Source: an uncultured Collinsella sp. | Lineage (GTDB): Bacteria > Actinomycetota > Coriobacteriia > Coriobacteriales > Coriobacteriaceae | Direction of reading: 5' to 3' | NCBI GenBank assembly: GCA_900542175.1 | Contig: UQNC01000001.1 | Location: 6,831 to 70,830, forward strand | DNA: 64,000 nucleotides | In this document: piece by piece, positions 1 to 64,000 of the stretch | Position numbering within the stretch: position 1 is the stretch's first letter | Layout: the number at the start of each line of letters is the position of its first letter | Notes under the pieces: model-generated | The model's input: only the letters and a program-made list of their open reading frames with translations | Database searches by the model: none | What the model was told of the DNA's origin: nothing | Position numbers and translations under genes: made by a program

Positions 1-43
1 GACACGGAAGAGGTCAGAAGTTCAAATCTTCTAACGCCCACCA
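1..43 (+). tRNA. 3' end of a tRNA (T-arm, acceptor 3' strand and CCA); the 5' part lies outside the window. A tmRNA 3' domain is not excluded.
   Basis: T-stem agaag / T-loop TTCAAAT / cttct, a 7-nt acceptor strand, a discriminator base and a terminal CCA at 41-43. A low-GC tract follows. Confidence 0.4.
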
Positions 44-382
44 AATGTTCGCAGCTCAGAGGCTATGTCCTCTGGGCTGTTTTGTTTTGCTACCAAGCAC
101 GCCGTCAAATATGCCACCAAATATTGATCCAAGGTCCCCGTAGAGGTGCCGGCAGATTGCATACGTTCTGGCCGACCGTGACCGCAACATGTTGGTCAAG
201 CATAATCTTTTGGATTCTTTTGGCGTGAGCGGCTTGGTTTTGGTAGGATTTGTCGGCGGCTTGACTAAGGGGGTTTTATAACTGCCATGCAGGTAGCCGT
301 GTTGGTAACGTTTTACCGACTTGCCAAGAACCCCTCATAATTAATGCGTCTGCAAAATGACTAATTGCTTTGACCTGCTGAA

Positions 383-398
383 ACACTATATGTTGTGT
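383..398 (+). promoter_or_regulatory. NrdR-box-like palindrome upstream of nrdD
   Basis: ACACTATATGTTGTGT resembles the 16-bp NrdR operator consensus (acaCwAtATaTwGtgt). It lies about 270 nt upstream of nrdD and is flanked by a direct repeat TTTGACCT. Confidence 0.35.
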
Positions 399-654
399 TT
401 GACCTAAAAAAAGAATACAGGATATAGATGCCTCTTTGTCGTATGATAGATGGCGGACAGAGAACGAGAACCTTATTCGCCCCATTTGGATAGATCTTTG
501 AGCCCCTTGATTGGCTGCGAGGATTGTCCGCATGAGGGACTATGGTTATCGAGAACACAGATTGCGCGACGGCGCCGCAAGACAGGGGCACGCCCTGCCG
601 GGCATCGTTTGGCTCTGAAGCGCAATGAGACTACGACGCGAAAGAGGCAAGAGG

Positions 655-2877
655 ATGAAGATCATCAAGCGCAGCGGCACCGAGGTTGTCTTTGACATCG
701 ATAAGATCGTCAATGCCATCCGTGCCGCAAACTTGGAGGTCGAGGAGAGCTCTCGTCTTACCGACCGCCAGGTGGTTTACGCGGCACAAAACGTCGCCGA
801 GGCATGCGAGAACGCGGGCCACACTGTTTCGGTCGAGGAGATTCAGGATTTGGTCGAGGACGAGATCATGCGTCTCGACTGCTACGAGGTTGCCCGCCAC
901 TACATCATCTATCGCTATGTTCAGAGCCTGAAGCGCCAGAAGAACACGACCGATGACAAGATCCTGTCGCTGATCGAGTGCAACAACGAAGAGGTTAAGC
1001 AGGAGAACTCCAACAAGAACCCGACCGTCAATTCCGTTCAGCGTGACTACATGGCCGGCGAGATCTCCAAGGACCTGACCCAGCGTGTGCTGCTGCCCCA
1101 GGAGATTGTGGATGCTCACAATGAGGGTCTGATTCACTTCCATGATTCGGACTACTTTGCCCAGCACATGCATAACTGCGACCTGGTGAACCTGGAGGAT
1201 ATGCTCCAGAACGGTACTGTTATTTCGGGCACGCTGATCGAGAAGCCGCACAGCTTCTCGACTGCCTGCAACATCGCGACGCAGATTATCGCCCAGGTTG
1301 CTTCCTCCCAGTACGGCGGCCAGTCTATTTCGCTGACCCATCTCGCCCCCTTTGTTGAGGTGAGCCGTCAAAAGATTCGCGGCGAGGTTGCCCGCGAGCT
1401 CGAGGAGCTCGGTGTTTCGGCATCTGCCGAAAAGGTCCGTGAGGTCGTTGAGGACCGTCTGCGTGACGAGATCCGTCGCGGCGTCCAGACGATTCAGTAT
1501 CAGGTCGTGACCCTTATGACCACAAACGGCCAGGCGCCGTTTGTGACGGTCTTTATGTATCTCAACGAGGCTCGCTCAGCGCAGGAGAAGCACGACCTTG
1601 CCATGATCGTGGAGGAGACGCTTCGTCAGCGCTATGAGGGCGTTAAGAACGAAGCCGGTGTGTGGATTACCCCGGCATTCCCCAAGCTTATCTATGTACT
1701 CGAGGACGATAACGTTCACGAGAATTCCCCGTACTTCTACCTGACCCAGCTGGCTGCCAAGTGCACCGCCAAGCGCATGGTGCCCGACTACATCTCCGAG
1801 AAGAAGATGCGCGAGCTCAAGCTGTCTAAGGGCGAGACCGCCGGCAACGGCGATTGCTACACCTGCATGGGTTGCCGCAGCTTCTTGACGCCCGACCGCT
1901 CCGGTAACGGATTTAACAATGTGGCCAACGCGCTGAACTATGACCCGAACAAGCCCAAGTACTACGGTCGCTTTAACCAGGGCGTTGTGACCATCAACCT
2001 GCCCGATGTCGCGCTGAGCTCGCATCAGGACATGGACAAGTTCTGGAAAATCTTCGACGAGCGCCTCGAGCTGTGCCACCGCGCCCTGCTGTGCCGTCAT
2101 GAGCGTCTGATGGGCACGCTTTCGGATGCCGCGCCGATTCTTTGGCAGTACGGTGCCCTGGCGCGTCTGAAGAAGGGCGAGACGATCGATAAGCTGCTCG
2201 TGGGCGGCTATTCCACCATCAGCCTGGGGTATGCCGGTCTGTATGAGTGCGTCAAGTACATGACGGGTCACAGCCACACCGAGAAGGAGGGCACGCCGTT
2301 TGCCATGGCCGTCATGCAGCGCATGAACGACAAGTGCGCCGAGTGGAAGGCCGAAAGCGATATCGACTTCTCACTGTACGGCACCCCGCTTGAGTCGACG
2401 ACCTACAAGTTCGCCAAGTGCCTGCAGCGTCGTTTTGGCATTATCCCGGGCGTGACGGACAAGGGCTACATCACCAACAGCTACCACGTCCACGTGTCCG
2501 AGGAGATCGACGCATTCGACAAGCTCAAGTTCGAGGGCATGTTCCAGCAGCTTTCGCCGGGCGGTGCTATCTCCTACGTCGAGGTTCCCAACATGCAGGA
2601 CAACCTCAAGGCTGTCATTCGCGTGATGCAGTACATCTACGACAACATCATGTACGCCGAGCTCAACACCAAGAGCGACTACTGCCAGGTGTGCGGCTAC
2701 GATGGCGAGATCCGCATTGTCGAGGACGATGGCAAGCTGGTGTGGGAGTGCCCCAACTGCGGCAACCGCGACCAGGAGAAGATGAATGTCGCCCGTCGCA
2801 CGTGCGGCTACATCGGTACCCAGTTCTGGAACCAGGGCCGAACCGAGGAGATCCGCGACCGCGTGCTGCATCTCTAA
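655..2877 (+). CDS. nrdD: anaerobic ribonucleoside-triphosphate reductase (class III RNR)
   Basis: ATP-cone N-terminus, C-terminal CxxC...CPNCGN zinc ribbon and the glycyl-radical motif RTCGYIG; GAGG RBS before the ATG at 655. Confidence 0.95.
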   Translation: MKIIKRSGTEVVFDIDKIVNAIRAANLEVEESSRLTDRQVVYAAQNVAEACENAGHTVSVEEIQDLVEDEIMRLDCYEVARHYIIYRYVQSLKRQKNTTDDKILSLIECNNEEVKQENSNKNPTVNSVQRDYMAGEISKDLTQRVLLPQEIVDAHNEGLIHFHDSDYFAQHMHNCDLVNLEDMLQNGTVISGTLIEKPHSFSTACNIATQIIAQVASSQYGGQSISLTHLAPFVEVSRQKIRGEVARELEELGVSASAEKVREVVEDRLRDEIRRGVQTIQYQVVTLMTTNGQAPFVTVFMYLNEARSAQEKHDLAMIVEETLRQRYEGVKNEAGVWITPAFPKLIYVLEDDNVHENSPYFYLTQLAAKCTAKRMVPDYISEKKMRELKLSKGETAGNGDCYTCMGCRSFLTPDRSGNGFNNVANALNYDPNKPKYYGRFNQGVVTINLPDVALSSHQDMDKFWKIFDERLELCHRALLCRHERLMGTLSDAAPILWQYGALARLKKGETIDKLLVGGYSTISLGYAGLYECVKYMTGHSHTEKEGTPFAMAVMQRMNDKCAEWKAESDIDFSLYGTPLESTTYKFAKCLQRRFGIIPGVTDKGYITNSYHVHVSEEIDAFDKLKFEGMFQQLSPGGAISYVEVPNMQDNLKAVIRVMQYIYDNIMYAELNTKSDYCQVCGYDGEIRIVEDDGKLVWECPNCGNRDQEKMNVARRTCGYIGTQFWNQGRTEEIRDRVLHL

Positions 2878-2950
2878 TACCGCTCCGGGGCTGAACCGAG
2901 AGGGCCGCTTGGGCATTTGCTCGCTATTTCGGACAGTCCTGCGCAAGACG

Positions 2951-2980
2951 AAGGCCACATTAAGTGGCCTTCTTTGCGTG
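2951..2980 (+). terminator. hairpin with U-tract after nrdD (possible partial terminator or attenuator inside the nrdDG operon)
   Basis: aaGGCCACattaaGTGGCCtt followed by CTTTGCG. It is nested inside a longer 22-bp inverted repeat (2893-2915 / 3002-3025). Confidence 0.4.
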
Positions 2981-3304
2981 CGGAACTCATATCGAGCAAA
3001 AGCCCAAGCGGCCCTCTCGGCTCAGCCAAGTTGACGTAGCTGAGATGCAGCGCGCGGTCTGCTCACTCCTCGAAGTTCTTAGCGGAAATAATTTGAGCTG
3101 CAGCTGCGATTTACTTGCGATGGCGGTTGAGCTGCAGCTGAGTATTTATTGGACCTCGAACCCTATGCTCGATGTTCGCTTCGTTCATTGAGTTACCCTT
3201 TGCATGAGGCCGGGACATATCGTCCCGCCCGCAGTTTCGCAGGCCGAAGGCCGAGAATGTTTGAGGACGGGAAGATATGTCCCGGCCTCCCGGGAGAGTT
3301 ACTT

Positions 3305-3886
3305 ATGAACTACGCGAACATTAAGTATTTCGATATTGCTGATGGTGAAGGCGTTCGTACTTCTCTGTTTGTGAGTGGGTGCCGTCGTGGGTGCAAGAAT
3401 TGCTTTAACTCTGTCGCGTGGGACTTTGCTGCGGGCGAGCCGTTCGATCGCGCCGTCGAGGACAAAATTATCGAGAGTCTCGACCATCCCTTTAACGACG
3501 GTCTGACAATTTTGGGCGGCGAGCCCATGGAACCTGAGAACCAGGCGGGACTCGTTGATTTTGTCGAGCGTGTTCGCGCGGCCTATCCATCGGGGTCGGG
3601 AAAGACTATTTGGTGCTTTACCGGCGATGTGCTCGAGGAGCTTATGCCGGGCGGTCGTCATCATACCGAGGTGACGGACCGCATCCTTACCTGTCTTGAT
3701 ATGTTGGTGGACGGCCCGTTTGTTCAGGACCTGTACGATATCACGCTGCGCTTTAGGGGCTCGAGCAATCAGCGCGTGATTGATATGAACGCTACGCGCG
3801 CCCGTGCTGAGCGCGAGGGCGTTGCGCTTTGTGATGCGGTTGAACTTTGGCGTGATGATCCGATCTATTCGACCCATACTATGTAG
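3305..3886 (+). CDS. nrdG: anaerobic ribonucleotide reductase activating protein (radical SAM)
   Basis: MNYANIKYFDIADGEGVRTSLFVSGCRRGCKNCFN is the typical NrdG N-terminus with the CxxxCxxC cluster. The start is taken at the internal ATG at 3305, not the ORF start at 3149. Confidence 0.9.
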   Translation: MNYANIKYFDIADGEGVRTSLFVSGCRRGCKNCFNSVAWDFAAGEPFDRAVEDKIIESLDHPFNDGLTILGGEPMEPENQAGLVDFVERVRAAYPSGSGKTIWCFTGDVLEELMPGGRHHTEVTDRILTCLDMLVDGPFVQDLYDITLRFRGSSNQRVIDMNATRARAEREGVALCDAVELWRDDPIYSTHTM

Positions 3887-3952
3887 CTTGTGGTCGATGC
3901 CGGAGGGCGTGGTACCATAGCGAGAACGCAAAATCGGAAAAGTGAGGCCCAG

Positions 3953-4510
3953 ATGGTCGATCAGGAAAAAGTCGAGGCCGCCATTAAGCTGTTGCTTGAG
4001 GGCATAGGCGAGGACCCAACTCGTGAGGGCCTGCTGGAGACCCCGGCGCGCGTTGCCCGTATGTATGGTGAGATCGCCGGCGGTATGGACCAGAGTGCCG
4101 AGGAACACCTGTCCAAAACCTTTGCCGTCGCTTCGAACGATTTAGTTATCGAGCGCGACATCACGTTCTACTCGCTGTGTGAACATCATCTGCTGCCGTT
4201 TTATGGCAAGGCCGCCATTGGTTATATCCCTAACGGTCGGGTGGCTGGGCTTTCCAAGCTCGCCCGCACGGTTGAGGTCTACGCCCGTCGTCTGCAGCTG
4301 CAGGAGCAGCTGTGTGCGCAGGTTGCCGACGCCCTCATGGATTATCTCGCTCCCCAGGGAGCGATTGTGTTCATGGAAGCTGAGCATATGTGCATGACGA
4401 TGCGCGGCGTGCAAAAGCCCGGCACCAAGACCGTGACGCTCGCTCGCCGCGGCGTCTTTGAGACCGATCCGGCGCTCGAGGAGCGATTCTTTAGGATGCT
4501 GGGCCGCTAA
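3953..4510 (+). CDS. folE: GTP cyclohydrolase I
   Basis: The conserved FolE core [13 protein letters not shown]..., CEHHLLPF and the C-terminal histidine-containing motif are present. The RBS GTGAGG precedes the ATG at 3953. Confidence 0.9.
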
Positions 4511-4512
4511 CC

Positions 4513-5094
4513 ATGAGAGTCGTCAACGACTTTACATCGAAGACCGATGAGGGCACGTCGCGTCGCGGCTTTATGGCTTCGGGCCTGGCCCCCTTTGGTG
4601 CCATGCCTCGCATTGATTACATTTGTGCCAACGGGCTGTTCCGGCGGCACCTGGGCAACATTGCACAGTTGGAATCGGGTCGCATCTTCTGCCGCCACGG
4701 TATTGACCATCTGCTCGATGTCGCTCGCATTATGTGGATCAAGAATCTCGAGGAAGAGCTCGAATTTGACCGCGAGGTCATCTACGCTACGGCACTTCTT
4801 CACGATATCGGCAAAGATGAACAGTATGAATCGGGTATATCCCATGATGTTGCAAGCGAGCGCGTCGCTGATGCAATACTCGCCGGCATGCCCGATGGCG
4901 TGGCGTTTGAGCCGGCCGATGCCGCAGCAATTAAGACGGCCATTCTGGGCCATCGAAAGCTGCGCGTGAACAGCCAACCGCTTGAGCGTCTGCTCTATGC
5001 AGCCGACAAAGCGTCGCGCGCCTGCTTTGCATGTCCCGCGCGCAATGCTTGCAACTGGAGCGATGATAAAAAGAACCTGTCGATTCGCGTGTAG
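4513..5094 (+). CDS. HD-domain metal-dependent phosphohydrolase
   Basis: HD motif LLHDIGKD. Translationally coupled to the folE stop and sits between folE and folB. Confidence 0.7.
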   Translation: MRVVNDFTSKTDEGTSRRGFMASGLAPFGAMPRIDYICANGLFRRHLGNIAQLESGRIFCRHGIDHLLDVARIMWIKNLEEELEFDREVIYATALLHDIGKDEQYESGISHDVASERVADAILAGMPDGVAFEPADAAAIKTAILGHRKLRVNSQPLERLLYAADKASRACFACPARNACNWSDDKKNLSIRV

Positions 5095-5137
5095 TTAGTT
5101 TGCGCGGTCGGGGTTCTAAACGAAGGAGACGATCGCG

Positions 5138-5623
5138 ATGAGTAACAAGAAACTGCCCGAGAATGCAACCAAGACTGAGGGTGCTGAGCTCGCCCGTCGT
5201 GGTAGGGGTGAAATTTCTACTGCGACGGCGGTGCCTCACGTGAGCTATGACGATTTGCGCCATGCCGATCGTATTGTCATTGACGGCCTTGAGGTTTTTG
5301 CCAACCATGGCGTGTATCCCGAGGAGAACGCGCTGGGTCAGAAGTTCATCGTTTCTCTGGTGCTCTATGCCGACCTGCGCGCGGCGGGGGAGCACGATAA
5401 CCTGGACGCCTCGATTGACTATGGCTCGGTGTGCCACGATGTTGATGGCTATCTGCGCGAGCATACGTTTAAACTCATCGAGGCGGCAGCCGAGGGGACA
5501 GCCCAGATGCTGCTGCGCCGCTATCCCTCGCTGCTTGGTGTGCGCATAAAGCTCGATAAGCCGTGGGCTCCTGTTGGCCTGCCCCTGGCAAGTTGCGGTG
5601 TCGAGATCGAGCGCGTGCGCTAA
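5138..5623 (+). CDS. folB: dihydroneopterin aldolase
   Basis: IVIDGLEVFANHGVYPEE...GQKFIVSL matches the FolB family; GAAGGAG RBS. Confidence 0.85.
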   Translation: MSNKKLPENATKTEGAELARRGRGEISTATAVPHVSYDDLRHADRIVIDGLEVFANHGVYPEENALGQKFIVSLVLYADLRAAGEHDNLDASIDYGSVCHDVDGYLREHTFKLIEAAAEGTAQMLLRRYPSLLGVRIKLDKPWAPVGLPLASCGVEIERVR

Positions 5624-5629
5624 CCGGTT

Positions 5630-6439
5630 CTAATACGTCTCTATGGGTGGCTGCTTGAGCCGCTGCGACAGAGCTCTATTGTTGGGGCAGTACGTGTCGA
5701 GCAGGGCGTGAAACCGCTGATTGTGGCTTGGCTCGAGCAAGTGGACGAGCTCGTGGGCGACAACCATGTCGAGACACTCGATGGGATAGGCGGCGAGCTC
5801 GCGTGCGATGCGAATGGCTCCGGTCTTGGGCGTGCATGAGCCCCAACGCGTTTTCATGCTGCGCACGGAAACGCGGGCCACGGTGACGCCCATTGCGATT
5901 TCGTACGCGTGCACGATGTCGCGTAGCGCTGCGGTGACCTCGGTCGTATAAAGCTGGCTGATGTGGGCTTGGAGCTCATCGGACGTTAGGTCGTCGAGGA
6001 TTGCGTGCCGCTTGGCCTGTGGGCCTCCGTTCGATTCGTCGGTACCCATAAAACTTGCGAAGGTGGCTTGTTTGGGCCGTGGTGCGGGGGACTCAAAGTT
6101 GTGGTCGAGTGCATCCTGAACGGTGATGGGTTTGCCCCAAAGTGCAATGATGGACGAGGGGCTGAGCGGCTTTCGCACCGTCGCCTGACGTTGCTTGCGC
6201 TGGGCAAGTCGGCTGACAATCCAGGCGCTGTTGCGCTTCACAAATGCCTCGATGCGCTCGCGGCTGGCGCCGAGCGGTGCGCTGGCGTGGACCTCACCGC
6301 TTGATGTGACGCGTAGGTTGAAGTTCTTGACGCGCTTTTTGGTAACGACGACGGAGATGGGCGTCCCATCCGGCCGGGATACAGAAATCGTAAACTGCTG
6401 CGTCAAAAGCGGTCCTTCAGATTGGGGACGGGCCGGCAT
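5630..6439 (-). CDS. M48/WLM-like zinc metallohydrolase (YgjP/DUF45 family)
   Basis: HELVHLLEPSHNQRF HExxH motif near the C-terminus. Internal ATG (MPARPQ) chosen; a 'cat' triplet is at 6437-6439. Confidence 0.7.
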   Translation of the reverse strand: MPARPQSEGPLLTQQFTISVSRPDGTPISVVVTKKRVKNFNLRVTSSGEVHASAPLGASRERIEAFVKRNSAWIVSRLAQRKQRQATVRKPLSPSSIIALWGKPITVQDALDHNFESPAPRPKQATFASFMGTDESNGGPQAKRHAILDDLTSDELQAHISQLYTTEVTAALRDIVHAYEIAMGVTVARVSVRSMKTRWGSCTPKTGAIRIARELAAYPIECLDMVVAHELVHLLEPSHNQRFHALLDTYCPNNRALSQRLKQPPIETY

Positions 6440-6463
6440 GTCGACCGTTCGGCATGCCGGCCC
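6430..6463. terminator. GC-rich hairpin between two minus-strand genes
   Basis: Perfect 11-bp inverted repeat gggccggcatg...catgccggccc, downstream of the dipeptidase stop. Confidence 0.45.
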
Positions 6464-6480
6464 GCTCAAGGGATGTGAAA

Positions 6481-7494
6481 TTAATAACGCTCGAAGAAGG
6501 CAAGCGCGTTGTCGCTGCAGAGCTTCTGCATCACGGTCTTGCCAAAATGCTTGGAAAGCATGTTCTGGAACTCGGGCATCTTGCTGGCATCGGAGAGGAA
6601 GTCGGGTACTGTGGCACCGTCCCAGTCGCCGCCGAGTGCGATGACGTCCTCGCCGCCCAGGTCGAGCCAATGTTCGATATGGGCTGCCAGCTGGTCGAAG
6701 GTGACATCTGCGGCGGTCTCTTTGGTCGCTTCGTTAGAGAGAAACTCGCTGCAGTAGTTGAGGCCGACGATACCGCCCATATCGCGAATGGTGCGGAACT
6801 GGTCGTCGGTGAGATTGCGCTTGACGCCGCAAACCGCACGGGAGTTGGAGTGACTGGCGACGAAGGGGCGCGTGGCGTGGGCGACAACCTCGTCAAAGCA
6901 CTCATCGTTGAGGTGGGAGACGTCGAGTACCATGCCGGCGTGCTCCATCTGCGTAAGTGCCTCGATGCCGGCGGCGGAGAGGCCGGCGTGGGTATCGTGT
7001 CCGCTCGCGAGCGGTCCCTGCGCGTTCCAGCTGAGTGATGACATGAGTACGCCCAAGCTCTTGAGCACCTCGATCAGCGCGGGGTCCTCGGCAAAGAACG
7101 TGGCGTTTTCGATGGTGTGGATGCAGGCGACCTTGCCGTCCTTGAGTGCGGGGCGAATGTCTGCGGCGCTGCGCACGTTGACCATGCGGTCGTGGTTGAG
7201 CATGGCCTGGCCGCTCATGTGCGCCATGATTTGCGCCTGGAAGCGCGCGGCGTGGGCGGTGGGAATCTCGTCGGGGACAAACGTGGCGAAGCACTGTGCC
7301 CACGGCGTGTTGCCGATCTTTGCGAGCGAGATGGCGCAGGCGTTGCCCTCGATGAGGTCGAAATCTTGCGGATGCGTTTCGTCGCCGGGGAAATAACCGT
7401 CGGTGCCGGCGGTAAAGCGCAGGTCGAGATCGAGCGTGGCCCAGCCGATTCGGTCGGCGGTGTCGCAGTGTAGGTCAAATACGGGATATGCCAT
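6481..7494 (-). CDS. membrane dipeptidase (peptidase M19 family)
   Basis: MAYPVFDLHCDTA N-terminus and an (H)x(D) metal site typical of renal-dipeptidase-like enzymes; GGAGGA RBS. Confidence 0.8.
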   Translation of the reverse strand: MAYPVFDLHCDTADRIGWATLDLDLRFTAGTDGYFPGDETHPQDFDLIEGNACAISLAKIGNTPWAQCFATFVPDEIPTAHAARFQAQIMAHMSGQAMLNHDRMVNVRSAADIRPALKDGKVACIHTIENATFFAEDPALIEVLKSLGVLMSSLSWNAQGPLASGHDTHAGLSAAGIEALTQMEHAGMVLDVSHLNDECFDEVVAHATRPFVASHSNSRAVCGVKRNLTDDQFRTIRDMGGIVGLNYCSEFLSNEATKETAADVTFDQLAAHIEHWLDLGGEDVIALGGDWDGATVPDFLSDASKMPEFQNMLSKHFGKTVMQKLCSDNALAFFERY

Positions 7495-7614
7495 GGTTCC
7501 TCCGGTTGCAGCGTTTCTTTGCAAACTGTCATTGAATTGTATGACTAGGGTATAGTTAGCGCCATATGTTCACGGCGGCCTGCGTTGTGCGCCGCCCTTA
7601 TCACGGAGGTTACC

Positions 7615-8043
7615 ATGTCCAACCAGGGCAAGAAGGTCAAGACCCATTATCGCGGCACGCTCGACGACGGCACGCAGTTCGATAGCTCCTACGATCGCGG
7701 CGAGCCGCTGGAGTTCACCTGCGGTGCCGGTCAGATGATCAAGGGCTTCGACGCCGCTGTTGTCGACATGCAGGTGGGCGAGAAGAAGACCGTGCACATT
7801 CCTGCTGCCGATGCCTACGGCGAGCACAATCCCGAGATGGTTCTGACCTTCCCGGCCGAGCAGGTTCCCAACATCGAGCAGATCGAGAAGGGCATGAAGC
7901 TCTTCCTGTCCACGCCGAGCGGTATGCCCGTCCCCGCCGTCGTCATTGACGTGACGCCCGAGGCCGTGACGCTCGACGCCAACCACGAGCTGGCCGGCAA
8001 GGACCTCAACTTTGATATCGAGCTCGTCGAGGTCGAGGGTTAG
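7615..8043 (+). CDS. FKBP-type peptidyl-prolyl cis-trans isomerase (SlyD-like)
   Basis: KVKTHYRGTLDDGTQFDSSYDRGEPLEFTCGAGQMIKGFD FKBP fold with an insert-in-flap arrangement. There is no His-rich tail. Confidence 0.85.
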   Translation: MSNQGKKVKTHYRGTLDDGTQFDSSYDRGEPLEFTCGAGQMIKGFDAAVVDMQVGEKKTVHIPAADAYGEHNPEMVLTFPAEQVPNIEQIEKGMKLFLSTPSGMPVPAVVIDVTPEAVTLDANHELAGKDLNFDIELVEVEG

Positions 8044-8046
8044 AGT

Positions 8047-8625
8047 ATGCCTGAACGCTTGGTTTCGACGACATGTTTGGGAAATCTCAACGATCCGTCC
8101 TATGAACTCCTGCTTCGCCGGGAGCTGGGCGGTGTCTTTGAGGCCGATGAGCTACTGCTCGATTGGGACCAGGCCGATGTATGTGCGTTTGTGGGCGCGA
8201 CGGAGCTGGGGCGCACGGTCGATGTTCGGCTGGATGCTGCCGACGGCGGTCGTCTTGCCGATGGCGACGTGCTCGCCATTGACCGTTCGGGCGTGGTGCC
8301 TGTGGCGGTTGTCGTGCGCCTGCGCAGCGCCGAGGTTTATTTGGTCGAAGTCGACCGCATGGATCCGATTGCGCTCGCGCATGCGTGCTGGGAGATCGGC
8401 AACATGCATGCGCCGCTCTTCCGGGGCGACTCGGACGAGCATACCGTGCGCATGTATACGCCGGTGCAGCCTGTTTTGGGCCGCATGCTCCGGGGTGTCG
8501 AGGGTGTTCGGCTCTCGGTGGTCACGCGCGAGCTCGATGCCAGCCGACGCTTTGCGTCGAGTGCGGCGGAGGTCGTCGTGAGCATGGCTCCCGACTTTAC
8601 CATCGTAAAAAAGACGCGCGGCTAA
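8047..8625 (+). CDS. UreE-like metallochaperone domain protein (orphan; no urease genes in the window)
   Basis: EVYLVEVDRMDPIALAHACWEIGNMHAPLF aligns with the UreE core (E. coli [28 protein letters not shown]). Starts 3 nt after the FKBP stop. Confidence 0.55.
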   Translation: MPERLVSTTCLGNLNDPSYELLLRRELGGVFEADELLLDWDQADVCAFVGATELGRTVDVRLDAADGGRLADGDVLAIDRSGVVPVAVVVRLRSAEVYLVEVDRMDPIALAHACWEIGNMHAPLFRGDSDEHTVRMYTPVQPVLGRMLRGVEGVRLSVVTRELDASRRFASSAAEVVVSMAPDFTIVKKTRG

Positions 8626-8708
8626 GCGCGCGTATGCGCAAGACGGGCTTTGAGGGGCGACCAATCAAAGTCCGTCTTGCTGTTGATAAGAGGCTTTGGG
8701 GGAAGCAT

Positions 8709-9506
8709 ATGGGTCTTGAGGGAATCAAGCTGATTGCATGCGATTTGGACGGCACTTTGCTGCATCCGGGGGAGCGCGAGCCGCGTTCCGAGGCCTTTGG
8801 GCTCATCGATGAGCTGCATCGTCGCGGTATCGTGTTTATGCCGGCGAGCGGCCGTCAATATGCGAGCTTGCGCTATCTGTTTGCCCCGGTGGCCGATGAG
8901 CTCGCCTATGTATGCGAAAACGGAGCCCTGGTGATGAGCGAGGGGCGTGCCGTTGTCAAGCGTTCCATGGAGCGTAGCCTTGCTATGGATATCGCGAATG
9001 CCGTGGTTGCGTATCCCCATGCCGACGTGACCCTTTCGTGCGAGGGGCACCTCTACACCATGAGCGGCAACGATGCGTTCGTCGACCATTTGCGCTATGA
9101 GGTCCACTGCGATGTGGTGGTGGTCGACCGTCCCGAGGACATCGACGAGGACGTCATTAAGATTGCCTTCCAGACGCCCGAGGTTGATCAGCCGGCGGCG
9201 CTGGAGCATTTTGAGCGCCTCTTTAGCGACCGTGTCGACGTGATGACGTCGGGAACCGAATGGACGGACTTTATCGGTTTCGGTTCGGGCAAGGGCTCCG
9301 CGCTTGCCGATTACGGTCGTGCCCTGGGTATTTCGCCCGATGAGATGATGGCGTTTGGCGACAATGAGAACGATCGCGACATGCTCAACGTCGTGGGCCA
9401 TCCCTATCTGATGGAGAGCTGTAACCCCTCTATGCGTGGCATCAACGACCGCGTCCGCTACGTGCGCACGGTCGAAGAAGAGCTGCGTCGTCTACTTGCT
9501 GAGTAG
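8709..9506 (+). CDS. Cof-type HAD-IIB family hydrolase
   Basis: IKLIACDLDGTLL motif I and a C-terminal GDNENDRDML motif. Confidence 0.85.
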   Translation: MGLEGIKLIACDLDGTLLHPGEREPRSEAFGLIDELHRRGIVFMPASGRQYASLRYLFAPVADELAYVCENGALVMSEGRAVVKRSMERSLAMDIANAVVAYPHADVTLSCEGHLYTMSGNDAFVDHLRYEVHCDVVVVDRPEDIDEDVIKIAFQTPEVDQPAALEHFERLFSDRVDVMTSGTEWTDFIGFGSGKGSALADYGRALGISPDEMMAFGDNENDRDMLNVVGHPYLMESCNPSMRGINDRVRYVRTVEEELRRLLAE

Positions 9507-9583
9507 ACATTTGGGACATGTCTAGAAATCTACTTTTTGCTGCAAAGTGCGGAAAGGTGGATTTTAAGGCATGTTCCAAACAT

Positions 9584-9964
9584 CTACCGGCAGTCGGGGC
9601 AGAGACCCTCGAAGATGGTGTAGTGCGACGTGACGTGCCAGCCGATTTGCTCGGACGCTTTGGCGTCGAGCTGGGCATCGAAGGGGAGCGGTACGTCGAT
9701 GACGCGGCTGCATGAGGTGCAGATGATATGCGCATGCGGCTCGATCGTGCGATCGAAGCGGCTGCCGCCCGGCGTCTTGATGGAGAGAATCTCGCCGGCA
9801 TCTGCCAAGAGATTGAGGTTGCGGTAGACCGTGCCGCGGCTGATCTTGTCATCCTGTTCGCGCACGGCGTTGTAGATTTCGTCGGCGGTGGGATGGTTAT
9901 AGCTTTGGCGCACGGCGTCAAGAACCAGCTTTCGCTGCTTGGTATTCCTTCTTTGCACCGCCAT
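9584..9964 (-). CDS. Fur family transcriptional regulator (PerR/Zur/Fur-like)
   Basis: RNTKQRKLVLDAV...HPTADEIY HTH, two CxxC pairs (CTSC, CPDC) and an HAH motif. Confidence 0.85.
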   Translation of the reverse strand: MAVQRRNTKQRKLVLDAVRQSYNHPTADEIYNAVREQDDKISRGTVYRNLNLLADAGEILSIKTPGGSRFDRTIEPHAHIICTSCSRVIDVPLPFDAQLDAKASEQIGWHVTSHYTIFEGLCPDCR

Positions 9965-10025
9965 GCGCCTCGCCTCTTTTCTATCAACGGTCGTAGGTAA
10001 ATGATACCGTATTTAGCACACAATA

Positions 10026-10436
10026 CTAATAACGAGGCGTGAAACCGTCTTCATTGGTAAGTGGGGCTCGGGCCTGGGCGTCTACGAGGCGAAAACGCGT
10101 TCCCATGCGCTCGTAGGAGGCATGAAGCGCCTCGAGATGAGATAGGATATTTGCCGGAGCTCCCTGTATCTCCATCTCGACTGAGCCGTCTTCCATGTTA
10201 CGCACCCAGCCGGTGAGCGCGCGTGCCTGCGCGAGGTTGGTGTTGGTAAAGCGAAAGCCAACGCCCTGGACTTGCCCCGCCCAGCGCAGGAAATAGCGCA
10301 GGGGAGTGTCTTGAGTGGCCCCGTCGCTTGCGAGCACAGTAAGCCTGCGGCGCAGCTCGAGCTCGACGTTTGATGGTTTTTGAGGCTCTCGGCTGCCGCC
10401 GGTGACGCTGGAGAAGAACGTATCGAAGAGGCCCAT
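10026..10436 (-). CDS. acylphosphatase-domain protein
   Basis: VQGVGFRF and GWVRNMEDGSVE acylphosphatase signatures. ATG at 10436 is coupled to the upstream stop. Confidence 0.6.
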   Translation of the reverse strand: MGLFDTFFSSVTGGSREPQKPSNVELELRRRLTVLASDGATQDTPLRYFLRWAGQVQGVGFRFTNTNLAQARALTGWVRNMEDGSVEMEIQGAPANILSHLEALHASYERMGTRFRLVDAQARAPLTNEDGFTPRY

Positions 10437-10438
10437 AG

Positions 10439-11545
10439 CTATGCCTGCTTGCCTGCGTCGGCCGGGAAGGTTATGCCGGCCTGCTGGCGCACGGCATCCA
10501 TGATGCGCAGTGAGACGAGTGTGACATCGCGGTAGTGGCCAAGCTCGTGGCGTCCTGCCGGGGTCTCCCAAATCTCTTCCTTAACGTTATCGATGCCGCC
10601 GATGGCGGTGATAAAGTCTGTGAGTTCGTATTCCATAGTGTTGCTCGATTTGGGCAGGTCGAGCACGCGGCCGTTGTCGTCCTGTTCGCGCGGTGCCTCG
10701 GTCGCCGAGCCGCGTACGACATCGCCGCGATAGTCGATGCGGACGTTGCGGGGCGTGGACAGATGGTCGATCTGGATAGTGCCACGCTCGCCTTCGATCT
10801 GCGAGGGCAGCAGGTCATTCGTAATTTTGGAGTGCGCGAGCTCGACGGAGATGCGGCCTCCGCCATAGCTGGCGAGTATGGAACCGCAGCCGTCGATGGG
10901 GCCGTGCGTGAGCTGTCGCGTGGTGGGGTCGAGCAGAGTAGTCATGCTCGTAAGGCCGGAGGGCATGCCGAAAATCTCGACCATGGGCTCGACGGCGTAG
11001 ACGCCAATGTCCATGAGGGAGCCCGATGCCATGTTGCAGTCGAAGATATTGGTGGCGCGTCCCGCGAGAATCTCGTTGTAGCGCGAGGAATACTTGCCAA
11101 AGCGCAATGAGGCGCGGCGGATGGGGGCGATCTCGCCCAGGGCGTCCTCGATGGCGTGGAAGGCGGGATCGTGGAGGGGGCGCATGGCCTCGAGGGCTAC
11201 GACGCCCGCCGCCTCGGCTGCGCGAAAGACCTCGAACGCCTGTGCCTCGGTGGCGCAGAAGGGCTTCTCGACGATGACGTGCTTGCCACCGGCGATGCCG
11301 GCAAGGGCCTGCTCGTAGTGAAGCGCGTTAGGGCTGCCGATGTAGACGGCGTCGACGTCGTCGGCGGACGCAAGCTCGTCAAGTGCGGTGAAGTTACGCT
11401 CGCCACCGTGCTTAGCGGTGAAGGCGGCGCCGCGATCTGCATCGCGCGAGAGCGTGCCCACGAACGCGGCTTGGTCGTTGGCGTTGACGACCTGGATAAA
11501 GTCGTCGGTAATCATGGATGTGCCGATGGTCGCTATACGCAGCAT
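10439..11545 (-). CDS. Gfo/Idh/MocA family NAD(P)-dependent oxidoreductase
   Basis: N-terminal Rossmann fold IATIGTSMI and EKP motif. Confidence 0.8.
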   Translation of the reverse strand: MLRIATIGTSMITDDFIQVVNANDQAAFVGTLSRDADRGAAFTAKHGGERNFTALDELASADDVDAVYIGSPNALHYEQALAGIAGGKHVIVEKPFCATEAQAFEVFRAAEAAGVVALEAMRPLHDPAFHAIEDALGEIAPIRRASLRFGKYSSRYNEILAGRATNIFDCNMASGSLMDIGVYAVEPMVEIFGMPSGLTSMTTLLDPTTRQLTHGPIDGCGSILASYGGGRISVELAHSKITNDLLPSQIEGERGTIQIDHLSTPRNVRIDYRGDVVRGSATEAPREQDDNGRVLDLPKSSNTMEYELTDFITAIGGIDNVKEEIWETPAGRHELGHYRDVTLVSLRIMDAVRQQAGITFPADAGKQA

Positions 11546-11620
11546 GTATCCCCCTCGTGCCGTTCGGTTTACAGGATGAGTGTAGCGCGAGGGGGCAGGA
11601 AATAGCGTGCGAAAACGCCG

Positions 11621-12106
11621 TTACAGGTCGCTCTCGTTAAAGCCGGTGTCGATATCGAGGTTGCTGCCGTCGGCCGCCGTGGTGGCGAGCTCGTCGCAGC
11701 GCTCGTTGAGCTCATGGCCGGCGTGGCCCTTAACCCAGATGAACTCCACTTTGTGCTTGCTCTTTGCGGTGAGCAGGCGCTCCCACAGGTCGCGGTTCTT
11801 GACAGGCTGCTTGTTGGCAGTCTTCCAGCCGCGTTTTTTCCATCCGTCAATCCAGTGCTTGTTGAAGGCGTTGACGACGTACTGCGAATCGGAATGGACT
11901 TCGACGTCGCAGGGGCGGTTGAGCGCCTCGAGCGCTACGATGACCGCCATGAGCTCCATGCGGTTGTTGGTGGTCTTGGCGTAACCGCGCGAAAGCTCGG
12001 AGGTGAAGGTCTTGCCGGCGGGGTTGGTGTATTTGAGCACGGCGCCATAACCGCCGCGTCCCGGATTTGATCGGGCCGAGCCGTCGGTATAGATGATGAC
12101 CTTCAC
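11621..12106 (-). CDS. rnhA: ribonuclease HI
   Basis: [22 protein letters not shown]...NNRMEL...HSDSQYV...[18 protein letters not shown] covers the canonical RNase H motifs. GTG start at 12106 with an AAAGGAAC RBS. Confidence 0.9.
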
Positions 12107-12169
12107 ATGGTTCCTTTCGTTGGGTATGTTTCGTGCGAGTGACCATTGTAGCGCCATGCCCGCCGGGGG

Positions 12170-13108
12170 CTAGCAATTTACGATTTCTACCCCGTCTTCC
12201 GACAGTTGGTTGGCATGGATGATGCGGTTGAGCTCGTCGAGGTATTGCTGCAAGAGGGGAGAGGGCTTGCGGTCGTCATGCATGATGTAGCCCACATGCA
12301 TCGTCGGGGCGTCTGCCAAGGGGATCGAGGCCATGCCCCACTGCATTTCGCTGGAGAGTACGCCGGTCGACAGCGCATAGCCGTTCGAGGTGATAAGCAG
12401 GTTGGTGAGCGTCCCGCGGTCGGATACGCGGATATTGCGGTTGCAGGGAATATAGCTAAACGGCTCCTCGGCGTAATAGAAGGAGTTCGAGGTGCCTTGC
12501 TCAAAGCTGTAGCGCGTATAGGGCGTAAGGTCGGCAAGGGACAGCTGCGAGCGACGGGCGAGCGGGTGGCGTTCGCTCACGAACACGTGGACCTTCGCGT
12601 CAAAGAGGGGATGGAAGCTTGCACGGGCATCGGCGAAGGCCTTCTGCAGAACGCGGGCGTTAAAGTCATCCAGATACAGAATGCCGATATCGCTGCGAAA
12701 CGCACGGACGTCATCGATGATCTGCGATGTGGTGGTCTCGCGCATGATGAACTCGAACTTGCTGTCGCGGCAGCGCTCGACCACGTTGACAAAGGCCTCG
12801 ACCGAAAAGGCGTAGTGCTGGGCGGAAATGGCGAGGCGGGCTTGCGGGGTGCCGCCGTCCTCGTAGCGTGCCTCGAGCATGTCGGCCTGCTCTACGACCT
12901 GGCGTGCATAACCCAAAAGCTCGGTGCCGTCGTTGGTGAGTGCAACACCGCGGCTAGAGCGCGTAAAGATTTCGATATGAAGTTCCTGCTCCAGGCTTTT
13001 AACGGCATTGGAGATATTGGACTGTGCCGTATAGAGGCGCTGAGCTGCGGCGTTGATTGAGCCGGACTCTGCCACGGCGATCAGAAAACGAAGCTGCTGG
13101 AGGGTCAT
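12170..13108 (-). CDS. LysR family transcriptional regulator (divergent from metY)
   Basis: N-terminal HTH MTLQQLRFLIAVAESGSINAAAQRLYTAQSNIS and a LysR substrate-binding domain. Confidence 0.9.
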   Translation of the reverse strand: MTLQQLRFLIAVAESGSINAAAQRLYTAQSNISNAVKSLEQELHIEIFTRSSRGVALTNDGTELLGYARQVVEQADMLEARYEDGGTPQARLAISAQHYAFSVEAFVNVVERCRDSKFEFIMRETTTSQIIDDVRAFRSDIGILYLDDFNARVLQKAFADARASFHPLFDAKVHVFVSERHPLARRSQLSLADLTPYTRYSFEQGTSNSFYYAEEPFSYIPCNRNIRVSDRGTLTNLLITSNGYALSTGVLSSEMQWGMASIPLADAPTMHVGYIMHDDRKPSPLLQQYLDELNRIIHANQLSEDGVEIVNC

Positions 13109-13126
13109 CGGCGCTCGTCCTTTCGA

Positions 13127-13151
13127 TTGTTATCTATAAAACAGATAACAG
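13127..13151. promoter_or_regulatory. LysR-type T-N11-A-like palindrome in the lysR/metY divergent region
   Basis: TTATCTATAAAACAGATAA is an interrupted dyad (TTATCT-N-AGATAA) next to the LysR start. Confidence 0.3.
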
Positions 13152-13381
13152 GTTAGCGCTTTTAAGTGATTGACCGAGGGAAACAATGTTCGTACTATTC
13201 AAAACACACAAAGGCGGTAGGTAATTAAGCCAACCATGGAACCGGGATGCGAAAGGAGGCCCGCATATGAATTGCTTACCAAGACGAATGCCGGGCTCCT
13301 GTTTGCGCCCGTTGGCGTGATCAGGAGACAGCGACTTACTTCTCTCTATTAATTTGCTTTCGTTCAATCAAGGAGATCATC

Positions 13382-14692
13382 ATGAGCCAGTTCATCAACA
13401 ACCCCGAGCACACCTTTGGTTTCGATACCCTGCAGCTGCACGTTGGCCAGGAGAGCGCCGATCCTGCATCCGACTCCCGTGCCGTGCCTATCTACCAGAC
13501 CACGAGCTATGTGTTCCGCAACTCCCAGCACGCCGCCGACCGCTTTGGTCTTGCCGATGCCGGTAACATCTACGGCCGTCTGACCAACTCCACCCAGGGC
13601 GTCTTCGAGGACCGTATCGCCGCCCTCGAGGGTGGCGTGGCAGGTCTTGCCGTCGCCTCCGGTGCTGCTGCCATCACCTATACCCTGCAGGCTCTTGCCC
13701 AGGCCGGTGACCACGTAGTGGCTCAGAAGACCATCTACGGTGGCTCCTACAACCTGCTGGAGCATACGCTCTCCCAGTTTGGCGTCGAGACCACGTTTGT
13801 CGATGCCCATAACGTGGAAGAGGTCGAGGGTGCCATCAAGGACAACACCACGGTCATCTATCTCGAGACGCTCGGCAACCCCAACTCCGACATCCCCAAC
13901 ATCGACGCCATCTCCGAGATCGCCAAGAAGCACGGTCTGCCGGTTGTCGTCGACAACACCTTCGGCACCCCGTATCTGTTCCGTCCGCTGGAGCATGGTG
14001 CCAACATCGTCGTCCACTCCGCAACCAAGTTCATCGGCGGCCACGGTACCTCGCTGGGCGGTGTGATCGTCGACGGCGGTAACTTTGATTGGAAGGCGAG
14101 CGGAAAGTACGCCCAGATCGCTGAGCCCAACCCCTCCTACCACGGTGTTTCGTTTGCCGAGGCTGCCGGTCCCGCCGCCTTCGCGACCTATGTCCGCGCT
14201 ATCTTGCTGCGTGACGAGGGCGCCTGCATCAGCCCGTTCAACGCCTGGGTCCTGCTCCAGGGCACCGAGACTCTGTCGCTGCGCGTTGACCGTCATGTCG
14301 AGAACACCAAGAAGGTCGTTGAGTTCCTTGCCGGCGACAGCCACGTTGCCAAGGTGAACCACCCGAGCTTGCCCGAGCACCCCGACCATGAGCTCTACAA
14401 GCAGTATTTCCCCAACGGCGGCGCCTCGATCTTCACCTTCGAGATCAAGGGTGGCCAGGAAGCTGCTTGGAAGTTCATCGACCACCTGCAGGTCTTCTCG
14501 CTGCTTGCCAACGTGGCCGACGTCAAGTCGCTCGTCGTGCACCCGGCTACCACCACGCACTCCCAGCTCTCTGCAGATGAGCTCGCCGAGCAGAACATCA
14601 CGCCCTCCACGATCCGTCTTTCCATCGGTACCGAGAACGCCGAGGACATCATTTGGGACCTGAAGCAGGCCTTTGCCGCGCTGGACGAGTAG
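13382..14692 (+). CDS. metY: O-acetylhomoserine aminocarboxypropyltransferase (sulfhydrylase)
   Basis: PLP-dependent Cys/Met metabolism family; AAGGAG RBS. Confidence 0.9.
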   Translation: MSQFINNPEHTFGFDTLQLHVGQESADPASDSRAVPIYQTTSYVFRNSQHAADRFGLADAGNIYGRLTNSTQGVFEDRIAALEGGVAGLAVASGAAAITYTLQALAQAGDHVVAQKTIYGGSYNLLEHTLSQFGVETTFVDAHNVEEVEGAIKDNTTVIYLETLGNPNSDIPNIDAISEIAKKHGLPVVVDNTFGTPYLFRPLEHGANIVVHSATKFIGGHGTSLGGVIVDGGNFDWKASGKYAQIAEPNPSYHGVSFAEAAGPAAFATYVRAILLRDEGACISPFNAWVLLQGTETLSLRVDRHVENTKKVVEFLAGDSHVAKVNHPSLPEHPDHELYKQYFPNGGASIFTFEIKGGQEAAWKFIDHLQVFSLLANVADVKSLVVHPATTTHSQLSADELAEQNITPSTIRLSIGTENAEDIIWDLKQAFAALDE

Positions 14693-14752
14693 GGCGACTT
14701 GTGCAAGGACCCCTTGCGACTCGATAGGTATAACTGTATAAAATGCCTGCTC

Positions 14753-14792
14753 AAGGCGTCTGCGCAAGCAATGGTTGCGCAGACGCCTTTTT
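14753..14792 (+). terminator. rho-independent terminator after metY
   Basis: GGCGTCTGCGCAAgcaatggTTGCGCAGACGCC followed by TTTTTG. Confidence 0.75.
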
Positions 14793-15004
14793 GCATAGGA
14801 AGGGCGCTATTACAGGGTTTTTGGCATGCTTTATGCAATCGAGATGTGGAAAACTCCTGTTGAGAGGATGTGAGTTTTACGCAATTGACGTGCACCTTTT
14901 GAGAAAAACCGCAGGTCGCGATTTGCTCGGGGTACTATGCAGCGCGATCGAATCATACGCAGCTCAAACGCAGCAAAAAACGCACTACGGAGGTTTCCAG
15001 CTAC

Positions 15005-15781
15005 ATGAGGATCGATTCACGAAAACCGAAAGCCGCCGCCCTTTCCGCCGCTCTGACCGTGGCACTTTTGGCGGGCGCCGGCGCAACCGATGCCCACGCG
15101 GCAACACTGTCCGACACGGTCGGATCCACGCCGTCCGAGGCGACGCTGATGCAGCCCGTCGACTACCGCGGCGACGGTTATGGCTCTATGCAGGAGTGGA
15201 ACGCCTCGATGGGGGCAAAGCGCGATTCCCTGGAGATGCGCGCTCAGATCATTATGAATATGTATGGCGACTATGCTACCGATGATGAGCGCGCTGTGTT
15301 GCAGGGCTGCATCGACGGTGCGGGTAGCCTGTTGACGATGGGGGAGGTCGACGCCAAGTCGACCGAGCTCGACGAGCTTCGCTCCATGCTCGAGGATGCC
15401 AAGCGCGAGGCGCTCGAGGCTGCCGCAGCCGAAGCCGAGGCCGCTGAGGCCGTTCAGGCTTCGTATTACAACGCCGGCTCCGGCTCGTCTTACACGTCCG
15501 CTGCGTATTACGCGAACGGCTCGGGCCTGACGCGCTCGAGCGGCGTCAATAACTATAACGGCCGCCGCGAGACTTATTACAGCAGCAACGTGTTGTATCA
15601 CCACCGCACGGGCGAATGGACGCAGGATTCCGAGGGCTTTTGGCGCGATTCCGATGGCTACTACGTCGTGGCCGCGGGCGATAAAGCTCAGGGCTCCACG
15701 TTTACCGGTTCCAAGGGCGAGTGCAAGGTCTATGACTCCGGCTGCGCAGCCGGAACCACCGACTACTATACCGGTTGGTAA
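15005..15781 (+). CDS. secreted hypothetical protein (signal peptide, Tyr/Gly-rich C-terminus)
   Basis: Signal peptide KPKAAALSAALTVALLAGAGATDAHA and a GGAGG RBS. No recognisable domain. Confidence 0.6.
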   Translation: MRIDSRKPKAAALSAALTVALLAGAGATDAHAATLSDTVGSTPSEATLMQPVDYRGDGYGSMQEWNASMGAKRDSLEMRAQIIMNMYGDYATDDERAVLQGCIDGAGSLLTMGEVDAKSTELDELRSMLEDAKREALEAAAAEAEAAEAVQASYYNAGSGSSYTSAAYYANGSGLTRSSGVNNYNGRRETYYSSNVLYHHRTGEWTQDSEGFWRDSDGYYVVAAGDKAQGSTFTGSKGECKVYDSGCAAGTTDYYTGW

Positions 15782-15967
15782 TCTGTCATAAGCCAATAGG
15801 ACATGACAGACGGGCGCCTTTGCCGAGCTTTCGGGCAACGTAAGGGCGTCCGTTTTTGTGCGTGCTTGAGTTAACGGAGTGCTTACCGTGGCAGTACGCC
15901 GCGCATATGGGCGCGGGGCACACTAAGTCACGAGAAACAAAGTCTTTCTCGTGGAGGAAGTGGTCTT

Positions 15968-16174
15968 GTGAACGCTCGAGATATCGCCGTTGCCGCCGTT
16001 GCATTGACGCTTGGTTGCCTTGGTCCTACGGCCGCGCTCGTCGCGGGCATGCAGGGGTCTTGTGGGGCTGCCTCTATCGTGGTCGGCGCGTTGATCGCGG
16101 CCACACTGCTGGGAAGCGCCGGTGTTGTCCTTTGTCGCGATGATGAGGACGAGGTTCCGGAGTCGCATCTCTAA
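15968..16174 (+). CDS. small hydrophobic protein (two predicted TM helices)
   Basis: GTG start with a GGAGGA RBS 9 nt upstream; 68 aa, hydrophobic with an acidic tail. Confidence 0.3.
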   Translation: MNARDIAVAAVALTLGCLGPTAALVAGMQGSCGAASIVVGALIAATLLGSAGVVLCRDDEDEVPESHL

Positions 16175-16282
16175 CTGTTGCGAAAATGACTGTTGGCCAT
16201 GGCTGAACATGAAAACCGCACAAGGGGAGTGCCCTTTGCGGCGGTTTTTGCTATTGAGACTGTTGGATGCGGTGCGGCGGCG

Positions 16283-17197
16283 TTACCAGCTTGCCTCGAT
16301 ATCACGGATGCGCTGATAGAGCCATTCGTTCTGCGGCGCTTGGATATCGTGCTTGGCCGCCAGACGGCAGATGGTGCCCGCGAACTCCTCGACCTCTGTT
16401 TTGCGCTGCGCGACGCGGTCCTGCGCCATCGAGGGCATGCCGGCGGGGTCGAGCCCCTCGATGAGGTGCACCATCTGCGTCAGGTCTGCCTCGGTCAGCT
16501 CAATGCCCTCGGCGTTGGCGACCGCAAGCGTTTCGCGCATGGCAGAAACAAAGCAGCGACGCTGCTCGGAGCCCGGCTCCGTGGCGCTTCCGTAGGTCCC
16601 GCCGTAGGCCATGCACGTCTGGTTGATGCCGTCGTTGAGCATGAGTTTGGCCCACATGCGGTGCGCAACGTCGCTCTCGACGGTATGGGCGATGCCGCAG
16701 CGCGTGTAGAGCTCGTCGATGGCGGTGACGGTTGCGAGCTCGGTGCCGGCCGCCGCGCCAAAGCGGATTTCGCCCGCATTGGTAAAGGTGAGCGCGCCGT
16801 CGAGGAACACGGCGTCCATGCCCTGGCAAATACCAAGAACGGTATGCTCCCAGCCAAAGCGCTCGGCAATCTTCTGCTCGCTCGTAATGCCGTTACACAG
16901 CGAGGCGATGAGCGTATTGGGTCCCACGACGCGCTCCATAGTTTTGAGTGCTTGGTTGAGTCCAGTCGTCTTGACCGTGAGAATGACCAGATCGACGGGC
17001 GTTGCCTCGCTGGCGCGGACGGACTTGAGCGCACAGGGCTTGCCATTGACGGTGAGCGCATCGCCCGCGTGACGCTCAAAACGGGCGTCATCCATGACGT
17101 ATTCGACGGCGTCGTTGCCGAGTGCCTGGGCGATCATACTGCCGTAGAGTAGCCCGACGCCGCCCTTGCCGATAAAGGTGACCTTGTTGATCTGCAT
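16283..17197 (-). CDS. panE: 2-dehydropantoate 2-reductase (ketopantoate reductase)
   Basis: FIGKGGVGLLYG Rossmann fold and ApbA/PanE family core. Confidence 0.85.
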   Translation of the reverse strand: MQINKVTFIGKGGVGLLYGSMIAQALGNDAVEYVMDDARFERHAGDALTVNGKPCALKSVRASEATPVDLVILTVKTTGLNQALKTMERVVGPNTLIASLCNGITSEQKIAERFGWEHTVLGICQGMDAVFLDGALTFTNAGEIRFGAAAGTELATVTAIDELYTRCGIAHTVESDVAHRMWAKLMLNDGINQTCMAYGGTYGSATEPGSEQRRCFVSAMRETLAVANAEGIELTEADLTQMVHLIEGLDPAGMPSMAQDRVAQRKTEVEEFAGTICRLAAKHDIQAPQNEWLYQRIRDIEASW

Positions 17198-17314
17198 GTG
17201 AATTATCTCCCCATATAAAAGGCGGCCGCGTAAGGGGCACCTGATGGATTGTATGCCGCCAGCGCACCTTGTGCATGCAGGGTGGCGATTTTTAAATGAA
17301 TGGACGCGTGGAGC

Positions 17315-17509
17315 TTACGCTGCGGGGCAGACCGCGAAAACGCGTGCGGGATATCCAACGCCATCGCGCACCTTGGGGAAGGTGCAGAAGATGACGGCGC
17401 CTGTGGCGGGAAGCTCGTCCAGATGGTCCATGACCTCGATCTGATAGCGGTCGACCGAGAGGATGTACTGCTCGCCGGGGTAGGGGTAGGCGTCCTCACG
17501 TGTGGTCAC
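17315..17509 (-). CDS. small ORF (64 aa) upstream of panE
   Basis: GTG start preceded by an AAAGGAGG RBS at 6-nt spacing. No homology recognised. Confidence 0.3.
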   Translation of the reverse strand: MTTREDAYPYPGEQYILSVDRYQIEVMDHLDELPATGAVIFCTFPKVRDGVGYPARVFAVCPAA

Positions 17510-17654
17510 GGTCGCCTCCTTTCATCGGGCTTTTTGCTGATGTTAAAGCGGTGTCGTGACGGCTCGATTTCTGCTACGTTACGATACATTCTCGATTGCG
17601 ATTCCACGATGTTTCGGCTGCGTGACCATTGTGTTTCGCCTTGCCGGGGCGCTG

Positions 17655-18860
17655 ATGGCGAAGGGAGGGGCCGTGCAATACCGTGTTGACCCCAAAAGTG
17701 GTAACCGAATATCCGCTCTGGGTCTGGGCTGCATGAGGTTTCCCGGTGCGCCGGGACACCCTGATGCGAAGACGGCCGATGCCATCATCTCCCGTGCGGT
17801 AGAGCAGGGGATTAATTATCTGGATACCGCGTATCTTTATCCCGGTAACGAGGTGTGCGTGGGCGCCTCACTTGAGCGCTTGGGGCTGCGTGACCGGGTG
17901 TTGCTGGCGACTAAGTTGCCGCACGCTTCGTGCAAGTGCGCAGAGGATTTCGATCGGTTCTTCGACGAGCAGCTGCGCCGTTTGCGGACTGACCATATCG
18001 ACTATTACCTTATGCACAACATCACCTCGCCCGCGCAGTGGGAGCGCGTGGTAGCGTTGGGTATCGAGGACTGGATTGCGCACCAAAAGGCTGCGGGGCG
18101 TATTCGCCAGATAGGTTTTTCGTACCACGGCAGTGCGGCGGACTTCCTCACGATGCTTGACGCGTATGACTGGGACTTTTGCCAGATCCAGTACAACTAC
18201 GCTGGAGAGCGATACCAAGCGGGAACGGCGGGACTCATGGCAGCCGCCGAGCGCGGGCTCGCGGTGTTTGTGATGGAACCGCTTTTGGGTGGACGCCTGG
18301 CGGGCAAACTGCCTCCGCGGGCCCGCGCCGTGCTCGATGACGTACGCGATCCGTACCTGAAGACGCCGGCTGCTTGGGGCCTTTCGTGGGTGTGGAACCA
18401 TCCTCAAGTCACGATGCTGCTTTCGGGCATGACCGATACCGCGCAGGTGGACGAGAACGCGGCATTGGCGGATTGCGCGCTGCCGGATTCGATGACGACA
18501 GAGCAGCTCGATACCATCGCGCGTGTGCTGGGAGAGTTTGAAAAATCGAATCGCGTGCCCTGCACGGGATGCGGCTACTGCATGCCGTGCCCCAAGGGCA
18601 TCAATATTCCCGGTTGCTTTGGCGCCTTCAACGCGAGCTACGCACATAGTTGGTTTACGGGGCTGTCTCAATACTTTACGGCGAGCGCGGTGCGGACGAA
18701 CGAGCCCAAGCTGGTGAGCAATTGTGTCAAGTGCGGTAAATGCGCACGTCACTGCCCGCAGCACATCGATATTCCCGAGCGTCTCGACGATGTGCGCCGA
18801 CGTTTCCAGCCTGGCCCCGTAACGGCCGCGCTTAAAGCCTTTTGCAAAACGCGCTCCTGA
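17655..18860 (+). CDS. aldo/keto reductase fused to a C-terminal 4Fe-4S ferredoxin domain
   Basis: AKR core (LGLGCMRF, YLDTAYLY) plus CTGCGYCMPCP and CVKCGKCARHCP cysteine clusters. Confidence 0.85.
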   Translation: MAKGGAVQYRVDPKSGNRISALGLGCMRFPGAPGHPDAKTADAIISRAVEQGINYLDTAYLYPGNEVCVGASLERLGLRDRVLLATKLPHASCKCAEDFDRFFDEQLRRLRTDHIDYYLMHNITSPAQWERVVALGIEDWIAHQKAAGRIRQIGFSYHGSAADFLTMLDAYDWDFCQIQYNYAGERYQAGTAGLMAAAERGLAVFVMEPLLGGRLAGKLPPRARAVLDDVRDPYLKTPAAWGLSWVWNHPQVTMLLSGMTDTAQVDENAALADCALPDSMTTEQLDTIARVLGEFEKSNRVPCTGCGYCMPCPKGINIPGCFGAFNASYAHSWFTGLSQYFTASAVRTNEPKLVSNCVKCGKCARHCPQHIDIPERLDDVRRRFQPGPVTAALKAFCKTRS

Positions 18861-18945
18861 TGCCCCTTTTATAACTTGCGGTGGAATAGTTCCTGTTTGC
18901 GGCAGAATAGGGGCCAAACAGGAGCTATTCCACCGCAACTGAAGG
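18857..18945 (+). repeat. palindromic repeat element, copy 1: about 85 bp with a 26-bp stem; sits between the AKR stop and the RBS of the next gene
   Basis: CTGATGCCCCTTTTATAAcTTGCGGTGGAATAGTTCCTGTTTG-loop-CAAACAGGAGCTATTCCACCGCAACTGA. The stem mismatch is a G-U pair only on the plus-strand RNA. Confidence 0.6.
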
Positions 18946-18954
18946 GGGCTGTCG

Positions 18955-19973
18955 TGGGCCATCGGGATTCATGTGATGATTTGCGTAAGGTTCGTTGGGG
19001 CGTTTTGGGCGCTGGGCGCATTTCGCATCGATTTGCATCGTCGCTCAAGGAGGTGGACGGGGCACGGCTTGTGGCTGCCGCCGGTCGCACTCCTTCGCAT
19101 GTTGAGGAGTTTTGCAGGGCGTTTTCGATTGATGCCGCGCACAGTTATGCCACGGCTGACGATAGCGGCGATGCGGCTTATGATGCGCTGATTGCCGACC
19201 CCGATGTCGACGCAATCTACTTGGCTCTTCCGCATGGCATGCATACGCGTTGGGCCTGTCGGGCGCTGCGCGCGGGAAAGGCCGTACTGTGCGAAAAGCC
19301 GGCCGTTTTGAATGAAGAAGAGGCCCGTGCGATCACCTCCGTTTCCCACGAGTGCGGTGTGCCGTTTATGGAGGCGATGAAAAATCGGTTTTGTCCGATG
19401 CATACTCGCGTGAAGGGCTTGCTTGCGTCGGGCGAGCTCGGCCGTATCGTTTCGATCGAAAGCGTGCAAAAACTCGATTATGGTGAGTCCCCTTCAAGTT
19501 ATCTGCTCGATCCGTTGCAGGGTGGCTGTCTATATGACATGGGCTGCTATGCGGTCGGGTGGTTTGAGGATCTGCTTGCGGGTGCGTGCGATGTTTCGTC
19601 CCGTGAAGTTCGCTGGCGTGACGTATCGGGCGGCCGCGTGGATTGGGCCGATGAGATTCATATGAGTGTCGGCGGTATACCCATTCATATGGTGTGCGAC
19701 GGCAAGGCAGCGTATGAAAGCCGCTTAACGATTGCCTGCGAGCGGGGCTCGTTGGAAATCGAGCGCCTCCATCGCCCCGAGCTCGCCCATGTGAAGTACT
19801 CCGACGGGCGAATGCTCGAAATAAATGCCCCGTTTGAGGTTGATGATTTCTACGGCGAAATCCAGCATGCGACCCAGCTCATCCGGACGGGGAAACTCGA
19901 GAGTCCCGTCATGCCCCTTGCCGCCACACAGCGCTGCGCGCGCATTATCGATGCAATCCGTCTAGCCCTCTAG
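18955..19973 (+). CDS. Gfo/Idh/MocA family oxidoreductase
   Basis: VRWGVLGAGRISHRF Rossmann fold and EKP motif. GTG start chosen so the repeat element is not translated. Confidence 0.75.
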
Positions 19974-20044
19974 GACTTGGCGCTGACGCATAGGGGATTA
20001 TGACGCTGGCGCCCGTAGCCGTAGTGCTTGGCGGCCCGCATCTC

Positions 20045-20130
20045 TGATGCCCCTTTTATAAGTTGCGGTGGAATAGTTCCTGTTTGCGGCAGAATAGGGC
20101 ATCGACAGGAGCTATTTCACCGCAACTGAT
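20045..20130 (+). repeat. palindromic repeat element, copy 2 (same element as 18857-18945), immediately upstream of the nfo RBS
   Basis: CTGATGCCCCTTTTATAAgTTGCGGTGGAATAGTTCCTG...CAGGAGCTATTTCACCGCAACTGA. Again the mismatches are G-U compatible on the plus strand. Confidence 0.6.
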
Positions 20131-20145
20131 GAGAGGGAGCTGGAG

Positions 20146-21012
20146 ATGCTGACGATTGGGTGTCATCTTTCGACGACGAAGGGCTATCGGGCAATGGGGG
20201 AGACGGCGCTATCCATTGGCGCCAACACCTTTGCATTCTTTACGCGCAACCCGCGCGGCGGCAAGGCGAAAGACCTTGACATGGATGACGTGGCGGCCCT
20301 GCGCAAGCATATGGAACAGAACGATTTTGGTCCACTTGTGGCTCATGCCCCGTATACCTACAACCCTTGCTCGGCCAAAGAGCGGGCGCGTGAGTTTGCC
20401 TTGGAGGCAATGGCCGAGGACTTGCAGCGTCTGGAAGCACTGCCCGGCAACTACTACAACTTCCATCCCGGCGCGCATATGGGACAGGGCTCCGACGCCG
20501 GCATTCAGATGATTGTCGACACCCTGTGCCAAGTGATGTTTGAGGGCCAGCAGACGACGGTGCTGCTCGAGACCATGGCCGGCAAGGGCACCGAGGTGGG
20601 CCGCAGTTTTGAAGAGCTGGCACGCATTATCGAGGGCGTAGTCGCAAGGCGTCCCGAGCTGACGGATAAGCTGGGCGTCTGTCTTGATACCTGCCATGTG
20701 AGCGATGGCGGCTACGACATCATTCACGATCTTGACGGCGTGCTCGACGAGTTCGATCGCGTGGTGGGTATCGACCGCTTGCGTGCCGTACACATCAACG
20801 ATTCCAAAAACCCAACCGGCGCCCATAAGGACCGCCACGAGCGCATTGGCAAGGGCTACCTTGGTAGCGAAAATCTCGGCGGCGGTATGCAGGTTATGCA
20901 GAATATTGTATCGAATAGCCACCTGCGCGCATTGCCATTCATTTTGGAGACGCCGAATGAACTTGCAGGGTATGCAGCAGAAATTACCCTGTTACGCTCA
21001 TTGGAGCAGTAA
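20146..21012 (+). CDS. nfo: deoxyribonuclease IV (endonuclease IV, AP endonuclease family 2)
   Basis: TIM-barrel AP endonuclease motifs (HAPY, TCHVSDGGYD, HINDSK). Confidence 0.9.
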   Translation: MLTIGCHLSTTKGYRAMGETALSIGANTFAFFTRNPRGGKAKDLDMDDVAALRKHMEQNDFGPLVAHAPYTYNPCSAKERAREFALEAMAEDLQRLEALPGNYYNFHPGAHMGQGSDAGIQMIVDTLCQVMFEGQQTTVLLETMAGKGTEVGRSFEELARIIEGVVARRPELTDKLGVCLDTCHVSDGGYDIIHDLDGVLDEFDRVVGIDRLRAVHINDSKNPTGAHKDRHERIGKGYLGSENLGGGMQVMQNIVSNSHLRALPFILETPNELAGYAAEITLLRSLEQ

Positions 21013-21070
21013 TGACTGTCGCAAAGTAGAGTGCTTCATTCACGTTATAGGTTTGTTTCAATCAGTTTTC

Positions 21071-21090
21071 TAATTGCAGATTTGCAATTA
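21071..21090. promoter_or_regulatory. perfect 8-4-8 palindrome operator upstream of the ABC transporter operon
   Basis: TAATTGCA-GATT-TGCAATTA, followed by a GCATAAT -10-like box. Confidence 0.4.
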
Positions 21091-21160
21091 CGGGTGCATA
21101 ATAGCCAACAGTTTTTGCAGACCTCTGAATTAAACGAGGTCACCGGAAGGAGACTGATTA

Positions 21161-22020
21161 TGAAGCTGAAGAAGCTTGGCGCGTTTGCCGCCACGGGTGC
21201 TATGGCGCTCGCCCTTGCTCTGACGGGCTGCGGCTCGTCCAACGCCACCTCTGGTTCCGATGCCGGTTCCAGCAGCTCTGACGATGCAAAGGTCGAGAAG
21301 GTCGACGGATCCAAGGAGTACGCGCTGGTCAAGGACGGCACGCTCACCGTCGGTACTTCTGCCGAGTACGCGCCGTTTGAGTACAAGGACGACAACGGCG
21401 ATTATCAGGGCTTTGACCTGGAGCTCATTAAGGCTATCGGTGACAAGCTGGGCCTGGATGTCGAGTACGTGAACAACGATTTCGATACGCTGGTTCCCGG
21501 TGTCGCCTCGGGCGCCAAGTACGATGTTGCCATCGCTGCTATCACCGATACCCCCGAGCGTGAGAAGGAGGTCGCGTTCTCCGATTCGTACTACATGGAC
21601 GATCAGGCTATCGTGACCAAGGTCGACAACGCCGATATCACGGCCGACAACTACAGCGAGAAGCTCAACAACGCCGACGCTACGATTATCGTCCAGTCCG
21701 GTTCTACCGCCGAGGCCTTTGCCCAGGAGAACTTCCCCAAGGCTAAGATCGTCCCCTACAAGGACGCCACCGAGTGCTTCAGCGCCCTGCAGTCCGATAA
21801 GGGTGACGCCGTGGTGACCAACCGCTCCGTCGCCAGCCAGCTGACCGCCGAGCAGTTCAACACCTGCCAGACCATCAAGCAGATCAGCACCGGCGAGGAG
21901 TACGCCATCGCCATCAACCAGGGCAACACCAAGCTCAAGGACGACATCAACCAGGCCATCAAGGACCTGACCGATGACGGTACCGTTGATGCCCTCATGG
22001 CTAAGTACAACATCAAGTAA
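21161..22020 (+). CDS. amino-acid ABC transporter substrate-binding lipoprotein
   Basis: Lipobox LALTGCGSS and a family 3 SBP fold. Confidence 0.9.
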
Positions 22021-22135
22021 AATTACTACTTGATGAAGCACGGGCCCTTTCCGTTTTCGCGGAGAGGGCCTTTGCGCTTATGGAACGGATTCCGTTCGCC
22101 TTGTTTTGTCGGTAACTTATACGTTAGGAGCCACC

Positions 22136-23488
22136 TTGTCTCGACTGAATAAAGGGGCCATAGGTCAGCTTGCTTCGCTGCTCCAAAGACTAGCCTGCGT
22201 CCTTTCCGTGGCGCTCGCGCTGGCGTGCGCGGGGGCCTTCGTGCCTTCGACGGCGCAGGCGCTTGAGACTGCAAAGATCACTGCACGTCCCAACACTGGA
22301 TCGGGTAGCGACGTGGTCGGCGGCACCGAGACGCGCATTACTTGGGAGGTCCAGGCCGATGCCGACGAAGAACTGAGCGGCCTTTCGCTCAAGTTTGCCG
22401 ACGGTACGACGTTTGGTGCCGATGACACGCGCCTGACGATGCTTTCCGGCGACGACCTGATGGATCGCACGCCCATGAAGCCCACGTGCAAGGTAGACGG
22501 GCAGACGCTCAAGATTGACTTTGGCGAGACGGCACCTGCCGGCGGTTATTTCCGCGTCGAGGTCTATGGCGTGACGTTCCCCGTCGAGGGCGGCGATGAG
22601 GCCTTTAGCGGCACCTATACGCTCGCCGACGGCTCGACCAAGAAGATCTCCAAGATTCCTTCCGTTGAGATTAAGGGCGTCACGGCGTTTGATAACTTCT
22701 TGGCCGACCTTAAGGAACAGCCCTGGGTTGAGGCTTGGAATTCCAATATGTTCCTGCGTCTGTTCTTAAACCCGGTCATTTTGGTCCAGAGCCTGCCGAT
22801 CGTCTTTAAGGGCTTCCTCATGTCGCTCTCGATCGTGCTTGTGGCATTTCCGCTGGCAATTCCCTTTGGTTTTGCGCTGTCGCTCATGCGCATCTCCAAG
22901 TCGCGCATTCTGCGTTGCCTTGCTGGCATCTATGTGAACATCATTCGTGGCACGCCTGCGTTCCTGCAGATCTACATTGCGTTCTTTGGCCTGCCGCTGG
23001 CTGGCGTCAAGGTGGATGACTACGTTCTGGGCGTGATCGTCATGGCCATGAACTCGTCCGCGTATCTGTGCGAGATCTTCCGCGCCGGTATCCAGTCGAT
23101 CCCCAAGGGTCAAAACGAGGCCGCGCGCTCGCTGGGCATGAATGCCTTCCAGACATTGCTCTACGTTATGATCCCGCAGACGTTCCGCAATGTCCTGCCT
23201 ACACTGACCAGTGAGTTTATCCTGCTCTACAAGGATACGTCGCTGCTTGCCGCCGTGGGTGTGGTCGAGATCGTCATGAACGCGCGTACGATTGTCGCCA
23301 CGACGGGCTCCATTACCCCGTACGTGGTTGCCGCCCTGTTCTATCTGGTCATCACGTTGCCGCTTGCTCGTTTGGTGAGCGGTCTCGAGGCGAGACTGCT
23401 GGGTACGGCCGAGGCCAAGAAGAAGCATCCTGCCAAGAGCGCCGGGCAGGTTGTCGCTACGCCCGCCGATCACATTGCCGGTCTATAA
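22136..23488 (+). CDS. amino-acid ABC transporter permease with an approx. 200-aa N-terminal extracytoplasmic extension
   Basis: TTG start with an AGGAG RBS, signal/TM segment, an extra domain, then the HisM/GlnP-type permease core with the EAARSLGM EAA motif. Confidence 0.85.
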   Translation: MSRLNKGAIGQLASLLQRLACVLSVALALACAGAFVPSTAQALETAKITARPNTGSGSDVVGGTETRITWEVQADADEELSGLSLKFADGTTFGADDTRLTMLSGDDLMDRTPMKPTCKVDGQTLKIDFGETAPAGGYFRVEVYGVTFPVEGGDEAFSGTYTLADGSTKKISKIPSVEIKGVTAFDNFLADLKEQPWVEAWNSNMFLRLFLNPVILVQSLPIVFKGFLMSLSIVLVAFPLAIPFGFALSLMRISKSRILRCLAGIYVNIIRGTPAFLQIYIAFFGLPLAGVKVDDYVLGVIVMAMNSSAYLCEIFRAGIQSIPKGQNEAARSLGMNAFQTLLYVMIPQTFRNVLPTLTSEFILLYKDTSLLAAVGVVEIVMNARTIVATTGSITPYVVAALFYLVITLPLARLVSGLEARLLGTAEAKKKHPAKSAGQVVATPADHIAGL

Positions 23489-23500
23489 GGAGGTCCTGTT

Positions 23501-24250
23501 ATGAGCGAAACGAATTCCAACGAGGTCGTCGTCAGCATTAAGAACCTCCAGAAATCCTTTGGCGACAATGTAGTCCTGCGCGATATCGATCTGGATGTGC
23601 ACAGGGGCGAGGTCGTCGTAGTCCTGGGTCCTTCGGGATCAGGTAAGTCGACGATGCTGCGCTGCATCAACCGCCTTGAAGAGCCTACGAGTGGCTCCAT
23701 CATGGTGGAAGGCGTGGATGTGTGCGCCAAGGGCGTCGACTTAAATAAGGTACGCACGCATCTTGGCATGGTGTTTCAGCAGTTCAACCTGTTCCCGCAC
23801 CTGTCGGTCAAAAAGAACGTCATGCTTGCCCAACAAAAGGTGCTCAAGCGCAGCAAGGAAGAAGCCGAGAAAATAGCCCTCGAGGAACTCACCAAGGTTG
23901 GCCTGGCCGAGCGCATCGACTTTATGCCGAGCCAGCTTTCGGGTGGCCAGCAGCAGCGCGTCGCCATTGCCCGCGCTTTGTCGATGAACCCGCACGTTAT
24001 GCTTTTTGACGAGGCCACGTCGGCGCTTGATCCCGAGCTCGTTCGCGACGTTTTGGGTGTTATGCGTGATTTGGCGCGCGACGGCATGACCATGATCGTC
24101 GTGACGCACGAGATGGGCTTTGCCCGCGACGTCGCCGACCGCGTGGTCTTTATGGACGGCGGCGTTATCGTGGAGGAGGGCTCGCCGAGCGAGGTCTTTG
24201 ACCATCCCAAGAGCGAGCGCACCAAGGCGTTCTTGGGCAACATTTCCTAG
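23501..24250 (+). CDS. amino-acid ABC transporter ATP-binding protein
   Basis: Walker [10 protein letters not shown], signature [15 protein letters not shown] and Walker [11 protein letters not shown]. Confidence 0.95.
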
Positions 24251-24454
24251 ATTGCATTGATATTTGAGCATAGTTTGAGTTGACGGGCCAAGGCGTTGCT
24301 GCCGCGGCCCGTTTTGTATTTTGGTAAAAGTCAGCCGTTACCCCCCAGTGGACGCTTAAGACGCATGTTTGGTGAATTCTGTGGACGCGGTACGGGGCGC
24401 GTGTCAACCATGCGGCCTTTCATACAATTGCATGTTGTTTGAAAAGAAGCCGGA

Positions 24455-24620
24455 CCGTGGGTGCGCTTGGCGCATAAAAGGGAACTGGGTGGGAATCCCA
24501 GACAAGGCGGTTACTGTGTGCGGGGATGTTGTCTTCGCGAGTCAGATTACTTGCCCACGGTCTTCTCGTGTCGAGGGTCTTTTGGAAGCCGCTGGATTCC
24601 GGTGAACAAGAGATGACATC
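24455..24620 (+). ncRNA. riboswitch-like leader, probably the cobalamin class, in the 517-nt 5' region of the surface-protein gene
   Basis: AAAAGGGAAcugGGUGGGAAUCCcag...GCGGUUACUGUG matches the cobalamin-aptamer core (AGGGAA / GGUG.GAAUCC / ...ACUGU). A B12-box-like GCCCACGG is present but the match is incomplete. Confidence 0.45.
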
Positions 24621-24767
24621 ATATATTGCTCCTATGCGTCCCGCCTGTTGTGCGGGCCATTGTTGTGTGCTGTCAGGTGCGGGCGCCCCGCTGTGTCTCG
24701 TTTCCCTTTACATGATCGGCCTCGATTCTTGTTGAGGTAATGATCTTCCAAATCAAGGGGGAGTGGG

Positions 24768-27700
24768 ATGCTCAAAAACATCCGAACTGTTGCGAGGAAA
24801 TTCCTCGTGGTGTTCATGGCGTTTATCTTTGCCAGCTCGAGCACCGGAATGACTGCATTTGCCGAGGAGGTGGGTGCGGGCGTAGCCGTGATGGCTGATC
24901 AGGTTGCCGCGGCGACCGATGCTGAGCAGGGTGCATCGAGCGAAGATGAACCTTCTGCCGATGCTGAAATCGGCGTGTCCGATGACGGCGACAGCGCACA
25001 GGAGCAAGAAGGCTCCGATACTGCCGTGCAGTCCGTTGTGTCCAACGGGGAGAATTCGGCCGCGCAGGCCGAAGTGGTCGGAGCTTCTACTGGGATAGCG
25101 CGCTCGGGCGAGACGGTTGTCGTCAACGACGCGGTCGATATGCCTTCGACCATCGAAGCCGGCGCTACCGTAAAACTCGGTGCGAACATTTCGATGGGTG
25201 CCGACCAGCAGATTGAGACCGTTGCCGGCGTGTTGGACGGTCAGGGTCATACCGTCACCATTAGCGGCAAGGCCGTCGCGAACAACGTAACGGGAACTAT
25301 CCAGAACCTAGGCGTGACGGGCTCCGTCTCGAATAGCGATAATGTGGGCTCCATCGCCATGACGCTTTCCGGTACCGTTCAGATGTGCTGGTCCACGGCG
25401 AGCGTGAACCTGAGCGGTTGGATGGGCTATGCCGGCGGCCTGGTCGGCGGCATGGCGTCCGGCAAGATCGTCAATTCCTATTTTGCCGGTTCGGGCGTCG
25501 AGATGAATGGCGGGCTGGTGGGCGAGGCCCGGGCTGGCTCGCTTTCGAATTGCCTCTATACCGTAGGTTTTTCGCCTGCCGAGATGAACTATAGGGGCTT
25601 TGATAAGGGTAATGCTGCGAAAGCCTCTGACCTTTACCTTTCGTCTGCCGAATCTCTTATCGTGCTCAATGCCAATGCGCCGGCGACCGGGTTTACCTGG
25701 ACGTCCAACGGCGGCCTGCCGATCTTGACGAGTGGATCTGCTCCCGTTGTCGTTAACAAGGATGCGCTCGCCGCTGCCATCGAGTCTGTCGAGGCGCTCA
25801 AGGAGTCCGACTATACATCCGATTCGTGGTCTGCCCTAGCCTCTGCCCTTGCGGACGCAAAGGCCGTAAACGACAATGCCGATGCCTCCCAGTCCGATGT
25901 AAATGCGGCGGTCAAGGCACTCAATGCGGCTAAGGATGCCCTCGAGAAGAAGAAGCCGACGGCCCCCGTCGCCCAGCCCGAGAGCGTCAAGCACATTAAA
26001 TCGCAGGACGACTTCATTTCTATGAACGTCAAGGACGCGAACAACTACTATGTGCTCGACAACGATATCGTGATTGATGATGAGTATTTCTTTGGTCCTT
26101 CGGGTGAGCTCAACTGCACGTTTGACGGCCAGGGCCACACCATTACCTTCAACAATGGCGGTGGCGTCAAGTCGCTCTTCGCGAGCGTCGGCTCCATCGG
26201 CGTTGTCCAAAACGTCTCTTTTGCCGGCGAGCTTAAGAAAGCGGTTGACGGCAAATCGTTCGGTCCGCTCGGCAACCAGATTAGGGGCGCCGTTCTCAAC
26301 TGCTCCACGTCTGTTACGGGCAAGGGCGTTGTGGGCTTTGGCCGTACGCTCGAAGGCGGCGTAATTTCTAACTGCGTGTCTACCGCTGCAGCGACCGGCG
26401 GCGTGCTCTTTGCGAGTTATGGCTCCGGTCAGCTCGTCAATACGTACTGGCAGGAAGGCCTTACCAACAAGGCTCAGTTCCCCGCGAGGGCGCTCGTCAA
26501 CTCCTATGCTGTCGATGCCGACGACATGAAGACGGCGACCTTTGTCGAAAACCTTAACGTCAACCGTGGCGAAAACGGTAGCGCATGGGGCATGGGAGCC
26601 GATGGCTTGCCGTATTTTGGTGAGGACCAGGACTACGAATCGCCCGAGAGCCCTGCCGCAAACAATAAATACGAGGTGACGTTTACATCTGCGCGCACCG
26701 GCAGGACCGTGACTGCCGCCGATGGCATGCTCTACCCGTCTCCCGACGATGTCGTGGTGGGCGAGAACGGTGCCGCCTGCGTCTCGGGCACGCTTGCGCT
26801 CAAGGGTTTGTCTAAGGGTGCTAAGGTGACTTGGGGCACTCCGGACGCTAACAGAGGAGATATCGCCGTTAACGAGGAAACGGGCCTGCTGCACGTATAC
26901 AACGATGCCGTGGGTACGGTGACCGCTACGCTTCATAAGGATGACGGCACCACCGAGAACGTTGCGACCGTCGTGGTGAAGGCGATCTCCAAGTCTATTG
27001 ATGATTTCCAGATTTGGTACAACGGCGAAAACGTGACGGGCGGCACTATTGCGGTTACGGGCTCCGAGGTCAAGAACCTCGAGATCCGTGTTCATTACGC
27101 CGACGCCGCTGAGGGCGAGTACACCCCTGTTTCCTATACGCGTTTTCGCTTTGCGGGTACGCCTTCGAACGTGCTCTATTCCAATCCCGGATCGGCATGC
27201 TTCTACTTTAAGCAGGCGGGCGAGGCCACGATTTCGGTCTCCTCGCGAACGAACGTCGACCTTGCCGATAAGAGCGTAAAGGTTACCTCGACCTATGTGC
27301 CGGCGACGAGCATTTCGCTTGGCTACAACGAGGACGGCAAGACTGTTTATCTGCATGGCCGTAATCCGCTTGCCAAGGGTGCTTTCCTGACCGACAAGGC
27401 TGCACCGGTTGTGGGCCCGGAGTATGCGAGTGACCGTGCAAACTACACGGTCACCTCGAGCGATAGTGCAGTCGCCGAGTACACTACAAGCGGCGATATT
27501 GGATTTACGCCGTATAAGGCCGGCAAGACGACATTCGAGGCGACGGTCGAAAACCAGGACGGCAGCGTTATCTCCTCGGGCAAGCGAGAGGTTACCTACG
27601 CTTACCGAAACCCGCTGAAATCGGTGACCATCGCAAATGCTCCCGCGTCCATTAAGGCCGGCAAGACGGTCGGGCTCGACCTGAGCTATGTGGGCGAGAA

Positions 27701-29315
27701 CGATGCCGAGGGCTGGAGTGTCTCCGAGCCCGGCATGATATGGACCGTGACGGGCGCAGATGGCCAGGATGCGTCGGATGCTGTGAGCATCGACCGTCGT
27801 GCTCTGGGTGACTGGAAGCACGTTGACGGTGCTCCCGACGACGGGCTGTTTGTAGCGAGCGGAACCTATGTTCTAACGGCCAACAAGGCCGGTACCTATA
27901 CGGTGACGGGTACTCCGGTCGACCAGACTGCCGGCGCCAAGGCCGTCTCCTTTGAGATTACGGTTGACGGTATCGCCGCCTCGCCGGATAACGAGGCGCA
28001 GGCCGATAAGGGTGCCCTCTCTGCCGCCAAGTACTTTGACGCCAACCGCACGACCGATGCGTACACCTATGGCCAGGAATGGGAAATCTACGCCTTCGCA
28101 AAATCGGGGCGCAAGATCGACGACGCGCTTATCAAGAATTACAAGAAGTCTCTTGCCGACCATAAGGCCGAGTGGGCCGGTAGCACCGCCAAGGTAACGG
28201 ATTGCGAGCGCGTTGCGCTTACGTTGGCTGCACTTGGCGAGAACATTACGTCTTTTGATGGCGTTAACCTTGCTGCCGTCATATGCTCGCACGGCGACCT
28301 TGCGGCTTCGGCGAATAACTTGGTCTATGCGTTGATCGCCCTTGACGAGGCGCGCGTTTCGGATGAAGCGCTGTCTGCATTCGGCTCGTCCTGGACACGT
28401 GCTCAGCTTGTTTGCACGCTGCTCACGTTCCAAAACTCGGATGGCGGCTTTACCATTGATACGGCTGGTGCAAGCAACGTCGATATGACCGCCATGGCGC
28501 TGCAGGCGCTTGCGCCCTATGTTGACGGCGACGCATGTGCCGCTGCCCTGGCTTCGAATGGTCAGCTCTCTGTTGCGTCCGCTGTCGACAAAGCGCTCGG
28601 CTTCCTTAAGGGGCGGATGAACGGTCTTTGCGATTTTGGGTCTGTTGAGTCGAATGCCCAGGTGCTGCTTGCTCTTGTGGCGCTCGGCAAGGACCCCGCA
28701 AATTCCAAGAACGGTTTTGCGACGGGCGCAAATAGTCTGATTACCGCGATTGCCGCCTATGAAGTTGCTGACGGCAAGGGATACGCTCACACCATGGGAT
28801 CAGACGGCAAACCCGGCAATGCCAACGCGCTTGCCACCGTGCAGGTCTTGCGGGCCCTTTCGGCCTATAAGTTCGCGGGTGCCGGCGTGAGTTGGACCAA
28901 GATCGGCAATGTGAAGGCCGGCACCGTCAAGCCGAGTGATCCTAAAGAGCCTGTGACGCCCGAGGTTCCCGTACCTACGGTTCCGACGAAGAACCCGACA
29001 CCTGCGGTTGTGCCGCCCGCCTCGCAGGATGGCAACGGCACCGGTGGAAAGCAGGGCGCTACCACTTCGCAGGATGGCGCGAAGCCGGAGACGGCGGAGC
29101 ACGCGGATTCCGCCAAGAGCGAATCCGGCAAGGAGTCTAGCTCTGACAAATCTTCTGGTTCGAAGGCGAAGAGCGCTACTGCCGCCGCATCGCGCAAGGA
29201 TGCCTCGGCTGGGCAGAGCGGCGTGAATCCTGTTGCCGTTGCCGGTGTCGTCGCTGGCATCGTGTGCCTTGCGGTCATTGGCGCGTGGTTCGTGCGTTCT
29301 CGTAAGAACGCGTAG
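24768..29315 (+). CDS. giant cell-surface protein (1515 aa): signal peptide, acidic linker, GLUG-like beta-helix repeats, FIVAR domain, Ig-like (Big) domains, alpha/alpha-toroid prenyltransferase-like repeats, Pro/Thr/Lys-rich stalk and C-terminal TM anchor
   Basis: GYAGGLVGG...NGGLVGEA (GLUG); FDGQGHT[IV] repeated; YTSDSWSALASALADAKAV (FIVAR); QNSDGGF (prenyltransferase/squalene-cyclase repeat); C-terminal VAVAGVVAGIVCLAVIGAWFVRSRKNA with no LPXTG. Confidence 0.85.
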   Translation: MLKNIRTVARKFLVVFMAFIFASSSTGMTAFAEEVGAGVAVMADQVAAATDAEQGASSEDEPSADAEIGVSDDGDSAQEQEGSDTAVQSVVSNGENSAAQAEVVGASTGIARSGETVVVNDAVDMPSTIEAGATVKLGANISMGADQQIETVAGVLDGQGHTVTISGKAVANNVTGTIQNLGVTGSVSNSDNVGSIAMTLSGTVQMCWSTASVNLSGWMGYAGGLVGGMASGKIVNSYFAGSGVEMNGGLVGEARAGSLSNCLYTVGFSPAEMNYRGFDKGNAAKASDLYLSSAESLIVLNANAPATGFTWTSNGGLPILTSGSAPVVVNKDALAAAIESVEALKESDYTSDSWSALASALADAKAVNDNADASQSDVNAAVKALNAAKDALEKKKPTAPVAQPESVKHIKSQDDFISMNVKDANNYYVLDNDIVIDDEYFFGPSGELNCTFDGQGHTITFNNGGGVKSLFASVGSIGVVQNVSFAGELKKAVDGKSFGPLGNQIRGAVLNCSTSVTGKGVVGFGRTLEGGVISNCVSTAAATGGVLFASYGSGQLVNTYWQEGLTNKAQFPARALVNSYAVDADDMKTATFVENLNVNRGENGSAWGMGADGLPYFGEDQDYESPESPAANNKYEVTFTSARTGRTVTAADGMLYPSPDDVVVGENGAACVSGTLALKGLSKGAKVTWGTPDANRGDIAVNEETGLLHVYNDAVGTVTATLHKDDGTTENVATVVVKAISKSIDDFQIWYNGENVTGGTIAVTGSEVKNLEIRVHYADAAEGEYTPVSYTRFRFAGTPSNVLYSNPGSACFYFKQAGEATISVSSRTNVDLADKSVKVTSTYVPATSISLGYNEDGKTVYLHGRNPLAKGAFLTDKAAPVVGPEYASDRANYTVTSSDSAVAEYTTSGDIGFTPYKAGKTTFEATVENQDGSVISSGKREVTYAYRNPLKSVTIANAPASIKAGKTVGLDLSYVGENDAEGWSVSEPGMIWTVTGADGQDASDAVSIDRRALGDWKHVDGAPDDGLFVASGTYVLTANKAGTYTVTGTPVDQTAGAKAVSFEITVDGIAASPDNEAQADKGALSAAKYFDANRTTDAYTYGQEWEIYAFAKSGRKIDDALIKNYKKSLADHKAEWAGSTAKVTDCERVALTLAALGENITSFDGVNLAAVICSHGDLAASANNLVYALIALDEARVSDEALSAFGSSWTRAQLVCTLLTFQNSDGGFTIDTAGASNVDMTAMALQALAPYVDGDACAAALASNGQLSVASAVDKALGFLKGRMNGLCDFGSVESNAQVLLALVALGKDPANSKNGFATGANSLITAIAAYEVADGKGYAHTMGSDGKPGNANALATVQVLRALSAYKFAGAGVSWTKIGNVKAGTVKPSDPKEPVTPEVPVPTVPTKNPTPAVVPPASQDGNGTGGKQGATTSQDGAKPETAEHADSAKSESGKESSSDKSSGSKAKSATAAASRKDASAGQSGVNPVAVAGVVAGIVCLAVIGAWFVRSRKNA

Positions 29316-29455
29316 CAATTCAATGCGCATTGCGCCCGCCGTTTGACGCGCGGGCGCGACTATGCCGCCCATGGCGCGACTTTACAGATGAACGGGCCCC
29401 GGGTCTAGACGACCTGGGGCCCGTTTGCGTTGCGGTTGGCGTGGCGATGGGAGTT

Positions 29456-29875
29456 TTAAGCCAGCTCGGCGCCCAGGGCCTTGCAGGCGGCTTCGCCCTC
29501 GTCGTCAGGCGCGTCGAAGCAGATGACGGAATCGACGACATTGACGCCGGCCTCATCGGCGTCAGCCTTCCAATTGTCCATCCACTCGCCCTCGGCCCAC
29601 GAATAGGAGCCAAACAGGACGACCTTCTTGTCGCCCAGGTTCTCCTTGACCTCATCCCACATCGGCTGGAACTCGTCGTACTCGAGTTCCTCGGAGCCCA
29701 TGGCGGGGCAGCCGAAGGCGATGGCGTCGTAGTCGGCAGTCTTGTCGGCAGAGAAGTCGGCACAGGTGATGACCTCGGCCTCGGCGCCGGCGGACACCGC
29801 GCCCTCGGCGACGAAGTTTGCCATGGCCTCGGTATTGCCCGTTCCGCTCCAGTAGACGACGGCGATCTTGCTCAT
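29456..29875 (-). CDS. flavodoxin (short-chain)
   Basis: MSKIAVVYWSGTGNTE FMN-binding signature. Confidence 0.9.
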   Translation of the reverse strand: MSKIAVVYWSGTGNTEAMANFVAEGAVSAGAEAEVITCADFSADKTADYDAIAFGCPAMGSEELEYDEFQPMWDEVKENLGDKKVVLFGSYSWAEGEWMDNWKADADEAGVNVVDSVICFDAPDDEGEAACKALGAELA

Positions 29876-29921
29876 GTTAGGTCCTTTCGGTTGTGCGGCA
29901 CGCGGCCGCGTTTTGTATGTT

Positions 29922-30626
29922 CTATCGGGCAGCCTGAACAAGCTGTTCAAGGGTACAGCCCTGCTGATAGATGTAGGTAAGGTATTGCGTGCATGCGCGA
30001 TAAGCGTCAAAGGTCGCAAGCGCCGCCTCGACGTTTGAGTACACCTTCCAAGCACCAAAAACCTTGTAGTTTTCGCCGCGCTGGGCAATAAACTGATGCA
30101 CGTCTTCGTAGGGATAGCCCAAAAAATACCCAATTTCGTGAGGAAACTCGCATGCACAGCTCTTATCGCACGCCTCGCTGCGCGCGAGAACGCAAGCTCC
30201 GCTGTCGCAGGCGCTTTCCGCAACATTGCTGCTCGCCAGCGTAATGCGTGCGGCTAGATGCACAAGGGATGCGGACAGGTTGCAAACGTCGTAGCCTTCG
30301 GCGGCAAGAGCCGCTGCGGCTCGAGGGTCGGATAAGTAGCGCATGAGGGCGACGGGGCGGTACACGTAGATCAGCGCTCCGCAGGGACGCCAGACGAGGA
30401 CGCTCATGTGGATGCCGAGTGGCTCGAGCTCGCGGTTGCATTGGGCTATGACGGCAAGCAGGCGCGTGCGACGCGCTTCGATATGAGGGTTGCCGGGCTG
30501 TTCGTTTTGGTTTGCGTAGGGACCGGGATAGGTAAAGAGCGAAGCGGGTTTGATGCCCGCGAGCGTGGGGGAGCAGTTACGCACGACGGTCGTTTGAAAC
30601 GTTGGAATGTCGATGGTTCGAGTCAC
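29922..30626 (-). CDS. Cys-rich hypothetical protein (DUF3793-like) upstream of flavodoxin
   Basis: ACDSGACVLARSEACDKSCACEF cysteine cluster. The family assignment is tentative. Confidence 0.55.
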   Translation of the reverse strand: MTRTIDIPTFQTTVVRNCSPTLAGIKPASLFTYPGPYANQNEQPGNPHIEARRTRLLAVIAQCNRELEPLGIHMSVLVWRPCGALIYVYRPVALMRYLSDPRAAAALAAEGYDVCNLSASLVHLAARITLASSNVAESACDSGACVLARSEACDKSCACEFPHEIGYFLGYPYEDVHQFIAQRGENYKVFGAWKVYSNVEAALATFDAYRACTQYLTYIYQQGCTLEQLVQAAR

Positions 30627-30803
30627 GGTGCTCCTTTCAGTCCCTCATCTGTTAGCCTAGGAAAACTTATACACGAAAGTAAGCCTTGGTCAACTATAAA
30701 GTTTGAAAAGGGAAACTATTTGACTGAACTGACACGAGATTGGAGTAAGATGGGTGACACCCCATGGGGGTATTTGGCTAGAACTTTATAGGAAGAGGAG
30801 CAC

Positions 30804-31187
30804 ATGGAAGACCTGCTTAACCCTGCAAATCTTATCGTGCTTGCCGTAATTGCCGTCGGCATGTTTTTTGGATTGCGACGTATTGTCGCGTCGACGCACG
30901 GCAAAAGCTGCTGCAGCGATGGTGCGTGCGGTAAGAAGGCCAAGAGAGCTGTGGTGACCGATACCGATGAGTCTCACTACCCCTATAGCGAGGAGCTGCT
31001 CATCGGAGGTATGAGCTGCGACGGCTGTGCTCAAAACGTTGCGAATGCTTTGAATATGCTGGATGGCATTTGGGCCACGGTGACGTATGCCGATCACACG
31101 GCGAACGTGCGCTCTAAAAACCCAATCGATCGCGAGGCGCTCGAGGGCGCCGTGAAGGGCGCAGGCTATTACGTCATGAAGCTATAG
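30804..31187 (+). CDS. membrane-anchored heavy-metal-associated (HMA) domain protein
   Basis: N-terminal TM plus CCSDGAC (FeoB-associated Cys-rich-like), then a GMSCDGCAQNV MxCxxC ferredoxin-like metal-binding fold. Confidence 0.75.
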   Translation: MEDLLNPANLIVLAVIAVGMFFGLRRIVASTHGKSCCSDGACGKKAKRAVVTDTDESHYPYSEELLIGGMSCDGCAQNVANALNMLDGIWATVTYADHTANVRSKNPIDREALEGAVKGAGYYVMKL

Positions 31188-31208
31188 GGTCGGACGTATC
31201 GCTTGCGC

Positions 31209-31634
31209 CTAGGCACGGCCGCGCAGCTCGATGTCTTGGATGTCGTCGAATTTGATGGCGATGTCGCGGAGTTTGAGCAGCTTGAACGCGGGAAGCACCT
31301 CGTCGAGAATGCCGGTGCGGGCACGATAGCCATACGTATCGTAATAGGTGACGCGCACCAGGTCGCCGCGCTTGAGCCCCTCGAGCTTATTCGAAAGCTC
31401 GAGGGCTTTTTCTTCCGTCAGTTCACATTTGGGCTCAACGGTAATCTCTTGCTTGCGTACGAGCTCGTAGTATCCCGTGAGAGCGGCGAATGGCATAAAC
31501 TGTGCGGCGCGGTTGGCGCGAACGGCGCCGTTGGCGGTGAGTTTGGGGTCGGCGGTGCGACGCCTTCCCTCGGGGTCTGCTAGACGTTCGAAGGGAGTCG
31601 GCGGGCGCATTGGCTGTTGTTTGGATTTAGGCAC
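31209..31634 (-). CDS. YolD-like protein (UmuD-analogue partner of Y-family polymerases)
   Basis: Overlaps the 3' end of the upstream polymerase gene by 8 nt. Size and order match the B. subtilis yqjW-yqjX / uvrX-yolD pairs. Confidence 0.55.
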   Translation of the reverse strand: MPKSKQQPMRPPTPFERLADPEGRRRTADPKLTANGAVRANRAAQFMPFAALTGYYELVRKQEITVEPKCELTEEKALELSNKLEGLKRGDLVRVTYYDTYGYRARTGILDEVLPAFKLLKLRDIAIKFDDIQDIELRGRA

Positions 31635-33153
31635 GATGTCCCCCTACCTGGTCGTTGCGTTCGCGCGCGGTGGCACCGGCGGTAAAGCTTAGTCCCTTAA
31701 CCAGCGCGTTCTTGCCGTATTTGCCTTTTACAGCCAGCACGGCGCGTGCCAGGTCACGCTCGCGCTCATCGGCCTCGACGTCGCTAAACAGATCGATGGT
31801 GGCAAATTCTTCGGGCATAAGGTTTCCGAAGCCCAGGTTAATACGTTTGACAGGTCGTTTTGGATCGACGGTCTGCGCCCACAGGTCATCGAAGTAGCCC
31901 ATGATCTTCTTAAACGAATTGGTTCGTTCGGGTAGCTTTCGAGACGCGTTGGAATGGGCAAAGAGCGCGGCATAACCGTCACGCGGCTTACCGCCGTGCT
32001 CGCCCACGAAGATGCCGTCAATCGCCTGTGCCTCGCGAACCATGCGACGGCGCTCATCGTCGCGCTGGACGGGCTTGGGCGCGCGGGGTGCAAGTTCGGG
32101 GCCATCGCTTGCGGTCGGCTCGACACCTGAGGTGCTTGAGCGTAGGTGCCCGCAGCCGTCGATGTATTGCGCTGTGCCGCTGGCATCGAGCCGGCGGATA
32201 TCAGCACGCTCGCTTGCATAGCCCACAAACAGCGAGATGCTGTCGCAGACCACGTGCTTGTCGACCAGGTCCAGTACGGCTGCATCAACCATCTCGCGCA
32301 ACACCGTATAGGCCTGTTCGTAGGCATAGCCCTTCGAGAGCACCTGTCCGGTCGTGGTCGAGGTTGCCTGGGGGCGATAGGCCTGGATGTCGGCGATGGT
32401 TGTCGGTTCGCGCCCAAAAGCGTGGTCGATCAGGTACTCGGCATTGACGCCGAGCTCGTCATAGAGCAGGTTCTCGTCGAGGGCCGCGACGCCCATCAGG
32501 TCGTAGACGCCGTACTTTTCGAGACGCGCCGCCACGCCGGGGCCAATACCCCAGATGTCGGTGATGGGGCGATGCGGCCAGATCTCCTTGCGAAAGGTCT
32601 CGTCGTCAAGTTTCCCGATACGGCTGGGCGCGTGTTTGGCGGTGATGTCGAGCGCCACTTTTGCTTGGAATAGGTTGGGTCCGATACCGACCGTTGCAGT
32701 GATGCCGGTACGGCGCAAAACTTCGTCGCGCAGCATGCAGGCAAAGCCTTCGTCATCGGTGTGATAGAGGTCCAAATAGGGCGTGACGTCGATAAAGCAC
32801 TCGTCGATTGAATAGACGTGGACGTCTTGCGGGCTTACGTACTCCAGGTAGATACCGTAGATCTGCGCCGATACCTCCATATAGTGCTGCATGCGCGGTA
32901 CGGCTTTGATGTAGTCGATGCCGTTGGGAATTTCGAACAAGCGGCAGCGGTTATGGATACCGAGGTCCTTCATCGCCTGTGTGATGGCCAAGCAGATCGT
33001 CGTGCGGCCGCGAGACTCGTCGGCCACGACCAAGTTGGTGGTAAGCGGATCGAGCCCACGGTCGACACACTCGACGCTGGCGTAAAACGTCTTAAGGTCG
33101 ATACAGATGTACGTACGCCGACCGTGCTCCACCGGGTCCTCCTCATCAAACAC
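31627..33153 (-). CDS. Y-family DNA polymerase (UmuC/DinB-like, error-prone)
   Basis: YICIDLKTFYASVE...SIDECFIDVT catalytic palm motifs. GTG start at 33153. Confidence 0.9.
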   Translation of the reverse strand: MFDEEDPVEHGRRTYICIDLKTFYASVECVDRGLDPLTTNLVVADESRGRTTICLAITQAMKDLGIHNRCRLFEIPNGIDYIKAVPRMQHYMEVSAQIYGIYLEYVSPQDVHVYSIDECFIDVTPYLDLYHTDDEGFACMLRDEVLRRTGITATVGIGPNLFQAKVALDITAKHAPSRIGKLDDETFRKEIWPHRPITDIWGIGPGVAARLEKYGVYDLMGVAALDENLLYDELGVNAEYLIDHAFGREPTTIADIQAYRPQATSTTTGQVLSKGYAYEQAYTVLREMVDAAVLDLVDKHVVCDSISLFVGYASERADIRRLDASGTAQYIDGCGHLRSSTSGVEPTASDGPELAPRAPKPVQRDDERRRMVREAQAIDGIFVGEHGGKPRDGYAALFAHSNASRKLPERTNSFKKIMGYFDDLWAQTVDPKRPVKRINLGFGNLMPEEFATIDLFSDVEADERERDLARAVLAVKGKYGKNALVKGLSFTAGATARERNDQVGGHRA

Positions 33154-33163
33154 ATGTTCCTAT

Positions 33164-33177
33164 CGAATACTTGTTCG
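33164..33177. promoter_or_regulatory. Cheo-box-like LexA (SOS) operator about 10 nt upstream of the polymerase start
   Basis: CGAATACTTGTTCG versus the Gram-positive consensus CGAAC-N4-GTTCG (one mismatch). Confidence 0.5.
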
Positions 33178-33186
33178 ATAATACCA

Positions 33187-33222
33187 GACCTGCCAAAAAG
33201 GGACAGGTTTATTTTGGTCGGT
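33187..33222. repeat. near-palindromic 36-bp element, copy A
   Basis: GACCTGCCAAAAAGGGACAGGTTTATTTTGGTCGGT. The 25-bp core is the reverse complement of copy B while the flanks GACCTG and TCGGT are direct. Confidence 0.55.
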
Positions 33223-33328
33223 AAATCGCTTGGCCTATCTAAAAGAAACCCGTCCTTTTTGGTAGGTTTACGGGGCGCTTACGCTAGGTCGTTAACCTTG
33301 ATGTGATGGATACGCTGAAGGGATATGG

Positions 33329-33952
33329 ATGACCGCCGATATGGGTGATCTTGCGCTTTTGGTACTGGCCGTGCTGTGTCTTGCAGTCTTTGCTTGCCTG
33401 CTGGTTAAGGTGCTTAAGCGACAGGCCATGAGAATCGACAGGTTGGGCTACGCGCTTTTCGTTGAGAAGCTTCGTTCGCCGGCGTTGACGGTTGCGATGA
33501 AAGCCGTTTCGAACATGGCATCGCTACCGGTTGTCGTGGGCGTGCTGGTCGCCACGTTTATATGGGCGCCCTGTCGGATTCAGGTTATGTGCGCCGCTGT
33601 CAATGTCGGCGTCATCAGTGCCATCGATCAGCTCCTTAAGGTGTTGGTGCGCCGCCCTCGCCCCCAAGGATATCGGCTTGTGGAGGCTCCGGGACTCAGT
33701 TTTCCCTCGGGCCATTCGATGGCTGCTATGGCGTTTTACGGATATGGCATATGGCTCGTGCAGGGAGGAGCCGGCGGCCTTTCGTCTAACGTGTTTGCCG
33801 TGATGGCGCTTGCGTGCGTCATTCTCGCTGTTGGTGTCAGTCGCATTTATCTGGGGGTGCACTACGCTTCTGATGTACTGGGTGGATTTTGCCTGGCGCT
33901 AGCTTGGTTCATCCTATTTGTGCGCCTGGCGCCTCCGTTTATCGCGGCATAG
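33329..33952 (+). CDS. PAP2 family phosphatase (membrane)
   Basis: PSGHS and SRIYLGVHYASDV PAP2 motifs; GAAGGGA RBS. Confidence 0.8.
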   Translation: MTADMGDLALLVLAVLCLAVFACLLVKVLKRQAMRIDRLGYALFVEKLRSPALTVAMKAVSNMASLPVVVGVLVATFIWAPCRIQVMCAAVNVGVISAIDQLLKVLVRRPRPQGYRLVEAPGLSFPSGHSMAAMAFYGYGIWLVQGGAGGLSSNVFAVMALACVILAVGVSRIYLGVHYASDVLGGFCLALAWFILFVRLAPPFIAA

Positions 33953-34090
33953 CCATCTGTGCGTCCCGTTTTGATTGATTCGGGTTTTAACGCAGCCCTT
34001 AAGAGCACGAAACAGCTCGGAAAACCTTGCTTCGTAGCATGAGCCTAACGATCTGTTTCACCTCAAAAGCGTGGAAGGGTTGTGGGGTAG

Positions 34091-34615
34091 ATGGTCAACT
34101 ATGGGTTTGGTATGCCAACGCGCCTTGTCGCGGATGGCGACGTGGCACGTTGGTGCGGGCGCCTGGTCGCCCATTACGGCGGCACCAAGGCACTGGTAGT
34201 GCTGGGCGGCGACAAGCATACGCGCGACGAGCTCGTTGCGGCGGCGCTTGGGTCGCTTGACCGGGCATTGTTGGAGCGCGCGCTGTTCCATTGTGGCTCG
34301 GTTGAGGGCGAGGGGGGAGACGAGCTGGTCGATGAGGCTGTTGCCTTGGCCATCGACGAAGGCGTCGACTTTGTGCTTGCGATTGGGGATGCCGACACGG
34401 CTGGATTTGCGCGCGAGGTTGCCCGTCGTATGGCGGTGCTCGATTCTGGCGAGGACGGTTTTGTTCCCCATGGCTGCATTGTCTCGGAGGGAAAGGTGCC
34501 TGCGGCTGTGGGTAGAGGCGAAGTGCCCGTCTTTGCCATTATCGCGCCTGAGCTCCTGGATGGCATTGGCTCTCCCTTGCGCGAGTTGCTCGCCAGTGTG
34601 TGCGCCACCGCATAG
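34091..34615 (+). pseudogene. truncated, degenerate iron-containing alcohol dehydrogenase fragment (N-terminal domain only)
   Basis: GFGMPTRLV matches the Fe-ADH N-terminus. Only 174 aa against about 380 expected, and the GGGSxxD motif is degraded to AIGDADTAG. Confidence 0.45.
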
Positions 34616-34635
34616 TTTTGATAGGTAAAGCGTTT

Positions 34636-34671
34636 GACCTGCCAAAATAAACCTGTCCCTTTTTGGTCGGT
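34636..34671. repeat. near-palindromic 36-bp element, copy B (inverted core)
   Basis: GACCTGCCAAAATAAACCTGTCCCTTTTTGGTCGGT. Confidence 0.55.
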
Positions 34672-34789
34672 CGCCGTTTGGGGGCGGATTGATAACGCTC
34701 GCTGATTACGGTCTTGACCTGAGCTAGAATAGTGGCATCTGAATGTCCGGGCGCATGGGGACACGCGCCCGTATGCTGAGGAGGACTTT

Positions 34790-36484
34790 ATGGCAACTGT
34801 TGCCGCACCTATCGACGCCACGTCGACCGCCGCTTGGAAGGCGCTCGAGGCTCATCAGGAGAAGCTCGAGGCCGAGGGCATCGACCTCAAGGCCTGGTTC
34901 GCCGCCGATCCCGAGCGCGTGAACAAGCTGAGCTTTGACGCCGGTGACCTGCATTTCGATCTATCCAAGAACCTGGTGACCGATGAGACCGTCAAGCTGC
35001 TGTGCGATTTGGCCCGCGAGGTTAAGCTCGAGGAGCGCCGCGAAGCCATGTTCTCCGGCGAGCACATCAACACTACCGAGGACCGCGCCGTGCTGCACAC
35101 CGCGCTGCGCCGCCCGGCGAGCGAGAAGGGCCAGCTCATCGTTGACGGCCAGGATGTTGTCGCCGACGTGCACGAGGTCCTCGACCGTATGTATGCCTTT
35201 GCCGAGCGCGTGCGCTCCGGTGAGTGGAAGGGCGTTACCGGCAAGAAGATCGAGCACCTGGTGTCCATCGGCATCGGCGGCTCCGATCTGGGCCCGGTCA
35301 TGGCCTACGAGGCCCTGCGTCCCTACGCCGACGCCGGCATCGACTGCCGCTACATTTCCAACATCGATCCCAACGACCAGGCCGAGAAGCTCAAGGGCCT
35401 GGATCCCGAGACCACGCTCGTGATCATCGTCTCCAAGACCTTTACCACGCTCGAGACGCTTACCAACGCTCGCGAGGTCAAGACTTGGATGCTCGAGCAG
35501 CTCAAGGCCCAGGGCGCCATCGACGGCTCCGATGAGCAGAACGCCGAGGCTGTGGCTAAGCACTTTGTCGCCGTCTCTACCGCACTCGACAAGGTCGAGG
35601 CCTTCGGTATCGACCCGGCCAACGCCTTTGGCTTCTGGAACTGGGTCGGCGGCCGTTACTCCGTTGACTCCGCCGTGGGCCTGTCCCTGATCGTCGTGCT
35701 CGGTCCCGAGCGCTTCCAGCAGTTCCTCGAGGGCTTCCACGCCATCGACGAGCACTTCTGCAACACTCCGCTCGAGCAGAACGCCGTTGCGCTGATGGGC
35801 CTGCTCAATGTCTGGTACGTCAACTTCTTTGGCTCCAAGAGCCATGCCGTGCTGCCGTACTGCCAGTACCTGCATCGCTTCCCGGCTTACCTGCAGCAGC
35901 TCACCATGGAGTCCAACGGCAAGCATGTCCGTTGGGACGGCAGCGCCGTGACCTCCGATACCGGTGAGATCTACTGGGGCGAGCCCGGCACCAACGGCCA
36001 GCACGCGTTCTATCAGCTGCTGCATCAGGGCACCGTGGTGGTTCCGGCCGACTTTATCGCCTTCGCCAACACCGCTAACCCGGCGACCGACGGTGGCCAG
36101 GACGTCCATGAGCTGTTCCTGGGCAACTTCCTCGCTCAGACCAAGGCGCTTGCTTTTGGTAAGACGGCTGACGAGGTCCGTGCCGAGGGCACGCCCGAGC
36201 AAATCGTCCCGGCTCGCTGCTTTGAGGGCAACCGCCCGACGACCTCGATCTTCGGCGACACGCTGACCCCGTTCGCGCTTGGTGAGCTCATCGCCCTGTA
36301 CGAGCACATCGTGTTTGTCGAGGGTACGGTTTGGGGTATCGACTCCTACGACCAGTGGGGTGTCGAACTGGGCAAGCAGCTTGCCAAGCAGATCACGCCT
36401 GCCTTCCACGACGACGCTGCCAAGGCCGAGCAGGACGCTTCGACCCAGGCGCTCATCGAGTTCTATCGCGCTCACCGCAAGTAG
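34790..36484 (+). CDS. pgi: glucose-6-phosphate isomerase
   Basis: [11 protein letters not shown] motif and PGI family throughout; GAGGAGG RBS. Confidence 0.95.
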
Positions 36485-36517
36485 TCTTTGTCTGCTGAGC
36501 TAGCTCATCGAAGAAGG

Positions 36518-36551
36518 GGCCCGTATCTGTTGGGATACGGGCCCTTTGCAA
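36518..36551 (+). terminator. rho-independent terminator after pgi
   Basis: GGGCCCGTATCtgttgGGATACGGGCCC followed by TTTG. Confidence 0.7.
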
Positions 36552-36668
36552 TTTGCCATTTGTCCGCAATCGTTCGGTGTGTTTTGCATTCGTCCTCAAT
36601 TAATCCGTGTGAGGGACGCCCGCCTCGGATATGATGAAGCGCGATAAAAGCGATGCAGGGAGGCATAT

Positions 36669-37511
36669 ATGGCAATCAAAGCCATTGCGATGGATATCGA
36701 CGGTACGCTCACCAATGACCAAAAGGTCATCAGTCCGCGCACGCGTGAGAAGTTGCTCGCGGCGCAGGAGTCGGGCATTAAGCTCATTTTGGCTTCGGGC
36801 CGTCCCGCATGGGGGCTGCATGCCTTGGCGCAGGAGCTCGACCTTCAAAACCATGACGGTCTGCTGGTGGCCTTTAATGGCGCGCATGTGGTCGACGCTC
36901 AGACCGATGAGGTCCTTTTTGACCAGGCCATGCCGGCTGACGAGCTGCACCGTCTGATTGATCACCTGCGTAATTTTGACGTGATCCCTATGATTTCGCT
37001 CGGTCGCGATCTGCACGTCGAGGACTCGTACCGCTGCATGATCACGCTGCCTGACGGCTCGCAGAAGAATATCGTCAAGTATGAGCGCGATGCCTGCGAC
37101 CTTAAGATTCGCGAGGTGGAGAGCCTGCATGAGGTCGCTGATGCTTATCCCGTGGACAAGCTGCTCACTGCGGGCGACCCGGCCTATCTGCAAGCGCATC
37201 ACGAGGAGATGTATGCGCCCTTTACTCAGACGCTTTCGGGCATGTTTACGGCTGACTGGTACTTCGAGTTTACGGCGCCCGGTATCGACAAGGCCCGTGC
37301 GCTCGAGGGTGCCCTGCCCAAGCTCGGCATCGATGCCAGCGAGGTCGTATCGTTTGGCGACGGCCAGAACGACAAGTCCATGATTGAGTGGGCCGGCACC
37401 GGTGTTGCCATGGGCAACGCCGTCGATGAGGTTAAGGCTGTGGCCCAGATGGTGACCGCCAATAACAACGAAGACGGTATTGCGGTGGCGCTGGATAAGC
37501 TGCTGGGTTAG
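36669..37511 (+). CDS. Cof-type HAD-IIB hydrolase (sugar phosphatase-like)
   Basis: IKAIAMDIDGTLT and a C-terminal GDGQNDKSM motif. Confidence 0.85.
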   Translation: MAIKAIAMDIDGTLTNDQKVISPRTREKLLAAQESGIKLILASGRPAWGLHALAQELDLQNHDGLLVAFNGAHVVDAQTDEVLFDQAMPADELHRLIDHLRNFDVIPMISLGRDLHVEDSYRCMITLPDGSQKNIVKYERDACDLKIREVESLHEVADAYPVDKLLTAGDPAYLQAHHEEMYAPFTQTLSGMFTADWYFEFTAPGIDKARALEGALPKLGIDASEVVSFGDGQNDKSMIEWAGTGVAMGNAVDEVKAVAQMVTANNNEDGIAVALDKLLG

Positions 37512-37538
37512 AATCGCCGATAATGCATGGTTCGGGCG

Positions 37539-37566
37539 TCTGCTTACAGGCGCCCTTTTGTTAGGG
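37539..37566 (+). terminator. terminator-like hairpin with U-run
   Basis: GGGCGTCTGcttaCAGGCGCCC followed by TTTTG. Confidence 0.5.
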
Positions 37567-37573
37567 AGGGTGC

Positions 37574-38234
37574 CGTGTCCGCATTTCCGTTCGACGCCGT
37601 TATCTTTGACATGGACGGCGTGATTGTCGATACCGAGTATTACTACCTGGGCGAGACTGCCGCGTTTGCCAAGGAGCTTGGGCTTAATCTGACTCAAGAG
37701 GAGTTGAATGGGCAGGTCGGTACCTCGCATCAGTTCTTCCTGCATTTGCTGGTCGATTGGTTTGAGCGCGCCGGTAAGGGGCATTTCACTGGCGAGGAAG
37801 CGTTGGCCCGTTGGGATGAGTGGGCGCATAAGCGTCCGCGCGACTATCAGGCTTTGATTAACCCAGGCGCCGTGGATACGATTCGAGAGCTGCCGCGCCG
37901 TGGCGTTCGCGTGGCGCTTGCCAGCTCGTCTCCCATGGTCAGCATCGAGGAAGTGCTCAATGCGTGCGGGCTGTCGGATGCCTTTGAGTATGTGGTGAGC
38001 GGCGAGCAGTTTAAGGAGAGCAAGCCCGAGCCCGACATCTACCTGCATGCGCTGGACCTGCTGGGGCTGCCCGCGAATCGCTGCTGCTGCGTTGAGGATT
38101 CGGTGCCTGGCATCACTGCCGGCAAGCGAGCCGGCCTGACAGTCATTGCCAAGCGCGAGGGGCGCTTTGGATTTAGCCAGGATGCCGCGGACAAGATTAT
38201 CGACCAGCTGCCGGAACTGCTGGAACTCGCGTAG
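37574..38234 (+). CDS. HAD-IA hydrolase (beta-phosphoglucomutase-like phosphatase)
   Basis: FDAVIFDMDGVIVDTE motif I. GTG start with a GGGAGGG RBS. Confidence 0.8.
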
Positions 38235-38294
38235 ATCCTGGGCGGTACTGCTGTTACAACAGTAGCTCCGTTGGCATAAGAGAGAGGCGGCGTC

Positions 38295-39158
38295 ATGGCT
38301 TTTAACGTGAGCGCACTGGGGTTTGGCGACAACGTCGTCGACCGCTACGAGCATATCCACACGATGTATCCGGGTGGCAATGCGGTGAACTTTGCCGTGT
38401 ATGCCAAGAAATGCGGAGCCGCGCGCTCCGCGTATATGGGCATCTTTGGTAATGATGCTGCTGCTGAGCATGTGATTGCGAGTCTTGAGGATGAGGACGT
38501 TGAACTAGCCAAATGCAAGCAGCTCATCGGCGAGAACGGTGCGGCACGCGTTACTGTGGTTGATGGTGATCGTGTCTTTCTTGGCTCCAACGAGGGCGGT
38601 ATCCGTGGCGATGCGCGCTATGTCCTCGATCGCTTTGACCTTTCGTACATGAAGCAGTTCGATGTGGTTCATTCGGGCAACTATTGCTTTACCGAGCGTG
38701 AACTTCCCAAGTTGAAGGCCGCGGGCATCACGGTTTCGTTTGACTTCTCGGACGATTCGACCGACGAGTACTACGAGCAGATTGCTCCCTACGTTGACTT
38801 CGCGTTCTTTAGCGCGGCAGACGTTGCGAGCGAGGATGAGATTCGCGAGCGCCTTGCCTGGGTGAAGGGCTTGGGCCCATGTTTTGTGTCAGCAACGGCT
38901 GGCGCTGAGGGCTGCATTGCCTATGACGGCGAGCGTTACTATCGGCAGCATGCCAAGCCCGTGGCAGACATGAAGGACACCATGGGTGCGGGCGACTCGT
39001 TCCTGACTTCGTTCCTGATGTGCTATCTCGATTCCGCCAAGCGTGGCGAGGATGGTGCCGAGGCCATCGAGCGCGCACTCGACTTTGCGGCGGGGTTTGC
39101 TTCGACCGTATGCGGCATGGAAGGCTCCTGGGGCCATGGAGCGCCGATTTCCGAATAG
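38295..39158 (+). CDS. PfkB family carbohydrate kinase (fructoselysine/ketosamine kinase-like)
   Basis: TMGAGDSF ribokinase-family anion-hole motif. Confidence 0.8.
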   Translation: MAFNVSALGFGDNVVDRYEHIHTMYPGGNAVNFAVYAKKCGAARSAYMGIFGNDAAAEHVIASLEDEDVELAKCKQLIGENGAARVTVVDGDRVFLGSNEGGIRGDARYVLDRFDLSYMKQFDVVHSGNYCFTERELPKLKAAGITVSFDFSDDSTDEYYEQIAPYVDFAFFSAADVASEDEIRERLAWVKGLGPCFVSATAGAEGCIAYDGERYYRQHAKPVADMKDTMGAGDSFLTSFLMCYLDSAKRGEDGAEAIERALDFAAGFASTVCGMEGSWGHGAPISE

Positions 39159-39165
39159 GTGAGCA

Positions 39166-39200
39166 GTCCCGGGGAGTCGAATTGTCACCTCCCCGGGACC
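39166..39200 (+). terminator. hairpin after the PfkB kinase gene
   Basis: GTCCCGGGGAgtcgaattgtcaccTCCCCGGGAC. Confidence 0.5.
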
Positions 39201-39206
39201 TCGTGT

Positions 39207-39428
39207 GCAAAAAATGCCGAATATGAGTACTGTCATTAATTTAGTAACAGCAAAATCGGCCCTTTGAGGCTCTGCTTGAGGTTCTGCAGCCGATTAAAAC
39301 CTGGTAAATATGGCCTTGTCCATGTTAAAGCGCCTTGATAATGAACGGTTGTTCACTATCAAGGCATTGTTTTGACACAATGTAATGTTACTAGCTTTGC
39401 AACAGTACTCATATTTGGCATTTTTTGC
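39207..39428. mobile_element. MITE-like non-autonomous element: 27-bp terminal inverted repeats enclosing a 168-bp low-GC core
   Basis: Left TIR GCAAAAAATGCCGAATATGAGTACTGT (39207-39233) matches the reverse complement of the right TIR (39402-39428) at 26 of 27 positions. The core is low-GC, has an internal palindrome and has no ORF. Confidence 0.5.
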
Positions 39429-39437
39429 CCACCGGGG

Positions 39438-40220
39438 TCAGCGGAAGGCGAAAATGGAGCGTGAATTATCTAAAACGATCGATTCGATACTCTCCGCGGC
39501 GTAGTTTTTAAGTTCGGCAATGTGTCGGGAGGTACTTTTTAGCGATGCGACGAGCTGCTGCGCGCTTGTGTTTGATTGCTGGTCGAATGGTGCATCGGTC
39601 TCGAGCAGTAAACGGTCGAGTGGAATCTGTCGTGCGTATTCGCGACCGCGCTTGGTGGCGAGCATACGTTCGTTGACGGAAAAATGGCAGCCCGCATTAC
39701 GCGCGCGGACGAGTTCGTCCGAAGTACCGCTAAACCAGTGGAAGATGATAACGGGGGAGTCGGGGTTTGGGATGAGTAATCCGTGCGATTCGAGGACGTC
39801 CAGTACGGTTCCTGCCGAACGAACGGCGTGAATTGATATCACGCGCCCGGTAAGAGGATGCTGCGCGAGTGTATCGCAGAGCCGGTCAAATGCCTGTATT
39901 TGTAGCGGCTCACTTCCGGCAAAACGAGCGGAAAAGTCGAGTCCCACCTCGCCGATGTAGCGCTCTTGGGCAGCAACTTCGCAAAGCAGATTGACTTCGA
40001 CAGGACCGCACCGACCATCGGCGATCCACCAGGGATGGAGGCCGGCGCCCGCGATAATGTTTCGGTAGCGGCTGGCACGCTCGTTTGCGGCCAAAAAGTC
40101 GCGTGGATCGACGCCGCAATCAAATAGACCCAAGCCCAGTGCCGTCGCCTCATCGGCAACGGCGTCCGGGTGAACCATCAAATCAAGATGGCAGTGTGCA
40201 TCAATTAACTGGGGCTCCAT
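39438..40220 (-). CDS. TatD family metal-dependent hydrolase (DNase)
   Basis: IDAHCHLDL N-terminal motif. Confidence 0.9.
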   Translation of the reverse strand: MEPQLIDAHCHLDLMVHPDAVADEATALGLGLFDCGVDPRDFLAANERASRYRNIIAGAGLHPWWIADGRCGPVEVNLLCEVAAQERYIGEVGLDFSARFAGSEPLQIQAFDRLCDTLAQHPLTGRVISIHAVRSAGTVLDVLESHGLLIPNPDSPVIIFHWFSGTSDELVRARNAGCHFSVNERMLATKRGREYARQIPLDRLLLETDAPFDQQSNTSAQQLVASLKSTSRHIAELKNYAAESIESIVLDNSRSIFAFR

Positions 40221-40234
40221 CTCGGCGCGCTCCG

Positions 40235-41035
40235 CTAGTCCAGGCGTTGGCCGTCGGCGCGCACGCGCTCGGTGCCGCGGCCGCTGATCTGGCGGATAAC
40301 CTCGCCGGCAATCATCTGGCCCATGATGGGCGGCATAAAGCTGGCGGTACCCAACTCGGTACGCTCGTGGATGTTGGACGGGTCGCGGGGTTGGGTCTTA
40401 ACCGATTCCTCGCAGCTAAACAGCACGTGCAGGCTTTTGATTCCGCGCTTCTTACATTCTTTGCGCATAATGCGGCTCATGGGGTCACGTACCGTATCGA
40501 AGATGTCGGCAAAGCGGAGGCACTCGGGATGGAGTTTGTTGGCCCCGCCCATGGAGCTAACCAAACGAATGTCGTGGTCCTGAGCATATTTGGCAATGGT
40601 GAGCTTGGCCGAGATGGTGTCGATGGCGTCGACGACGTAGTCGAGCTTGCCGCCCGTCTGCTCAAAAACGCTCGCAAAGAACTCGTCGATGTTGTCGCTC
40701 AGCAGGTATTCGGTGCGCTTGATAACGGTGGCGGCGGGATTGATATCGTGGATCATGGCTTCCATCACGTCCACTTTGCGCTTGCCGACGGTGCTGTGAA
40801 AGGCGATGGCCTGGCGATTGATATTGCTGGGCGCGATGATGTCCTTGTCCAGAATGACGAAATGACCGATGCCGCCGCGGGCGAGTGCCTCGCAGCAATT
40901 GGAGCCCACGCCACCGCAGCCGAGCACCAGCACCGTGGCGGCGGCGAGTTTGTCGAGCGCCTCGCGGCCCATGATGATTTCGAGCTTGGTATCGCGCGTC
41001 TCGACGAGAGCGGCAGCGGTTTCGGCCATAGACAT
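40235..41035 (-). CDS. tcdA: tRNA threonylcarbamoyladenosine dehydratase (ThiF/MoeB-like E1 fold)
   Basis: VLGCGGVGSNCCEALARGGIGHFVILDKD...NINRQ. Confidence 0.8.
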   Translation of the reverse strand: MSMAETAAALVETRDTKLEIIMGREALDKLAAATVLVLGCGGVGSNCCEALARGGIGHFVILDKDIIAPSNINRQAIAFHSTVGKRKVDVMEAMIHDINPAATVIKRTEYLLSDNIDEFFASVFEQTGGKLDYVVDAIDTISAKLTIAKYAQDHDIRLVSSMGGANKLHPECLRFADIFDTVRDPMSRIMRKECKKRGIKSLHVLFSCEESVKTQPRDPSNIHERTELGTASFMPPIMGQMIAGEVIRQISGRGTERVRADGQRLD

Positions 41036-41208
41036 CCTCCGATTGGGAAGCGAATCGTGTTTTAGCTATCGTCATTATAGGTAATCGCCCATAGGTTGCG
41101 ATGGCGTTTGCTTTGATGTGGATTGAAGCATTTCGATTAGATAGTTAGACAAACATCTAAATATCGAGTATAGTGTGCGCGTCATGAGAGATGATGAGAG
41201 GAGGTCTT

Positions 41209-41487
41209 ATGCCGGGAGAGGGCTTTAAGGCGCTTGCCGATCCAACGCGACGGCGCATTTTGGAGTTGCTGCGCGAGGGCAATTGCACGGCGGGGGAGCT
41301 TGCCGAGCATTTCGATATCAGTAAGCCGTCGCTGAGCCATCACTTGGCGACGCTCAAAAACGCCGGGTTGGTGACCGACGAGCGCCATGGCCAAAACATC
41401 GTATACAGCTTAAACACCACCGTCATGCAGGATTTAATTGGTTGGTTTATGGGCTTTACAAACACGGAAGGTGATAAGGATGAATAA
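41209..41487 (+). CDS. ArsR/SmtB family transcriptional regulator (SdpR-like)
   Basis: ALADPTRRRILELL...AGELAEHFDISKPSLSHHL winged helix. Confidence 0.8.
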   Translation: MPGEGFKALADPTRRRILELLREGNCTAGELAEHFDISKPSLSHHLATLKNAGLVTDERHGQNIVYSLNTTVMQDLIGWFMGFTNTEGDKDE

Positions 41488-42184
41488 CGAAAACAAGGGC
41501 ATTCACGCCACGGGGGTATCGCGGCGTGTGTGGATTGCGCTGATCGCTCTGTGCGTCGCCAATGTCGTAGCGCACCTCATGGTGATGCCGAGCCTGCCTG
41601 GGCAGATTCCCACGCACTGGGGCGCGAACGGAGCCGTCGACGGTTGGGGTCCCAGCTGGATGGCCTCCGCGCTCGGCGTGCTGCCTCTGGTGCTTCTCGC
41701 AATGTTCTGCGTGGTGCCGCGCATCGATCCCAAAGGTGAGGCATATCGAACCTCGGGCAAGTTCTATCAGGGCTTCGTAATCGCCTTCACCTTGTTCATG
41801 TGCGCCATAAGCTGGCTGGGAGAGCTTACGGTCTGGGGCGTGGTGCCGGCGGTCGGTTCGGTTAACGTGCTGATTTCCGGTGTTGTCGGTTTGCTGTTCA
41901 TCGGCGTAGGCAACTACTTGCCGCGTGTGAAGCAGAACTATACGCTCGGTATCAAGACGCCTTGGGCGCTTGCCAATCCCGAGAACTGGCGCCGTACGCA
42001 GCGCTTTGGCGGTGCCTGCTTTATGGTGCTGGGCTTTGGCCTGATTGTGATGGGCGTGGCGGGTAGCGTGCTTTCGAGTGAAGTCGTCGCCGCGGTGATT
42101 GCGGTTCTGGCGTTTGGTTCGGTTGGAGCCGTCTACGTCTACTCGTATCTGCTGTGGCGCAAATCGCAGCGAGCCGCTCGCTAA
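41480..42184 (+). CDS. SdpI/YhfL-family membrane protein (DUF1648 + SdpI immunity-protein-like)
   Basis: Polytopic membrane protein directly downstream of, and overlapping, the ArsR gene, as in sdpR-sdpI. Confidence 0.65.
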   Translation: MNNENKGIHATGVSRRVWIALIALCVANVVAHLMVMPSLPGQIPTHWGANGAVDGWGPSWMASALGVLPLVLLAMFCVVPRIDPKGEAYRTSGKFYQGFVIAFTLFMCAISWLGELTVWGVVPAVGSVNVLISGVVGLLFIGVGNYLPRVKQNYTLGIKTPWALANPENWRRTQRFGGACFMVLGFGLIVMGVAGSVLSSEVVAAVIAVLAFGSVGAVYVYSYLLWRKSQRAAR

Positions 42185-42369
42185 GGTTGCGGAAAACTAG
42201 CGTACGCAGTTCATAGTATGTTCCGGGGGAACTTTTCCCAGGTAGTATTAGGGGGTATGGGCAACCATGCCCCTACTTCGTTACGTTTCAGAGCTGGTTT
42301 TTCCATTTCGTTTCCACTAAAGCGAAACAAGAATAGGAAAACAGCAGGTAGAAAGGATAAAACAGGCAT

Positions 42370-44049
42370 ATGGCGGAGTTTATCTACCAGATGTATCAGG
42401 CTCGCAAGGCCCATGGCGACAAGGTGATCCTTGACGACGTGACCCTGAGCTTCTACCCCGGTGCCAAGATCGGCGTTGTGGGTCCCAACGGCATGGGCAA
42501 GTCGACCCTGCTCAAGATCATGGCCGGCATCGAGGAGGTCTCCAACGGCGATGCCAGGCTCACCCCCGGCTACACTGTGGGCATCCTGCAGCAGGAGCCG
42601 CCGCTCGATGACGACAAGACCGTCATCGAGAACGTGCGCATGGCGTTTGGTGATATGATCGCCAAGGTCGATCGCTTCAATAAGATCGGCGAGGAGATGT
42701 GCGACCCGGATTGCGACATGGACGCCCTCATGGCCGAGATGGGCAAGCTCCAGGACGAGATCGACGCCGCCGACGGCTGGGATATCGATTCCAAGCTCGG
42801 CCAGGCCATGGACGCCCTGCAGCTGCCCGATTCCGACATGCCGGTCAACGTGCTTTCCGGCGGCGAGCGTCGTCGCGTGGCCCTGTGCAAGCTGCTGCTC
42901 GAGGCTCCCGACCTGCTGTTGCTCGACGAGCCCACGAACCACCTGGACGCCGAGTCGATCCTGTGGCTCGAGCATTTCCTGCACAACTACCAGGGTGCAG
43001 TGCTGGCCGTCACGCACGACCGCTACTTCTTGGATAACGTTGCCGAGTGGATCTGCGAGGTCGACCGCGGCCACCTCTATCCCTACAAGGGCAACTACTC
43101 CACGTATCTGGAGACCAAGGCCGCCCGTATTGAGGCTCAGGGTAACCGCGACGCCAAGCTCGCCAAGCGCATGGAGGCCGAGCTCGAGTGGGTGCGCAGC
43201 TCGCCCAAGGCCCGTCAGGCCAAGAACAAGGCCCGTCTGGCTCGCTACGAGGAGATGGAGGCCGAGGCCCGCGCAAGCCAGAAGCTCGACTGGACCGACA
43301 TCCGCATCCCCGTTGGACCGCGTCTGGGCAACAAGGTGCTTGAGGCCCATCACCTGCACAAGGAGTTCGACGGTCGCGTGCTCATCGACGACCTTTCGTT
43401 CACCCTGCCGCGCAACGGCATCGTGGGCGTCATCGGCCCCAACGGTGTCGGTAAGACCACGCTGTTCAAGACCATCGTGGGTCTGGAGCCGCTGACTTCG
43501 GGCGAGCTCGAGGTGGGCGAGACCGTCAAGATCTCCTACGTCGACCAGAACCGTTCCGGCATCGACCCCGATAAGAACCTATGGGAGGTCGTCTCGGACG
43601 GCCTGGACCACATGATGGTCGGCGAGACCGAGGTTCCGAGCCGCGCGTATGTGGCGAGCTTTGGCTTTAAGGGCCAGGACCAGCAGAAGCGCGCTGGCGT
43701 GCTCTCCGGCGGCGAGCGCAACCGTCTGAACTTGGCGCTTACGCTCAAGCAGGGCGGCAACCTGCTGCTTCTCGACGAGCCCACGAACGACCTCGACGTC
43801 GAGACGCTGTCCTCGCTCGAAGCGGCGCTGCTCGAGTTCCCGGGCTGCTCGGTGGTCATTAGCCACGATCGTATGTTCCTGGACCGCGTCGCCACGCACA
43901 TTCTGGCGTGGGAGGGCACCGACGAGAATCCGGGCAACTGGTATTGGTTCGAGGGCAACTTCGAGGCCTATCAGGCCAACCGCATCGAGCGCCTGGGCGA
44001 GGACGCAGCCCAGCCGCATCGTATCCACCGCAAGCTCACGCGTGACTAG
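42370..44049 (+). CDS. ettA: ABC-F family ATPase (energy-dependent translational throttle EttA-like)
   Basis: Two ABC cassettes (GPNGMGKST / GPNGVGKTT, LSGGERRRV / LSGGERNRL), no TM domain, N-terminus MAEFIYQMY. Confidence 0.9.
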   Translation: MAEFIYQMYQARKAHGDKVILDDVTLSFYPGAKIGVVGPNGMGKSTLLKIMAGIEEVSNGDARLTPGYTVGILQQEPPLDDDKTVIENVRMAFGDMIAKVDRFNKIGEEMCDPDCDMDALMAEMGKLQDEIDAADGWDIDSKLGQAMDALQLPDSDMPVNVLSGGERRRVALCKLLLEAPDLLLLDEPTNHLDAESILWLEHFLHNYQGAVLAVTHDRYFLDNVAEWICEVDRGHLYPYKGNYSTYLETKAARIEAQGNRDAKLAKRMEAELEWVRSSPKARQAKNKARLARYEEMEAEARASQKLDWTDIRIPVGPRLGNKVLEAHHLHKEFDGRVLIDDLSFTLPRNGIVGVIGPNGVGKTTLFKTIVGLEPLTSGELEVGETVKISYVDQNRSGIDPDKNLWEVVSDGLDHMMVGETEVPSRAYVASFGFKGQDQQKRAGVLSGGERNRLNLALTLKQGGNLLLLDEPTNDLDVETLSSLEAALLEFPGCSVVISHDRMFLDRVATHILAWEGTDENPGNWYWFEGNFEAYQANRIERLGEDAAQPHRIHRKLTRD

Positions 44050-44081
44050 GTTTATTGCTGGTTTGGTTACGTAACATCAAC

Positions 44082-44122
44082 AAATAAAAACGGCTCAAAT
44101 CCTGATTTGGATTTGAGCCGTT
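44082..44122. terminator. bidirectional terminator between ettA and the convergent minus-strand gene
   Basis: AAAAACGGCTCAAATCCtgatTTGGATTTGAGCCGTTTG. Confidence 0.75.
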
Positions 44123-44127
44123 TGTCG

Positions 44128-45435
44128 TTACTGCTCGGGTTCTTCGACTTTGTCGATAGCCCAGGTGGCTCCGAGGCCGCCGGTGGTGTTGCGGCGGATG
44201 CGCACGGCAACCTCGCGGCGCTCGCCGGCCTGCGTGTAGTGCAGGGGGAAGCTTGCGCGGTTTCGCGCGGCCTCGATGGTACCGCGCTCGCGGGCGATCC
44301 AGTAGTACTCGCCGACGATGCCGAGCGTGTCGGCGCCGTAGGGGAGATAGGTCGACAGCTGGTGCAGAAGCGGGCCGGGGCAGAAGACCTCGGTTGCGAA
44401 ATCGACGGGGAAGTCCTCGGGGATGGCGGGCGCTACGGGTGCGGGGGTTGGGGCCGCTGCGGGTGCCGAAGCCGGTGCGGATGCGGGAATTTGATCGCAA
44501 GCAGCGGCGGGCACGGATTCGACGACGGGTGCGGGCTCCGACGTTACTTCCGGCTTGATCTCGGAATCTGCGGGCTTCACGGTGACGGGCGCGTCTGCAA
44601 CTGCGGTTTCAACCTCAACCTGCGTCGCGTTCTCGTTCTCGACGCTCGACTTTGCCTCGATGGGCGTGGATGCCATGGTGGTGATGCCGGCGTTTGCGTT
44701 CTCGGGGTCATAGACGACCGTGAGCGAGATGGCAGGCTGCGGCGCCTCGGGCTCCGATGCCGCCTCGGTAGCGTCTTGATCGGCGGGCTCGTCGGGCTGA
44801 TCGTCCTCGGCCTCGTCGCCAAAGACATCGCTGTTTTGGAACGCAGACGTCTCGGGTTGGTTAGCGGCTTCTTCGGTTGTCGACTTGGGAGCCTCGTTGA
44901 GCTCCGTAGTGGCTTCCTGCTCGGATATGACTTTGGGATCGGTCGTGGCGGCGATTTCGGTTTCGGCTTCTGCCGTTACCTCAATAGCGACTTCGATCTC
45001 TGTCTCGGGCTCGGGCTCCGGCACAGCTTCAGCCACGGGCTCGGGCTCGGGACGCTTAACGTGCTTGGGGCGCACGGCCTTGAGGTCCTTCTCGCCGCGC
45101 TTTTTCTTTTTGTAGGACTGCTTGGCTCCCTTGGCTGCCTTGGGCTTGTCCTCGCCCTTGGCAAGGGCGGTATCCCAGACCTCGTTAGCGATGACGGTGG
45201 CATACAGGCGACCGCCCTTAAAGACAGTCAACTTAATGCAGTCGTCGAGCTCCTCGAGCAGCTCGCGCGTGGACTCGAAGCCCAGGTCATAAGCAGTCAT
45301 GTCGCCCGCGGCGAGCGCCTCTTCGACCTGCGTCATAAACGTTTGCTTGCCGCATCCAATCGCATCGCGCAGCAGGCGATACAGATAGATGTGGTTGCCC
45401 AGCGATAGCGTGGGCCTAACTATTGTCTTGCTCAT
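44128..45435 (-). CDS. hypothetical protein with a Pro/Glu/Ala-rich low-complexity central region
   Basis: Structured N-terminal and C-terminal domains flanking PEPEPVAEAVPEPEPE...APASAPAAAPTPAP. No domain recognised. Confidence 0.55.
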   Translation of the reverse strand: MSKTIVRPTLSLGNHIYLYRLLRDAIGCGKQTFMTQVEEALAAGDMTAYDLGFESTRELLEELDDCIKLTVFKGGRLYATVIANEVWDTALAKGEDKPKAAKGAKQSYKKKKRGEKDLKAVRPKHVKRPEPEPVAEAVPEPEPETEIEVAIEVTAEAETEIAATTDPKVISEQEATTELNEAPKSTTEEAANQPETSAFQNSDVFGDEAEDDQPDEPADQDATEAASEPEAPQPAISLTVVYDPENANAGITTMASTPIEAKSSVENENATQVEVETAVADAPVTVKPADSEIKPEVTSEPAPVVESVPAAACDQIPASAPASAPAAAPTPAPVAPAIPEDFPVDFATEVFCPGPLLHQLSTYLPYGADTLGIVGEYYWIARERGTIEAARNRASFPLHYTQAGERREVAVRIRRNTTGGLGATWAIDKVEEPEQ

Positions 45436-45573
45436 GGCAAATCTCCTCTTTACACACCAAAGCATCTTACCATCGCACGGGCCTTGCCATCTCGTCGCCC
45501 AAGGTAAACGGGCGCGACCGTTGCCGGTTCGCGCCCGTTATGCAGGTCGGTTATCTATGAGAGACAAACGTGC

Positions 45574-46518
45574 TTAGTTGCCCGATGCCGTGTCTTGGCT
45601 CGAGCTGTCTGATGCCGTGCCGGAAGCGGTTCCGCTCGAGCTGTTGGTGTTGCTATTGTCGGTAGATCCCGTGCCCGATGCATTGCCGCTCGTCTGGTCG
45701 CCTGTGCTCGGTTGAGAGCCGTCAGTCGTTTGGCTTGAGTCAGTCGTGCTGGATTGCGTGCCACTGTTGGCCGTAGAGGAATCGGCGCCCTGCGATTGAT
45801 CGGGGGTGTTCGATGACGAGTCGGTGGATGCGGAGTTGCCCTGCGGGTCGTCCTGCTGGCTTTGCGATTGACCGGAGCTATCCGCGTCGTGCTCGGTCGT
45901 ATGCGACGAAAGGATCGGCTCGGGGCGCTCGCCCAGGCCCTCACCGGCAGTGGTGATAAGGATGGCGCCGGCGCAGGCGATGACCGCGACGATGGCGATG
46001 GCGATCGAGAAGATGATGACCTTCTTTTGCGTCTGGCTGCGCTCTGCCGCCGCCTTGGCGCGCAGGCTGTCGGGGGCGACGCGCGCCGTGGTCGCGCGCC
46101 CTGCAATCTGGCGCATCTCCTGGGTAGTTGCGGCGCCGCCTAAGTGCTCCTCGGCATTAAACTCAACGGGTTCATAGGCGCCGGCGGGGTAGTCGACGTC
46201 GGCGTGCGTACCTTTGAGGGCTTTGGCGCTGGCGGAGATAAAGTGGCGGTAGACCTGCGAGGACACAACGGTGATGACCGAGCTCACGGCGGCGCCAATT
46301 ACTGAACCGGCAATACCAATCTTGGAAGCAAGCGCGACGCTCGTGGCGGCGGCTGCGGCGCCGGCGATGATCTGGGGAATGGAAATGTCATCGAACAGGC
46401 CCTTTTTGGGCGTGATGGCCATGGTCTGTCCGATGGAATGGTTTTCGTGAACGCCGTTGTTGAGCGCGGCTGGTGTCATGACGCGCGTGCGCGGCGCGTC
46501 GGTGTACTTGGTTGTCAT
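45574..46518 (-). CDS. membrane protein with Ser/Thr/Asp-rich extracytoplasmic tail
   Basis: GGGAGGG RBS before the ATG at 46518; two hydrophobic segments, then an approx. 130-aa S/T/D/Q-rich low-complexity tail. Confidence 0.55.
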   Translation of the reverse strand: MTTKYTDAPRTRVMTPAALNNGVHENHSIGQTMAITPKKGLFDDISIPQIIAGAAAAATSVALASKIGIAGSVIGAAVSSVITVVSSQVYRHFISASAKALKGTHADVDYPAGAYEPVEFNAEEHLGGAATTQEMRQIAGRATTARVAPDSLRAKAAAERSQTQKKVIIFSIAIAIVAVIACAGAILITTAGEGLGERPEPILSSHTTEHDADSSGQSQSQQDDPQGNSASTDSSSNTPDQSQGADSSTANSGTQSSTTDSSQTTDGSQPSTGDQTSGNASGTGSTDNSNTNSSSGTASGTASDSSSQDTASGN

Positions 46519-46721
46519 ACGGGGCCCTCCCGGTGTAAATCTGCTTCGTTTCATGTAGCCATCAGGGTACCCACCAGATGTGAATCGTACGTGACATTTA
46601 ACAGATATCATCAACTCATCAATTGCTCACCAAGTTGGTGGGATGCGGTTACACCCGGCGGTTGAACTACAATAGGGCTTGCTAATTGTTGTGAATGGCG
46701 TCTACGCACGGGAGCATTCTT

Positions 46722-48701
46722 ATGAATCTTCACCTTTCTCAGTCTGATGGCTTTTTGCGTGTGGCGGCGGCGTCGCCGCGGATTCGCGTGGCCGATGTCG
46801 AGGGCAATGCCGAGGTTGCGCTGGCGGCTGTTCGCGAGGCTACCGAGCGCGGCGTCCGCGTGCTGGTGCTGCCCGAGCTTAACCTGACCGGCTATACCGC
46901 GGCTGATCTGTTCCATAACCGTACATTGCTGCATGCCTGCGAGACCGCACTGGCACATATTCTCGATGAAACCCGCGAGCTGCCGATTGTCTTTACCATC
47001 GGTCTTCCCGTTGCAGTTGCCGAGAATATCTACAACTGCGCCGCCGTGTGCTGCGCGGGCGAGCTTTTGGGTCTTACGGCCAAGAAGTATCTGCCCAACT
47101 ATGGCGAGTTCTACGAGCGCCGCTGGTTTGCTCCGGCGCCCGCAGATCCTGTGTGGGTCGAGTTTGCCGGTCAGGGTCCGGTTCCGCTGGGTTCGGGGCT
47201 TGTCTACCGCTGCTGTGATGAAGGTGCCGAGGACATGATGCTGGGCGTTGAGGTCTGCGAGGACCTGTGGGTGCCGGCGCCCCCTTCGACCGAGATGGCG
47301 CTTGCCGGTGCGACGGTGATCCTCAACCCGTCGGCCTCGGACGAGATTATCGGTAAGGCAGACTATCGCCGCAGCCTCATCTCCAATCAGAGTGCGCGCC
47401 TGTACTGTGCCTATGCCTATGCAGATGCGAGCGAGGGCGAGTCCACGACCGACATGGTCTTTGCGGGCGAGAACCTCGTCTACGAAAACGGATCTAAGCT
47501 CGCCGCCACGAAGCTCCTCACCTGCGATATGGCCGTCGCCGACGTTGACCTTGACCGCCTGGTTGCCGAGCGTCGCCGCTCGACGACGTGGACGCGCGCG
47601 GACGATGCGCCGGAGGCCACGACCATCGAGTTTTCGTTTGAGGGCGTGCTGGTTGAAGAACCTGTCCTGCGCGATGCGCTCGACATCGGCCGTGTCTTCC
47701 CCCGCGCGCCCTTTGTGCCGGCCGACCATGGCGACCTGGCCGAGCGTTGCGAGACCATCCTCGACCTGCAGACCGCCGGCCTCAAGACGCGCCTTGCCCA
47801 CACGGGCACCAAAGCTGCGGTCATCGGTCTTTCGGGTGGCTTGGACTCCACGCTGGCACTGCTTGTGACCGTGCGTGCCTTCGATGCGCTGGGGCTGCCG
47901 CGCACGGGTATCACGGCGGTCTCCATGCCAGGTTTTGGCACGACGCATCGCACTAAGTCGAATGCCGAGTCGCTCGCCCGCGACCTGGGCGTGGGCTTCC
48001 GTGAGGTTTCGATTCACGCGGCCGTGGAACAGCACTTTACGGATATTGAACACGACCCGGCAGTTCAGGATGTGACCTACGAGAACAGCCAGGCGCGCGA
48101 GCGTACGCAGATTCTGATGGACCTGGCCAACCAGGCTGGCGGCTTTGTCATCGGCACCGGCGACCTGTCGGAGCTGGCGCTCGGCTGGGCTACCTATAAC
48201 GGCGACCACATGAGCATGTACGCCGTCAACGCGAGCGTGCCCAAGACGCTTGTGCGCCATCTGGTGCGCTATGCGGCTGATGTCTTTGGCGGGCGTATCG
48301 CCGAGGTCTTGCTCGACATTCTCGATACGCCGGTGTCCCCCGAGCTTCTGCCGCCCACGGGCGACGGCGAGATTGCACAGAAGACTGAGGATTTGGTGGG
48401 TCCGTACGAGTTGCACGACTACTTCCTCTACTACCTGCTGCGTTTTGGCTTTGAGCCGGGCAAGATCTACCGCATGGCGCTCAAGAGTTTCGAGGGTGTC
48501 TACGACGCCGAGATCGTCCACACGTGGCTGCGCACGTTCTATCGTCGCTTCTTTGCCCAGCAGTTTAAGCGCAGCTGCCTGCCCGATGGTCCCAAGGTGG
48601 GCTCGGTGACGCTCAGCCCGCGCGGCGATTGGCGTATGCCGAGTGACGCTAGCTCGCGTCTGTGGCTTGCGCAGATCGACGCACTCAATGCAATTGACTG
48701 A
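46722..48701 (+). CDS. nadE: glutamine-dependent NAD+ synthetase (nitrilase domain + NAD synthetase domain)
   Basis: CN-hydrolase N-terminal half and a GLSGGLDS PP-loop in the C-terminal half. Confidence 0.9.
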   Translation: MNLHLSQSDGFLRVAAASPRIRVADVEGNAEVALAAVREATERGVRVLVLPELNLTGYTAADLFHNRTLLHACETALAHILDETRELPIVFTIGLPVAVAENIYNCAAVCCAGELLGLTAKKYLPNYGEFYERRWFAPAPADPVWVEFAGQGPVPLGSGLVYRCCDEGAEDMMLGVEVCEDLWVPAPPSTEMALAGATVILNPSASDEIIGKADYRRSLISNQSARLYCAYAYADASEGESTTDMVFAGENLVYENGSKLAATKLLTCDMAVADVDLDRLVAERRRSTTWTRADDAPEATTIEFSFEGVLVEEPVLRDALDIGRVFPRAPFVPADHGDLAERCETILDLQTAGLKTRLAHTGTKAAVIGLSGGLDSTLALLVTVRAFDALGLPRTGITAVSMPGFGTTHRTKSNAESLARDLGVGFREVSIHAAVEQHFTDIEHDPAVQDVTYENSQARERTQILMDLANQAGGFVIGTGDLSELALGWATYNGDHMSMYAVNASVPKTLVRHLVRYAADVFGGRIAEVLLDILDTPVSPELLPPTGDGEIAQKTEDLVGPYELHDYFLYYLLRFGFEPGKIYRMALKSFEGVYDAEIVHTWLRTFYRRFFAQQFKRSCLPDGPKVGSVTLSPRGDWRMPSDASSRLWLAQIDALNAID

Positions 48702-48819
48702 GGTTGGCTAAATTGAACCAATACGGGGTTTGTAAGCGTTACACTTTTGCAATCTGATGGCCCGTATCGCGCGGCGCTCTTGTCGGAGCGCCGCGTTTTT
48801 TATATCGAAAGGTGGCACC

Positions 48820-49983
48820 ATGCAGGCATCGCAGCGTCTCGAGCGCTTTGGCGCGGAGGTCTTCGCCTCGCTCAACAACAAACTGCTTGCGCTGAAGGCT
48901 CAGGGCAAGACCATTTACAACATGAGCGTGGGCACGCCCGACTTTAAGCCGTACGACCACGTGGTCGATGCGCTCACACAAGCCGCCCAGGATCCCGAGA
49001 TGTGGAAGTACGCCCTGCGCGACCTGCCCGAACTCAAGCAAGCCGTGTGCGATTACTATGAGCGCCGCTTTGGCGTTTCGGGCATTACGCCGTCCATGGT
49101 GCAGTCGTGCAACGGCACACAGGAGGGCGTGGGTCATTTGGGCCTGGCTCTGCTCGATCCGGGTGATACCATCCTGGTGCCCGATCCGTGCTATCCGGTC
49201 TTTGAGGCGGGCGCTAAGATTGCCGATGCCAAGCTCGAGTACTATCCGCTGGTTGCCGAGCACAATTACTTGCCCTATGTGGCGGGCATCGATCCCGAGG
49301 TGGCCGACCGTGCCAAGTACATGATCGTGTCACTGCCCGCCAATCCGGTGGGCTCGGTGGGCACGCCCGAGATCTACGAGGAGATCATCGCTTTCGCCCA
49401 CGAGCACGACCTGTTGATCGTCCACGACAACGCATACTCGGACATTGTGTTCGACGGCGAGCCGGGCGGCAGCTTCTTGCAGTATCCCGGCGCGCTCGAG
49501 GTGGGCGTTGAGTTCTTCTCGCTTTCCAAGTCGTTTAACGTCACCGGTGCGCGCATCGGCTTTTTGGTCGGTCGCGAGGATGTGGTCTCGGCCTTTGCCA
49601 AGCTGCGTGGCCAGATCGACTTCGGTATGTTCTTCCCGATCCAGAAGGCTGCTATCGCTTGCCTGAACGGTCCGCGCGATGAGGTCGAGGCGCAGCGTCT
49701 GAAGTACCAGGAGCGCCGCGATGCTCTGTGCGACGGTCTTGAGGGCCTGGGCTGGGAGCGTCCCAACGCGCATGGCTCTATGTTTGTGTGGGCCAAGCTT
49801 CCTGGCGGTCGCACCGATTCCATGGCGTTTTGCGAGGAGCTCATGGAGAAGGCCGGCGTTGTGGTGACGCCGGGCGCGAGCTTTGGTCCTTCGGGCGAGG
49901 GACACGTGCGCATGGCGCTGGTCCTGCCGCCCGATCAGATCGCTTTGGCTGTCGAGGCCATTCGCGAGGCGGGCCTGTATTAG
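48820..49983 (+). CDS. class I/II PLP-dependent aminotransferase
   Basis: SLSKSFNVTGARIG lysine-PLP region. The exact substrate cannot be determined from sequence. Confidence 0.85.
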   Translation: MQASQRLERFGAEVFASLNNKLLALKAQGKTIYNMSVGTPDFKPYDHVVDALTQAAQDPEMWKYALRDLPELKQAVCDYYERRFGVSGITPSMVQSCNGTQEGVGHLGLALLDPGDTILVPDPCYPVFEAGAKIADAKLEYYPLVAEHNYLPYVAGIDPEVADRAKYMIVSLPANPVGSVGTPEIYEEIIAFAHEHDLLIVHDNAYSDIVFDGEPGGSFLQYPGALEVGVEFFSLSKSFNVTGARIGFLVGREDVVSAFAKLRGQIDFGMFFPIQKAAIACLNGPRDEVEAQRLKYQERRDALCDGLEGLGWERPNAHGSMFVWAKLPGGRTDSMAFCEELMEKAGVVVTPGASFGPSGEGHVRMALVLPPDQIALAVEAIREAGLY

Positions 49984-50184
49984 AAAGTTGTCTCGGCTCG
50001 TCAATAGCTCGAAACCGATTTCGTGCAGTTATTTTACGAACTCTGCAAACAATTTCGGTAAACGGTCGATTTTTGGCTGCGAATAGGAGCATAATCAAAG
50101 TCCCGATTGGATGTATTGGGATTACGGCAAGCCGCTCGGGTCGTTCCCGGGCGGCTTGTTTGTGGAGAGAGATGGGAGTTTCTA

Positions 50185-51135
50185 ATGGTTAACGAGAAGA
50201 AGGTCGCTATTGTCGGCTGCGGTTTCGTCGGTTCGTCTTCGGCGTTCGCGCTGATGCAGAGTGGTCTGTTCTCTGAGATGGTCCTCATCGACGTGGACAA
50301 GAACCGCGCCGAGGGCGAGGCCCTGGATATCGCGCACGGCATGACGTTTGCCGAGCCGATGAAGATCTACGCCGGCGATTATTCCGATGTCGCCGACGCC
50401 GCCATGATCGTCGTCACCGCTGGCGCTGCCCAGAAGCCCGGTGAGACCCGCCTGGACCTGGTCAACAAGAACGTCAACATCTTTAAGTCCATTATCCCCG
50501 AGATTAAGAAGTCCGGCTTTGACGGCATTCTGCTCATCGTCTCCAACCCGGTCGATGTTCTGACCTATGCCGCCATCAAGATGTCCGGCCTGCCCGAGGG
50601 CCATGTCATCGGCTCCGGTACCGTGCTCGACACCGGTCGCCTGCAGCAGATGCTTGGTGCCCACGTCGAGGTTGACCCGCGCGACGTTCAGGCCTATGTC
50701 ATGGGTGAGCACGGCGACTCCGAGTTTGTCGCTTGGTCCAGCGCTCAGGTTGCCGGCGTTCCGCTGAACACCTTCTGCGAGCTTCACGGCCACCTGGAGC
50801 ACGAAGCCGCCGAGAAGCGTATTGCCGAGGACGTCAAGAACTCCGCCTACACCATCATCGAGAAGAAGCACGCCACCTACTATGGCGTCGCCATGGCCGT
50901 CAAGCGTATCTGCACCGCCGTCATGCGCGATGAGCAGACCGTTCTGCCTGTCTCCTCGCTCATGGTGGGCGAGTACGGCCTGTCCGATCTGGCCATCTCC
51001 ATGCCGACGGTCGTTGGCCGCGACGGCGTCGTTTGCCGCGTTCCCGTGCCGCTGAACGATGACGAGCAGCATGAGCTCACCGTCTCTGCAAAGGCCCTTA
51101 AGGACATCATCGACAGCGTCGACTTCTCCTGCTAA
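50185..51135 (+). CDS. ldh: L-lactate dehydrogenase
   Basis: VAIVGCGFVGSS NAD-binding motif; LIVSNPVD; GEHGDS. Confidence 0.9.
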   Translation: MVNEKKVAIVGCGFVGSSSAFALMQSGLFSEMVLIDVDKNRAEGEALDIAHGMTFAEPMKIYAGDYSDVADAAMIVVTAGAAQKPGETRLDLVNKNVNIFKSIIPEIKKSGFDGILLIVSNPVDVLTYAAIKMSGLPEGHVIGSGTVLDTGRLQQMLGAHVEVDPRDVQAYVMGEHGDSEFVAWSSAQVAGVPLNTFCELHGHLEHEAAEKRIAEDVKNSAYTIIEKKHATYYGVAMAVKRICTAVMRDEQTVLPVSSLMVGEYGLSDLAISMPTVVGRDGVVCRVPVPLNDDEQHELTVSAKALKDIIDSVDFSC

Positions 51136-51159
51136 ATCAAGCTCGCTAGAGCGAAAAGC

Positions 51160-51200
51160 TACAATGAAGGCGTCCGGGTCCACACGGCCCGGGCGCCTTT
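51160..51200 (+). terminator. rho-independent terminator after ldh
   Basis: GGCGTCCGGGTCcacacGGCCCGGGCGCC followed by TTTTTGG. Confidence 0.7.
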
Positions 51201-51244
51201 TTGGTGCAAAGTAACCTGACCCCAATGCACCATCCCTATACACC

Positions 51245-52423
51245 ATGGTTGATGGGAGGGCCATGTCGGATTCGCCTAATTTTTTGACCTATGCCCAGAC
51301 GGCGTTTGATCCGTTTGAGGAGCGGCCGTTCTGCGCGGTGGATAGCCTGGTCTTTGCGTGGTTGTCCTATTTGCGTTTGCCGGGTGATATGGCAGAGCTG
51401 ACGAACTGGCAGGGCCTAGACGTACGCGAGCTGCTGCGTGCCGAGTGCTACCGGGACATGATTGACGACTTGTGGGATCCAGAGGGGAGCAGGGCCTTAT
51501 TGGAGGCCGTGGCAGCAAGCCCTCGCTACCGTGGCGTGCACGTTTGCGGCTATCGTGCCGTGAGCGATGTGGTGGCGACAGAGCAGTTTGCAGCCATGGC
51601 GTTCCGGTTTCCGGCGGGGTTTAGCTATCTTTCCTTCCGGGGGACCGACAGCACGATTGTGGGCTGGAAAGAGGACTTTAACATGGCGTTCCGGTGTCCT
51701 GTGCCGGCCCAGGAATCCGCGGCGCGTTATGTGGACGAGGCGGCGGATGCGATTGACGGGCCGCTCTTGTGCGGAGGCCATTCCAAGGGCGGAAATCTGG
51801 CTGTGTATGGTGCAGCGATGTGCTCAAGCGGTGCTCGCAACCGGATTGAGCTGGTCTTCTCCCACGATGGCCCTGGCTTTGTCGAGGAGTTTCTGAACGG
51901 AGACGCCTTTGCGAGCCTTTCTGGTCGTATTGATAAAACCCTGCCCCAGTCTTCGATCTTCGGCATGATGTTCGAGACGCAAGAGGACTACGCTATCGTC
52001 GAAAGCACCGAGTTTAGCCTGCTGCAACACAATCCCTTTAGCTGGGTGGTCGACGGCTGCGATTTTGTGTATTGCGAACGCCTGTCTGCTGGCGCGCGAT
52101 ATGTTGATGGCTCTATTCGCGAGATGCTGCTTGCAGTGTCACCTGGCGAGCGCGAGCGTTTTGTAGATGCGTTGTTCTCCGTGTTTGAGGCTACGGGCGC
52201 CGAACGTTTTGCGGATATCGCCGGGAACATGCGCGAGAACCTGCCTGTGATGCTCCGGGCCGCCCAAGGCTTTGACAAGGATACGCGCCATTTTGTTTCG
52301 CAGACCATCGCGGCAATTCTTAGATGTGCATTGCTGCCCAAACGCCCTCAGATCGACATGTCCGCTGCCGGTAAGAGTCTGGCAGAACAACTCGAGGCCT
52401 GGCAGTCCGAGCTCCTGCGTTAA
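51245..52423 (+). CDS. DUF2974 (Mbeg1-like) alpha/beta-hydrolase-fold protein
   Basis: CGGHSKGGNLAVY nucleophile-elbow-like GxSxG motif. Confidence 0.6.
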   Translation: MVDGRAMSDSPNFLTYAQTAFDPFEERPFCAVDSLVFAWLSYLRLPGDMAELTNWQGLDVRELLRAECYRDMIDDLWDPEGSRALLEAVAASPRYRGVHVCGYRAVSDVVATEQFAAMAFRFPAGFSYLSFRGTDSTIVGWKEDFNMAFRCPVPAQESAARYVDEAADAIDGPLLCGGHSKGGNLAVYGAAMCSSGARNRIELVFSHDGPGFVEEFLNGDAFASLSGRIDKTLPQSSIFGMMFETQEDYAIVESTEFSLLQHNPFSWVVDGCDFVYCERLSAGARYVDGSIREMLLAVSPGERERFVDALFSVFEATGAERFADIAGNMRENLPVMLRAAQGFDKDTRHFVSQTIAAILRCALLPKRPQIDMSAAGKSLAEQLEAWQSELLR

Positions 52424-52525
52424 CCATTGGTGCAGAGAAACCTGGCCCCAATGCAGCAATCTTCGATGCGCTTGGGGCGGGCTCGACCGCTATACTGGTT
52501 CGTGCCGAAATCGATCTAGAACGGA

Positions 52526-53539
52526 ATGCCGTATATGAAAATCAATCACGCGATTCTGCATATCCTGGACTTTGACTCTGCCGTTAACGTTATGAGCCAG
52601 CGCGAGCTCGATATCGAAAGCCGTACCGTGCGCAACTTCGTGACCACGCATCTGCGCCGCGCACGAACCTCGGCCGACAATAAACGTGCCACGTTTGCCG
52701 AGAACTCTGCGTTTGGCGGCGAGCTCAAGGGCTATTTCTTCGGCGAGCGCGAGTTCGTGGACCTGTCGCAGCAGATTGCGGAGTTTATCTCCTCCGAGCT
52801 CACCAAAGCCGAGAAAGCCGAGTCCACCGACGTGCTCGTGGCCGATTTTGACGACGATGAGGATGCCCGCTGGTTTGCCGTGATGCTGTTGGGCTCCAAG
52901 CAGGCTTTTATGCACGAAGTGGGCCGCGAGGAGGGGGAGGTGCGCAATGACATCGCGCGCCACTACGCTATTCTGCCAAACCCCTCGCAAAAGGTGCCAA
53001 GCTATGCCATCGTGCGCGCGAGCACCATGGAGATCGGCTACGTGGACAAGAAGCGCAAGATTGCCGGCGAGGACCGTATGCTTATCCCCGATGGCCTGCT
53101 GCAGTGCGACACGGGTGTATCGGGCAAGGAGGTCATCGACACCGTGACGCGTGTGGTCGAGGAAGTCGCCGAGGAGCATGGTGCCAATACGGCCGTGGCA
53201 CTCGCCAAGGTTAAGGCTGCCGTTGCCGAGAAGGTTGAGGATGACGAGGAGCTGCCGCCTTGGGATATCGTCGATGAGGTCTTTGAGGACGAACCGGTCA
53301 TCAAGGAAAGCGTGCGCGCGGCACTGACCGAGGAGAAGGTTCCCGAGCACGTTCCCGTGGAGCGCAAGCAGGTCGAGCGCGCTGCCGTGCGCAATCACAA
53401 GATCCGTACCGACACGGGTATCGAAATCAGCTTCCCGGCCGAGATGGGTTCGAATTCCGAGTACATCGAGTTCGTCAACGAGCCCAACGGCCTCATCTCC
53501 ATCGAGCTCAAAAACATCGGTAGTATCGAGAATCGATAG
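52526..53539 (+). CDS. nucleoid-associated protein NdpA/YejK-like
   Basis: N-terminal INHAILHILDF pattern and an acidic C-terminal half. The family call is tentative. Confidence 0.45.
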   Translation: MPYMKINHAILHILDFDSAVNVMSQRELDIESRTVRNFVTTHLRRARTSADNKRATFAENSAFGGELKGYFFGEREFVDLSQQIAEFISSELTKAEKAESTDVLVADFDDDEDARWFAVMLLGSKQAFMHEVGREEGEVRNDIARHYAILPNPSQKVPSYAIVRASTMEIGYVDKKRKIAGEDRMLIPDGLLQCDTGVSGKEVIDTVTRVVEEVAEEHGANTAVALAKVKAAVAEKVEDDEELPPWDIVDEVFEDEPVIKESVRAALTEEKVPEHVPVERKQVERAAVRNHKIRTDTGIEISFPAEMGSNSEYIEFVNEPNGLISIELKNIGSIENR

Positions 53540-53558
53540 GGCTTTTTCTTTCGAATAA

Positions 53559-53601
53559 AAGTCTGGATTATATTTTGAAGTATACTTTGAAATATAATCC
53601 A
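53559..53601. promoter_or_regulatory. TA-operon operator palindrome in a low-GC leader
   Basis: TCTGGATTATATTTtgaagtatactttgAAATATAATCCAGA has perfect 14-bp arms. Confidence 0.45.
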
Positions 53602-53622
53602 GATTATTTTTTGGAGGTCAAA

Positions 53623-53973
53623 ATGTCCCCACTCGTTCTGGAAAAACCGGTGTTTACAAAAGACCAGGTTGTTTCTGCTACCGAAGCAAGCAAGTCCTTA
53701 TCTGCCATTCGTAAACGCGCAAAACGCGCGCCTCAGTTCATTGCTGATCATAATGATATCGATACCGTGATTATCGACTATGCTGCCTATGAGGAAATGT
53801 ACGGCGCGCTGCAGTATCTGCATGAACTTGAGATAAATCGCATCGCTGCGGATCGAGTCAAGCATGGTCCGCATGAGTTTGTTCCGTTTGAGGACGCCTT
53901 AACTGCCGAGGAGCTCGCGGAGCTTGAGTCGATGGATTCGGACGCGATTCCCGACGAGGATCTTTTCGAATGA
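53623..53973 (+). CDS. type II antitoxin, Phd/YefM family
   Basis: GGAGG RBS. VSATEASKSLSAIRKRA...DIDTVIIDYAAYEEM fits the Phd/YefM fold, with an acidic C-terminal tail. Confidence 0.6.
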   Translation: MSPLVLEKPVFTKDQVVSATEASKSLSAIRKRAKRAPQFIADHNDIDTVIIDYAAYEEMYGALQYLHELEINRIAADRVKHGPHEFVPFEDALTAEELAELESMDSDAIPDEDLFE

Positions 53974-54314
53974 GCGGGCATTTTGTTGTCGGCTTTTTGA
54001 ATCGAGACGTCGAGAAGGAATATCAAAAACTAGATGGATCCCAGCGCAGGCTCGTCCGTATTGCCGTCGCAAAATTAAAGACGCGCGCTGATGAAATCGG
54101 AACGCCGCTTCACGGCGAGCTCGCCGGCTGCAAAAAGATTAAATGGCGGAATGCGGGACTCAGAATGGTTTTCCGAATCCGAGAGGACGGAATGGTTGAG
54201 ATTGCCGAGATTGTGGCAATAGGGCGGCGCGATCGTTCCGAGGTCTATAAGACGGCCGTAGGGCGTCTGTCAAAGCAACCCGCCATGGTTGAATACGATG
54301 GAACCCTGAGATAA
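53970..54314 (+). CDS. type II toxin, RelE/ParE family
   Basis: Overlaps the antitoxin gene by ATGA. KKIKWRNAGLRMVFRI...IVAIGRRDRSEVY core. Confidence 0.7.
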   Translation: MSGHFVVGFLNRDVEKEYQKLDGSQRRLVRIAVAKLKTRADEIGTPLHGELAGCKKIKWRNAGLRMVFRIREDGMVEIAEIVAIGRRDRSEVYKTAVGRLSKQPAMVEYDGTLR

Positions 54315-54352
54315 AGAAGGCCGAAGTCCCGGGCGGGGCTTCGGCCTTCTTG
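54315..54352 (+). terminator. terminator after the TA operon
   Basis: AAGAAGGCCGAAGTCCcgggcGGGGCTTCGGCCTTCTT. Confidence 0.7.
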
Positions 54353-54535
54353 CTTGGGGCTTAATTACGCTACAGGTTGAGCGTACGTCAGCGAAAAAGC
54401 CCCAGAGCGAGCAAGGTGACGTGAAAGAGGAGGGCATTGACCTTCTGGTCATGCCCGACGATTGAACGTCAGATTGCCGCTCTGGGTCGTTTGCAGCGTC
54501 GACTTGTTACGCGGTTTGTCAAAACCGCGTAACTA

Positions 54536-55255
54536 TTAAAGCTTGCGCAGACCTTCCTCGAGACCGGTCTTGCTGTCGGTCTGGGCGTCGCGCATCTTGA
54601 TGACGCGGGCGGGGACACCGGCCACGACGGCGCCGGCGGGGACGTCCTCGACGCACACGGCACCGGCGGCCACGACGGCGCCCTTGCCCACGCGCACGCC
54701 CTCCAGGACCACGGCGTTGGCGCCAATCATGACATCATCCTCGATGATGACGGGCGTGGCGCTGGCGGGCTCTACAACGCCTGCCAACACGGTGCCGGCG
54801 CCGATGTGGCAGTTCTTGCCCACGGTGGCGCGGCCGCCCAGCACGGCGCCCATGTCGATCATGGAGCCTTCGCCAATGACGGAGCCGATGTTGATGATGG
54901 CGCCCATCATGATGACGGCGCGGTCGCCGATTTCGACGCGGTCGCGGATGATCGCGCCCGGCTCAATGCGGGCGTTGATGCCCTTAAGGTCGAGCATGGG
55001 GACGGCGGAGTTGCGGCAGTCGTTCTCCACATCGTAGTAGTCGATGGAGTCGGCATTGGCATCGAGGATGGCCTTGAGCTCATCCCAGTCGCCAAAGACG
55101 GTCTTGCCACGACGACCGCCGTAGACGTGTGCATTGCCCCACTGGACCTTCATGCCCGGCTTCTCGCGCACATAAAGCTTGACAGGCGTCTTTTTAGGCG
55201 CGGTGGCGATGTAGTTGATAATCTCCTGTGCATCCATCTCGGCTGCGTTGCTCAT
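54536..55255 (-). CDS. dapH: 2,3,4,5-tetrahydropyridine-2,6-dicarboxylate N-acetyltransferase
   Basis: Alignable along its whole length to B. subtilis DapH (YkuQ); hexapeptide-repeat left-handed beta-helix. Confidence 0.9.
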
Positions 55256-55294
55256 TTGCTATCTCTCCTTTGGGTGGATTCGGTTGATACCTGG

Positions 55295-56035
55295 TTAGGC
55301 AAACATGACCTGGTCGAACGTATAGAAGCCGGGTTCGCGGGTGACGAGCTTCTGCGCGGCTGCCAAGGCGCCGTTGACAAAGATCTGACGGCTCGTGGCG
55401 CGGTGGGTGAGCGTGACCTCCTCGTCCTGGCCAAAGAAACTCACCTCGTGCACGCCGGCGACGGTGCCGCCGCGCAGCGAGTGCATACCGATCTCCTTGG
55501 GGTCACGCGCGCCGCACATGCCCTCGCGACCGTAGACAGGATGATAACCAGCCTCGGGCTCGGCCTCGACCACGGCGTCGAGTAGCAGCTTGGCGGTGCC
55601 GCTGGGGGCATCGACCTTTTGGTTATGGTGTGTCTCGACGATTTCGCAGTCAAAGCCGGGCAGTTCGCGCGTGGCCTGTGCAACCAGATGGCGCAGGGCG
55701 GCGATGCCGATAGAGTAGTTGCCCGAGTGCATGACACGGGCATTCTGGCCCAGCTCGCGCAGGCGGTCCATCTGCTCAGGCGAATAGCCCGTGGTGCCGG
55801 AAACGAGTGCGGCGCCCGTGCGCTCGACATAGGCGACGACGGCATCGAAGGTCACGACGTTCGAGAAGTCGATGATGACGTCGGCTGCCGGGGCGCTCTC
55901 GAGATCGGACAGATCAAAACCGATCTGGGCGACGATATCAAAAACGGGCTGACCGGCGGCGTCGACAACGCCCTCGGCGGTGGTGCGGATGAGCGAGCCC
56001 ATGCGGCCCGTTCCCATAATGACGGTCTTAATCAA
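55295..56035 (-). CDS. dapB: 4-hydroxy-tetrahydrodipicolinate reductase
   Basis: IKTVIMGTGRMG Rossmann fold and DapB family core. Confidence 0.9.
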   Translation of the reverse strand: MIKTVIMGTGRMGSLIRTTAEGVVDAAGQPVFDIVAQIGFDLSDLESAPAADVIIDFSNVVTFDAVVAYVERTGAALVSGTTGYSPEQMDRLRELGQNARVMHSGNYSIGIAALRHLVAQATRELPGFDCEIVETHHNQKVDAPSGTAKLLLDAVVEAEPEAGYHPVYGREGMCGARDPKEIGMHSLRGGTVAGVHEVSFFGQDEEVTLTHRATSRQIFVNGALAAAQKLVTREPGFYTFDQVMFA

Positions 56036-56918
56036 GCAGACCAGCTCCCTTCAGAGCATCGGTAAGTGCGGCGCGCGCGTCGTCTGCCATGGGGCAAAGC
56101 GGCATGCGGTAGTTGGCTTCGATCATACCCATCTGGGCGAGTGCCTCCTTGACGGGGATGGGGTTGACCTCGCTAAAGAGGGCGTTGATGAGCGGCTGGC
56201 CGGCAATCTGGATGTCGCGGGCACGTGCCACGTCGCCGTCCAGGTAGGCGCGGCACATGTCGTGCACGAGCTGCGGCTGAACATCGGCCCACACGCTGAT
56301 GGTGCCCGAGGCCCCCAAGCTCATGAGCGGTACGGTGAGCGCGTCCTCGCCCGAGTACATGCGGAAGTCGTCGGACAGCAGGTGGGCGATCTTGGCCGTG
56401 TAGGCGACGTTGCCCGAGGCTTCCTTAATACCCATGATGTTGGGGTGCGCGGCCAGGCGCTCTACGTTGCGCTCGCTGATGCCGCAGCCGCATCGGCCGG
56501 GGATGTTGTACAGGATGCAGGGGATGTCCACGGCATCCGCTACGGTCTTAAAGTGCTGGTAGATACCCTCTTCGTTAGACTTGTTGTAGTAGGGGGTAAT
56601 GAGCAGCAGACCGTCGGCGCCCAGGCCTTGGTAGGTGAGCGACTTGGTGAGCATGGTCTGCGTGGAGTTAGAGCCCGAGCCTGCAATGACGGGGACGCGT
56701 CCTGCAACCTGCTTGACCACGGCGGCGACGACGGAGTTGTCCTCGTCATCGGTCATCGTGGCGCTCTCGCCGGTGGTGCCCAGGGTGAGGATGGCGTCGG
56801 TGCCATTTTGCAGGTGGAAATCGATAAGGCGCTCGAGCGCGTCGAAGTCGACGCTGCCGTCCTTTTTAAACGGTGTGACGAGGGCGACGATTGAGCCCTC
56901 GAGATTGCGGATGTCCAT
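56028..56918 (-). CDS. dapA: 4-hydroxy-tetrahydrodipicolinate synthase
   Basis: Internal ATG preceded by an AAGGAG RBS; TPF, GTTGE and the Schiff-base K-region; 296 aa. In frame with upstream lysA with no intervening stop codon. Confidence 0.85.
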   Translation of the reverse strand: MDIRNLEGSIVALVTPFKKDGSVDFDALERLIDFHLQNGTDAILTLGTTGESATMTDDEDNSVVAAVVKQVAGRVPVIAGSGSNSTQTMLTKSLTYQGLGADGLLLITPYYNKSNEEGIYQHFKTVADAVDIPCILYNIPGRCGCGISERNVERLAAHPNIMGIKEASGNVAYTAKIAHLLSDDFRMYSGEDALTVPLMSLGASGTISVWADVQPQLVHDMCRAYLDGDVARARDIQIAGQPLINALFSEVNPIPVKEALAQMGMIEANYRMPLCPMADDARAALTDALKGAGLLD

Positions 56919-58337
56919 GTTCTTCTCCTTCGCTTCCGCGATCTGGATGCGTTTGTTCCATTGGGCGGCGACGGCCAGGCGCTCGTCTTGGACGCGACGA
57001 CGAGCACTTTCGGCGCGCGACTTTGCCAGCAGCTCGCGGCCGCACGGCAGCACGTCGAGCGTGGCAAAGTAATCGCCCGGACGCTCGGCGCGACGAATGA
57101 GATCTGCCGAGCCGTCGGGGCGCAGCAATACCTCGGCGGAGCGCAGACGGCCGTTGTAGTTGTAGCCCATGGAGTAGCCATGCGCGCCGGTATCGTGGAT
57201 CACGAGTACATCACCCATGTCGATCTGCGGCAGCTCGCGGTCGATAGCGAACTTATCGTTGTTCTCGCACAAGTTGCCCGTGATGTCATACGTGTTCGTA
57301 ACCGGTGCTGCGGTCTTGTCAGGGCCACCCGGCTGTCCCATCACCGTAATGTGGTGGTAGGCACCATACATAGCGGGACGAATGAGGTCGACGGCGCTTG
57401 CGTCCACGCCGATATAGTCCTTGTAAATCTGCTTCTCGTGGATGGCCTTGGTGACCAGGCATCCGTAGGGGCCCATCATAAAGCGACCCATCTCGGTGCA
57501 GATGGCCACATCGCCCATGCCGGCGGGGACCAGAATCTCGTCGTAGGCTGCGTGTACGCCCTCGCCGATGGCGTGGATGTCGTTAGCCTGCTGCTCGGGC
57601 AGGTAGGGGATACCCACACCGCCGGACAGATTGATAAAGGCGACATGTGCGCCGGTCTCGCGCTCCAGGCGCACGGCAAGCTCAAAGAGGATGCGCGCAA
57701 GCTTGGGGTAGTAGTCGTTGGTGACGGTGTTGCTGGCAAGGAAGGCGTGGATACCAAAGTCCTCGGCGCCCTTGGCCTTGAGCGTGCGGAAGGCCTCGAA
57801 GAGCTGCTCGGTGGTCATGCCGTATTTGGAGTCGCCGGGGTTATCCATGATGCCATTGGAGAGCTGGAACAGGCCGCCCGGATTAAAACGGCAGCTGACC
57901 GTCTTGGGAATGGGGCCTGCGACGCGCTCGAAGAACTCGATGTGGCTGATGTCGTCAAAGTTGACGATGGCACCCAGCTTGTCGGCGAGCTCAAAGTCCG
58001 CCGCCGGCGTGTCGTTGGATGAGAACATGATGTCGTGTCCCGTGATGCCCAGCGAGCGGGCGATCATAAGCTCGGTATAGCTCGAGCAATCGCAGCCGCA
58101 GCCGTATTCGTTGAGAATGGAGATGAGCGCCGGGTTGGGATTGGCCTTGACGGCAAAGTACTCCTTAAAGCCCGGGTTCCATGCAAAGGCGTCGCGCACT
58201 TCCTGCATGTTGCGGCGGATGCCCGCCTCGTCGTATAGATGAAACGGCGTGGGAAACTGCTCGACGATATGCTCGAGCGTTTCCTTGTCCACAAACGGCT
58301 GCTTGGCCGCATATGCCTCGTTGGGGGTCAATGCCAT
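56919..58337 (-). CDS. lysA: diaminopimelate decarboxylase (reads through into dapA; no stop codon before the dapA start)
   Basis: FAVKANPNPALI PLP site and GAHGYSMGYNYNG C-terminal motifs, then about 45 extra residues that continue in frame into dapA. Confidence 0.85.
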
Positions 58338-58379
58338 GTCCCGTAAACCTCGCTATCCAGACGGCGCCATCTGCGCATC

Positions 58380-58570
58380 GAATCCGCATAGCGTGGACCC
58401 AATGTCCGGATAGCGCTCCCGCATTGCTGCAGACAGTCCTGCGGGTGTTTCCCGCAGGCCCACCAGGTTGTTCGTGCCTGAAAAACCCAATTCGGCGGGT
58501 TTCGCCTCCCCGCGGGGTCAAAGCCTGCCGGCTCGCCCGCGGCTCTTCGTGCCCGCGCCTCTATCAAGTG
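58380..58570 (-). ncRNA. lysine riboswitch (L-box) in the leader of lysA-dapA-dapB-dapH
   Basis: On the minus strand: AGAGGCGC...GGGGAGGCGAAACCCGCCGAA...ACUGUC...GGGAGCGCUAUCC. These match the L-box elements (AGAGGUGC / GGGGAGCG..CGCCGAAG / CUGUCA / GGAGGGCUAUC of B. subtilis lysC). Confidence 0.65.
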
Positions 58571-58671
58571 GTAACGACCCTACCACGTTGCACTTTACCA
58601 AACAAGAGTATTCGTATATAACGTTTAAAAAATGCAGGGATATGCTAGAAACAAGGGCGTCACAATTCTGC

Positions 58672-58683
58672 ATCACAATATTG
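58672..58683. promoter_or_regulatory. perfect 12-bp palindrome CACAATATTGTG 20 nt upstream of the amidohydrolase start
   Basis: Self-complementary, in the divergent promoter region between lysA and the M20 gene. Confidence 0.3.
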
Positions 58684-58701
58684 TGTGAATGGATATGCCC
58701 C

Positions 58702-59904
58702 ATGAAAGGATCCTTTATGACCGAGCTCCAAGAACTCCGTCGCTATCGTCGCGACCTGCATCGCATTCCGGAGCACGACTTCGATCTTCCGCAAACCATC
58801 GCCTATATCGAGGGCGTGCTCGCCCCGCTTGCCTGCGAGGTGACCCATCCCTGTCCGAGCTGCGTCTGCGCCTTCTTCGACGCTGGCACGGGCGCCGCGC
58901 ATGCCACGGCGATTCGCGCCGATATGGACGCGCTTCCCGTCGCGGAGGCGACGGGCGCGGCCTTTGCCTCGACACATCCCGGAAAGATGCACGCTTGCGG
59001 ACACGATGGACACATGGCCATGGCGCTTGCGGCGGCGACCTTTGTCGATCGCGCGATTCGTGAGCAACCGGGTGCCATCAAGCGCAACGTGCTCTTTGTG
59101 TTCCAGCCGGCCGAGGAGACGACCGGTGGCGCCAAGACAGTTTGTGAGAGTGGGGTGTTTGAGCGCTACGGGGCAGACCGTATCTTCGGGTTCCACGTAT
59201 GGCCCGACCTGCCTGCGAACACGTTGGCGAGCTGTTCTGGTCCGCTGCTGGCGCGCTCGAGTGAAACGCACGTGCACATTCACGGGACAAGCATCCATAT
59301 CGCCAAGACTTACGGCGTTCCAGTCGAGGAATCGCACGACGCGGCGCTGGCAGCAGCCAAGTTTTTGGTTGCCGAGCGCGAACTGATGGACGAGTTGGGT
59401 GCCGACGAGCCCTGCATTGGCAAGTTCGGCCTGCTGCAGGCCGGCACCGTCTGCAATGCGGTTGCGGGGGAGGCGCATGTCGCTGGCAGCCTGCGCGTGT
59501 TTACGGATGACATGTTTGACCGTGCGCGCGAGGGCGTGCGCCGCGTGCTGGACGAGGCCTGCGCCGCAACGGGCTGCACGTACGACCTCGACTTTGCCGA
59601 GGGCTATCCGCCAGTCGATAACGACCCCGAGCTGTTTGCCCACATTGCGCCTGCCTTGTCCGAGCTGCAACTCGTGGACGAGCCGCTGCTGATTGCCGAG
59701 GATTTCGCGTTCTACCAGCGCCATCTGCCGGGCGTGTTCTTCTTGCTGGGCACGGGCGTTCCTGCCAGTCAGGATAATCCGAGCGACGCCGAGGGCTGCC
59801 CTGCCTATGCCACAAGTGCCCTGCATACTGATACCATGCTCTTTGACGAGGAAATCCTACTCAAGGGCCTCGATGTCTATAAACGATTGCTTTTGCTTGC
59901 TTAA
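58702..59904 (+). CDS. M20 family amidohydrolase (candidate N-acetyl-diaminopimelate deacetylase)
   Basis: HACGHDGH and PAEE metal-binding motifs. Divergent from an operon that contains dapH, which implies the acetylase DAP route. Confidence 0.75.
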   Translation: MKGSFMTELQELRRYRRDLHRIPEHDFDLPQTIAYIEGVLAPLACEVTHPCPSCVCAFFDAGTGAAHATAIRADMDALPVAEATGAAFASTHPGKMHACGHDGHMAMALAAATFVDRAIREQPGAIKRNVLFVFQPAEETTGGAKTVCESGVFERYGADRIFGFHVWPDLPANTLASCSGPLLARSSETHVHIHGTSIHIAKTYGVPVEESHDAALAAAKFLVAERELMDELGADEPCIGKFGLLQAGTVCNAVAGEAHVAGSLRVFTDDMFDRAREGVRRVLDEACAATGCTYDLDFAEGYPPVDNDPELFAHIAPALSELQLVDEPLLIAEDFAFYQRHLPGVFFLLGTGVPASQDNPSDAEGCPAYATSALHTDTMLFDEEILLKGLDVYKRLLLLA

Positions 59905-59947
59905 GTGTCGAAGGATACCTGTCTAGAAAACACGAACAGATGTACGG

Positions 59948-59953
59948 TATAAT
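59948..59953 (+). promoter_or_regulatory. -10 box (TATAAT) in the low-GC leader of higBA
   Basis: GGTATAATAG, followed by a CGTTATTAACG near-palindrome that could be the operator. Confidence 0.35.
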
Positions 59954-60004
59954 AGAGATGTAAGCCTATAGAAACGTTTGACGTTATTAACGTAAGGCGA
60001 TACT

Positions 60005-60286
60005 ATGATTGCATCATATAAAGATGGAGACACTGAACGCTTTGCAATGGGTACGCGGATTAGGAAGTTCATTCCTTTTGAGCGGGTCGCCTTGAGGAAG
60101 ATTCGCCAACTGCAGATCTGCGCTTCGCTTGATGATCTTCGCGTTCCGCCAGGCAATCGTCTTGAAGCGTTGAAGGGCGATCGCGCCGGTCAATATAGTA
60201 TCCGTGTCAATGAGCGCTATCGGGTCTGTTTTGAGTGGAGACAGGGGATGGCTTGGAATGTCGAAATCGCCGATTATCACAAGTGA
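60005..60286 (+). CDS. higB: type II toxin HigB (RelE/ParE superfamily, killer protein)
   Basis: DDLRVPPGNRLEALKGDRAGQYSIRVNERYRVCFEW...VEIADYH matches the HigB family almost motif-for-motif. Confidence 0.85.
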   Translation: MIASYKDGDTERFAMGTRIRKFIPFERVALRKIRQLQICASLDDLRVPPGNRLEALKGDRAGQYSIRVNERYRVCFEWRQGMAWNVEIADYHK

Positions 60287-60599
60287 TGAGACTGCGCCCG
60301 ATTTGCTGCCGCCGGTGACTCCTGGTGAGCTTCTCAAAGAGGAATTTCTTGTCCCTATGGGCATTTCTCAATATCGCCTTGCTAAGGAGACCGGGATTCC
60401 GGCTCAACGCATTGGGCAGATTGTCTTGGGGAGGCGTCGTGTGACGGCCGACACCGACCTTCGCCTTTGTCGCTACTTTGGCCTGACGGATGGTTATTGG
60501 CTGCGCGCCCAGATAACGTTTGATCTCGAGGCGGAGAAGAGGCGCATCGAACCGGAACTGGATAAGATCATTCCTGTCCAGCAGGCTATCGCATTGTAG
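60258..60599 (+). CDS. higA: antitoxin HigA (XRE-family HTH)
   Basis: PGELLKEEFLVPMGISQYRLAKETGIPAQRIGQIVLGRRRVTADTDLRLCRYFG. Overlaps higB by 29 nt; toxin-first order. Confidence 0.85.
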   Translation: MSKSPIITSDETAPDLLPPVTPGELLKEEFLVPMGISQYRLAKETGIPAQRIGQIVLGRRRVTADTDLRLCRYFGLTDGYWLRAQITFDLEAEKRRIEPELDKIIPVQQAIAL

Positions 60600-60628
60600 T
60601 GTTCAAAGATGTTGAGGTTGGAGTGACG

Positions 60629-60952
60629 ATGGGGCGACGCCGACAGACTGCCGTGTATAGTCCGGGTGGATGCGGGTGTGGGTTGCTGCTGCTCCCGGTT
60701 ATTGCTGTGAGCATTGGCGTGATGTTTGCGCTTGCTGGACTGGCCGCGGCGGCACTCGTGTTGCTGATTGCTGCTATTGGTGTGACGATTTGGCTCTATC
60801 GTTGCCGCGAGCAACGTCGTGCCGACGGTAAAACCAATGTTGGATGGACTATCTTTTTGGTCGTCGCCTACCTATTGAGCATCAGTTATTTGGCCTTCTT
60901 TATCCTGTTACTTGTAAGCACCTTTACCGGGGAATCCGTCACGGTGGGTTGA
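60629..60952 (+). CDS. small membrane protein (three predicted TM helices)
   Basis: Hydrophobic segments. Start uncertain: GTG at 60599 or ATG at 60629. Confidence 0.4.
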   Translation: MGRRRQTAVYSPGGCGCGLLLLPVIAVSIGVMFALAGLAAAALVLLIAAIGVTIWLYRCREQRRADGKTNVGWTIFLVVAYLLSISYLAFFILLLVSTFTGESVTVG

Positions 60953-61116
60953 TGCACTGCCAGCGGACGGTCGCGCAAAGTTCGTTTGCTTGGCGTTTGG
61001 ATAACTGCATTGGCCGTTTACCGCAACCTTAGCTCACAGCTAATGAATTCAAGTTCAATCCTTCCTACGATGTGCTGTGTGCCGGCGCGGTAGCCGGATC
61101 GTAGGAAGGATGCATG

Positions 61117-61659
61117 ATGAATAAGCTCGAAAACGAAGTGCTGCTGAGCCGTCGCGCTGCACTTGGCGCATTCGCCACTGTTGCCTTGGGGACCGCCAGT
61201 CTTCTTGCCGGTTGCGGTAGCGATAAGGCGACCGTCACCGAGGATGCTGGCGATGGCGACAAGAAGGAAGAAACGAAGAAGGAAGAGCAGCCTACGACTG
61301 ACCTGGCTGTTGGCACGACGGTGACCACGACTGCCGGTCTTTCCGTCGTCGTCGATTCCGTCCAGCCCGGTCTCACAAATTTTGACGGTTCGACCATGAC
61401 GGGTATTCACGTCACGTACGTCAACAATGGCGATGAGGGCGCGGACTACAATGTCTACGACTGGAAGGGCGAGGACGCCAACGGTGCTCAGCAGAACCAG
61501 GGTTATTACAGCGAGGGCTCCGATGAACTGCAGTCTGGTACCCTTGCCGCCGGCGGTTCCGTGGCGGGCAATATCTACTTTGATGGTGACATCAAGAAGG
61601 CTCTCTATTTTGCCAACGTGTTTGATAAGTCTGCCGCTGCAAGCTGGGTGCTGGCCTAA
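61117..61659 (+). CDS. DUF4352-type lipoprotein (Tat-like signal + lipobox)
   Basis: SRRAALGAFATVALGTASLLAGCGS; GGAAGGA RBS. Confidence 0.7.
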   Translation: MNKLENEVLLSRRAALGAFATVALGTASLLAGCGSDKATVTEDAGDGDKKEETKKEEQPTTDLAVGTTVTTTAGLSVVVDSVQPGLTNFDGSTMTGIHVTYVNNGDEGADYNVYDWKGEDANGAQQNQGYYSEGSDELQSGTLAAGGSVAGNIYFDGDIKKALYFANVFDKSAAASWVLA

Positions 61660-61698
61660 CATGTCGCTACCGTTGCGCCGTATGGGAGGTGAGGTCGT

Positions 61699-62121
61699 AT
61701 GCCCGATAAAAAGCTGACGGACGAGTTACTCAATGAACTCCTCGACGCGCCAAACATCGATGGCTATATCAAAGAACACGACTTTGCCGCCCCGTCGCTT
61801 TCGGATTACTTAAAGCAGTTGCTGCAAGAGAAGGGGCTCGAGCGTTCGCGCGTGGTGCGTATGGCCGACCTCAATGAGACTTTTGGTTATCAGATTTTTA
61901 CCGGTGCGCGGCATCCGAGCCGCAACAAGGTGCTGCAGATTGCCTTTGCAATGGCGTTGACGCTCAAGGAGACCAACCGCGCCCTGACGGCTGCCGGAGT
62001 GAGCGTCCTCAACTGCAAGGACCGTCGCGATGCAATCATTATCTTTTGCATCGACCGTGGCTGTAGCCTCCAAAAGGTCAATGAAGAGCTGTACCGCTTT
62101 GGCGAGGAAACGGTGAGTTAG
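61699..62121 (+). CDS. helix-turn-helix domain protein (XRE-like)
   Basis: LSDYLKQLLQEKGLERSRVVRMADLNETFGYQI; GGGAGGTGAGG RBS. Its stop overlaps the kinase start. Confidence 0.55.
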   Translation: MPDKKLTDELLNELLDAPNIDGYIKEHDFAAPSLSDYLKQLLQEKGLERSRVVRMADLNETFGYQIFTGARHPSRNKVLQIAFAMALTLKETNRALTAAGVSVLNCKDRRDAIIIFCIDRGCSLQKVNEELYRFGEETVS

Positions 62122-62127
62122 TGGCCG

Positions 62128-63621
62128 ATGGCTGAGCCGGCGGTGTCACCAGAACAACCATGCGAACGAACGGGGTGCGGACACCATGGGGTGTCCGCAC
62201 CCTGCGTTATGATGGACGCTATGGATACTCAGAGCCCAACATATTCCGATGACGAGCTGACTGCTTCGCTTGTCGAGCATTTGGCGTCGCTCGACCGCGA
62301 TGACAGCTATCGTGTGGAGCGCGTGCTCAAACTTTCGGATGTAGAGACGACCGAACTCGTCAATTTTGAGGGCTCTGGCGGCGGGTCTCTCGGTCCCTTT
62401 GTCCGCAAGCGCATCGATGCTTCGGTGCAGATTGGCGGAGCATATGAGCGCCTGTTTGCGGCCCAGCGCGCCGGTCGTCGTTATGAGCACTTGCCCCGAA
62501 TCGTCGATTGCCGCCGTGTGGGCGACGAGCTTGACGTGGTGATGGAGTATGTCGAAGGCGAGACGCTCGAGGCGCTCGTGGGGCGCCTGGGCGCGACGCC
62601 CGATTATGCCCGCGAGCTGTATCCCGTTCTGTGTGAAGCGGTGGGCGAGCTGCATGCTGGTTTTGCAGCCGCGGGGGAGCCAGGGGTACCGGTAATCCAC
62701 CGCGACCTTAAACCCTCGAACATCATCGTATCGGGCGTGAGATACGCGACCGATGCCGGCATGACCTTTTCCTCGCTGGTGATTATTGATCTGGGAATCG
62801 CGCGCGTTTGGCGCGATGGCGCCGACGCCGACACCGTCAAGTTTGGCACGCGTTCCTATGCGCCGCCCGAGCAGTTTGGGTTTGGGCAGACGAGCGTCCG
62901 CAGCGATATTTACGCGCTTGGCGCACTGCTGTTCTTTTGCCTGACGGGAATTGACCCCAAACCGGGGTGTGACATGCGCGAGCAATGCGAGACGCACGGT
63001 ATGCCAACCCCGCTTGCCGATGTGATTTGCATGGCGATGGCGCTCGATCCCGCCAAACGCTTTGCGAGTGCAAAGGCACTGGGGCATGCTGCGCGCGCGG
63101 CGTATGAGCTATGTCTCCCTGCGTCGTCGCCCGTGACCTTTTCTACTGCCAGTGTGCCCCGGGTCGCGGTGTCACAGGTGCAGCGGGTACAGCAGCCGGT
63201 TGCCCTCACGCTTCCGTCTTCTGCAAACCGGCGTTCGATCGTCTCTCCCGTGACGTCCAAATGTGCGCGTCTGCTCTCGCGTATCCCCGAGCCCGTGGGG
63301 CGTATATGGAATGGATGCGTCTATGCGACAACATTGTTGCTGCTGATGGGCAGCCATTTTGCGGTATTTACGCCGACGGGCGAAAACCGAAACTATCCAA
63401 CGTGGTTTTTGGCACTTGAGTATTTCTTTATGGTCGATGGCCTGGTGCTGCTCATTACATTCGGAATGCTCGACCGGCGTAGGCTTCGGCGTCGCTTTCC
63501 CGTGCTCGATCGGTATCGGGGAGGCGCCTTTGTCGAGCTATGGTTCAAGGCGCTCGGGTTTATGTTTGCCGTCATGTGCGTCGTCGTTGTTATCGGCAAC
63601 GCGACCGGTGTCGTCTCTTAG
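62128..63621 (+). CDS. serine/threonine protein kinase with a C-terminal polytopic membrane domain
   Basis: VIHRDLKPSNIIVS catalytic loop, DLGIAR, APPEQ; C-terminal TM helices. Confidence 0.85.
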   Translation: MAEPAVSPEQPCERTGCGHHGVSAPCVMMDAMDTQSPTYSDDELTASLVEHLASLDRDDSYRVERVLKLSDVETTELVNFEGSGGGSLGPFVRKRIDASVQIGGAYERLFAAQRAGRRYEHLPRIVDCRRVGDELDVVMEYVEGETLEALVGRLGATPDYARELYPVLCEAVGELHAGFAAAGEPGVPVIHRDLKPSNIIVSGVRYATDAGMTFSSLVIIDLGIARVWRDGADADTVKFGTRSYAPPEQFGFGQTSVRSDIYALGALLFFCLTGIDPKPGCDMREQCETHGMPTPLADVICMAMALDPAKRFASAKALGHAARAAYELCLPASSPVTFSTASVPRVAVSQVQRVQQPVALTLPSSANRRSIVSPVTSKCARLLSRIPEPVGRIWNGCVYATTLLLLMGSHFAVFTPTGENRNYPTWFLALEYFFMVDGLVLLITFGMLDRRRLRRRFPVLDRYRGGAFVELWFKALGFMFAVMCVVVVIGNATGVVS

Positions 63622-63630
63622 ATAATCGAA

Positions 63631-63656
63631 AAGGGCCCCGTCTGGGGCCCTTTGCA
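63631..63656. terminator. bidirectional terminator hairpin
   Basis: AAAAGGGCCCCgtctGGGGCCCTTTG. Confidence 0.7.
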
Positions 63657-63663
63657 GTTGCAC

Positions 63664-64000
63664 TTAAATGCGGTTCATTTGATTGGCGACCTTGTTGTAC
63701 CAGTCCTGCCACGTGGGCGGGCAGTACTTCTTGGCGGCTGCCGGGGTAAGCGTGGAGCCATAGTTGGCGCCCAGGTAGGCAACGTGGGCGGAGACACTCT
63801 CGCTCCAGCTGCCAAAGCTACGCCAACCGCCGCCGCGGGCACTCCAGCCCCAGGCGTTATAGGAGCCGGCGCAATAGAGGCCCTTGCTGCTCTCGATGCA
63901 GGCGATGGCGGGGGACCAACGGGGATCGACGCCGGTATTCCAGGCGGCAACGGCAAAGTTGTAGCCCTGGCCTGCCATGGGGGAACCGGCGAGGTAGTTG
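63664..64000 (-). CDS. C-terminal part of a glucosaminidase (Lyz2/FlgJ-type) domain peptidoglycan hydrolase; the 5' end lies beyond the window
   Basis: AVAAWNTG...SSKGLYCAGSYNAWGW...AHVAYL glucosaminidase signatures. The ORF runs to the window edge. Confidence 0.6.
   Translation of the reverse strand, partial: NYLAGSPMAGQGYNFAVAAWNTGVDPRWSPAIACIESSKGLYCAGSYNAWGWSARGGGWRSFGSWSESVSAHVAYLGANYGSTLTPAAAKKYCPPTWQDWYNKVANQMNRI

Follow-up and report, generated by a model that had tools for sequence, protein, structure and literature searches.

The two hairpins of the 64-kb window (the whole stretch of DNA that was analysed) are members of an apparently undescribed family of repetitive extragenic palindromes that occurs across the genus Collinsella. 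We consider it probable (roughly 60%) that they are REP/TRIT-like palindromes at the 3' ends of genes, where they would form a barrier on the mRNA or terminate transcription weakly and in both directions. Literature searches on Collinsella with REP or inverted repeats, and on the motif sequence itself, found nothing relevant. A 50-bp Collinsella-only candidate, HMP2_10134 (PMC8040213 supplement), could be the same element.

The two copies in the window

A repeat search of the window identified one family of direct repeats, whose two 86-nt copies share 92% identity and lie 1187 nt apart (Table 1). This confirms the pair of near-identical hairpins described in the first-pass annotation, which had placed copy 2 one base off. 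Neither the arm 20-mer nor the 18-nt leader CTGATGCCCCTTTTATAA is found elsewhere in the window (0.00 and 0.02 matches expected from shuffles), and the family HMM found only the same two copies. Copy 1 starts on the codon that ends the upstream aldo/keto reductase gene, the TGA (18858-18860) falling within the CTGATG of the repeat, 14 nt 5' of the inner stem, which is the spacing typical of the family. Its inner hairpin consists, in order, of the foot CTTGCGGTGGAATA, the inner stem GTTCCTG(TTT), a 17-nt centre and the mirror arm. Copy 2 lies 70 nt past the stop codon of the Gfo/Idh/MocA gene and directly 5' of the nfo ribosome-binding site (RBS). Each copy folds into a hairpin of about 24 bp. 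The stems are present at both copies and are near-perfect rather than perfect as first proposed: the inverted arms of copy 1 (18876-18899 and 18915-18938) are 24 nt long and 96% complementary, and those of copy 2 (20051-20083 and 20105-20137) 33 nt and 85%. On the + strand, copies 1 and 2 have RNA folds of -61.4 and -60.0 kcal/mol (z = -8.1 and -9.0), respectively, and on the minus strand of -48.4 and -41.1 kcal/mol. As first noted, a T faces a G at the stem mismatches when the + strand is read.

Table 1. Coordinates of the hairpin copies, their parts and the adjoining genes in the window
Feature	Position	Strand	Basis and remarks
Aldo/keto reductase with C-terminal 4Fe-4S domain	17556..18860	+	Pfam PF00248 and Fer4
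Copy 1, 86-nt direct repeat	18857..18942	+	leader CTGATGCCCCTTTTATAA, hairpin, then CTGA; family HMM E 9e-22
5' outer arm, copy 1, CCCCTTTTATAA	18863..18874	+	fold; flank profiles; flank shuffle and swap test
Inner hairpin, copy 1 (65 nt)	18875..18939	.	inverted repeat; fold; family alignment
3' outer arm, copy 1, TGAAGGGGG	18940..18948	+	sequence; fold; family-wide G-rich 3' flank
Gfo/Idh/MocA oxidoreductase, GTG start, between the two copies	18954..19973	+	Pfam PF01408 and PF22725
Copy 2, 86-nt direct repeat	20044..20129	+	family HMM E 6e-21; pairwise alignment with copy 1
5' outer arm, copy 2, CCCCTTTTATAA	20050..20061	+	sequence; fold; flank profiles
Inner hairpin, copy 2 (65 nt)	20062..20126	.	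inverted repeat; fold; family alignment
3' outer arm, copy 2, TGATGAGAGGGAG	20127..20139	+	sequence; fold; flank profiles; alignment
nfo (deoxyribonuclease IV), ATG at 20146	20146..21012	+	TIGR00587, 267.8 bits against a cut-off of 129.65; Pfam

The calls of all three genes hold, on Pfam and, for nfo, on TIGR00587; no NCBIfam match of the Gfo/Idh/MocA gene reaches its cut-off. An amino-acid ABC transporter operon starts 18 nt 3' of nfo. Directly 3' of the hairpins are Shine-Dalgarno-like G-rich runs, GAAGGGGG (18941-18948) and GAGAGGGAG (20131-20139), and both pair with the 5'-side CCCCUUUUAU in the fold. In copy 1, the 5' outer arm agrees with the C-rich 5' flank consensus of the family and pairs, in the + strand fold, with the G-run at 18940-18948. 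The 3' outer arm of copy 1 doubles as a Shine-Dalgarno-like run 5 nt from the GTG start of the Gfo/Idh/MocA gene, and that of copy 2 as the run ahead of the nfo ATG. The earlier observation that the hairpin adjoins an RBS is true for both window copies, but all across the family the G-run forms an outer arm, including at sites with no gene downstream. A promoter scan gave no convincing promoter within or ahead of the window elements. The terminator scan did not call them as terminators, and the sequences 3' of the hairpins, CUGAAGGGGG and CUGAUGAGAGGG, contain no U-tract of the kind that directly follows the GC-rich hairpin of an intrinsic terminator. At the gathering score, the only Rfam matches in the whole window are lysine and cobalamin riboswitches, both located elsewhere; a permissive scan of 18780-20200 returned only sub-threshold matches to miRNA precursors, i.e. 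to a generic long hairpin.

Judged from the sequences, the window pair is a local direct duplication of approximately 86-100 bp on either side of the Gfo/Idh/MocA gene, and gene conversion has kept the copies similar. The leader, including the stop-codon context of the reductase gene, is common to both copies. The T·G mismatch that they share is one derived substitution (CAGGAGCT, versus CAGGAACT in all relatives); it reached both copies through gene conversion and so does not represent two independent events. L024 and L044 each have an identical loop in both of their copies.

A family at the ends of Collinsella genes

The family was collected with an 18-nt arm, GCGGTGRAATAGYTCCTG, as search pattern; it is specific for inner-stem type 1, and the copy numbers are therefore estimates. 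The pattern matches at least 120 genome stretches and, among the matches listed, nearly all are Collinsella or Coriobacteriaceae; these matches contain 136 paired elements in about 45 flank clusters, with a total of about 150 elements. The family HMM gave 162 hits in 892 kb, of which about 35 had not triggered the fetch, corresponding to roughly one element per 25 kb. There are thus many dispersed copies per genome, as in repetitive extragenic palindromes, and the element is not a 5'-UTR element private to the two window genes: about 45 or more unrelated Collinsella loci carry members. Of 10 hits in a scan of viral contigs, only two represent true paired elements, located on Collinsella-like contigs with 58-59% GC; the remaining eight consist of single arms in 34-54% GC sequence, and a phage origin was rejected. 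A lone arm is seen close to the end of two short contigs of the sample.

The element is about 90 bp long. Its C-rich 5' outer arm ends in ATAA, and the mirrored 3' side ends in TTAT and a G-run; these C-rich and G-rich flanks are seen in tandem and convergent contexts alike (flank profiles). Inside them is an invariant foot of 13-14 bp, GTTGCGGTG(G/A)AATA / TATT(C/T)CACCGCAAC, followed by an inner stem of 7 bp in three mutually compensatory flavours and a centre of 23 nt, which is specific to each locus and unrelated between loci, yet self-complementary. The spacing between the feet is 37 nt in 140 of 153 elements (92%). In the family alignment 91% of the core stem cells are paired, as in a hairpin-forming imperfect palindrome, and the fold energies range from -40 to -61 kcal/mol across elements, window copies included. 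Real flanks extend the fold better than shuffled flanks (33/47, p = 2e-5). Locus-specific complementarity of the outer stem was rejected, because a 3' flank swapped in from another locus folds equally well. The centres were also considered as antisense or guide sequences, and this was rejected too: their matches to the rest of the same 8-kb locus show no excess, with a mean of 8.0 nt versus 7.3 in shuffles. The enrichment of T 3' of the elements is modest family-wide (0.37 T downstream versus 0.29 A upstream), and the lack of a consistent U-tract makes efficient intrinsic termination doubtful.

Gene contexts were taken from a crude gene caller based on codon usage, for which a Pfam spot-check gave hits for 19 of 20 genes. 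By locus, 23 contexts are tandem, 18 convergent and only one divergent, against an intergenic baseline of 58, 21 and 21%, respectively; divergent regions are depleted (P = 6e-4) and convergent regions enriched (P = 1e-3). In 35 of 70 locus-sides the inner stem is no more than 30 nt from a stop codon, and in 20 of 27 tandem loci the distance to the next downstream start is 72 nt or more. None of the 136 elements is inside a called gene, i.e. all are extragenic. The neighbouring genes are functionally unrelated and include SelB, MFS, MatE, peptidase, GntR, LuxR, RlmL and Ppx, among others. The element goes with the stop codon of the gene upstream, not with the start of the gene downstream. This dispersed, extragenic distribution after stop codons fits one of the candidates put forward at the outset, a REP-like stabiliser.

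Sequence and pairing constraints, and the alternative explanations

Comparison of orthologous elements revealed a divergence of 1.3-2.7% in the feet, 9.2% in the inner stem plus loop and 10-17% in the flanks, so that the feet evolve about five times slower than their surroundings. As a guard against ascertainment bias, these values were taken from elements that had not triggered the exact-match fetch. Between paralogs, the arms diverge by about 10% and the loops or centres by 67%, which is close to unrelated sequence. The inner-stem flavours of the two arms are concordant (T1/T1 in 108 elements, T2/T2 in 13, T3/T3 in two and T3/T2 in one), and T1 is never combined with T2 or T3. A compensatory 4-bp swap, GTTC/GAAC to CGGT/ACCG, is present in copy 2 of L050, L053 and L054, and the variable centres fold better than shuffles in 42 of 46 loci. 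The feet are under strong sequence constraint and the stem is under pairing constraint.

A fixed-register covariation count on 73 sequences gave no excess over shuffles. The core is paired without such an excess because it is invariant, and its polymorphic positions assort independently; covariation becomes visible only once divergent subfamilies are included. Variation at the one stem position that is highly polymorphic is independent between the arms (G·T 42, G-C 40, A-T 27, A·C 24). Counted as events in the sense orientation, G·U (35) is nearly matched by A·C (22; p = 0.11), and the sense-strand bias in folding energy is weak (sense minus antisense, p ~0.055). The G-U compensation taken initially as an argument for an RNA structure consequently fails family-wide. 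A strand test this marginal may be compatible with a purely DNA-level role or origin.

Among such origins, selfish mobile DNA of REPIN or MITE type is unlikely, although it accounts for several features of the family. The feet would be the sites of a transposase, RAYT-like or other, the hairpin would be copied as single-stranded DNA, and the location at 3' ends would reflect mere tolerance of insertions, without host function. The build is REPIN-like, with two conserved inverted ends, a spacer in which length and foldability are kept over sequence, and compensatory changes (PMC3116915); the foot is conserved beyond the needs of pairing, adjacent element pairs exist (e.g. L119), and the strand test shows no clear preference for RNA. 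However, tblastn searches with E. coli RayT and IS200 TnpA queries, as a test for a Y1 (HUH) transposase gene with copies on its flanks (a REPtron), gave no RAYT- or IS200-like ORF in the element-bearing Collinsella DNA sampled (about 0.96 Mb; best E = 0.66). The canonical GT[AG]G guide (definition in PMC6006769) is missing 5' of the foot, which starts with GTTG and has ATAA before it. The centres are unrelated between loci, hence there are no recent copies. In 398 orthologous flank comparisons the element is retained at the site in almost all, with no clean empty sites or target duplications. The exceptions are one partial deletion (L093 versus L021) and one replacement, in which L047 and L099 have an unrelated 12-bp hairpin after the same stop codon where L103 has the family element; on the sequences compared, this replacement suggests functional equivalence. 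The narrow spacing between stop codon and stem also suggests more than tolerance.

It is improbable that the element acts as a double-stranded DNA site, i.e. an operator or a chromosome-organising site bound by a dimeric regulator or a nucleoid-associated protein. Invariant inverted feet of 13-14 bp at a fixed 37-bp spacing do suggest recognition by a protein, and polymorphic stem positions are independent between the arms. Concordant flavours and self-complementary centres, on the other hand, indicate selection or templating for intrastrand pairing, which is needless on a linear duplex. In addition, the avoidance of divergent promoter regions and the close coupling to stop codons are the opposite of what is expected of operators, and the neighbouring genes form no regulon, so that the operator for a dimeric regulator suggested by the first-pass annotation is not supported.

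Still less probable is an attC or cassette-type recombination site, with the Gfo/Idh/MocA gene as a cassette captured between two sites. The arrangement in the window invites this explanation: a palindrome in two near-identical direct copies encloses a single gene of 1.19 kb, the gene scores low in codon usage relative to its neighbours, and the duplicated leader carries the upstream stop-codon context, as integration of a circle at the element would give. But all 8 genomes sampled at the window locus have the gene, with no empty site, and where a gene is flanked by another pair of elements, the centres of the pair are unrelated. Most members are single and follow core genes; neither arrays nor an integrase were seen in the neighbourhoods inspected. 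The R''/R' box orientation of attC is the reverse of that of the element, which has GTT on the outer 5' side and AAC on the outer 3' side, and the element shows, in these neighbourhoods, neither cassette arrays beside an integrase nor, judged by box orientation, the R''/L''-L'/R' arrangement of integrons.

The least tenable explanation is a 5'-UTR cis-regulatory RNA, either a riboswitch or a protein-binding leader, controlling the Gfo/Idh/MocA and nfo genes by way of a ligand or binder common to both. In its favour, both window copies adjoin an RBS that the fold sequesters, the + strand folds 13-19 kcal/mol better than the minus strand and the window mismatches are G·U on the + strand. Yet the distribution of the copies, chosen beforehand as grounds for refuting it, came out against it: members come after stop codons of genes that are unrelated, the next start is usually distant, and 18 of 42 loci are convergent, leaving no downstream gene to be controlled. 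In addition, A·C mismatches are frequent in the sense orientation, Rfam gives nothing above sub-threshold miRNA-hairpin noise, and the coherent downstream gene set and conserved unpaired nucleotides of a riboswitch are not found, the sole unpaired part being the sequence-variable centre.

Proposed function and comparison with known systems

According to the preferred reading, that of a palindrome at 3' gene ends, the element would be part of the transcript where the upstream gene ends and would fold as a hairpin of -40 to -60 kcal/mol. By analogy with the REPs of E. coli or the TRITs of mycobacteria, it may block 3'-to-5' degradation and mark the RNA end; because no U-tract follows the hairpin, it would be at most a weak bidirectional terminator. 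The invariant foot is probably read by a putative sequence-specific factor. A passive hairpin barrier does not account for the strict conservation of its sequence. A more specific version, which we regard as possible but doubtful, is that the foot, the 37-nt spacing and the paired variable interior are the substrate marks of a dedicated, putative sequence-specific factor of Collinsella. This factor could be a hairpin-binding termination or RNA-processing protein, or a non-RAYT single-strand DNA enzyme. In the window, the copies are intercistronic, in the order aldo/keto reductase, Gfo/Idh/MocA, nfo and ABC transporter, and the downstream gene has co-opted the G-rich outer arm as its Shine-Dalgarno sequence. 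Reused in this way, the outer arm should place the RBS under the mask of the hairpin base, which may lower downstream translation or couple it to translation of the upstream gene.

Collinsella is among the most abundant actinobacterial genera of the human gut and, to our knowledge, almost nothing is known about how its transcripts end. A hairpin at about one gene end in twenty-five is a landmark for the ends of transcription units and for boundaries within operons, and such palindromes may cause breaks in assemblies. Members of this family ahead of a gene are not to be scored as riboswitch candidates. The window locus, where the outer arm is reused as the RBS of two genes and the junction is duplicated, illustrates repeats reshaping operons. 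The conservation of both sequence and shape points to a putative reader protein, for which the element is a clean bait. If a dedicated factor does exist, about 100 gene ends per genome would be under factor-dependent 3'-end formation, replacing U-tract terminators in this lineage.

Several known systems resemble the Collinsella element in part. Intrinsic terminators are also stable hairpins soon after the stop codon, enriched between convergent genes; in contrast to them, the Collinsella element has no consistent U-tract, its stem is far longer, and its stem sequence is conserved across unrelated loci. The Correia/NEMIS elements of Neisseria and similar MITEs are palindromic repeats of about 100 bp near genes, co-transcribed as long hairpins that RNase III can cut, altering mRNA stability. 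The interiors of Correia elements are homologous, their targets show TA duplications and they are clearly polymorphic for presence/absence; the Collinsella element displayed none of the three. It shares with MITEs the inverted ends, and the comparisons showed for it no homologous interior, target-site duplication or clean empty site.

The REPs of E. coli stabilise the upstream mRNA, and those near stop codons affect translation. Like the REP, BIME and REPIN sequences of E. coli and Pseudomonas (PMC3116915, PMC6006769), the Collinsella element is repetitive, extragenic and palindromic, and is located at 3' ends and between cistrons. In REPINs the ends are conserved, the spacer is variable yet fixed in length, and compensatory changes occur (PMC3116915); the likeness extends to conserved inverted ends, a less conserved spacer that keeps its length and hairpin capacity, compensatory changes, and restriction to a species or genus. 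The differences are that the guide tetranucleotide is absent 0-2 nt 5' of the Collinsella foot, with GTGG only inside the stem, that the arms are longer (21-24 bp), and that the centres are wholly unrelated between loci and the loci stable across species, which argues against recent replication. The signs of replication expected of REP/REPIN-RAYT systems, near-identical copies elsewhere or insertion/excision polymorphism, are not found.

Another close parallel is TRIT ('Tuberculosis Rho-independent terminator'), present as 147 palindromic copies at gene ends of M. tuberculosis, bidirectional, conserved in sequence and confined to one genus, Mycobacterium (Gardner et al. 2011, PMC3152330); its authors inferred an as yet unfound factor binding to the double-stranded motif (PMC3152330). 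In both cases an actinobacterial genus with few classical terminators carries about 100-150 copies per genome of a palindromic hairpin that is conserved in sequence and structure, bidirectional, narrowly positioned at gene ends and restricted to the genus. Their sequences are unrelated. TRIT is centred around -8, largely in coding sequence, whereas the inner stem of the Collinsella element begins about 14-28 nt past the stop codon; the Collinsella element is also longer, with a locus-specific centre of fixed length and C-rich and G-rich outer arms. It provides, after the mycobacterial TRITs, a second actinobacterial case of gene-end hairpins conserved in sequence and shape. The resemblance proposed here between TRIT and the Collinsella element lies in their way of working, with terminator activity putative for both, and not in family membership.

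The two copies in the window and their genes

The two near-identical palindromic copies reported in the first-pass annotation are real: they are direct repeats of 86 nt, 92% identical and 1187 nt apart. The inverted complementarity of copy 2 spans 33 nt at 85%. Neither the 18-nt leader CTGATGCCCCTTTTATAA nor the arm occurs a third time in the 64-kb window, the expectation from shuffled sequence being none, and the family HMM finds only these two copies there. The earlier gene calls (aldo/keto reductase, Gfo/Idh/MocA oxidoreductase and nfo) were likewise borne out. The codon-usage model scores 46 for the reductase and 19.6 for the Gfo/Idh/MocA gene (window 17556-19973), against 75-400 for their neighbours, low values that may point to a foreign origin or to low expression. 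The two copies fold as plus-strand RNA at -61.4 and -60.0 kcal/mol (z about -8 and -9), 13-19 kcal/mol more stably than as minus-strand RNA. The helix of the plus-strand fold extends past the repeat core, with CCCCUUUUAU pairing with the Shine-Dalgarno G-run of the downstream gene.

The sequence shared by the copies runs from CTGATG, which in copy 1 includes the reductase stop codon, through the hairpin to CTGA; beyond this point both have a short G-rich, Shine-Dalgarno-like run, where pairwise alignment gives no clear homology. Given these limits, the copies are paralogs from a local duplication bracketing the Gfo/Idh/MocA gene, which was already present in all genomes sampled at this locus. 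Judging from related sequences, the copies also evolve in concert. Both carry the derived CAGGAGCT, versus CAGGAACT in eight related genomes, and within each of two related stretches (L024 and L044) the two copies have an identical centre; in three others (L050, L053 and L054) copy 2 has drifted instead to a CGGT/ACCG inner stem.

Elsewhere in the window, homology to the related genomes L044 and L053 jumps from 24250 to 29456. The intervening stretch, with a cobalamin riboswitch and the 1515-aa ORF behind it, is without counterpart in these genomes and appears to be a strain-variable insertion.

Features of the window and of the genome stretches (L numbers) fetched by the 18-nt arm pattern
Sequence	Feature	Position	Strand	Remark
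Window	Aldo/keto reductase with 4Fe-4S domain	17556-18860		TGA stop inside copy 1 repeat
Window	Copy 1	18857-18942
Window	Copy 1 inverted repeat arms	18876-18899/18915-18938		96% complementary
Window	Gfo/Idh/MocA oxidoreductase	18954-19973		GTG start
Window	Copy 2	20044-20129
Window	nfo	20146-21012
Window	ABC transporter operon			Begins 18 nt after nfo
Window	Cobalamin riboswitch	24442-24572	+
Window	1515-aa ORF	24768-29315
Window	Lysine riboswitch	58403-58571	-	78 bits, full-length match
L005	Two elements and the ORF between them	5693-7069		Also in L012, L101, L116
L005	335-aa ORF	5823-6830	-
L047	Hairpin replacement site	~2650-2700
L099	Hairpin replacement site	~5450-5500
L103	Family element at the replacement site	2905-2970
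L118	Lone element arm	81-99		Near contig end
L119	Two neighbouring elements	620-702 and 720-785

Distribution, anatomy and placement of the family

The proposal of a 5'-UTR element present in two copies did not hold: the copies belong to a dispersed family, whose 18-nt arm pattern matched at least 120 genome stretches in a scan of representative genomes. Among the matches listed, nearly all are Collinsella or unnamed Coriobacteriaceae, and the paired elements represent about 45 different flanking contexts. The fetched loci and the window together hold at least 136 paired elements. The family HMM gave 162 matches in 892 kb, about 35 of which had no role in triggering the fetch of their block, and from these the unbiased density is about one element per 25 kb, which corresponds to some 90 in a genome. 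Viral contigs yielded two true elements only, both on Collinsella-like DNA. A contig labelled Acutalibacteraceae (L076, CAVCBD010000122.1) has two family elements, with flanks that group with those of elements on Collinsella contigs, and the label probably stems from faulty binning of that assembly. Lone arms lie near a contig end in L118 and near both ends of the 1466-bp contig L085, which suggests that the palindromes break short-read assemblies.

Rfam contains no such family, and literature searches, with the sequence itself among the queries, returned no description of it. The supplementary table of PMC8040213 lists HMP2_10134, a Collinsella-only 50-bp candidate structured RNA beside many unrelated genes; the present palindromes may already have been detected in part under that entry.

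The foot of the element is practically invariant (left GTTGCGGTG(G/A)AATA, right TATT(C/T)CACCGCAAC), and in 140 of the 153 elements the two feet are 37 nt apart. The next 7 bp form an inner stem of three flavours, T1 to T3 (GTTCCTG/CAGGAAC, (C/G)GGACTG/CAGTCC(G/C) and CGGTCTG/CAGACCG), whose arms are concordant: 108 elements are T1/T1, 13 T2/T2, two T3/T3 and one T3/T2, and T1 is never combined with T2 or T3. Between loci, the 23 nt at the centre are 67% divergent, close to unrelated sequence, and they are nevertheless self-complementary, folding better than shuffled sequence in 42 of 46 loci (mean 3.9 kcal/mol). A C-rich 5' flank ending in ATAA and a 3' flank that begins with TTAT and is then G-rich are found equally at same-direction and convergent loci. 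Real flanks lengthen the helix more than shuffled ones (p = 2e-5) and no better than when the 3' flank is taken from a different locus, which makes the outer arms a consensus of the family, with no adaptation to the individual locus. Two elements of differing inner-stem type lie about 20 nt apart in L119, a pair that recalls BIMEs (REP clusters).

Gene contexts were obtained with a simple codon-usage caller, and 19 of 20 upstream genes spot-checked had Pfam domains. No elements were found inside called genes. Counted by locus, 23 are same-direction, 18 convergent and one divergent, against an intergenic baseline of 58, 21 and 21%, so that divergent positions are depleted (P = 6e-4) and convergent ones enriched (P = 1e-3); the lone divergent locus is real. 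The inner stem begins at most 30 nt from a stop codon in half of the locus-sides (35/70; mode 14-18 nt), and 20 of 27 tandem loci leave 72 nt or more before the next start codon, the longest possible ORF being assumed. The upstream genes are functionally unrelated, and include SelB, MFS and MatE transporters, peptidases, DegV, RlmL, GntR and LuxR regulators, Ppx, YaaA, XdhC and others. At one orthologous site, behind a shared stop codon, two genomes (L047 and L099) have an unrelated 12-bp hairpin, TGTGACAAAGGG-ACAG-CCCTTTGTCACA, in the exact position of the family element of a third (L103), which suggests that the two are functionally interchangeable gene-end hairpins. In L005, two elements 1.3 kb apart and with unrelated centres flank a 335-aa ORF of atypical codon usage, which the codon-based caller missed.

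Selection and proposed mechanism

Ortholog comparisons give divergences of 2-4% for the arms, 8.7% for the centres and 7-10% for the flanks. As the loci had been fetched by exact arm match, divergence was retested on non-trigger elements in 23 ortholog pairs, giving 1.3-2.7% for the feet, 9.2% for inner stem plus centre and 10-17% for the flanks. Strong purifying selection or homogenisation therefore acts on the foot sequence, and a pairing constraint on the inner stem. A fixed-register pair count gave no excess of covariation; the core scarcely varies, and the two polymorphic positions assort independently.

The T-opposite-G mismatches of the window copies had been taken as G-U compensation in a plus-strand RNA, an argument that fails across the family: the polymorphic stem position is G·T in 42 cases, G-C in 40, A-T in 27 and A·C in 24. 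When tandem loci are oriented by transcription, distinct G·U events number 35 versus 22 for A·C (p = 0.11), and of the 27 loci, 18-19 have the stabler RNA on the sense strand, the mean difference being 2-3 kcal/mol (p about 0.055). These strand data are a hint at best of selection at the RNA level; by our own reasoning, a transcription-associated C-to-T bias could give the same pattern.

The family is a hairpin-forming repeat that occurs across the genus, is constrained in sequence and is tied to the 3' ends of genes. We propose that the element is transcribed along with the upstream gene and that its hairpin would then form a barrier at the 3' end or signal an RNA end; any terminator activity would be weak and bidirectional at most, since a U-tract is absent after the hairpin. 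The invariant foot implies a putative sequence-specific reader. Sequence inspection and a promoter scan found neither room nor signal for a promoter between the window genes, which makes an intercistronic position the most likely one for the window copies. In both, the G-rich outer arm doubles as the ribosome-binding site of the next gene (Gfo/Idh/MocA and nfo, respectively), and the hairpin base would mask that site. A ribosome that finishes translating the reductase, whose stop codon lies 2 nt 5' of the C-run at 18863-18866 (20050-20053 in copy 2), could open that base, a candidate coupling for which orthologs at the locus of the window pair contain no supporting compensatory changes.

Comparison with known elements

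The family does not belong with the classical terminators, the riboswitches, the MITEs or the attC sites. It most resembles the TRIT motif of mycobacteria and the REP/REPIN elements, and in descriptive terms it qualifies as a repetitive extragenic palindrome. The sampled DNA yielded no RAYT; the RAYT-linked class of REPs has a GT[AG]G guide at the foot and recent replication, whereas the Collinsella family lacks such a guide and shows no sign of recent replication. As a palindromic repeat at gene ends the element is of an ordinary kind, but the family appears to be new and belongs to an important gut genus, and its unusually clean architecture points to a putative reader protein.

Follow-up and report, generated by a model that had tools for sequence, protein, structure and literature searches.

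What controls the gene for a giant surface protein of Collinsella that stands behind a 517-nt leader, and what might the protein do? The original prediction for the window, the whole 64-kb stretch of DNA analysed here, was that this leader holds a cobalamin riboswitch. The length of the leader was as stated, since the upstream ABC-ATPase gene stops at 24250 and the ATG lies at 24768. To look for the riboswitch, we scanned the whole window with Rfam cmscan at gathering thresholds. RF00174 (Cobalamin) was matched over its full model (1-189) on the plus strand at 24442-24572, with 44.0 bits (E 8.9e-8) against a gathering threshold of 31.5 bits, as the prediction required. A permissive rescan of 24200-24820 returned RF00174 with an E value of 8.6e-10 for the leader alone and no other credible RNA family.

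The conserved core string that had drawn attention to the leader, AAAAGGGAACTGGGTGGGAATCCCAG...GCGGTTACTGTG, was located at 24477-24519. The string GCCCACGG, taken at first for the B12 box, was found in the expected place at 24552-24559, but the box proper is AGUCAGAUUACUUGCC at 24541-24556; in the Rfam alignment, GCCCACGG comprises the end of the box and the 3' strand of the closing helix. Five positions of the box depart from the consensus AGCCAGGAGACCUGCC. The J3/4 GGGAA, the L4 GGUG..AAUCC loop, the ACUG and the B12 box all lie within 24477-24556 and are invariant in 16 orthologous leaders. The P6 region is aligned as a short hairpin in which 12 nt replace ~61 model positions, and in the orthologs this hairpin is shorter still. 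The large peripheral P6 extension that characterises class-I (AdoCbl) riboswitches is therefore absent, and the architecture resembles class II. Johnson and colleagues reportedly showed in 2012 that cobalamin aptamers of a compact type, which lack the peripheral extension, form a functional class. Class II cobalamin riboswitches are summarised in PMC11477304.

Compared with RF00174 riboswitches (clan CL00101) of the compact class-II type, the window copy shares the core, the B12 box and the closing helix, and it likewise lies in a 5' leader on the same strand as its gene, where OFF switching is expected. It differs in its short P6 hairpin, its substituted B12 box, its long 195-nt platform, which appears to sequester the ribosome-binding site without a clear terminator, and its target, which is a giant surface protein and not a biosynthesis or transporter operon. 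The riboswitch in itself is ordinary.

Conservation was assessed in 16 Collinsella leaders. Mean identity was ~94% in the aptamer compared to 62% in the 43 columns just upstream and 86% in the platform, and the orthologous leaders scored 38-47.5 bits against RF00174. The aptamer is thus the most conserved part of the leader among species ~15% apart in protein sequence. One pair of the closing helix (alignment columns 61:163) is AU in nine leaders, GC in five and mismatched in two, a compensatory exchange, and the P6 stem is remodelled with its pairing retained. Most other aptamer pairs never vary because the sequences come from closely related Collinsella only. Positions 24442-24572 are a conserved cobalamin aptamer.

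The gene upstream of the leader belongs to an amino-acid ABC transporter operon (SBP_bac_3, permease and ABC ATPase by Pfam), and the terminator-like hairpin behind it marks the 5' boundary of the riboswitch-gene unit (Table 1). The -10 motif CATA[C/A]AAT of the putative promoter is present in all 16 Collinsella leaders, while sequence farther upstream diverges. Downstream of the aptamer, GCCGCU (24588-24593) is complementary to L5, suggesting a possible L5-L13 kissing-loop contact. In the minimum free energy (MFE) fold, 24693-24709 pairs with 24755-24771 in a 17-bp helix of about -18.7 kcal/mol that covers the Shine-Dalgarno (SD) sequence and the AUG. Alternatively, the CCCUU and ACAU of 24693-24709 pair with 24568-24577, immediately 3' of the aptamer, a helix that appears once the SD is forced free in a constrained fold. 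The anti-SD core UUUCCCUUU is invariant across orthologs. A terminator scan flagged no convincing intrinsic terminator in the leader. These features suggest that the leader acts in the OFF direction and at the level of translation. Because the strands of the switching helices are almost invariant, covariation is uninformative about the proposed helices, and the whole-leader fold gains no stability over shuffled sequence (z = -0.94). The MFE fold is the sequestered one even when no ligand is bound, which makes it necessary to assume a kinetic mechanism that acts co-transcriptionally.

Table 1. Features of the riboswitch-surface protein unit, in window coordinates
Feature	Position	Strand	Basis
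Terminator-like hairpin CGGGCC...GGCCCG with T-run, ending the upstream amino-acid ABC transporter operon	24284..24324	+	Sequence reading; inner part flagged by terminator scan
Promoter-like site, -35 GTGTCA, 16-nt spacer, -10 TACAAT (putative)	24401..24428	+	Consensus scan
Cobalamin riboswitch aptamer, compact form	24442..24572	+	RF00174 score, ortholog scores, conservation
L5 loop GGCGGU, candidate kissing-loop partner	24506..24511	+	Rfam alignment; invariant in orthologs; pairing predicted
Expression platform, 195 nt, two mutually exclusive pairings of the CCCUUU segment	24573..24767	+	Folds, conservation
Candidate P13/L13 hairpin, GGAA/UUCC stem, loop GCCGCUGGA	24584..24600	+	Sequence reading; loop invariant in orthologs; duplex calculation
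Anti-Shine-Dalgarno strand GUGUCUCGUUUCCCUUU	24693..24709	+	MFE folds, constrained fold, duplex energies, RNAalifold alternative
Shine-Dalgarno AAGGGGGAG (24755-24763) and start codon ATG (24768-24770)	24755..24770	+	Sequence; conserved in orthologs
1515-aa surface protein gene, monocistronic	24768..29315	+	ORF calls; flanking genes
Signal peptide, about aa 1-32, ...TGMTAFA/EE (predicted cleavage site)	24768..24863	+	Hydropathy, sequence reading
Beta-helix module 1, aa ~105-325, paralog of module 2	25080..25742	+	Alignment with module 2
FIVAR domain, aa 331-393	25758..25946	+	Pfam PF07554, 35.8 bits against a 29.2-bit cut-off
Beta-helix module 2, aa 405-625, right-handed; closest to IgA1 protease N-terminal domain	25980..26642	+	
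Beta-rich, presumably Ig-like region, aa ~630-1070	26655..27977	+	Colinear with homologs whose equivalents match Big_2
Alpha/alpha toroid, aa 1071-1383	27978..28916	+	AlphaFold2, fold searches, 66-member conservation
Low-complexity linker (Ser, Ala, Pro, Lys, Thr), aa 1386-1482, presumably cell-wall-spanning	28923..29213	+	Composition
C-terminal transmembrane anchor, aa 1483-1512, then basic tail RSRKNA	29214..29303	+	Hydropathy scan
GC-rich hairpin CGGGCCCCGGGTC...GACCTGGGGCCCG between convergent genes, possible bidirectional terminator	29393..29423	.	Sequence reading

The riboswitch and the surface protein gene form a unit of their own. The downstream genes, for a flavodoxin and a DUF3793 protein, are convergent on the minus strand, and the hairpin between them and the surface protein gene escaped a simple terminator scan because its T-run is short. 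No B12 transporter or B12-dependent enzyme was found among the 25 window ORFs that were scanned with Pfam. DUF4430/SLBB was found neither in the 1515-aa protein nor in a six-frame translation of the 64-kb window.

The 1515-aa protein has the layout of a transmembrane-anchored, sortase-independent surface protein, as predicted, with a signal-like N-terminus and one C-terminal hydrophobic segment, and a motif search revealed no LPXTG-type sorting motif. Its two beta-helix modules are 22% identical and both contain DGQGHT[VI]T. Two matched stretches are also seen in most homologs, about 18 of which retain a full-length first copy after filtering. The region of aa ~630-1070 has no Pfam match of its own. 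For the beta-helix modules, the nearest matches are the N-terminal domains of IgA1 proteases (PDB 3n6z, 7uvk, 7jgj), carbohydrate-active beta-helices and adhesins such as PfbA and SRRP. The beta-helix is all that the protein has in common with IgA1 proteases (M26), and that identity was rejected since there is no zinc-metalloprotease domain and, by motif search, no HExxH throughout the 1515 aa. Only 132 relatives of the N-terminal beta-helix module were found among 1.84 billion cluster representatives. Among the 76 of at least 900 aa, 62 also contain the toroid and 36 contain DUF4430. Unlike the IgA1 protease beta-helix, the module is almost confined to toroid giants, and its near absence without a toroid argues for one integrated function.

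The alpha/alpha toroid had also been predicted correctly, as this domain is all-helical in the AlphaFold2 model (pLDDT 91.6). Across 66 family members, the motif D-x-TAMALQALAP (D1239...P1250 here) and residues W1105, Y1125, E1294, Q1298 and H1341 are conserved. The likeness to cobalamin carriers put forward for this domain held for the alpha6/alpha6 toroid fold, but the fold search did not favour transcobalamin; in both structure and sequence, squalene-hopene and drimenyl-diphosphate cyclases lie nearest to it. These class-II terpene cyclases give the top profile and structure matches and have the DGGF and DxD-TA repeat motifs in common with the toroid. In contrast to them, the window toroid is single, ~310 aa long and secreted, its genomic context is B12 and not isoprenoids, and the catalytic DxDD reads NVDM, with the first and third Asp lost. 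Membership of the class-II terpene cyclases was rejected on the missing DxDD motif and two-toroid active site.

Transcobalamin grips B12 between its toroid and a beta-domain. The window protein has a counterpart of the N-terminal alpha6/alpha6 toroid of transcobalamin, intrinsic factor and haptocorrin (Cobalamin_bind PF01122 plus DUF4430), but it lacks the beta-domain (DUF4430/SLBB), its toroid is embedded in a 1515-aa multidomain protein, and the animal carriers are not the closest structures. The toroid matches no Pfam family even at E <= 10, PF01122 included, and PF01122 was matched by only two of the 66 family members (best E 2.7e-4). Corrinoid binding by the toroid is nevertheless suggested by its relatives.

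To examine the genomic setting of these relatives, 39 non-Collinsella loci encoding a toroid relative were scanned with Rfam. In 21 of the 39, a cobalamin-clan riboswitch precedes the toroid gene by at most 6 kb on the same strand, and in 16 of those 21 the distance from its end to the toroid ORF itself (620-1860 aa) is about 230 nt or less. The chance expectation is ~0.3% of loci, from 2.7 sites per genome (density: PMC3766115). The upstream same-strand quadrant holds 22 of 27 riboswitch matches (binomial p about 1e-9), although such p-values are overstated because related loci are not phylogenetically independent. No riboswitch was seen in 14 of the 39 loci, in three of which the ORF runs off the locus.

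A 1655-aa Eubacterium protein is colinear with the window protein and 38% identical to it over residues 124-1391; in this homolog DUF4430 follows the toroid, and its gene is preceded by a riboswitch of its own (95.6 bits). At a Sporosarcina locus (L059), a riboswitch and a strong intrinsic terminator stand before the gene for a 1692-aa protein (two DUF4430, toroid and SLH), after which come a DUF4430 protein, CbiQ and a double ABC ATPase. At L049 the giant lacks DUF4430, but the next gene encodes a DUF4430 protein on its own, and the L064 operon encodes small toroid proteins without the beta-helix that still track riboswitches and DUF4430. Surface attachment in the relatives is by SLH domains or PKTG-type sorting signals. 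In Clostridia, riboswitch-controlled BspA-type LRR proteins adjoin toroid genes. The toroid family is associated with cobalamin riboswitches, DUF4430 and ECF components. Since its relatives in many gut Gram-positive bacteria are controlled by B12 switches and share domains with animal B12 carriers, the 1515-aa protein is probably B12-scavenging.

Such a role has a precedent. Burroughs, Balaji, Iyer and Aravind 2007 (PMC1796856) predicted that Gram-positive toroid/SLBB surface proteins are B12 scavengers, so that the Collinsella system, described in the original prediction as new in kind, is not. Judged by its sequence, the Collinsella protein is a variant of these predicted scavengers that lacks DUF4430. 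It shares with the proteins described there a secreted, surface-anchored layout, the toroid, and FIVAR and Ig-type accessory domains, and its own relatives carry DUF4430 and adjoin CbiQ and CbiO-type genes. It differs in having neither SLBB/DUF4430 nor a neighbouring transporter and in coming from a Coriobacteriia genome; toroid and SLBB are not joined in one protein or operon, either in the protein or in the 64-kb window. A genomic link to B12 uptake or regulation is present in its own riboswitch, in the 21 family loci and in the CbiQ/ATPase operon of Sporosarcina. The word "riboswitch" does not occur in PMC1796856, and twin IgA1-protease-like beta-helix modules are not among the architectures examined in its excerpted text. 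The literature yielded no experimental test of any toroid/SLBB family member.

The best overall explanation, which we consider rather likely, is a riboswitch-controlled, membrane-tethered corrinoid-capture protein. The compact aptamer and the conserved 195-nt platform would shut off this one gene when intracellular corrinoid is plentiful, most likely because the helix burying the SD and AUG is favoured over pairing of CCCUUU with 24568-24577. After export, the protein would stay attached to the Collinsella membrane through its C-terminal transmembrane helix, with the roughly 100-aa flexible linker as the tether. The linker-adjacent toroid is the candidate corrinoid-binding module, apparently homologous to toroids fused with transcobalamin-type DUF4430/SLBB in Firmicutes. 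The distal part, with two beta-helix modules, FIVAR and the Ig-like region, may serve as a stalk, a macromolecule-binding surface or both. The protein would thus be produced when B12 is limiting, and it would gather corrinoids or corrinoid precursors on the cell surface, ready for uptake by an importer whose gene lies elsewhere.

Alternatively, the protein could be an adhesin or capture device that is induced by B12 starvation and binds no corrinoid itself, the toroid having another role. Its beta-helix, FIVAR and Ig-like parts would then attach the cell to B12-producing neighbours, mucus, host B12 carriers or IgA. The nearest relatives of the beta-helix modules, the typical adhesin character of FIVAR, the absence of DUF4430 and the fold search, which did not favour transcobalamin, are all consistent with this, and cobalamin riboswitches also control non-binders, such as isozymes of B12-dependent enzymes (PMC3766115). 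However, it is the toroid that tracks riboswitches and DUF4430, even in the small L064 proteins, and the beta-helix hardly ever occurs without it. We regard an adhesin without corrinoid binding as unlikely.

It is less probable still that the toroid binds cobinamide or further incomplete corrinoids, or a different tetrapyrrole, for instance heme, while B12 serves only as the regulatory signal. Although C. aerofaciens has cob genes, it reportedly requires B12 to grow, perhaps for lack of the early steps that lead to precorrin-2 (PMC6593275), which makes precursor salvage plausible. The same paper notes that known B12 importers also carry cobinamide, citing Wexler et al. 2018 in the part dealing with B12 and cobinamide import. 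A preprint (10.1101/864751) proposes heme uptake by an ECF-like system of L. sakei with a "transcobalamin-like" component. Corrinoids nevertheless come first as candidates, given the link to riboswitches and a DUF4430 partner that is homologous to the transcobalamin beta-domain.

A catalytic role of the toroid outside the cell, be it class-II terpene-cyclase/prenyltransferase-like or that of a glycan-active (alpha/alpha)6 enzyme, would make the riboswitch association indirect in either case; it is very improbable despite the cyclase neighbours of the domain, given the NVDMTA sequence at the DxDD position, the single toroid, and a secreted location where isoprenoid chemistry, unlike the DUF4430 fusion, has no evident link to a B12 regulon. 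Equally doubtful is a decaying aptamer that came with the gene from Firmicutes and regulates nothing: its score is modest (44 bits against 90-120 in many Firmicutes copies), its B12 box imperfect, its P6 extension missing and its leader without a convincing terminator, but compact aptamers are reportedly functional and this one outlasts the rest of the leader, with helices kept through compensatory and remodelling changes.

Corrinoid capture at the surface of a gut anaerobe is known from Bacteroides, where BtuG and BtuH are riboswitch-regulated surface lipoproteins that act ahead of the transporter. BtuG, a beta-propeller, partners the outer-membrane transporter BtuB. The likeness is functional only: the Collinsella protein is no member of these families, but a Gram-positive, transmembrane-anchored toroid protein of unrelated architecture. 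More speculatively, toroid giants may be the core of a B12-limitation-induced surface apparatus of Gram-positive gut bacteria, a possibility to which we give little weight. A toroid ancestral to that of transcobalamin would bind corrinoid, alone or with a separate DUF4430 partner, and the beta-helix modules would seize corrinoid-loaded macromolecules (host haptocorrin, intrinsic factor or the carriers of other microbes); the BspA-type LRR proteins of Clostridia would be included. If true, this would be B12 piracy analogous to that of BtuG in Bacteroides, built from entirely different parts.

Little is known about surface corrinoid acquisition by Gram-positive gut bacteria (compare Rodionov et al.), and PMC6593275 describes the uptake of B12 and its precursors in many gut genomes as an open problem. 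The Collinsella locus and the cross-phylum pattern, in which a cobalamin riboswitch immediately precedes giant toroid proteins and roughly half of these are fusions with DUF4430, provide a concrete and testable candidate family. The family also allows a test of whether animal transcobalamin and intrinsic factor descended from such bacterial proteins, as was proposed in 2007. Because Collinsella is common in the gut and C. aerofaciens is reported to require B12, the protein could matter in the competition for B12.

The gene for the 1515-aa surface protein is preceded by an ordinary member, in compact form, of a well-known riboswitch class. The 517-nt gap described in the original prediction runs from an ABC-ATPase stop codon (24250) to the ATG (24768) that opens the 1515-codon ORF, and the conserved string that had prompted the proposal of a cobalamin riboswitch was located within it (see the table). 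An Rfam search, which the original prediction had named as a check, bore out the call and matched RF00174 over the full model at 44.0 bits (threshold 31.5, E 8.9e-8), and orthologous Collinsella leaders scored 38-47.5 bits, likewise above the Rfam threshold. At gathering thresholds the whole 64-kb window holds two riboswitches, this one and a distant lysine riboswitch, and a permissive Rfam rescan (E <= 10) of the leader alone added no other credible RNA element. Sixteen orthologous Collinsella leaders were aligned and identities were counted against the window sequence. Mean identity was 94% in the aptamer columns, 86% in the expression platform and 62% in the 43 columns just upstream, with ~15% protein divergence among the genomes supplying the leaders. 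In the closing helix one base pair varies in a clearly compensatory way (G-C in five leaders, A-U in nine), and the P6 hairpin varies in length and sequence among lineages with its pairing kept. Johnson et al. reportedly found in 2012 that class-IIa cobalamin riboswitches favour methyl- or hydroxocobalamin, and the same preference is given for class IIa elsewhere (PMC11477304). The window aptamer resembles class-II cobalamin riboswitches in its compactness, since the Rfam alignment has 12 nt where the model has ~61 positions of P6 peripheral extension.

A terminator scan of the Collinsella leader revealed no convincing intrinsic terminator, only weak hairpins with poor T-runs. Since these are unlike the strong terminator at the equivalent leader position in a Sporosarcina relative (locus L059), translational control is favoured in Collinsella, and the read-out appears to vary between lineages. 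The minimum-free-energy fold of the leader retains an Rfam-like aptamer and pairs a downstream strand (GUGUCUCGUUUCCCUUU) over 17 bp with the segment that contains both the Shine-Dalgarno sequence AAGGGGGAG and the AUG (duplex ~-18.7 kcal/mol). When the Shine-Dalgarno sequence and AUG were forced free, CCCUU and ACAU of the former strand paired with the segment directly 3' of the aptamer, and RNAalifold on the leader alignment selected this alternative pairing. The 3'-flanking segment can also form a local hairpin. The whole-leader fold does not exceed shuffled sequence in stability (z = -0.94), and the proposed switching strands are nearly invariant among the leaders and hence uninformative for covariation. 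As a working model, we infer a kinetic, translational OFF switch, in which the ligand-bound aptamer would hold its 3'-flanking segment in the local hairpin, possibly aided by kissing of L5 (GGCGGU) with a downstream loop (GCCGCU). The anti-Shine-Dalgarno strand, thus released, would bury the ribosome-binding site. A 46-codon Cys-rich ORF within the expression platform, with its ATG after AAGAG, is probably not coding; indels in the ortholog leaders disrupt its frame.

The riboswitch is likely to govern only the gene for the 1515-aa protein, because a terminator-like hairpin lies upstream, the leader has its own promoter-like site and the flavodoxin and DUF3793 genes past the ORF are convergent. 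Elsewhere in the window, one ORF of 769 aa follows the lysine riboswitch (RF00168, 78.4 bits). A PLP decarboxylase of the LysA/Orn-DAP-Arg type occupies its aa 39-384 and dihydrodipicolinate synthase (DapA) its aa 479-763, so that it resembles a lysA-dapA fusion, or else two genes joined by in-frame read-through.

Coordinates of features in the window and in loci carrying relatives of the toroid
Sequence	Feature	Position (strand)	Remark
Window	Hairpin and T-run	~24284-24324	closes upstream amino-acid ABC transporter operon
Window	Promoter-like site	24401-24428	-10 box kept in orthologs
Window	Cobalamin riboswitch	24442-24572 (+)	
Window	Conserved string	24477-24519	
Window	L5	24506-24511	
Window	Local 3'-flanking hairpin	24564-24576	
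Window	Segment directly 3' of aptamer	24568-24577	
Window	Loop for kissing contact	24588-24593	
Window	46-codon ORF	24613-24753 (+)	
Window	Anti-Shine-Dalgarno strand	24693-24709	
Window	Shine-Dalgarno/AUG strand	24755-24771	
Window	1515-aa protein ORF	24768-29315 (+)	
Window	GC-rich hairpin	29393-29423	between ORF and convergent genes
Window	769-aa ORF	56028-58337 (-)	
Window	Lysine riboswitch	58403-58571 (-)	
L032	LRR_5 locus	2277-1073 (-)	
L041	LRR_5 locus	7975-9309	
L044	LRR_5 locus	7708-8925	
L050	LRR_5 locus	8655-11189	
L054	LRR_5 locus	2097-3468	
L054	Tandem cobalamin riboswitches	2097-2282; 2348-2533	109.8 bits; 91.3 bits
L050	Riboswitch and HNH_repeat gene	8655-10382	
L058	Riboswitch and HNH_repeat gene	1065-2351	
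L064	Riboswitch-headed operon	3234-11234	
L080	AdoCbl-II aptamer	2634-2711	
L045	ROOL RNA	8606-9185	

The 1515-aa protein has a signal-like N-terminus, a single C-terminal TM segment and a basic tail, and a motif search found no LPXTG-type motif in it. Its sole Pfam match is FIVAR (aa 331-393). A beta-rich, presumably Ig-like region sits between the second beta-helix module and the alpha/alpha toroid, which is followed by a ~100-aa Ser/Ala/Pro/Lys-rich linker. This order, together with the linker and the C-terminal anchor, makes the toroid the membrane-nearest domain and the beta-helices the most distal. The toroid alone gave no match in Pfam (E <= 10) or among PDB sequences, and a profile of the toroid family matched only cyclase repeats. 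A protease role, prompted by a likeness to IgA1 protease, was ruled out by the absence of an HExxH motif. The window belongs to a Collinsella genome. Its toroid recurs unchanged (100% identity) in several Collinsella MAGs, and a C. aerofaciens isolate has a copy at 97% identity. Two contigs, labelled 'uncultured Ruminococcus sp.' (L003; toroid 100% identical to the window) and 'Acutalibacteraceae bacterium' (L021; 79%), have Collinsella-like leaders and are probably mis-binned Collinsella.

For the N-terminal module, a word-indexed search for homologs yielded just 5 fragments, and HMMER was therefore run exhaustively over 1.84 billion cluster representatives. This found just 132 beta-helix module relatives. 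Among the 76 of at least 900 aa, 62 carry the toroid and 36 carry DUF4430 (the Pfam family to which the transcobalamin beta-domain belongs). Together, then, the beta-helix modules and the toroid mark out a single coherent family that is unnamed and has no NCBIfam model. The only PDB match of the bacterial DUF4430 profile is the transcobalamin beta-domain, with a weak E of 0.43. Two family members match Pfam Cobalamin_bind, neither of them among the 10 DUF4430-bearing members scanned. Large proteins with a relative of the toroid ('toroid giants') carry DUF4430, and as anchors and spacers they have SLH, FIVAR, Big_2 or collagen-like parts. Residues 124-1391 of the window protein are colinear with, and 38% identical to, a Eubacterium protein of 1655 aa, whose gene has a riboswitch of 95.6 bits and which carries DUF4430 C-terminal to the toroid. 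At that place the Collinsella protein has instead its low-complexity linker and TM anchor, and an HMM built from relatives found no DUF4430 in a six-frame translation of the 64-kb window. About half of the family likewise lacks DUF4430. Supply of this domain in trans has a precedent in Pseudoflavonifractor, where a giant that lacks DUF4430 precedes a separate protein that has it.

Gene partners vary. In Sporosarcina, the riboswitch and terminator are followed by a giant (two DUF4430, toroid, SLH), a DUF4430 protein, CbiQ and a double ABC ATPase. The L064 operon, headed by a cobalamin riboswitch, differs from this ECF set: it encodes a 615-aa DUF4430 protein, a 354-aa toroid-only protein, a MoxR-type AAA ATPase, DUF58 and a transglutaminase-like membrane protein. 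In Clostridia, toroid giants are adjoined by a BspA-type LRR (Pfam LRR_5) protein of ~270-300 aa with no obvious signal peptide. All five such genes in the fetched toroid loci are tabulated; in 4/5 loci the gene directly follows its own cobalamin riboswitch, and in L050 an HNH_repeat gene intervenes. The LRR_5 protein is a recurrent, unexplained B12 regulon member, and an HMM for BspA-type LRRs detected no such partner in the window. Small HNH_repeat (PF18780) proteins directly follow cobalamin riboswitches before the LRR_5 gene of L050 and before a 2031-aa toroid giant in L058.

Relatives of the toroid are common, with at least 575 confirmed stretches in GTDB contigs (one genome per species). 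We scanned 39 non-Collinsella loci encoding such relatives with Rfam. A cobalamin-clan riboswitch lies at most 6 kb upstream, on the same strand, in 21 of them, just downstream on the same strand in three, and only on the opposite strand in one (L072 has an additional opposite-strand copy). No riboswitch was found in 14 loci, three of which end before their ORF does. Where the riboswitch is upstream, in 16 of 21 cases at most ~230 nt separate its end from the start of the toroid ORF itself (620-1860 aa). The upstream same-strand quadrant holds 22 of 27 riboswitch hits (p ~1e-9, a generous value because the loci are not phylogenetically independent), with a chance expectation of ~0.3% of loci from a density of 2.7 sites per genome (PMC3766115). 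The pattern reaches Lachnospiraceae, Oscillospiraceae, Eubacterium, Sporosarcina and Pilibacter. In Pilibacter termitis (L080), a short AdoCbl-II type aptamer (RF01689, 41.6 bits), not RF00174, precedes a 1556-aa toroid giant with DUF4430, FIVAR and collagen repeats, so more than one cobalamin aptamer class has been recruited to the family. The tandem riboswitches of L054 lead into the LRR_5 gene, after which come a toroid giant of 1295 aa and another giant, of 1352 aa, with Big_2 domains. In L045, a ROOL RNA (RF03087, 367 bits) lies ~160 nt past the ORF of an 1861-aa toroid giant without a riboswitch.

The SLBB superfamily, which includes DUF4430, was defined by Burroughs, Balaji, Iyer and Aravind in 2007 (PMC1796856). 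That article notes operons with CbiQ and CbiO-like genes, and host genomes often without B12 biosynthesis, and has 0 occurrences of 'riboswitch'. Our literature search found neither an experimental study of any family member nor a paper tying these proteins to a cobalamin riboswitch. The original prediction was largely right about the RNA and plausible in predicting corrinoid capture, and it overstated the novelty, since the family was already predicted to acquire B12. Within that family, the Collinsella member is a variant without a transcobalamin-type beta-domain or a linked transporter, and it has a TM-helix anchor and an actinobacterial host. Clostridial proteins are its nearest relatives, and this points to an old horizontal transfer into Collinsella. 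The main rival reading is a B12-starvation-induced adhesin, or a capture role without direct binding by the toroid. We consider corrinoid acquisition the probable function of the 1515-aa protein, with moderate confidence. C. aerofaciens is among strains reported to require B12 despite cob genes, and transport of B12 and its precursors is an open problem in many gut genomes (Rodionov et al., PMC6593275). The controlled gene is a member of a widespread family whose predicted role is B12 acquisition on the surface of Gram-positive cells.
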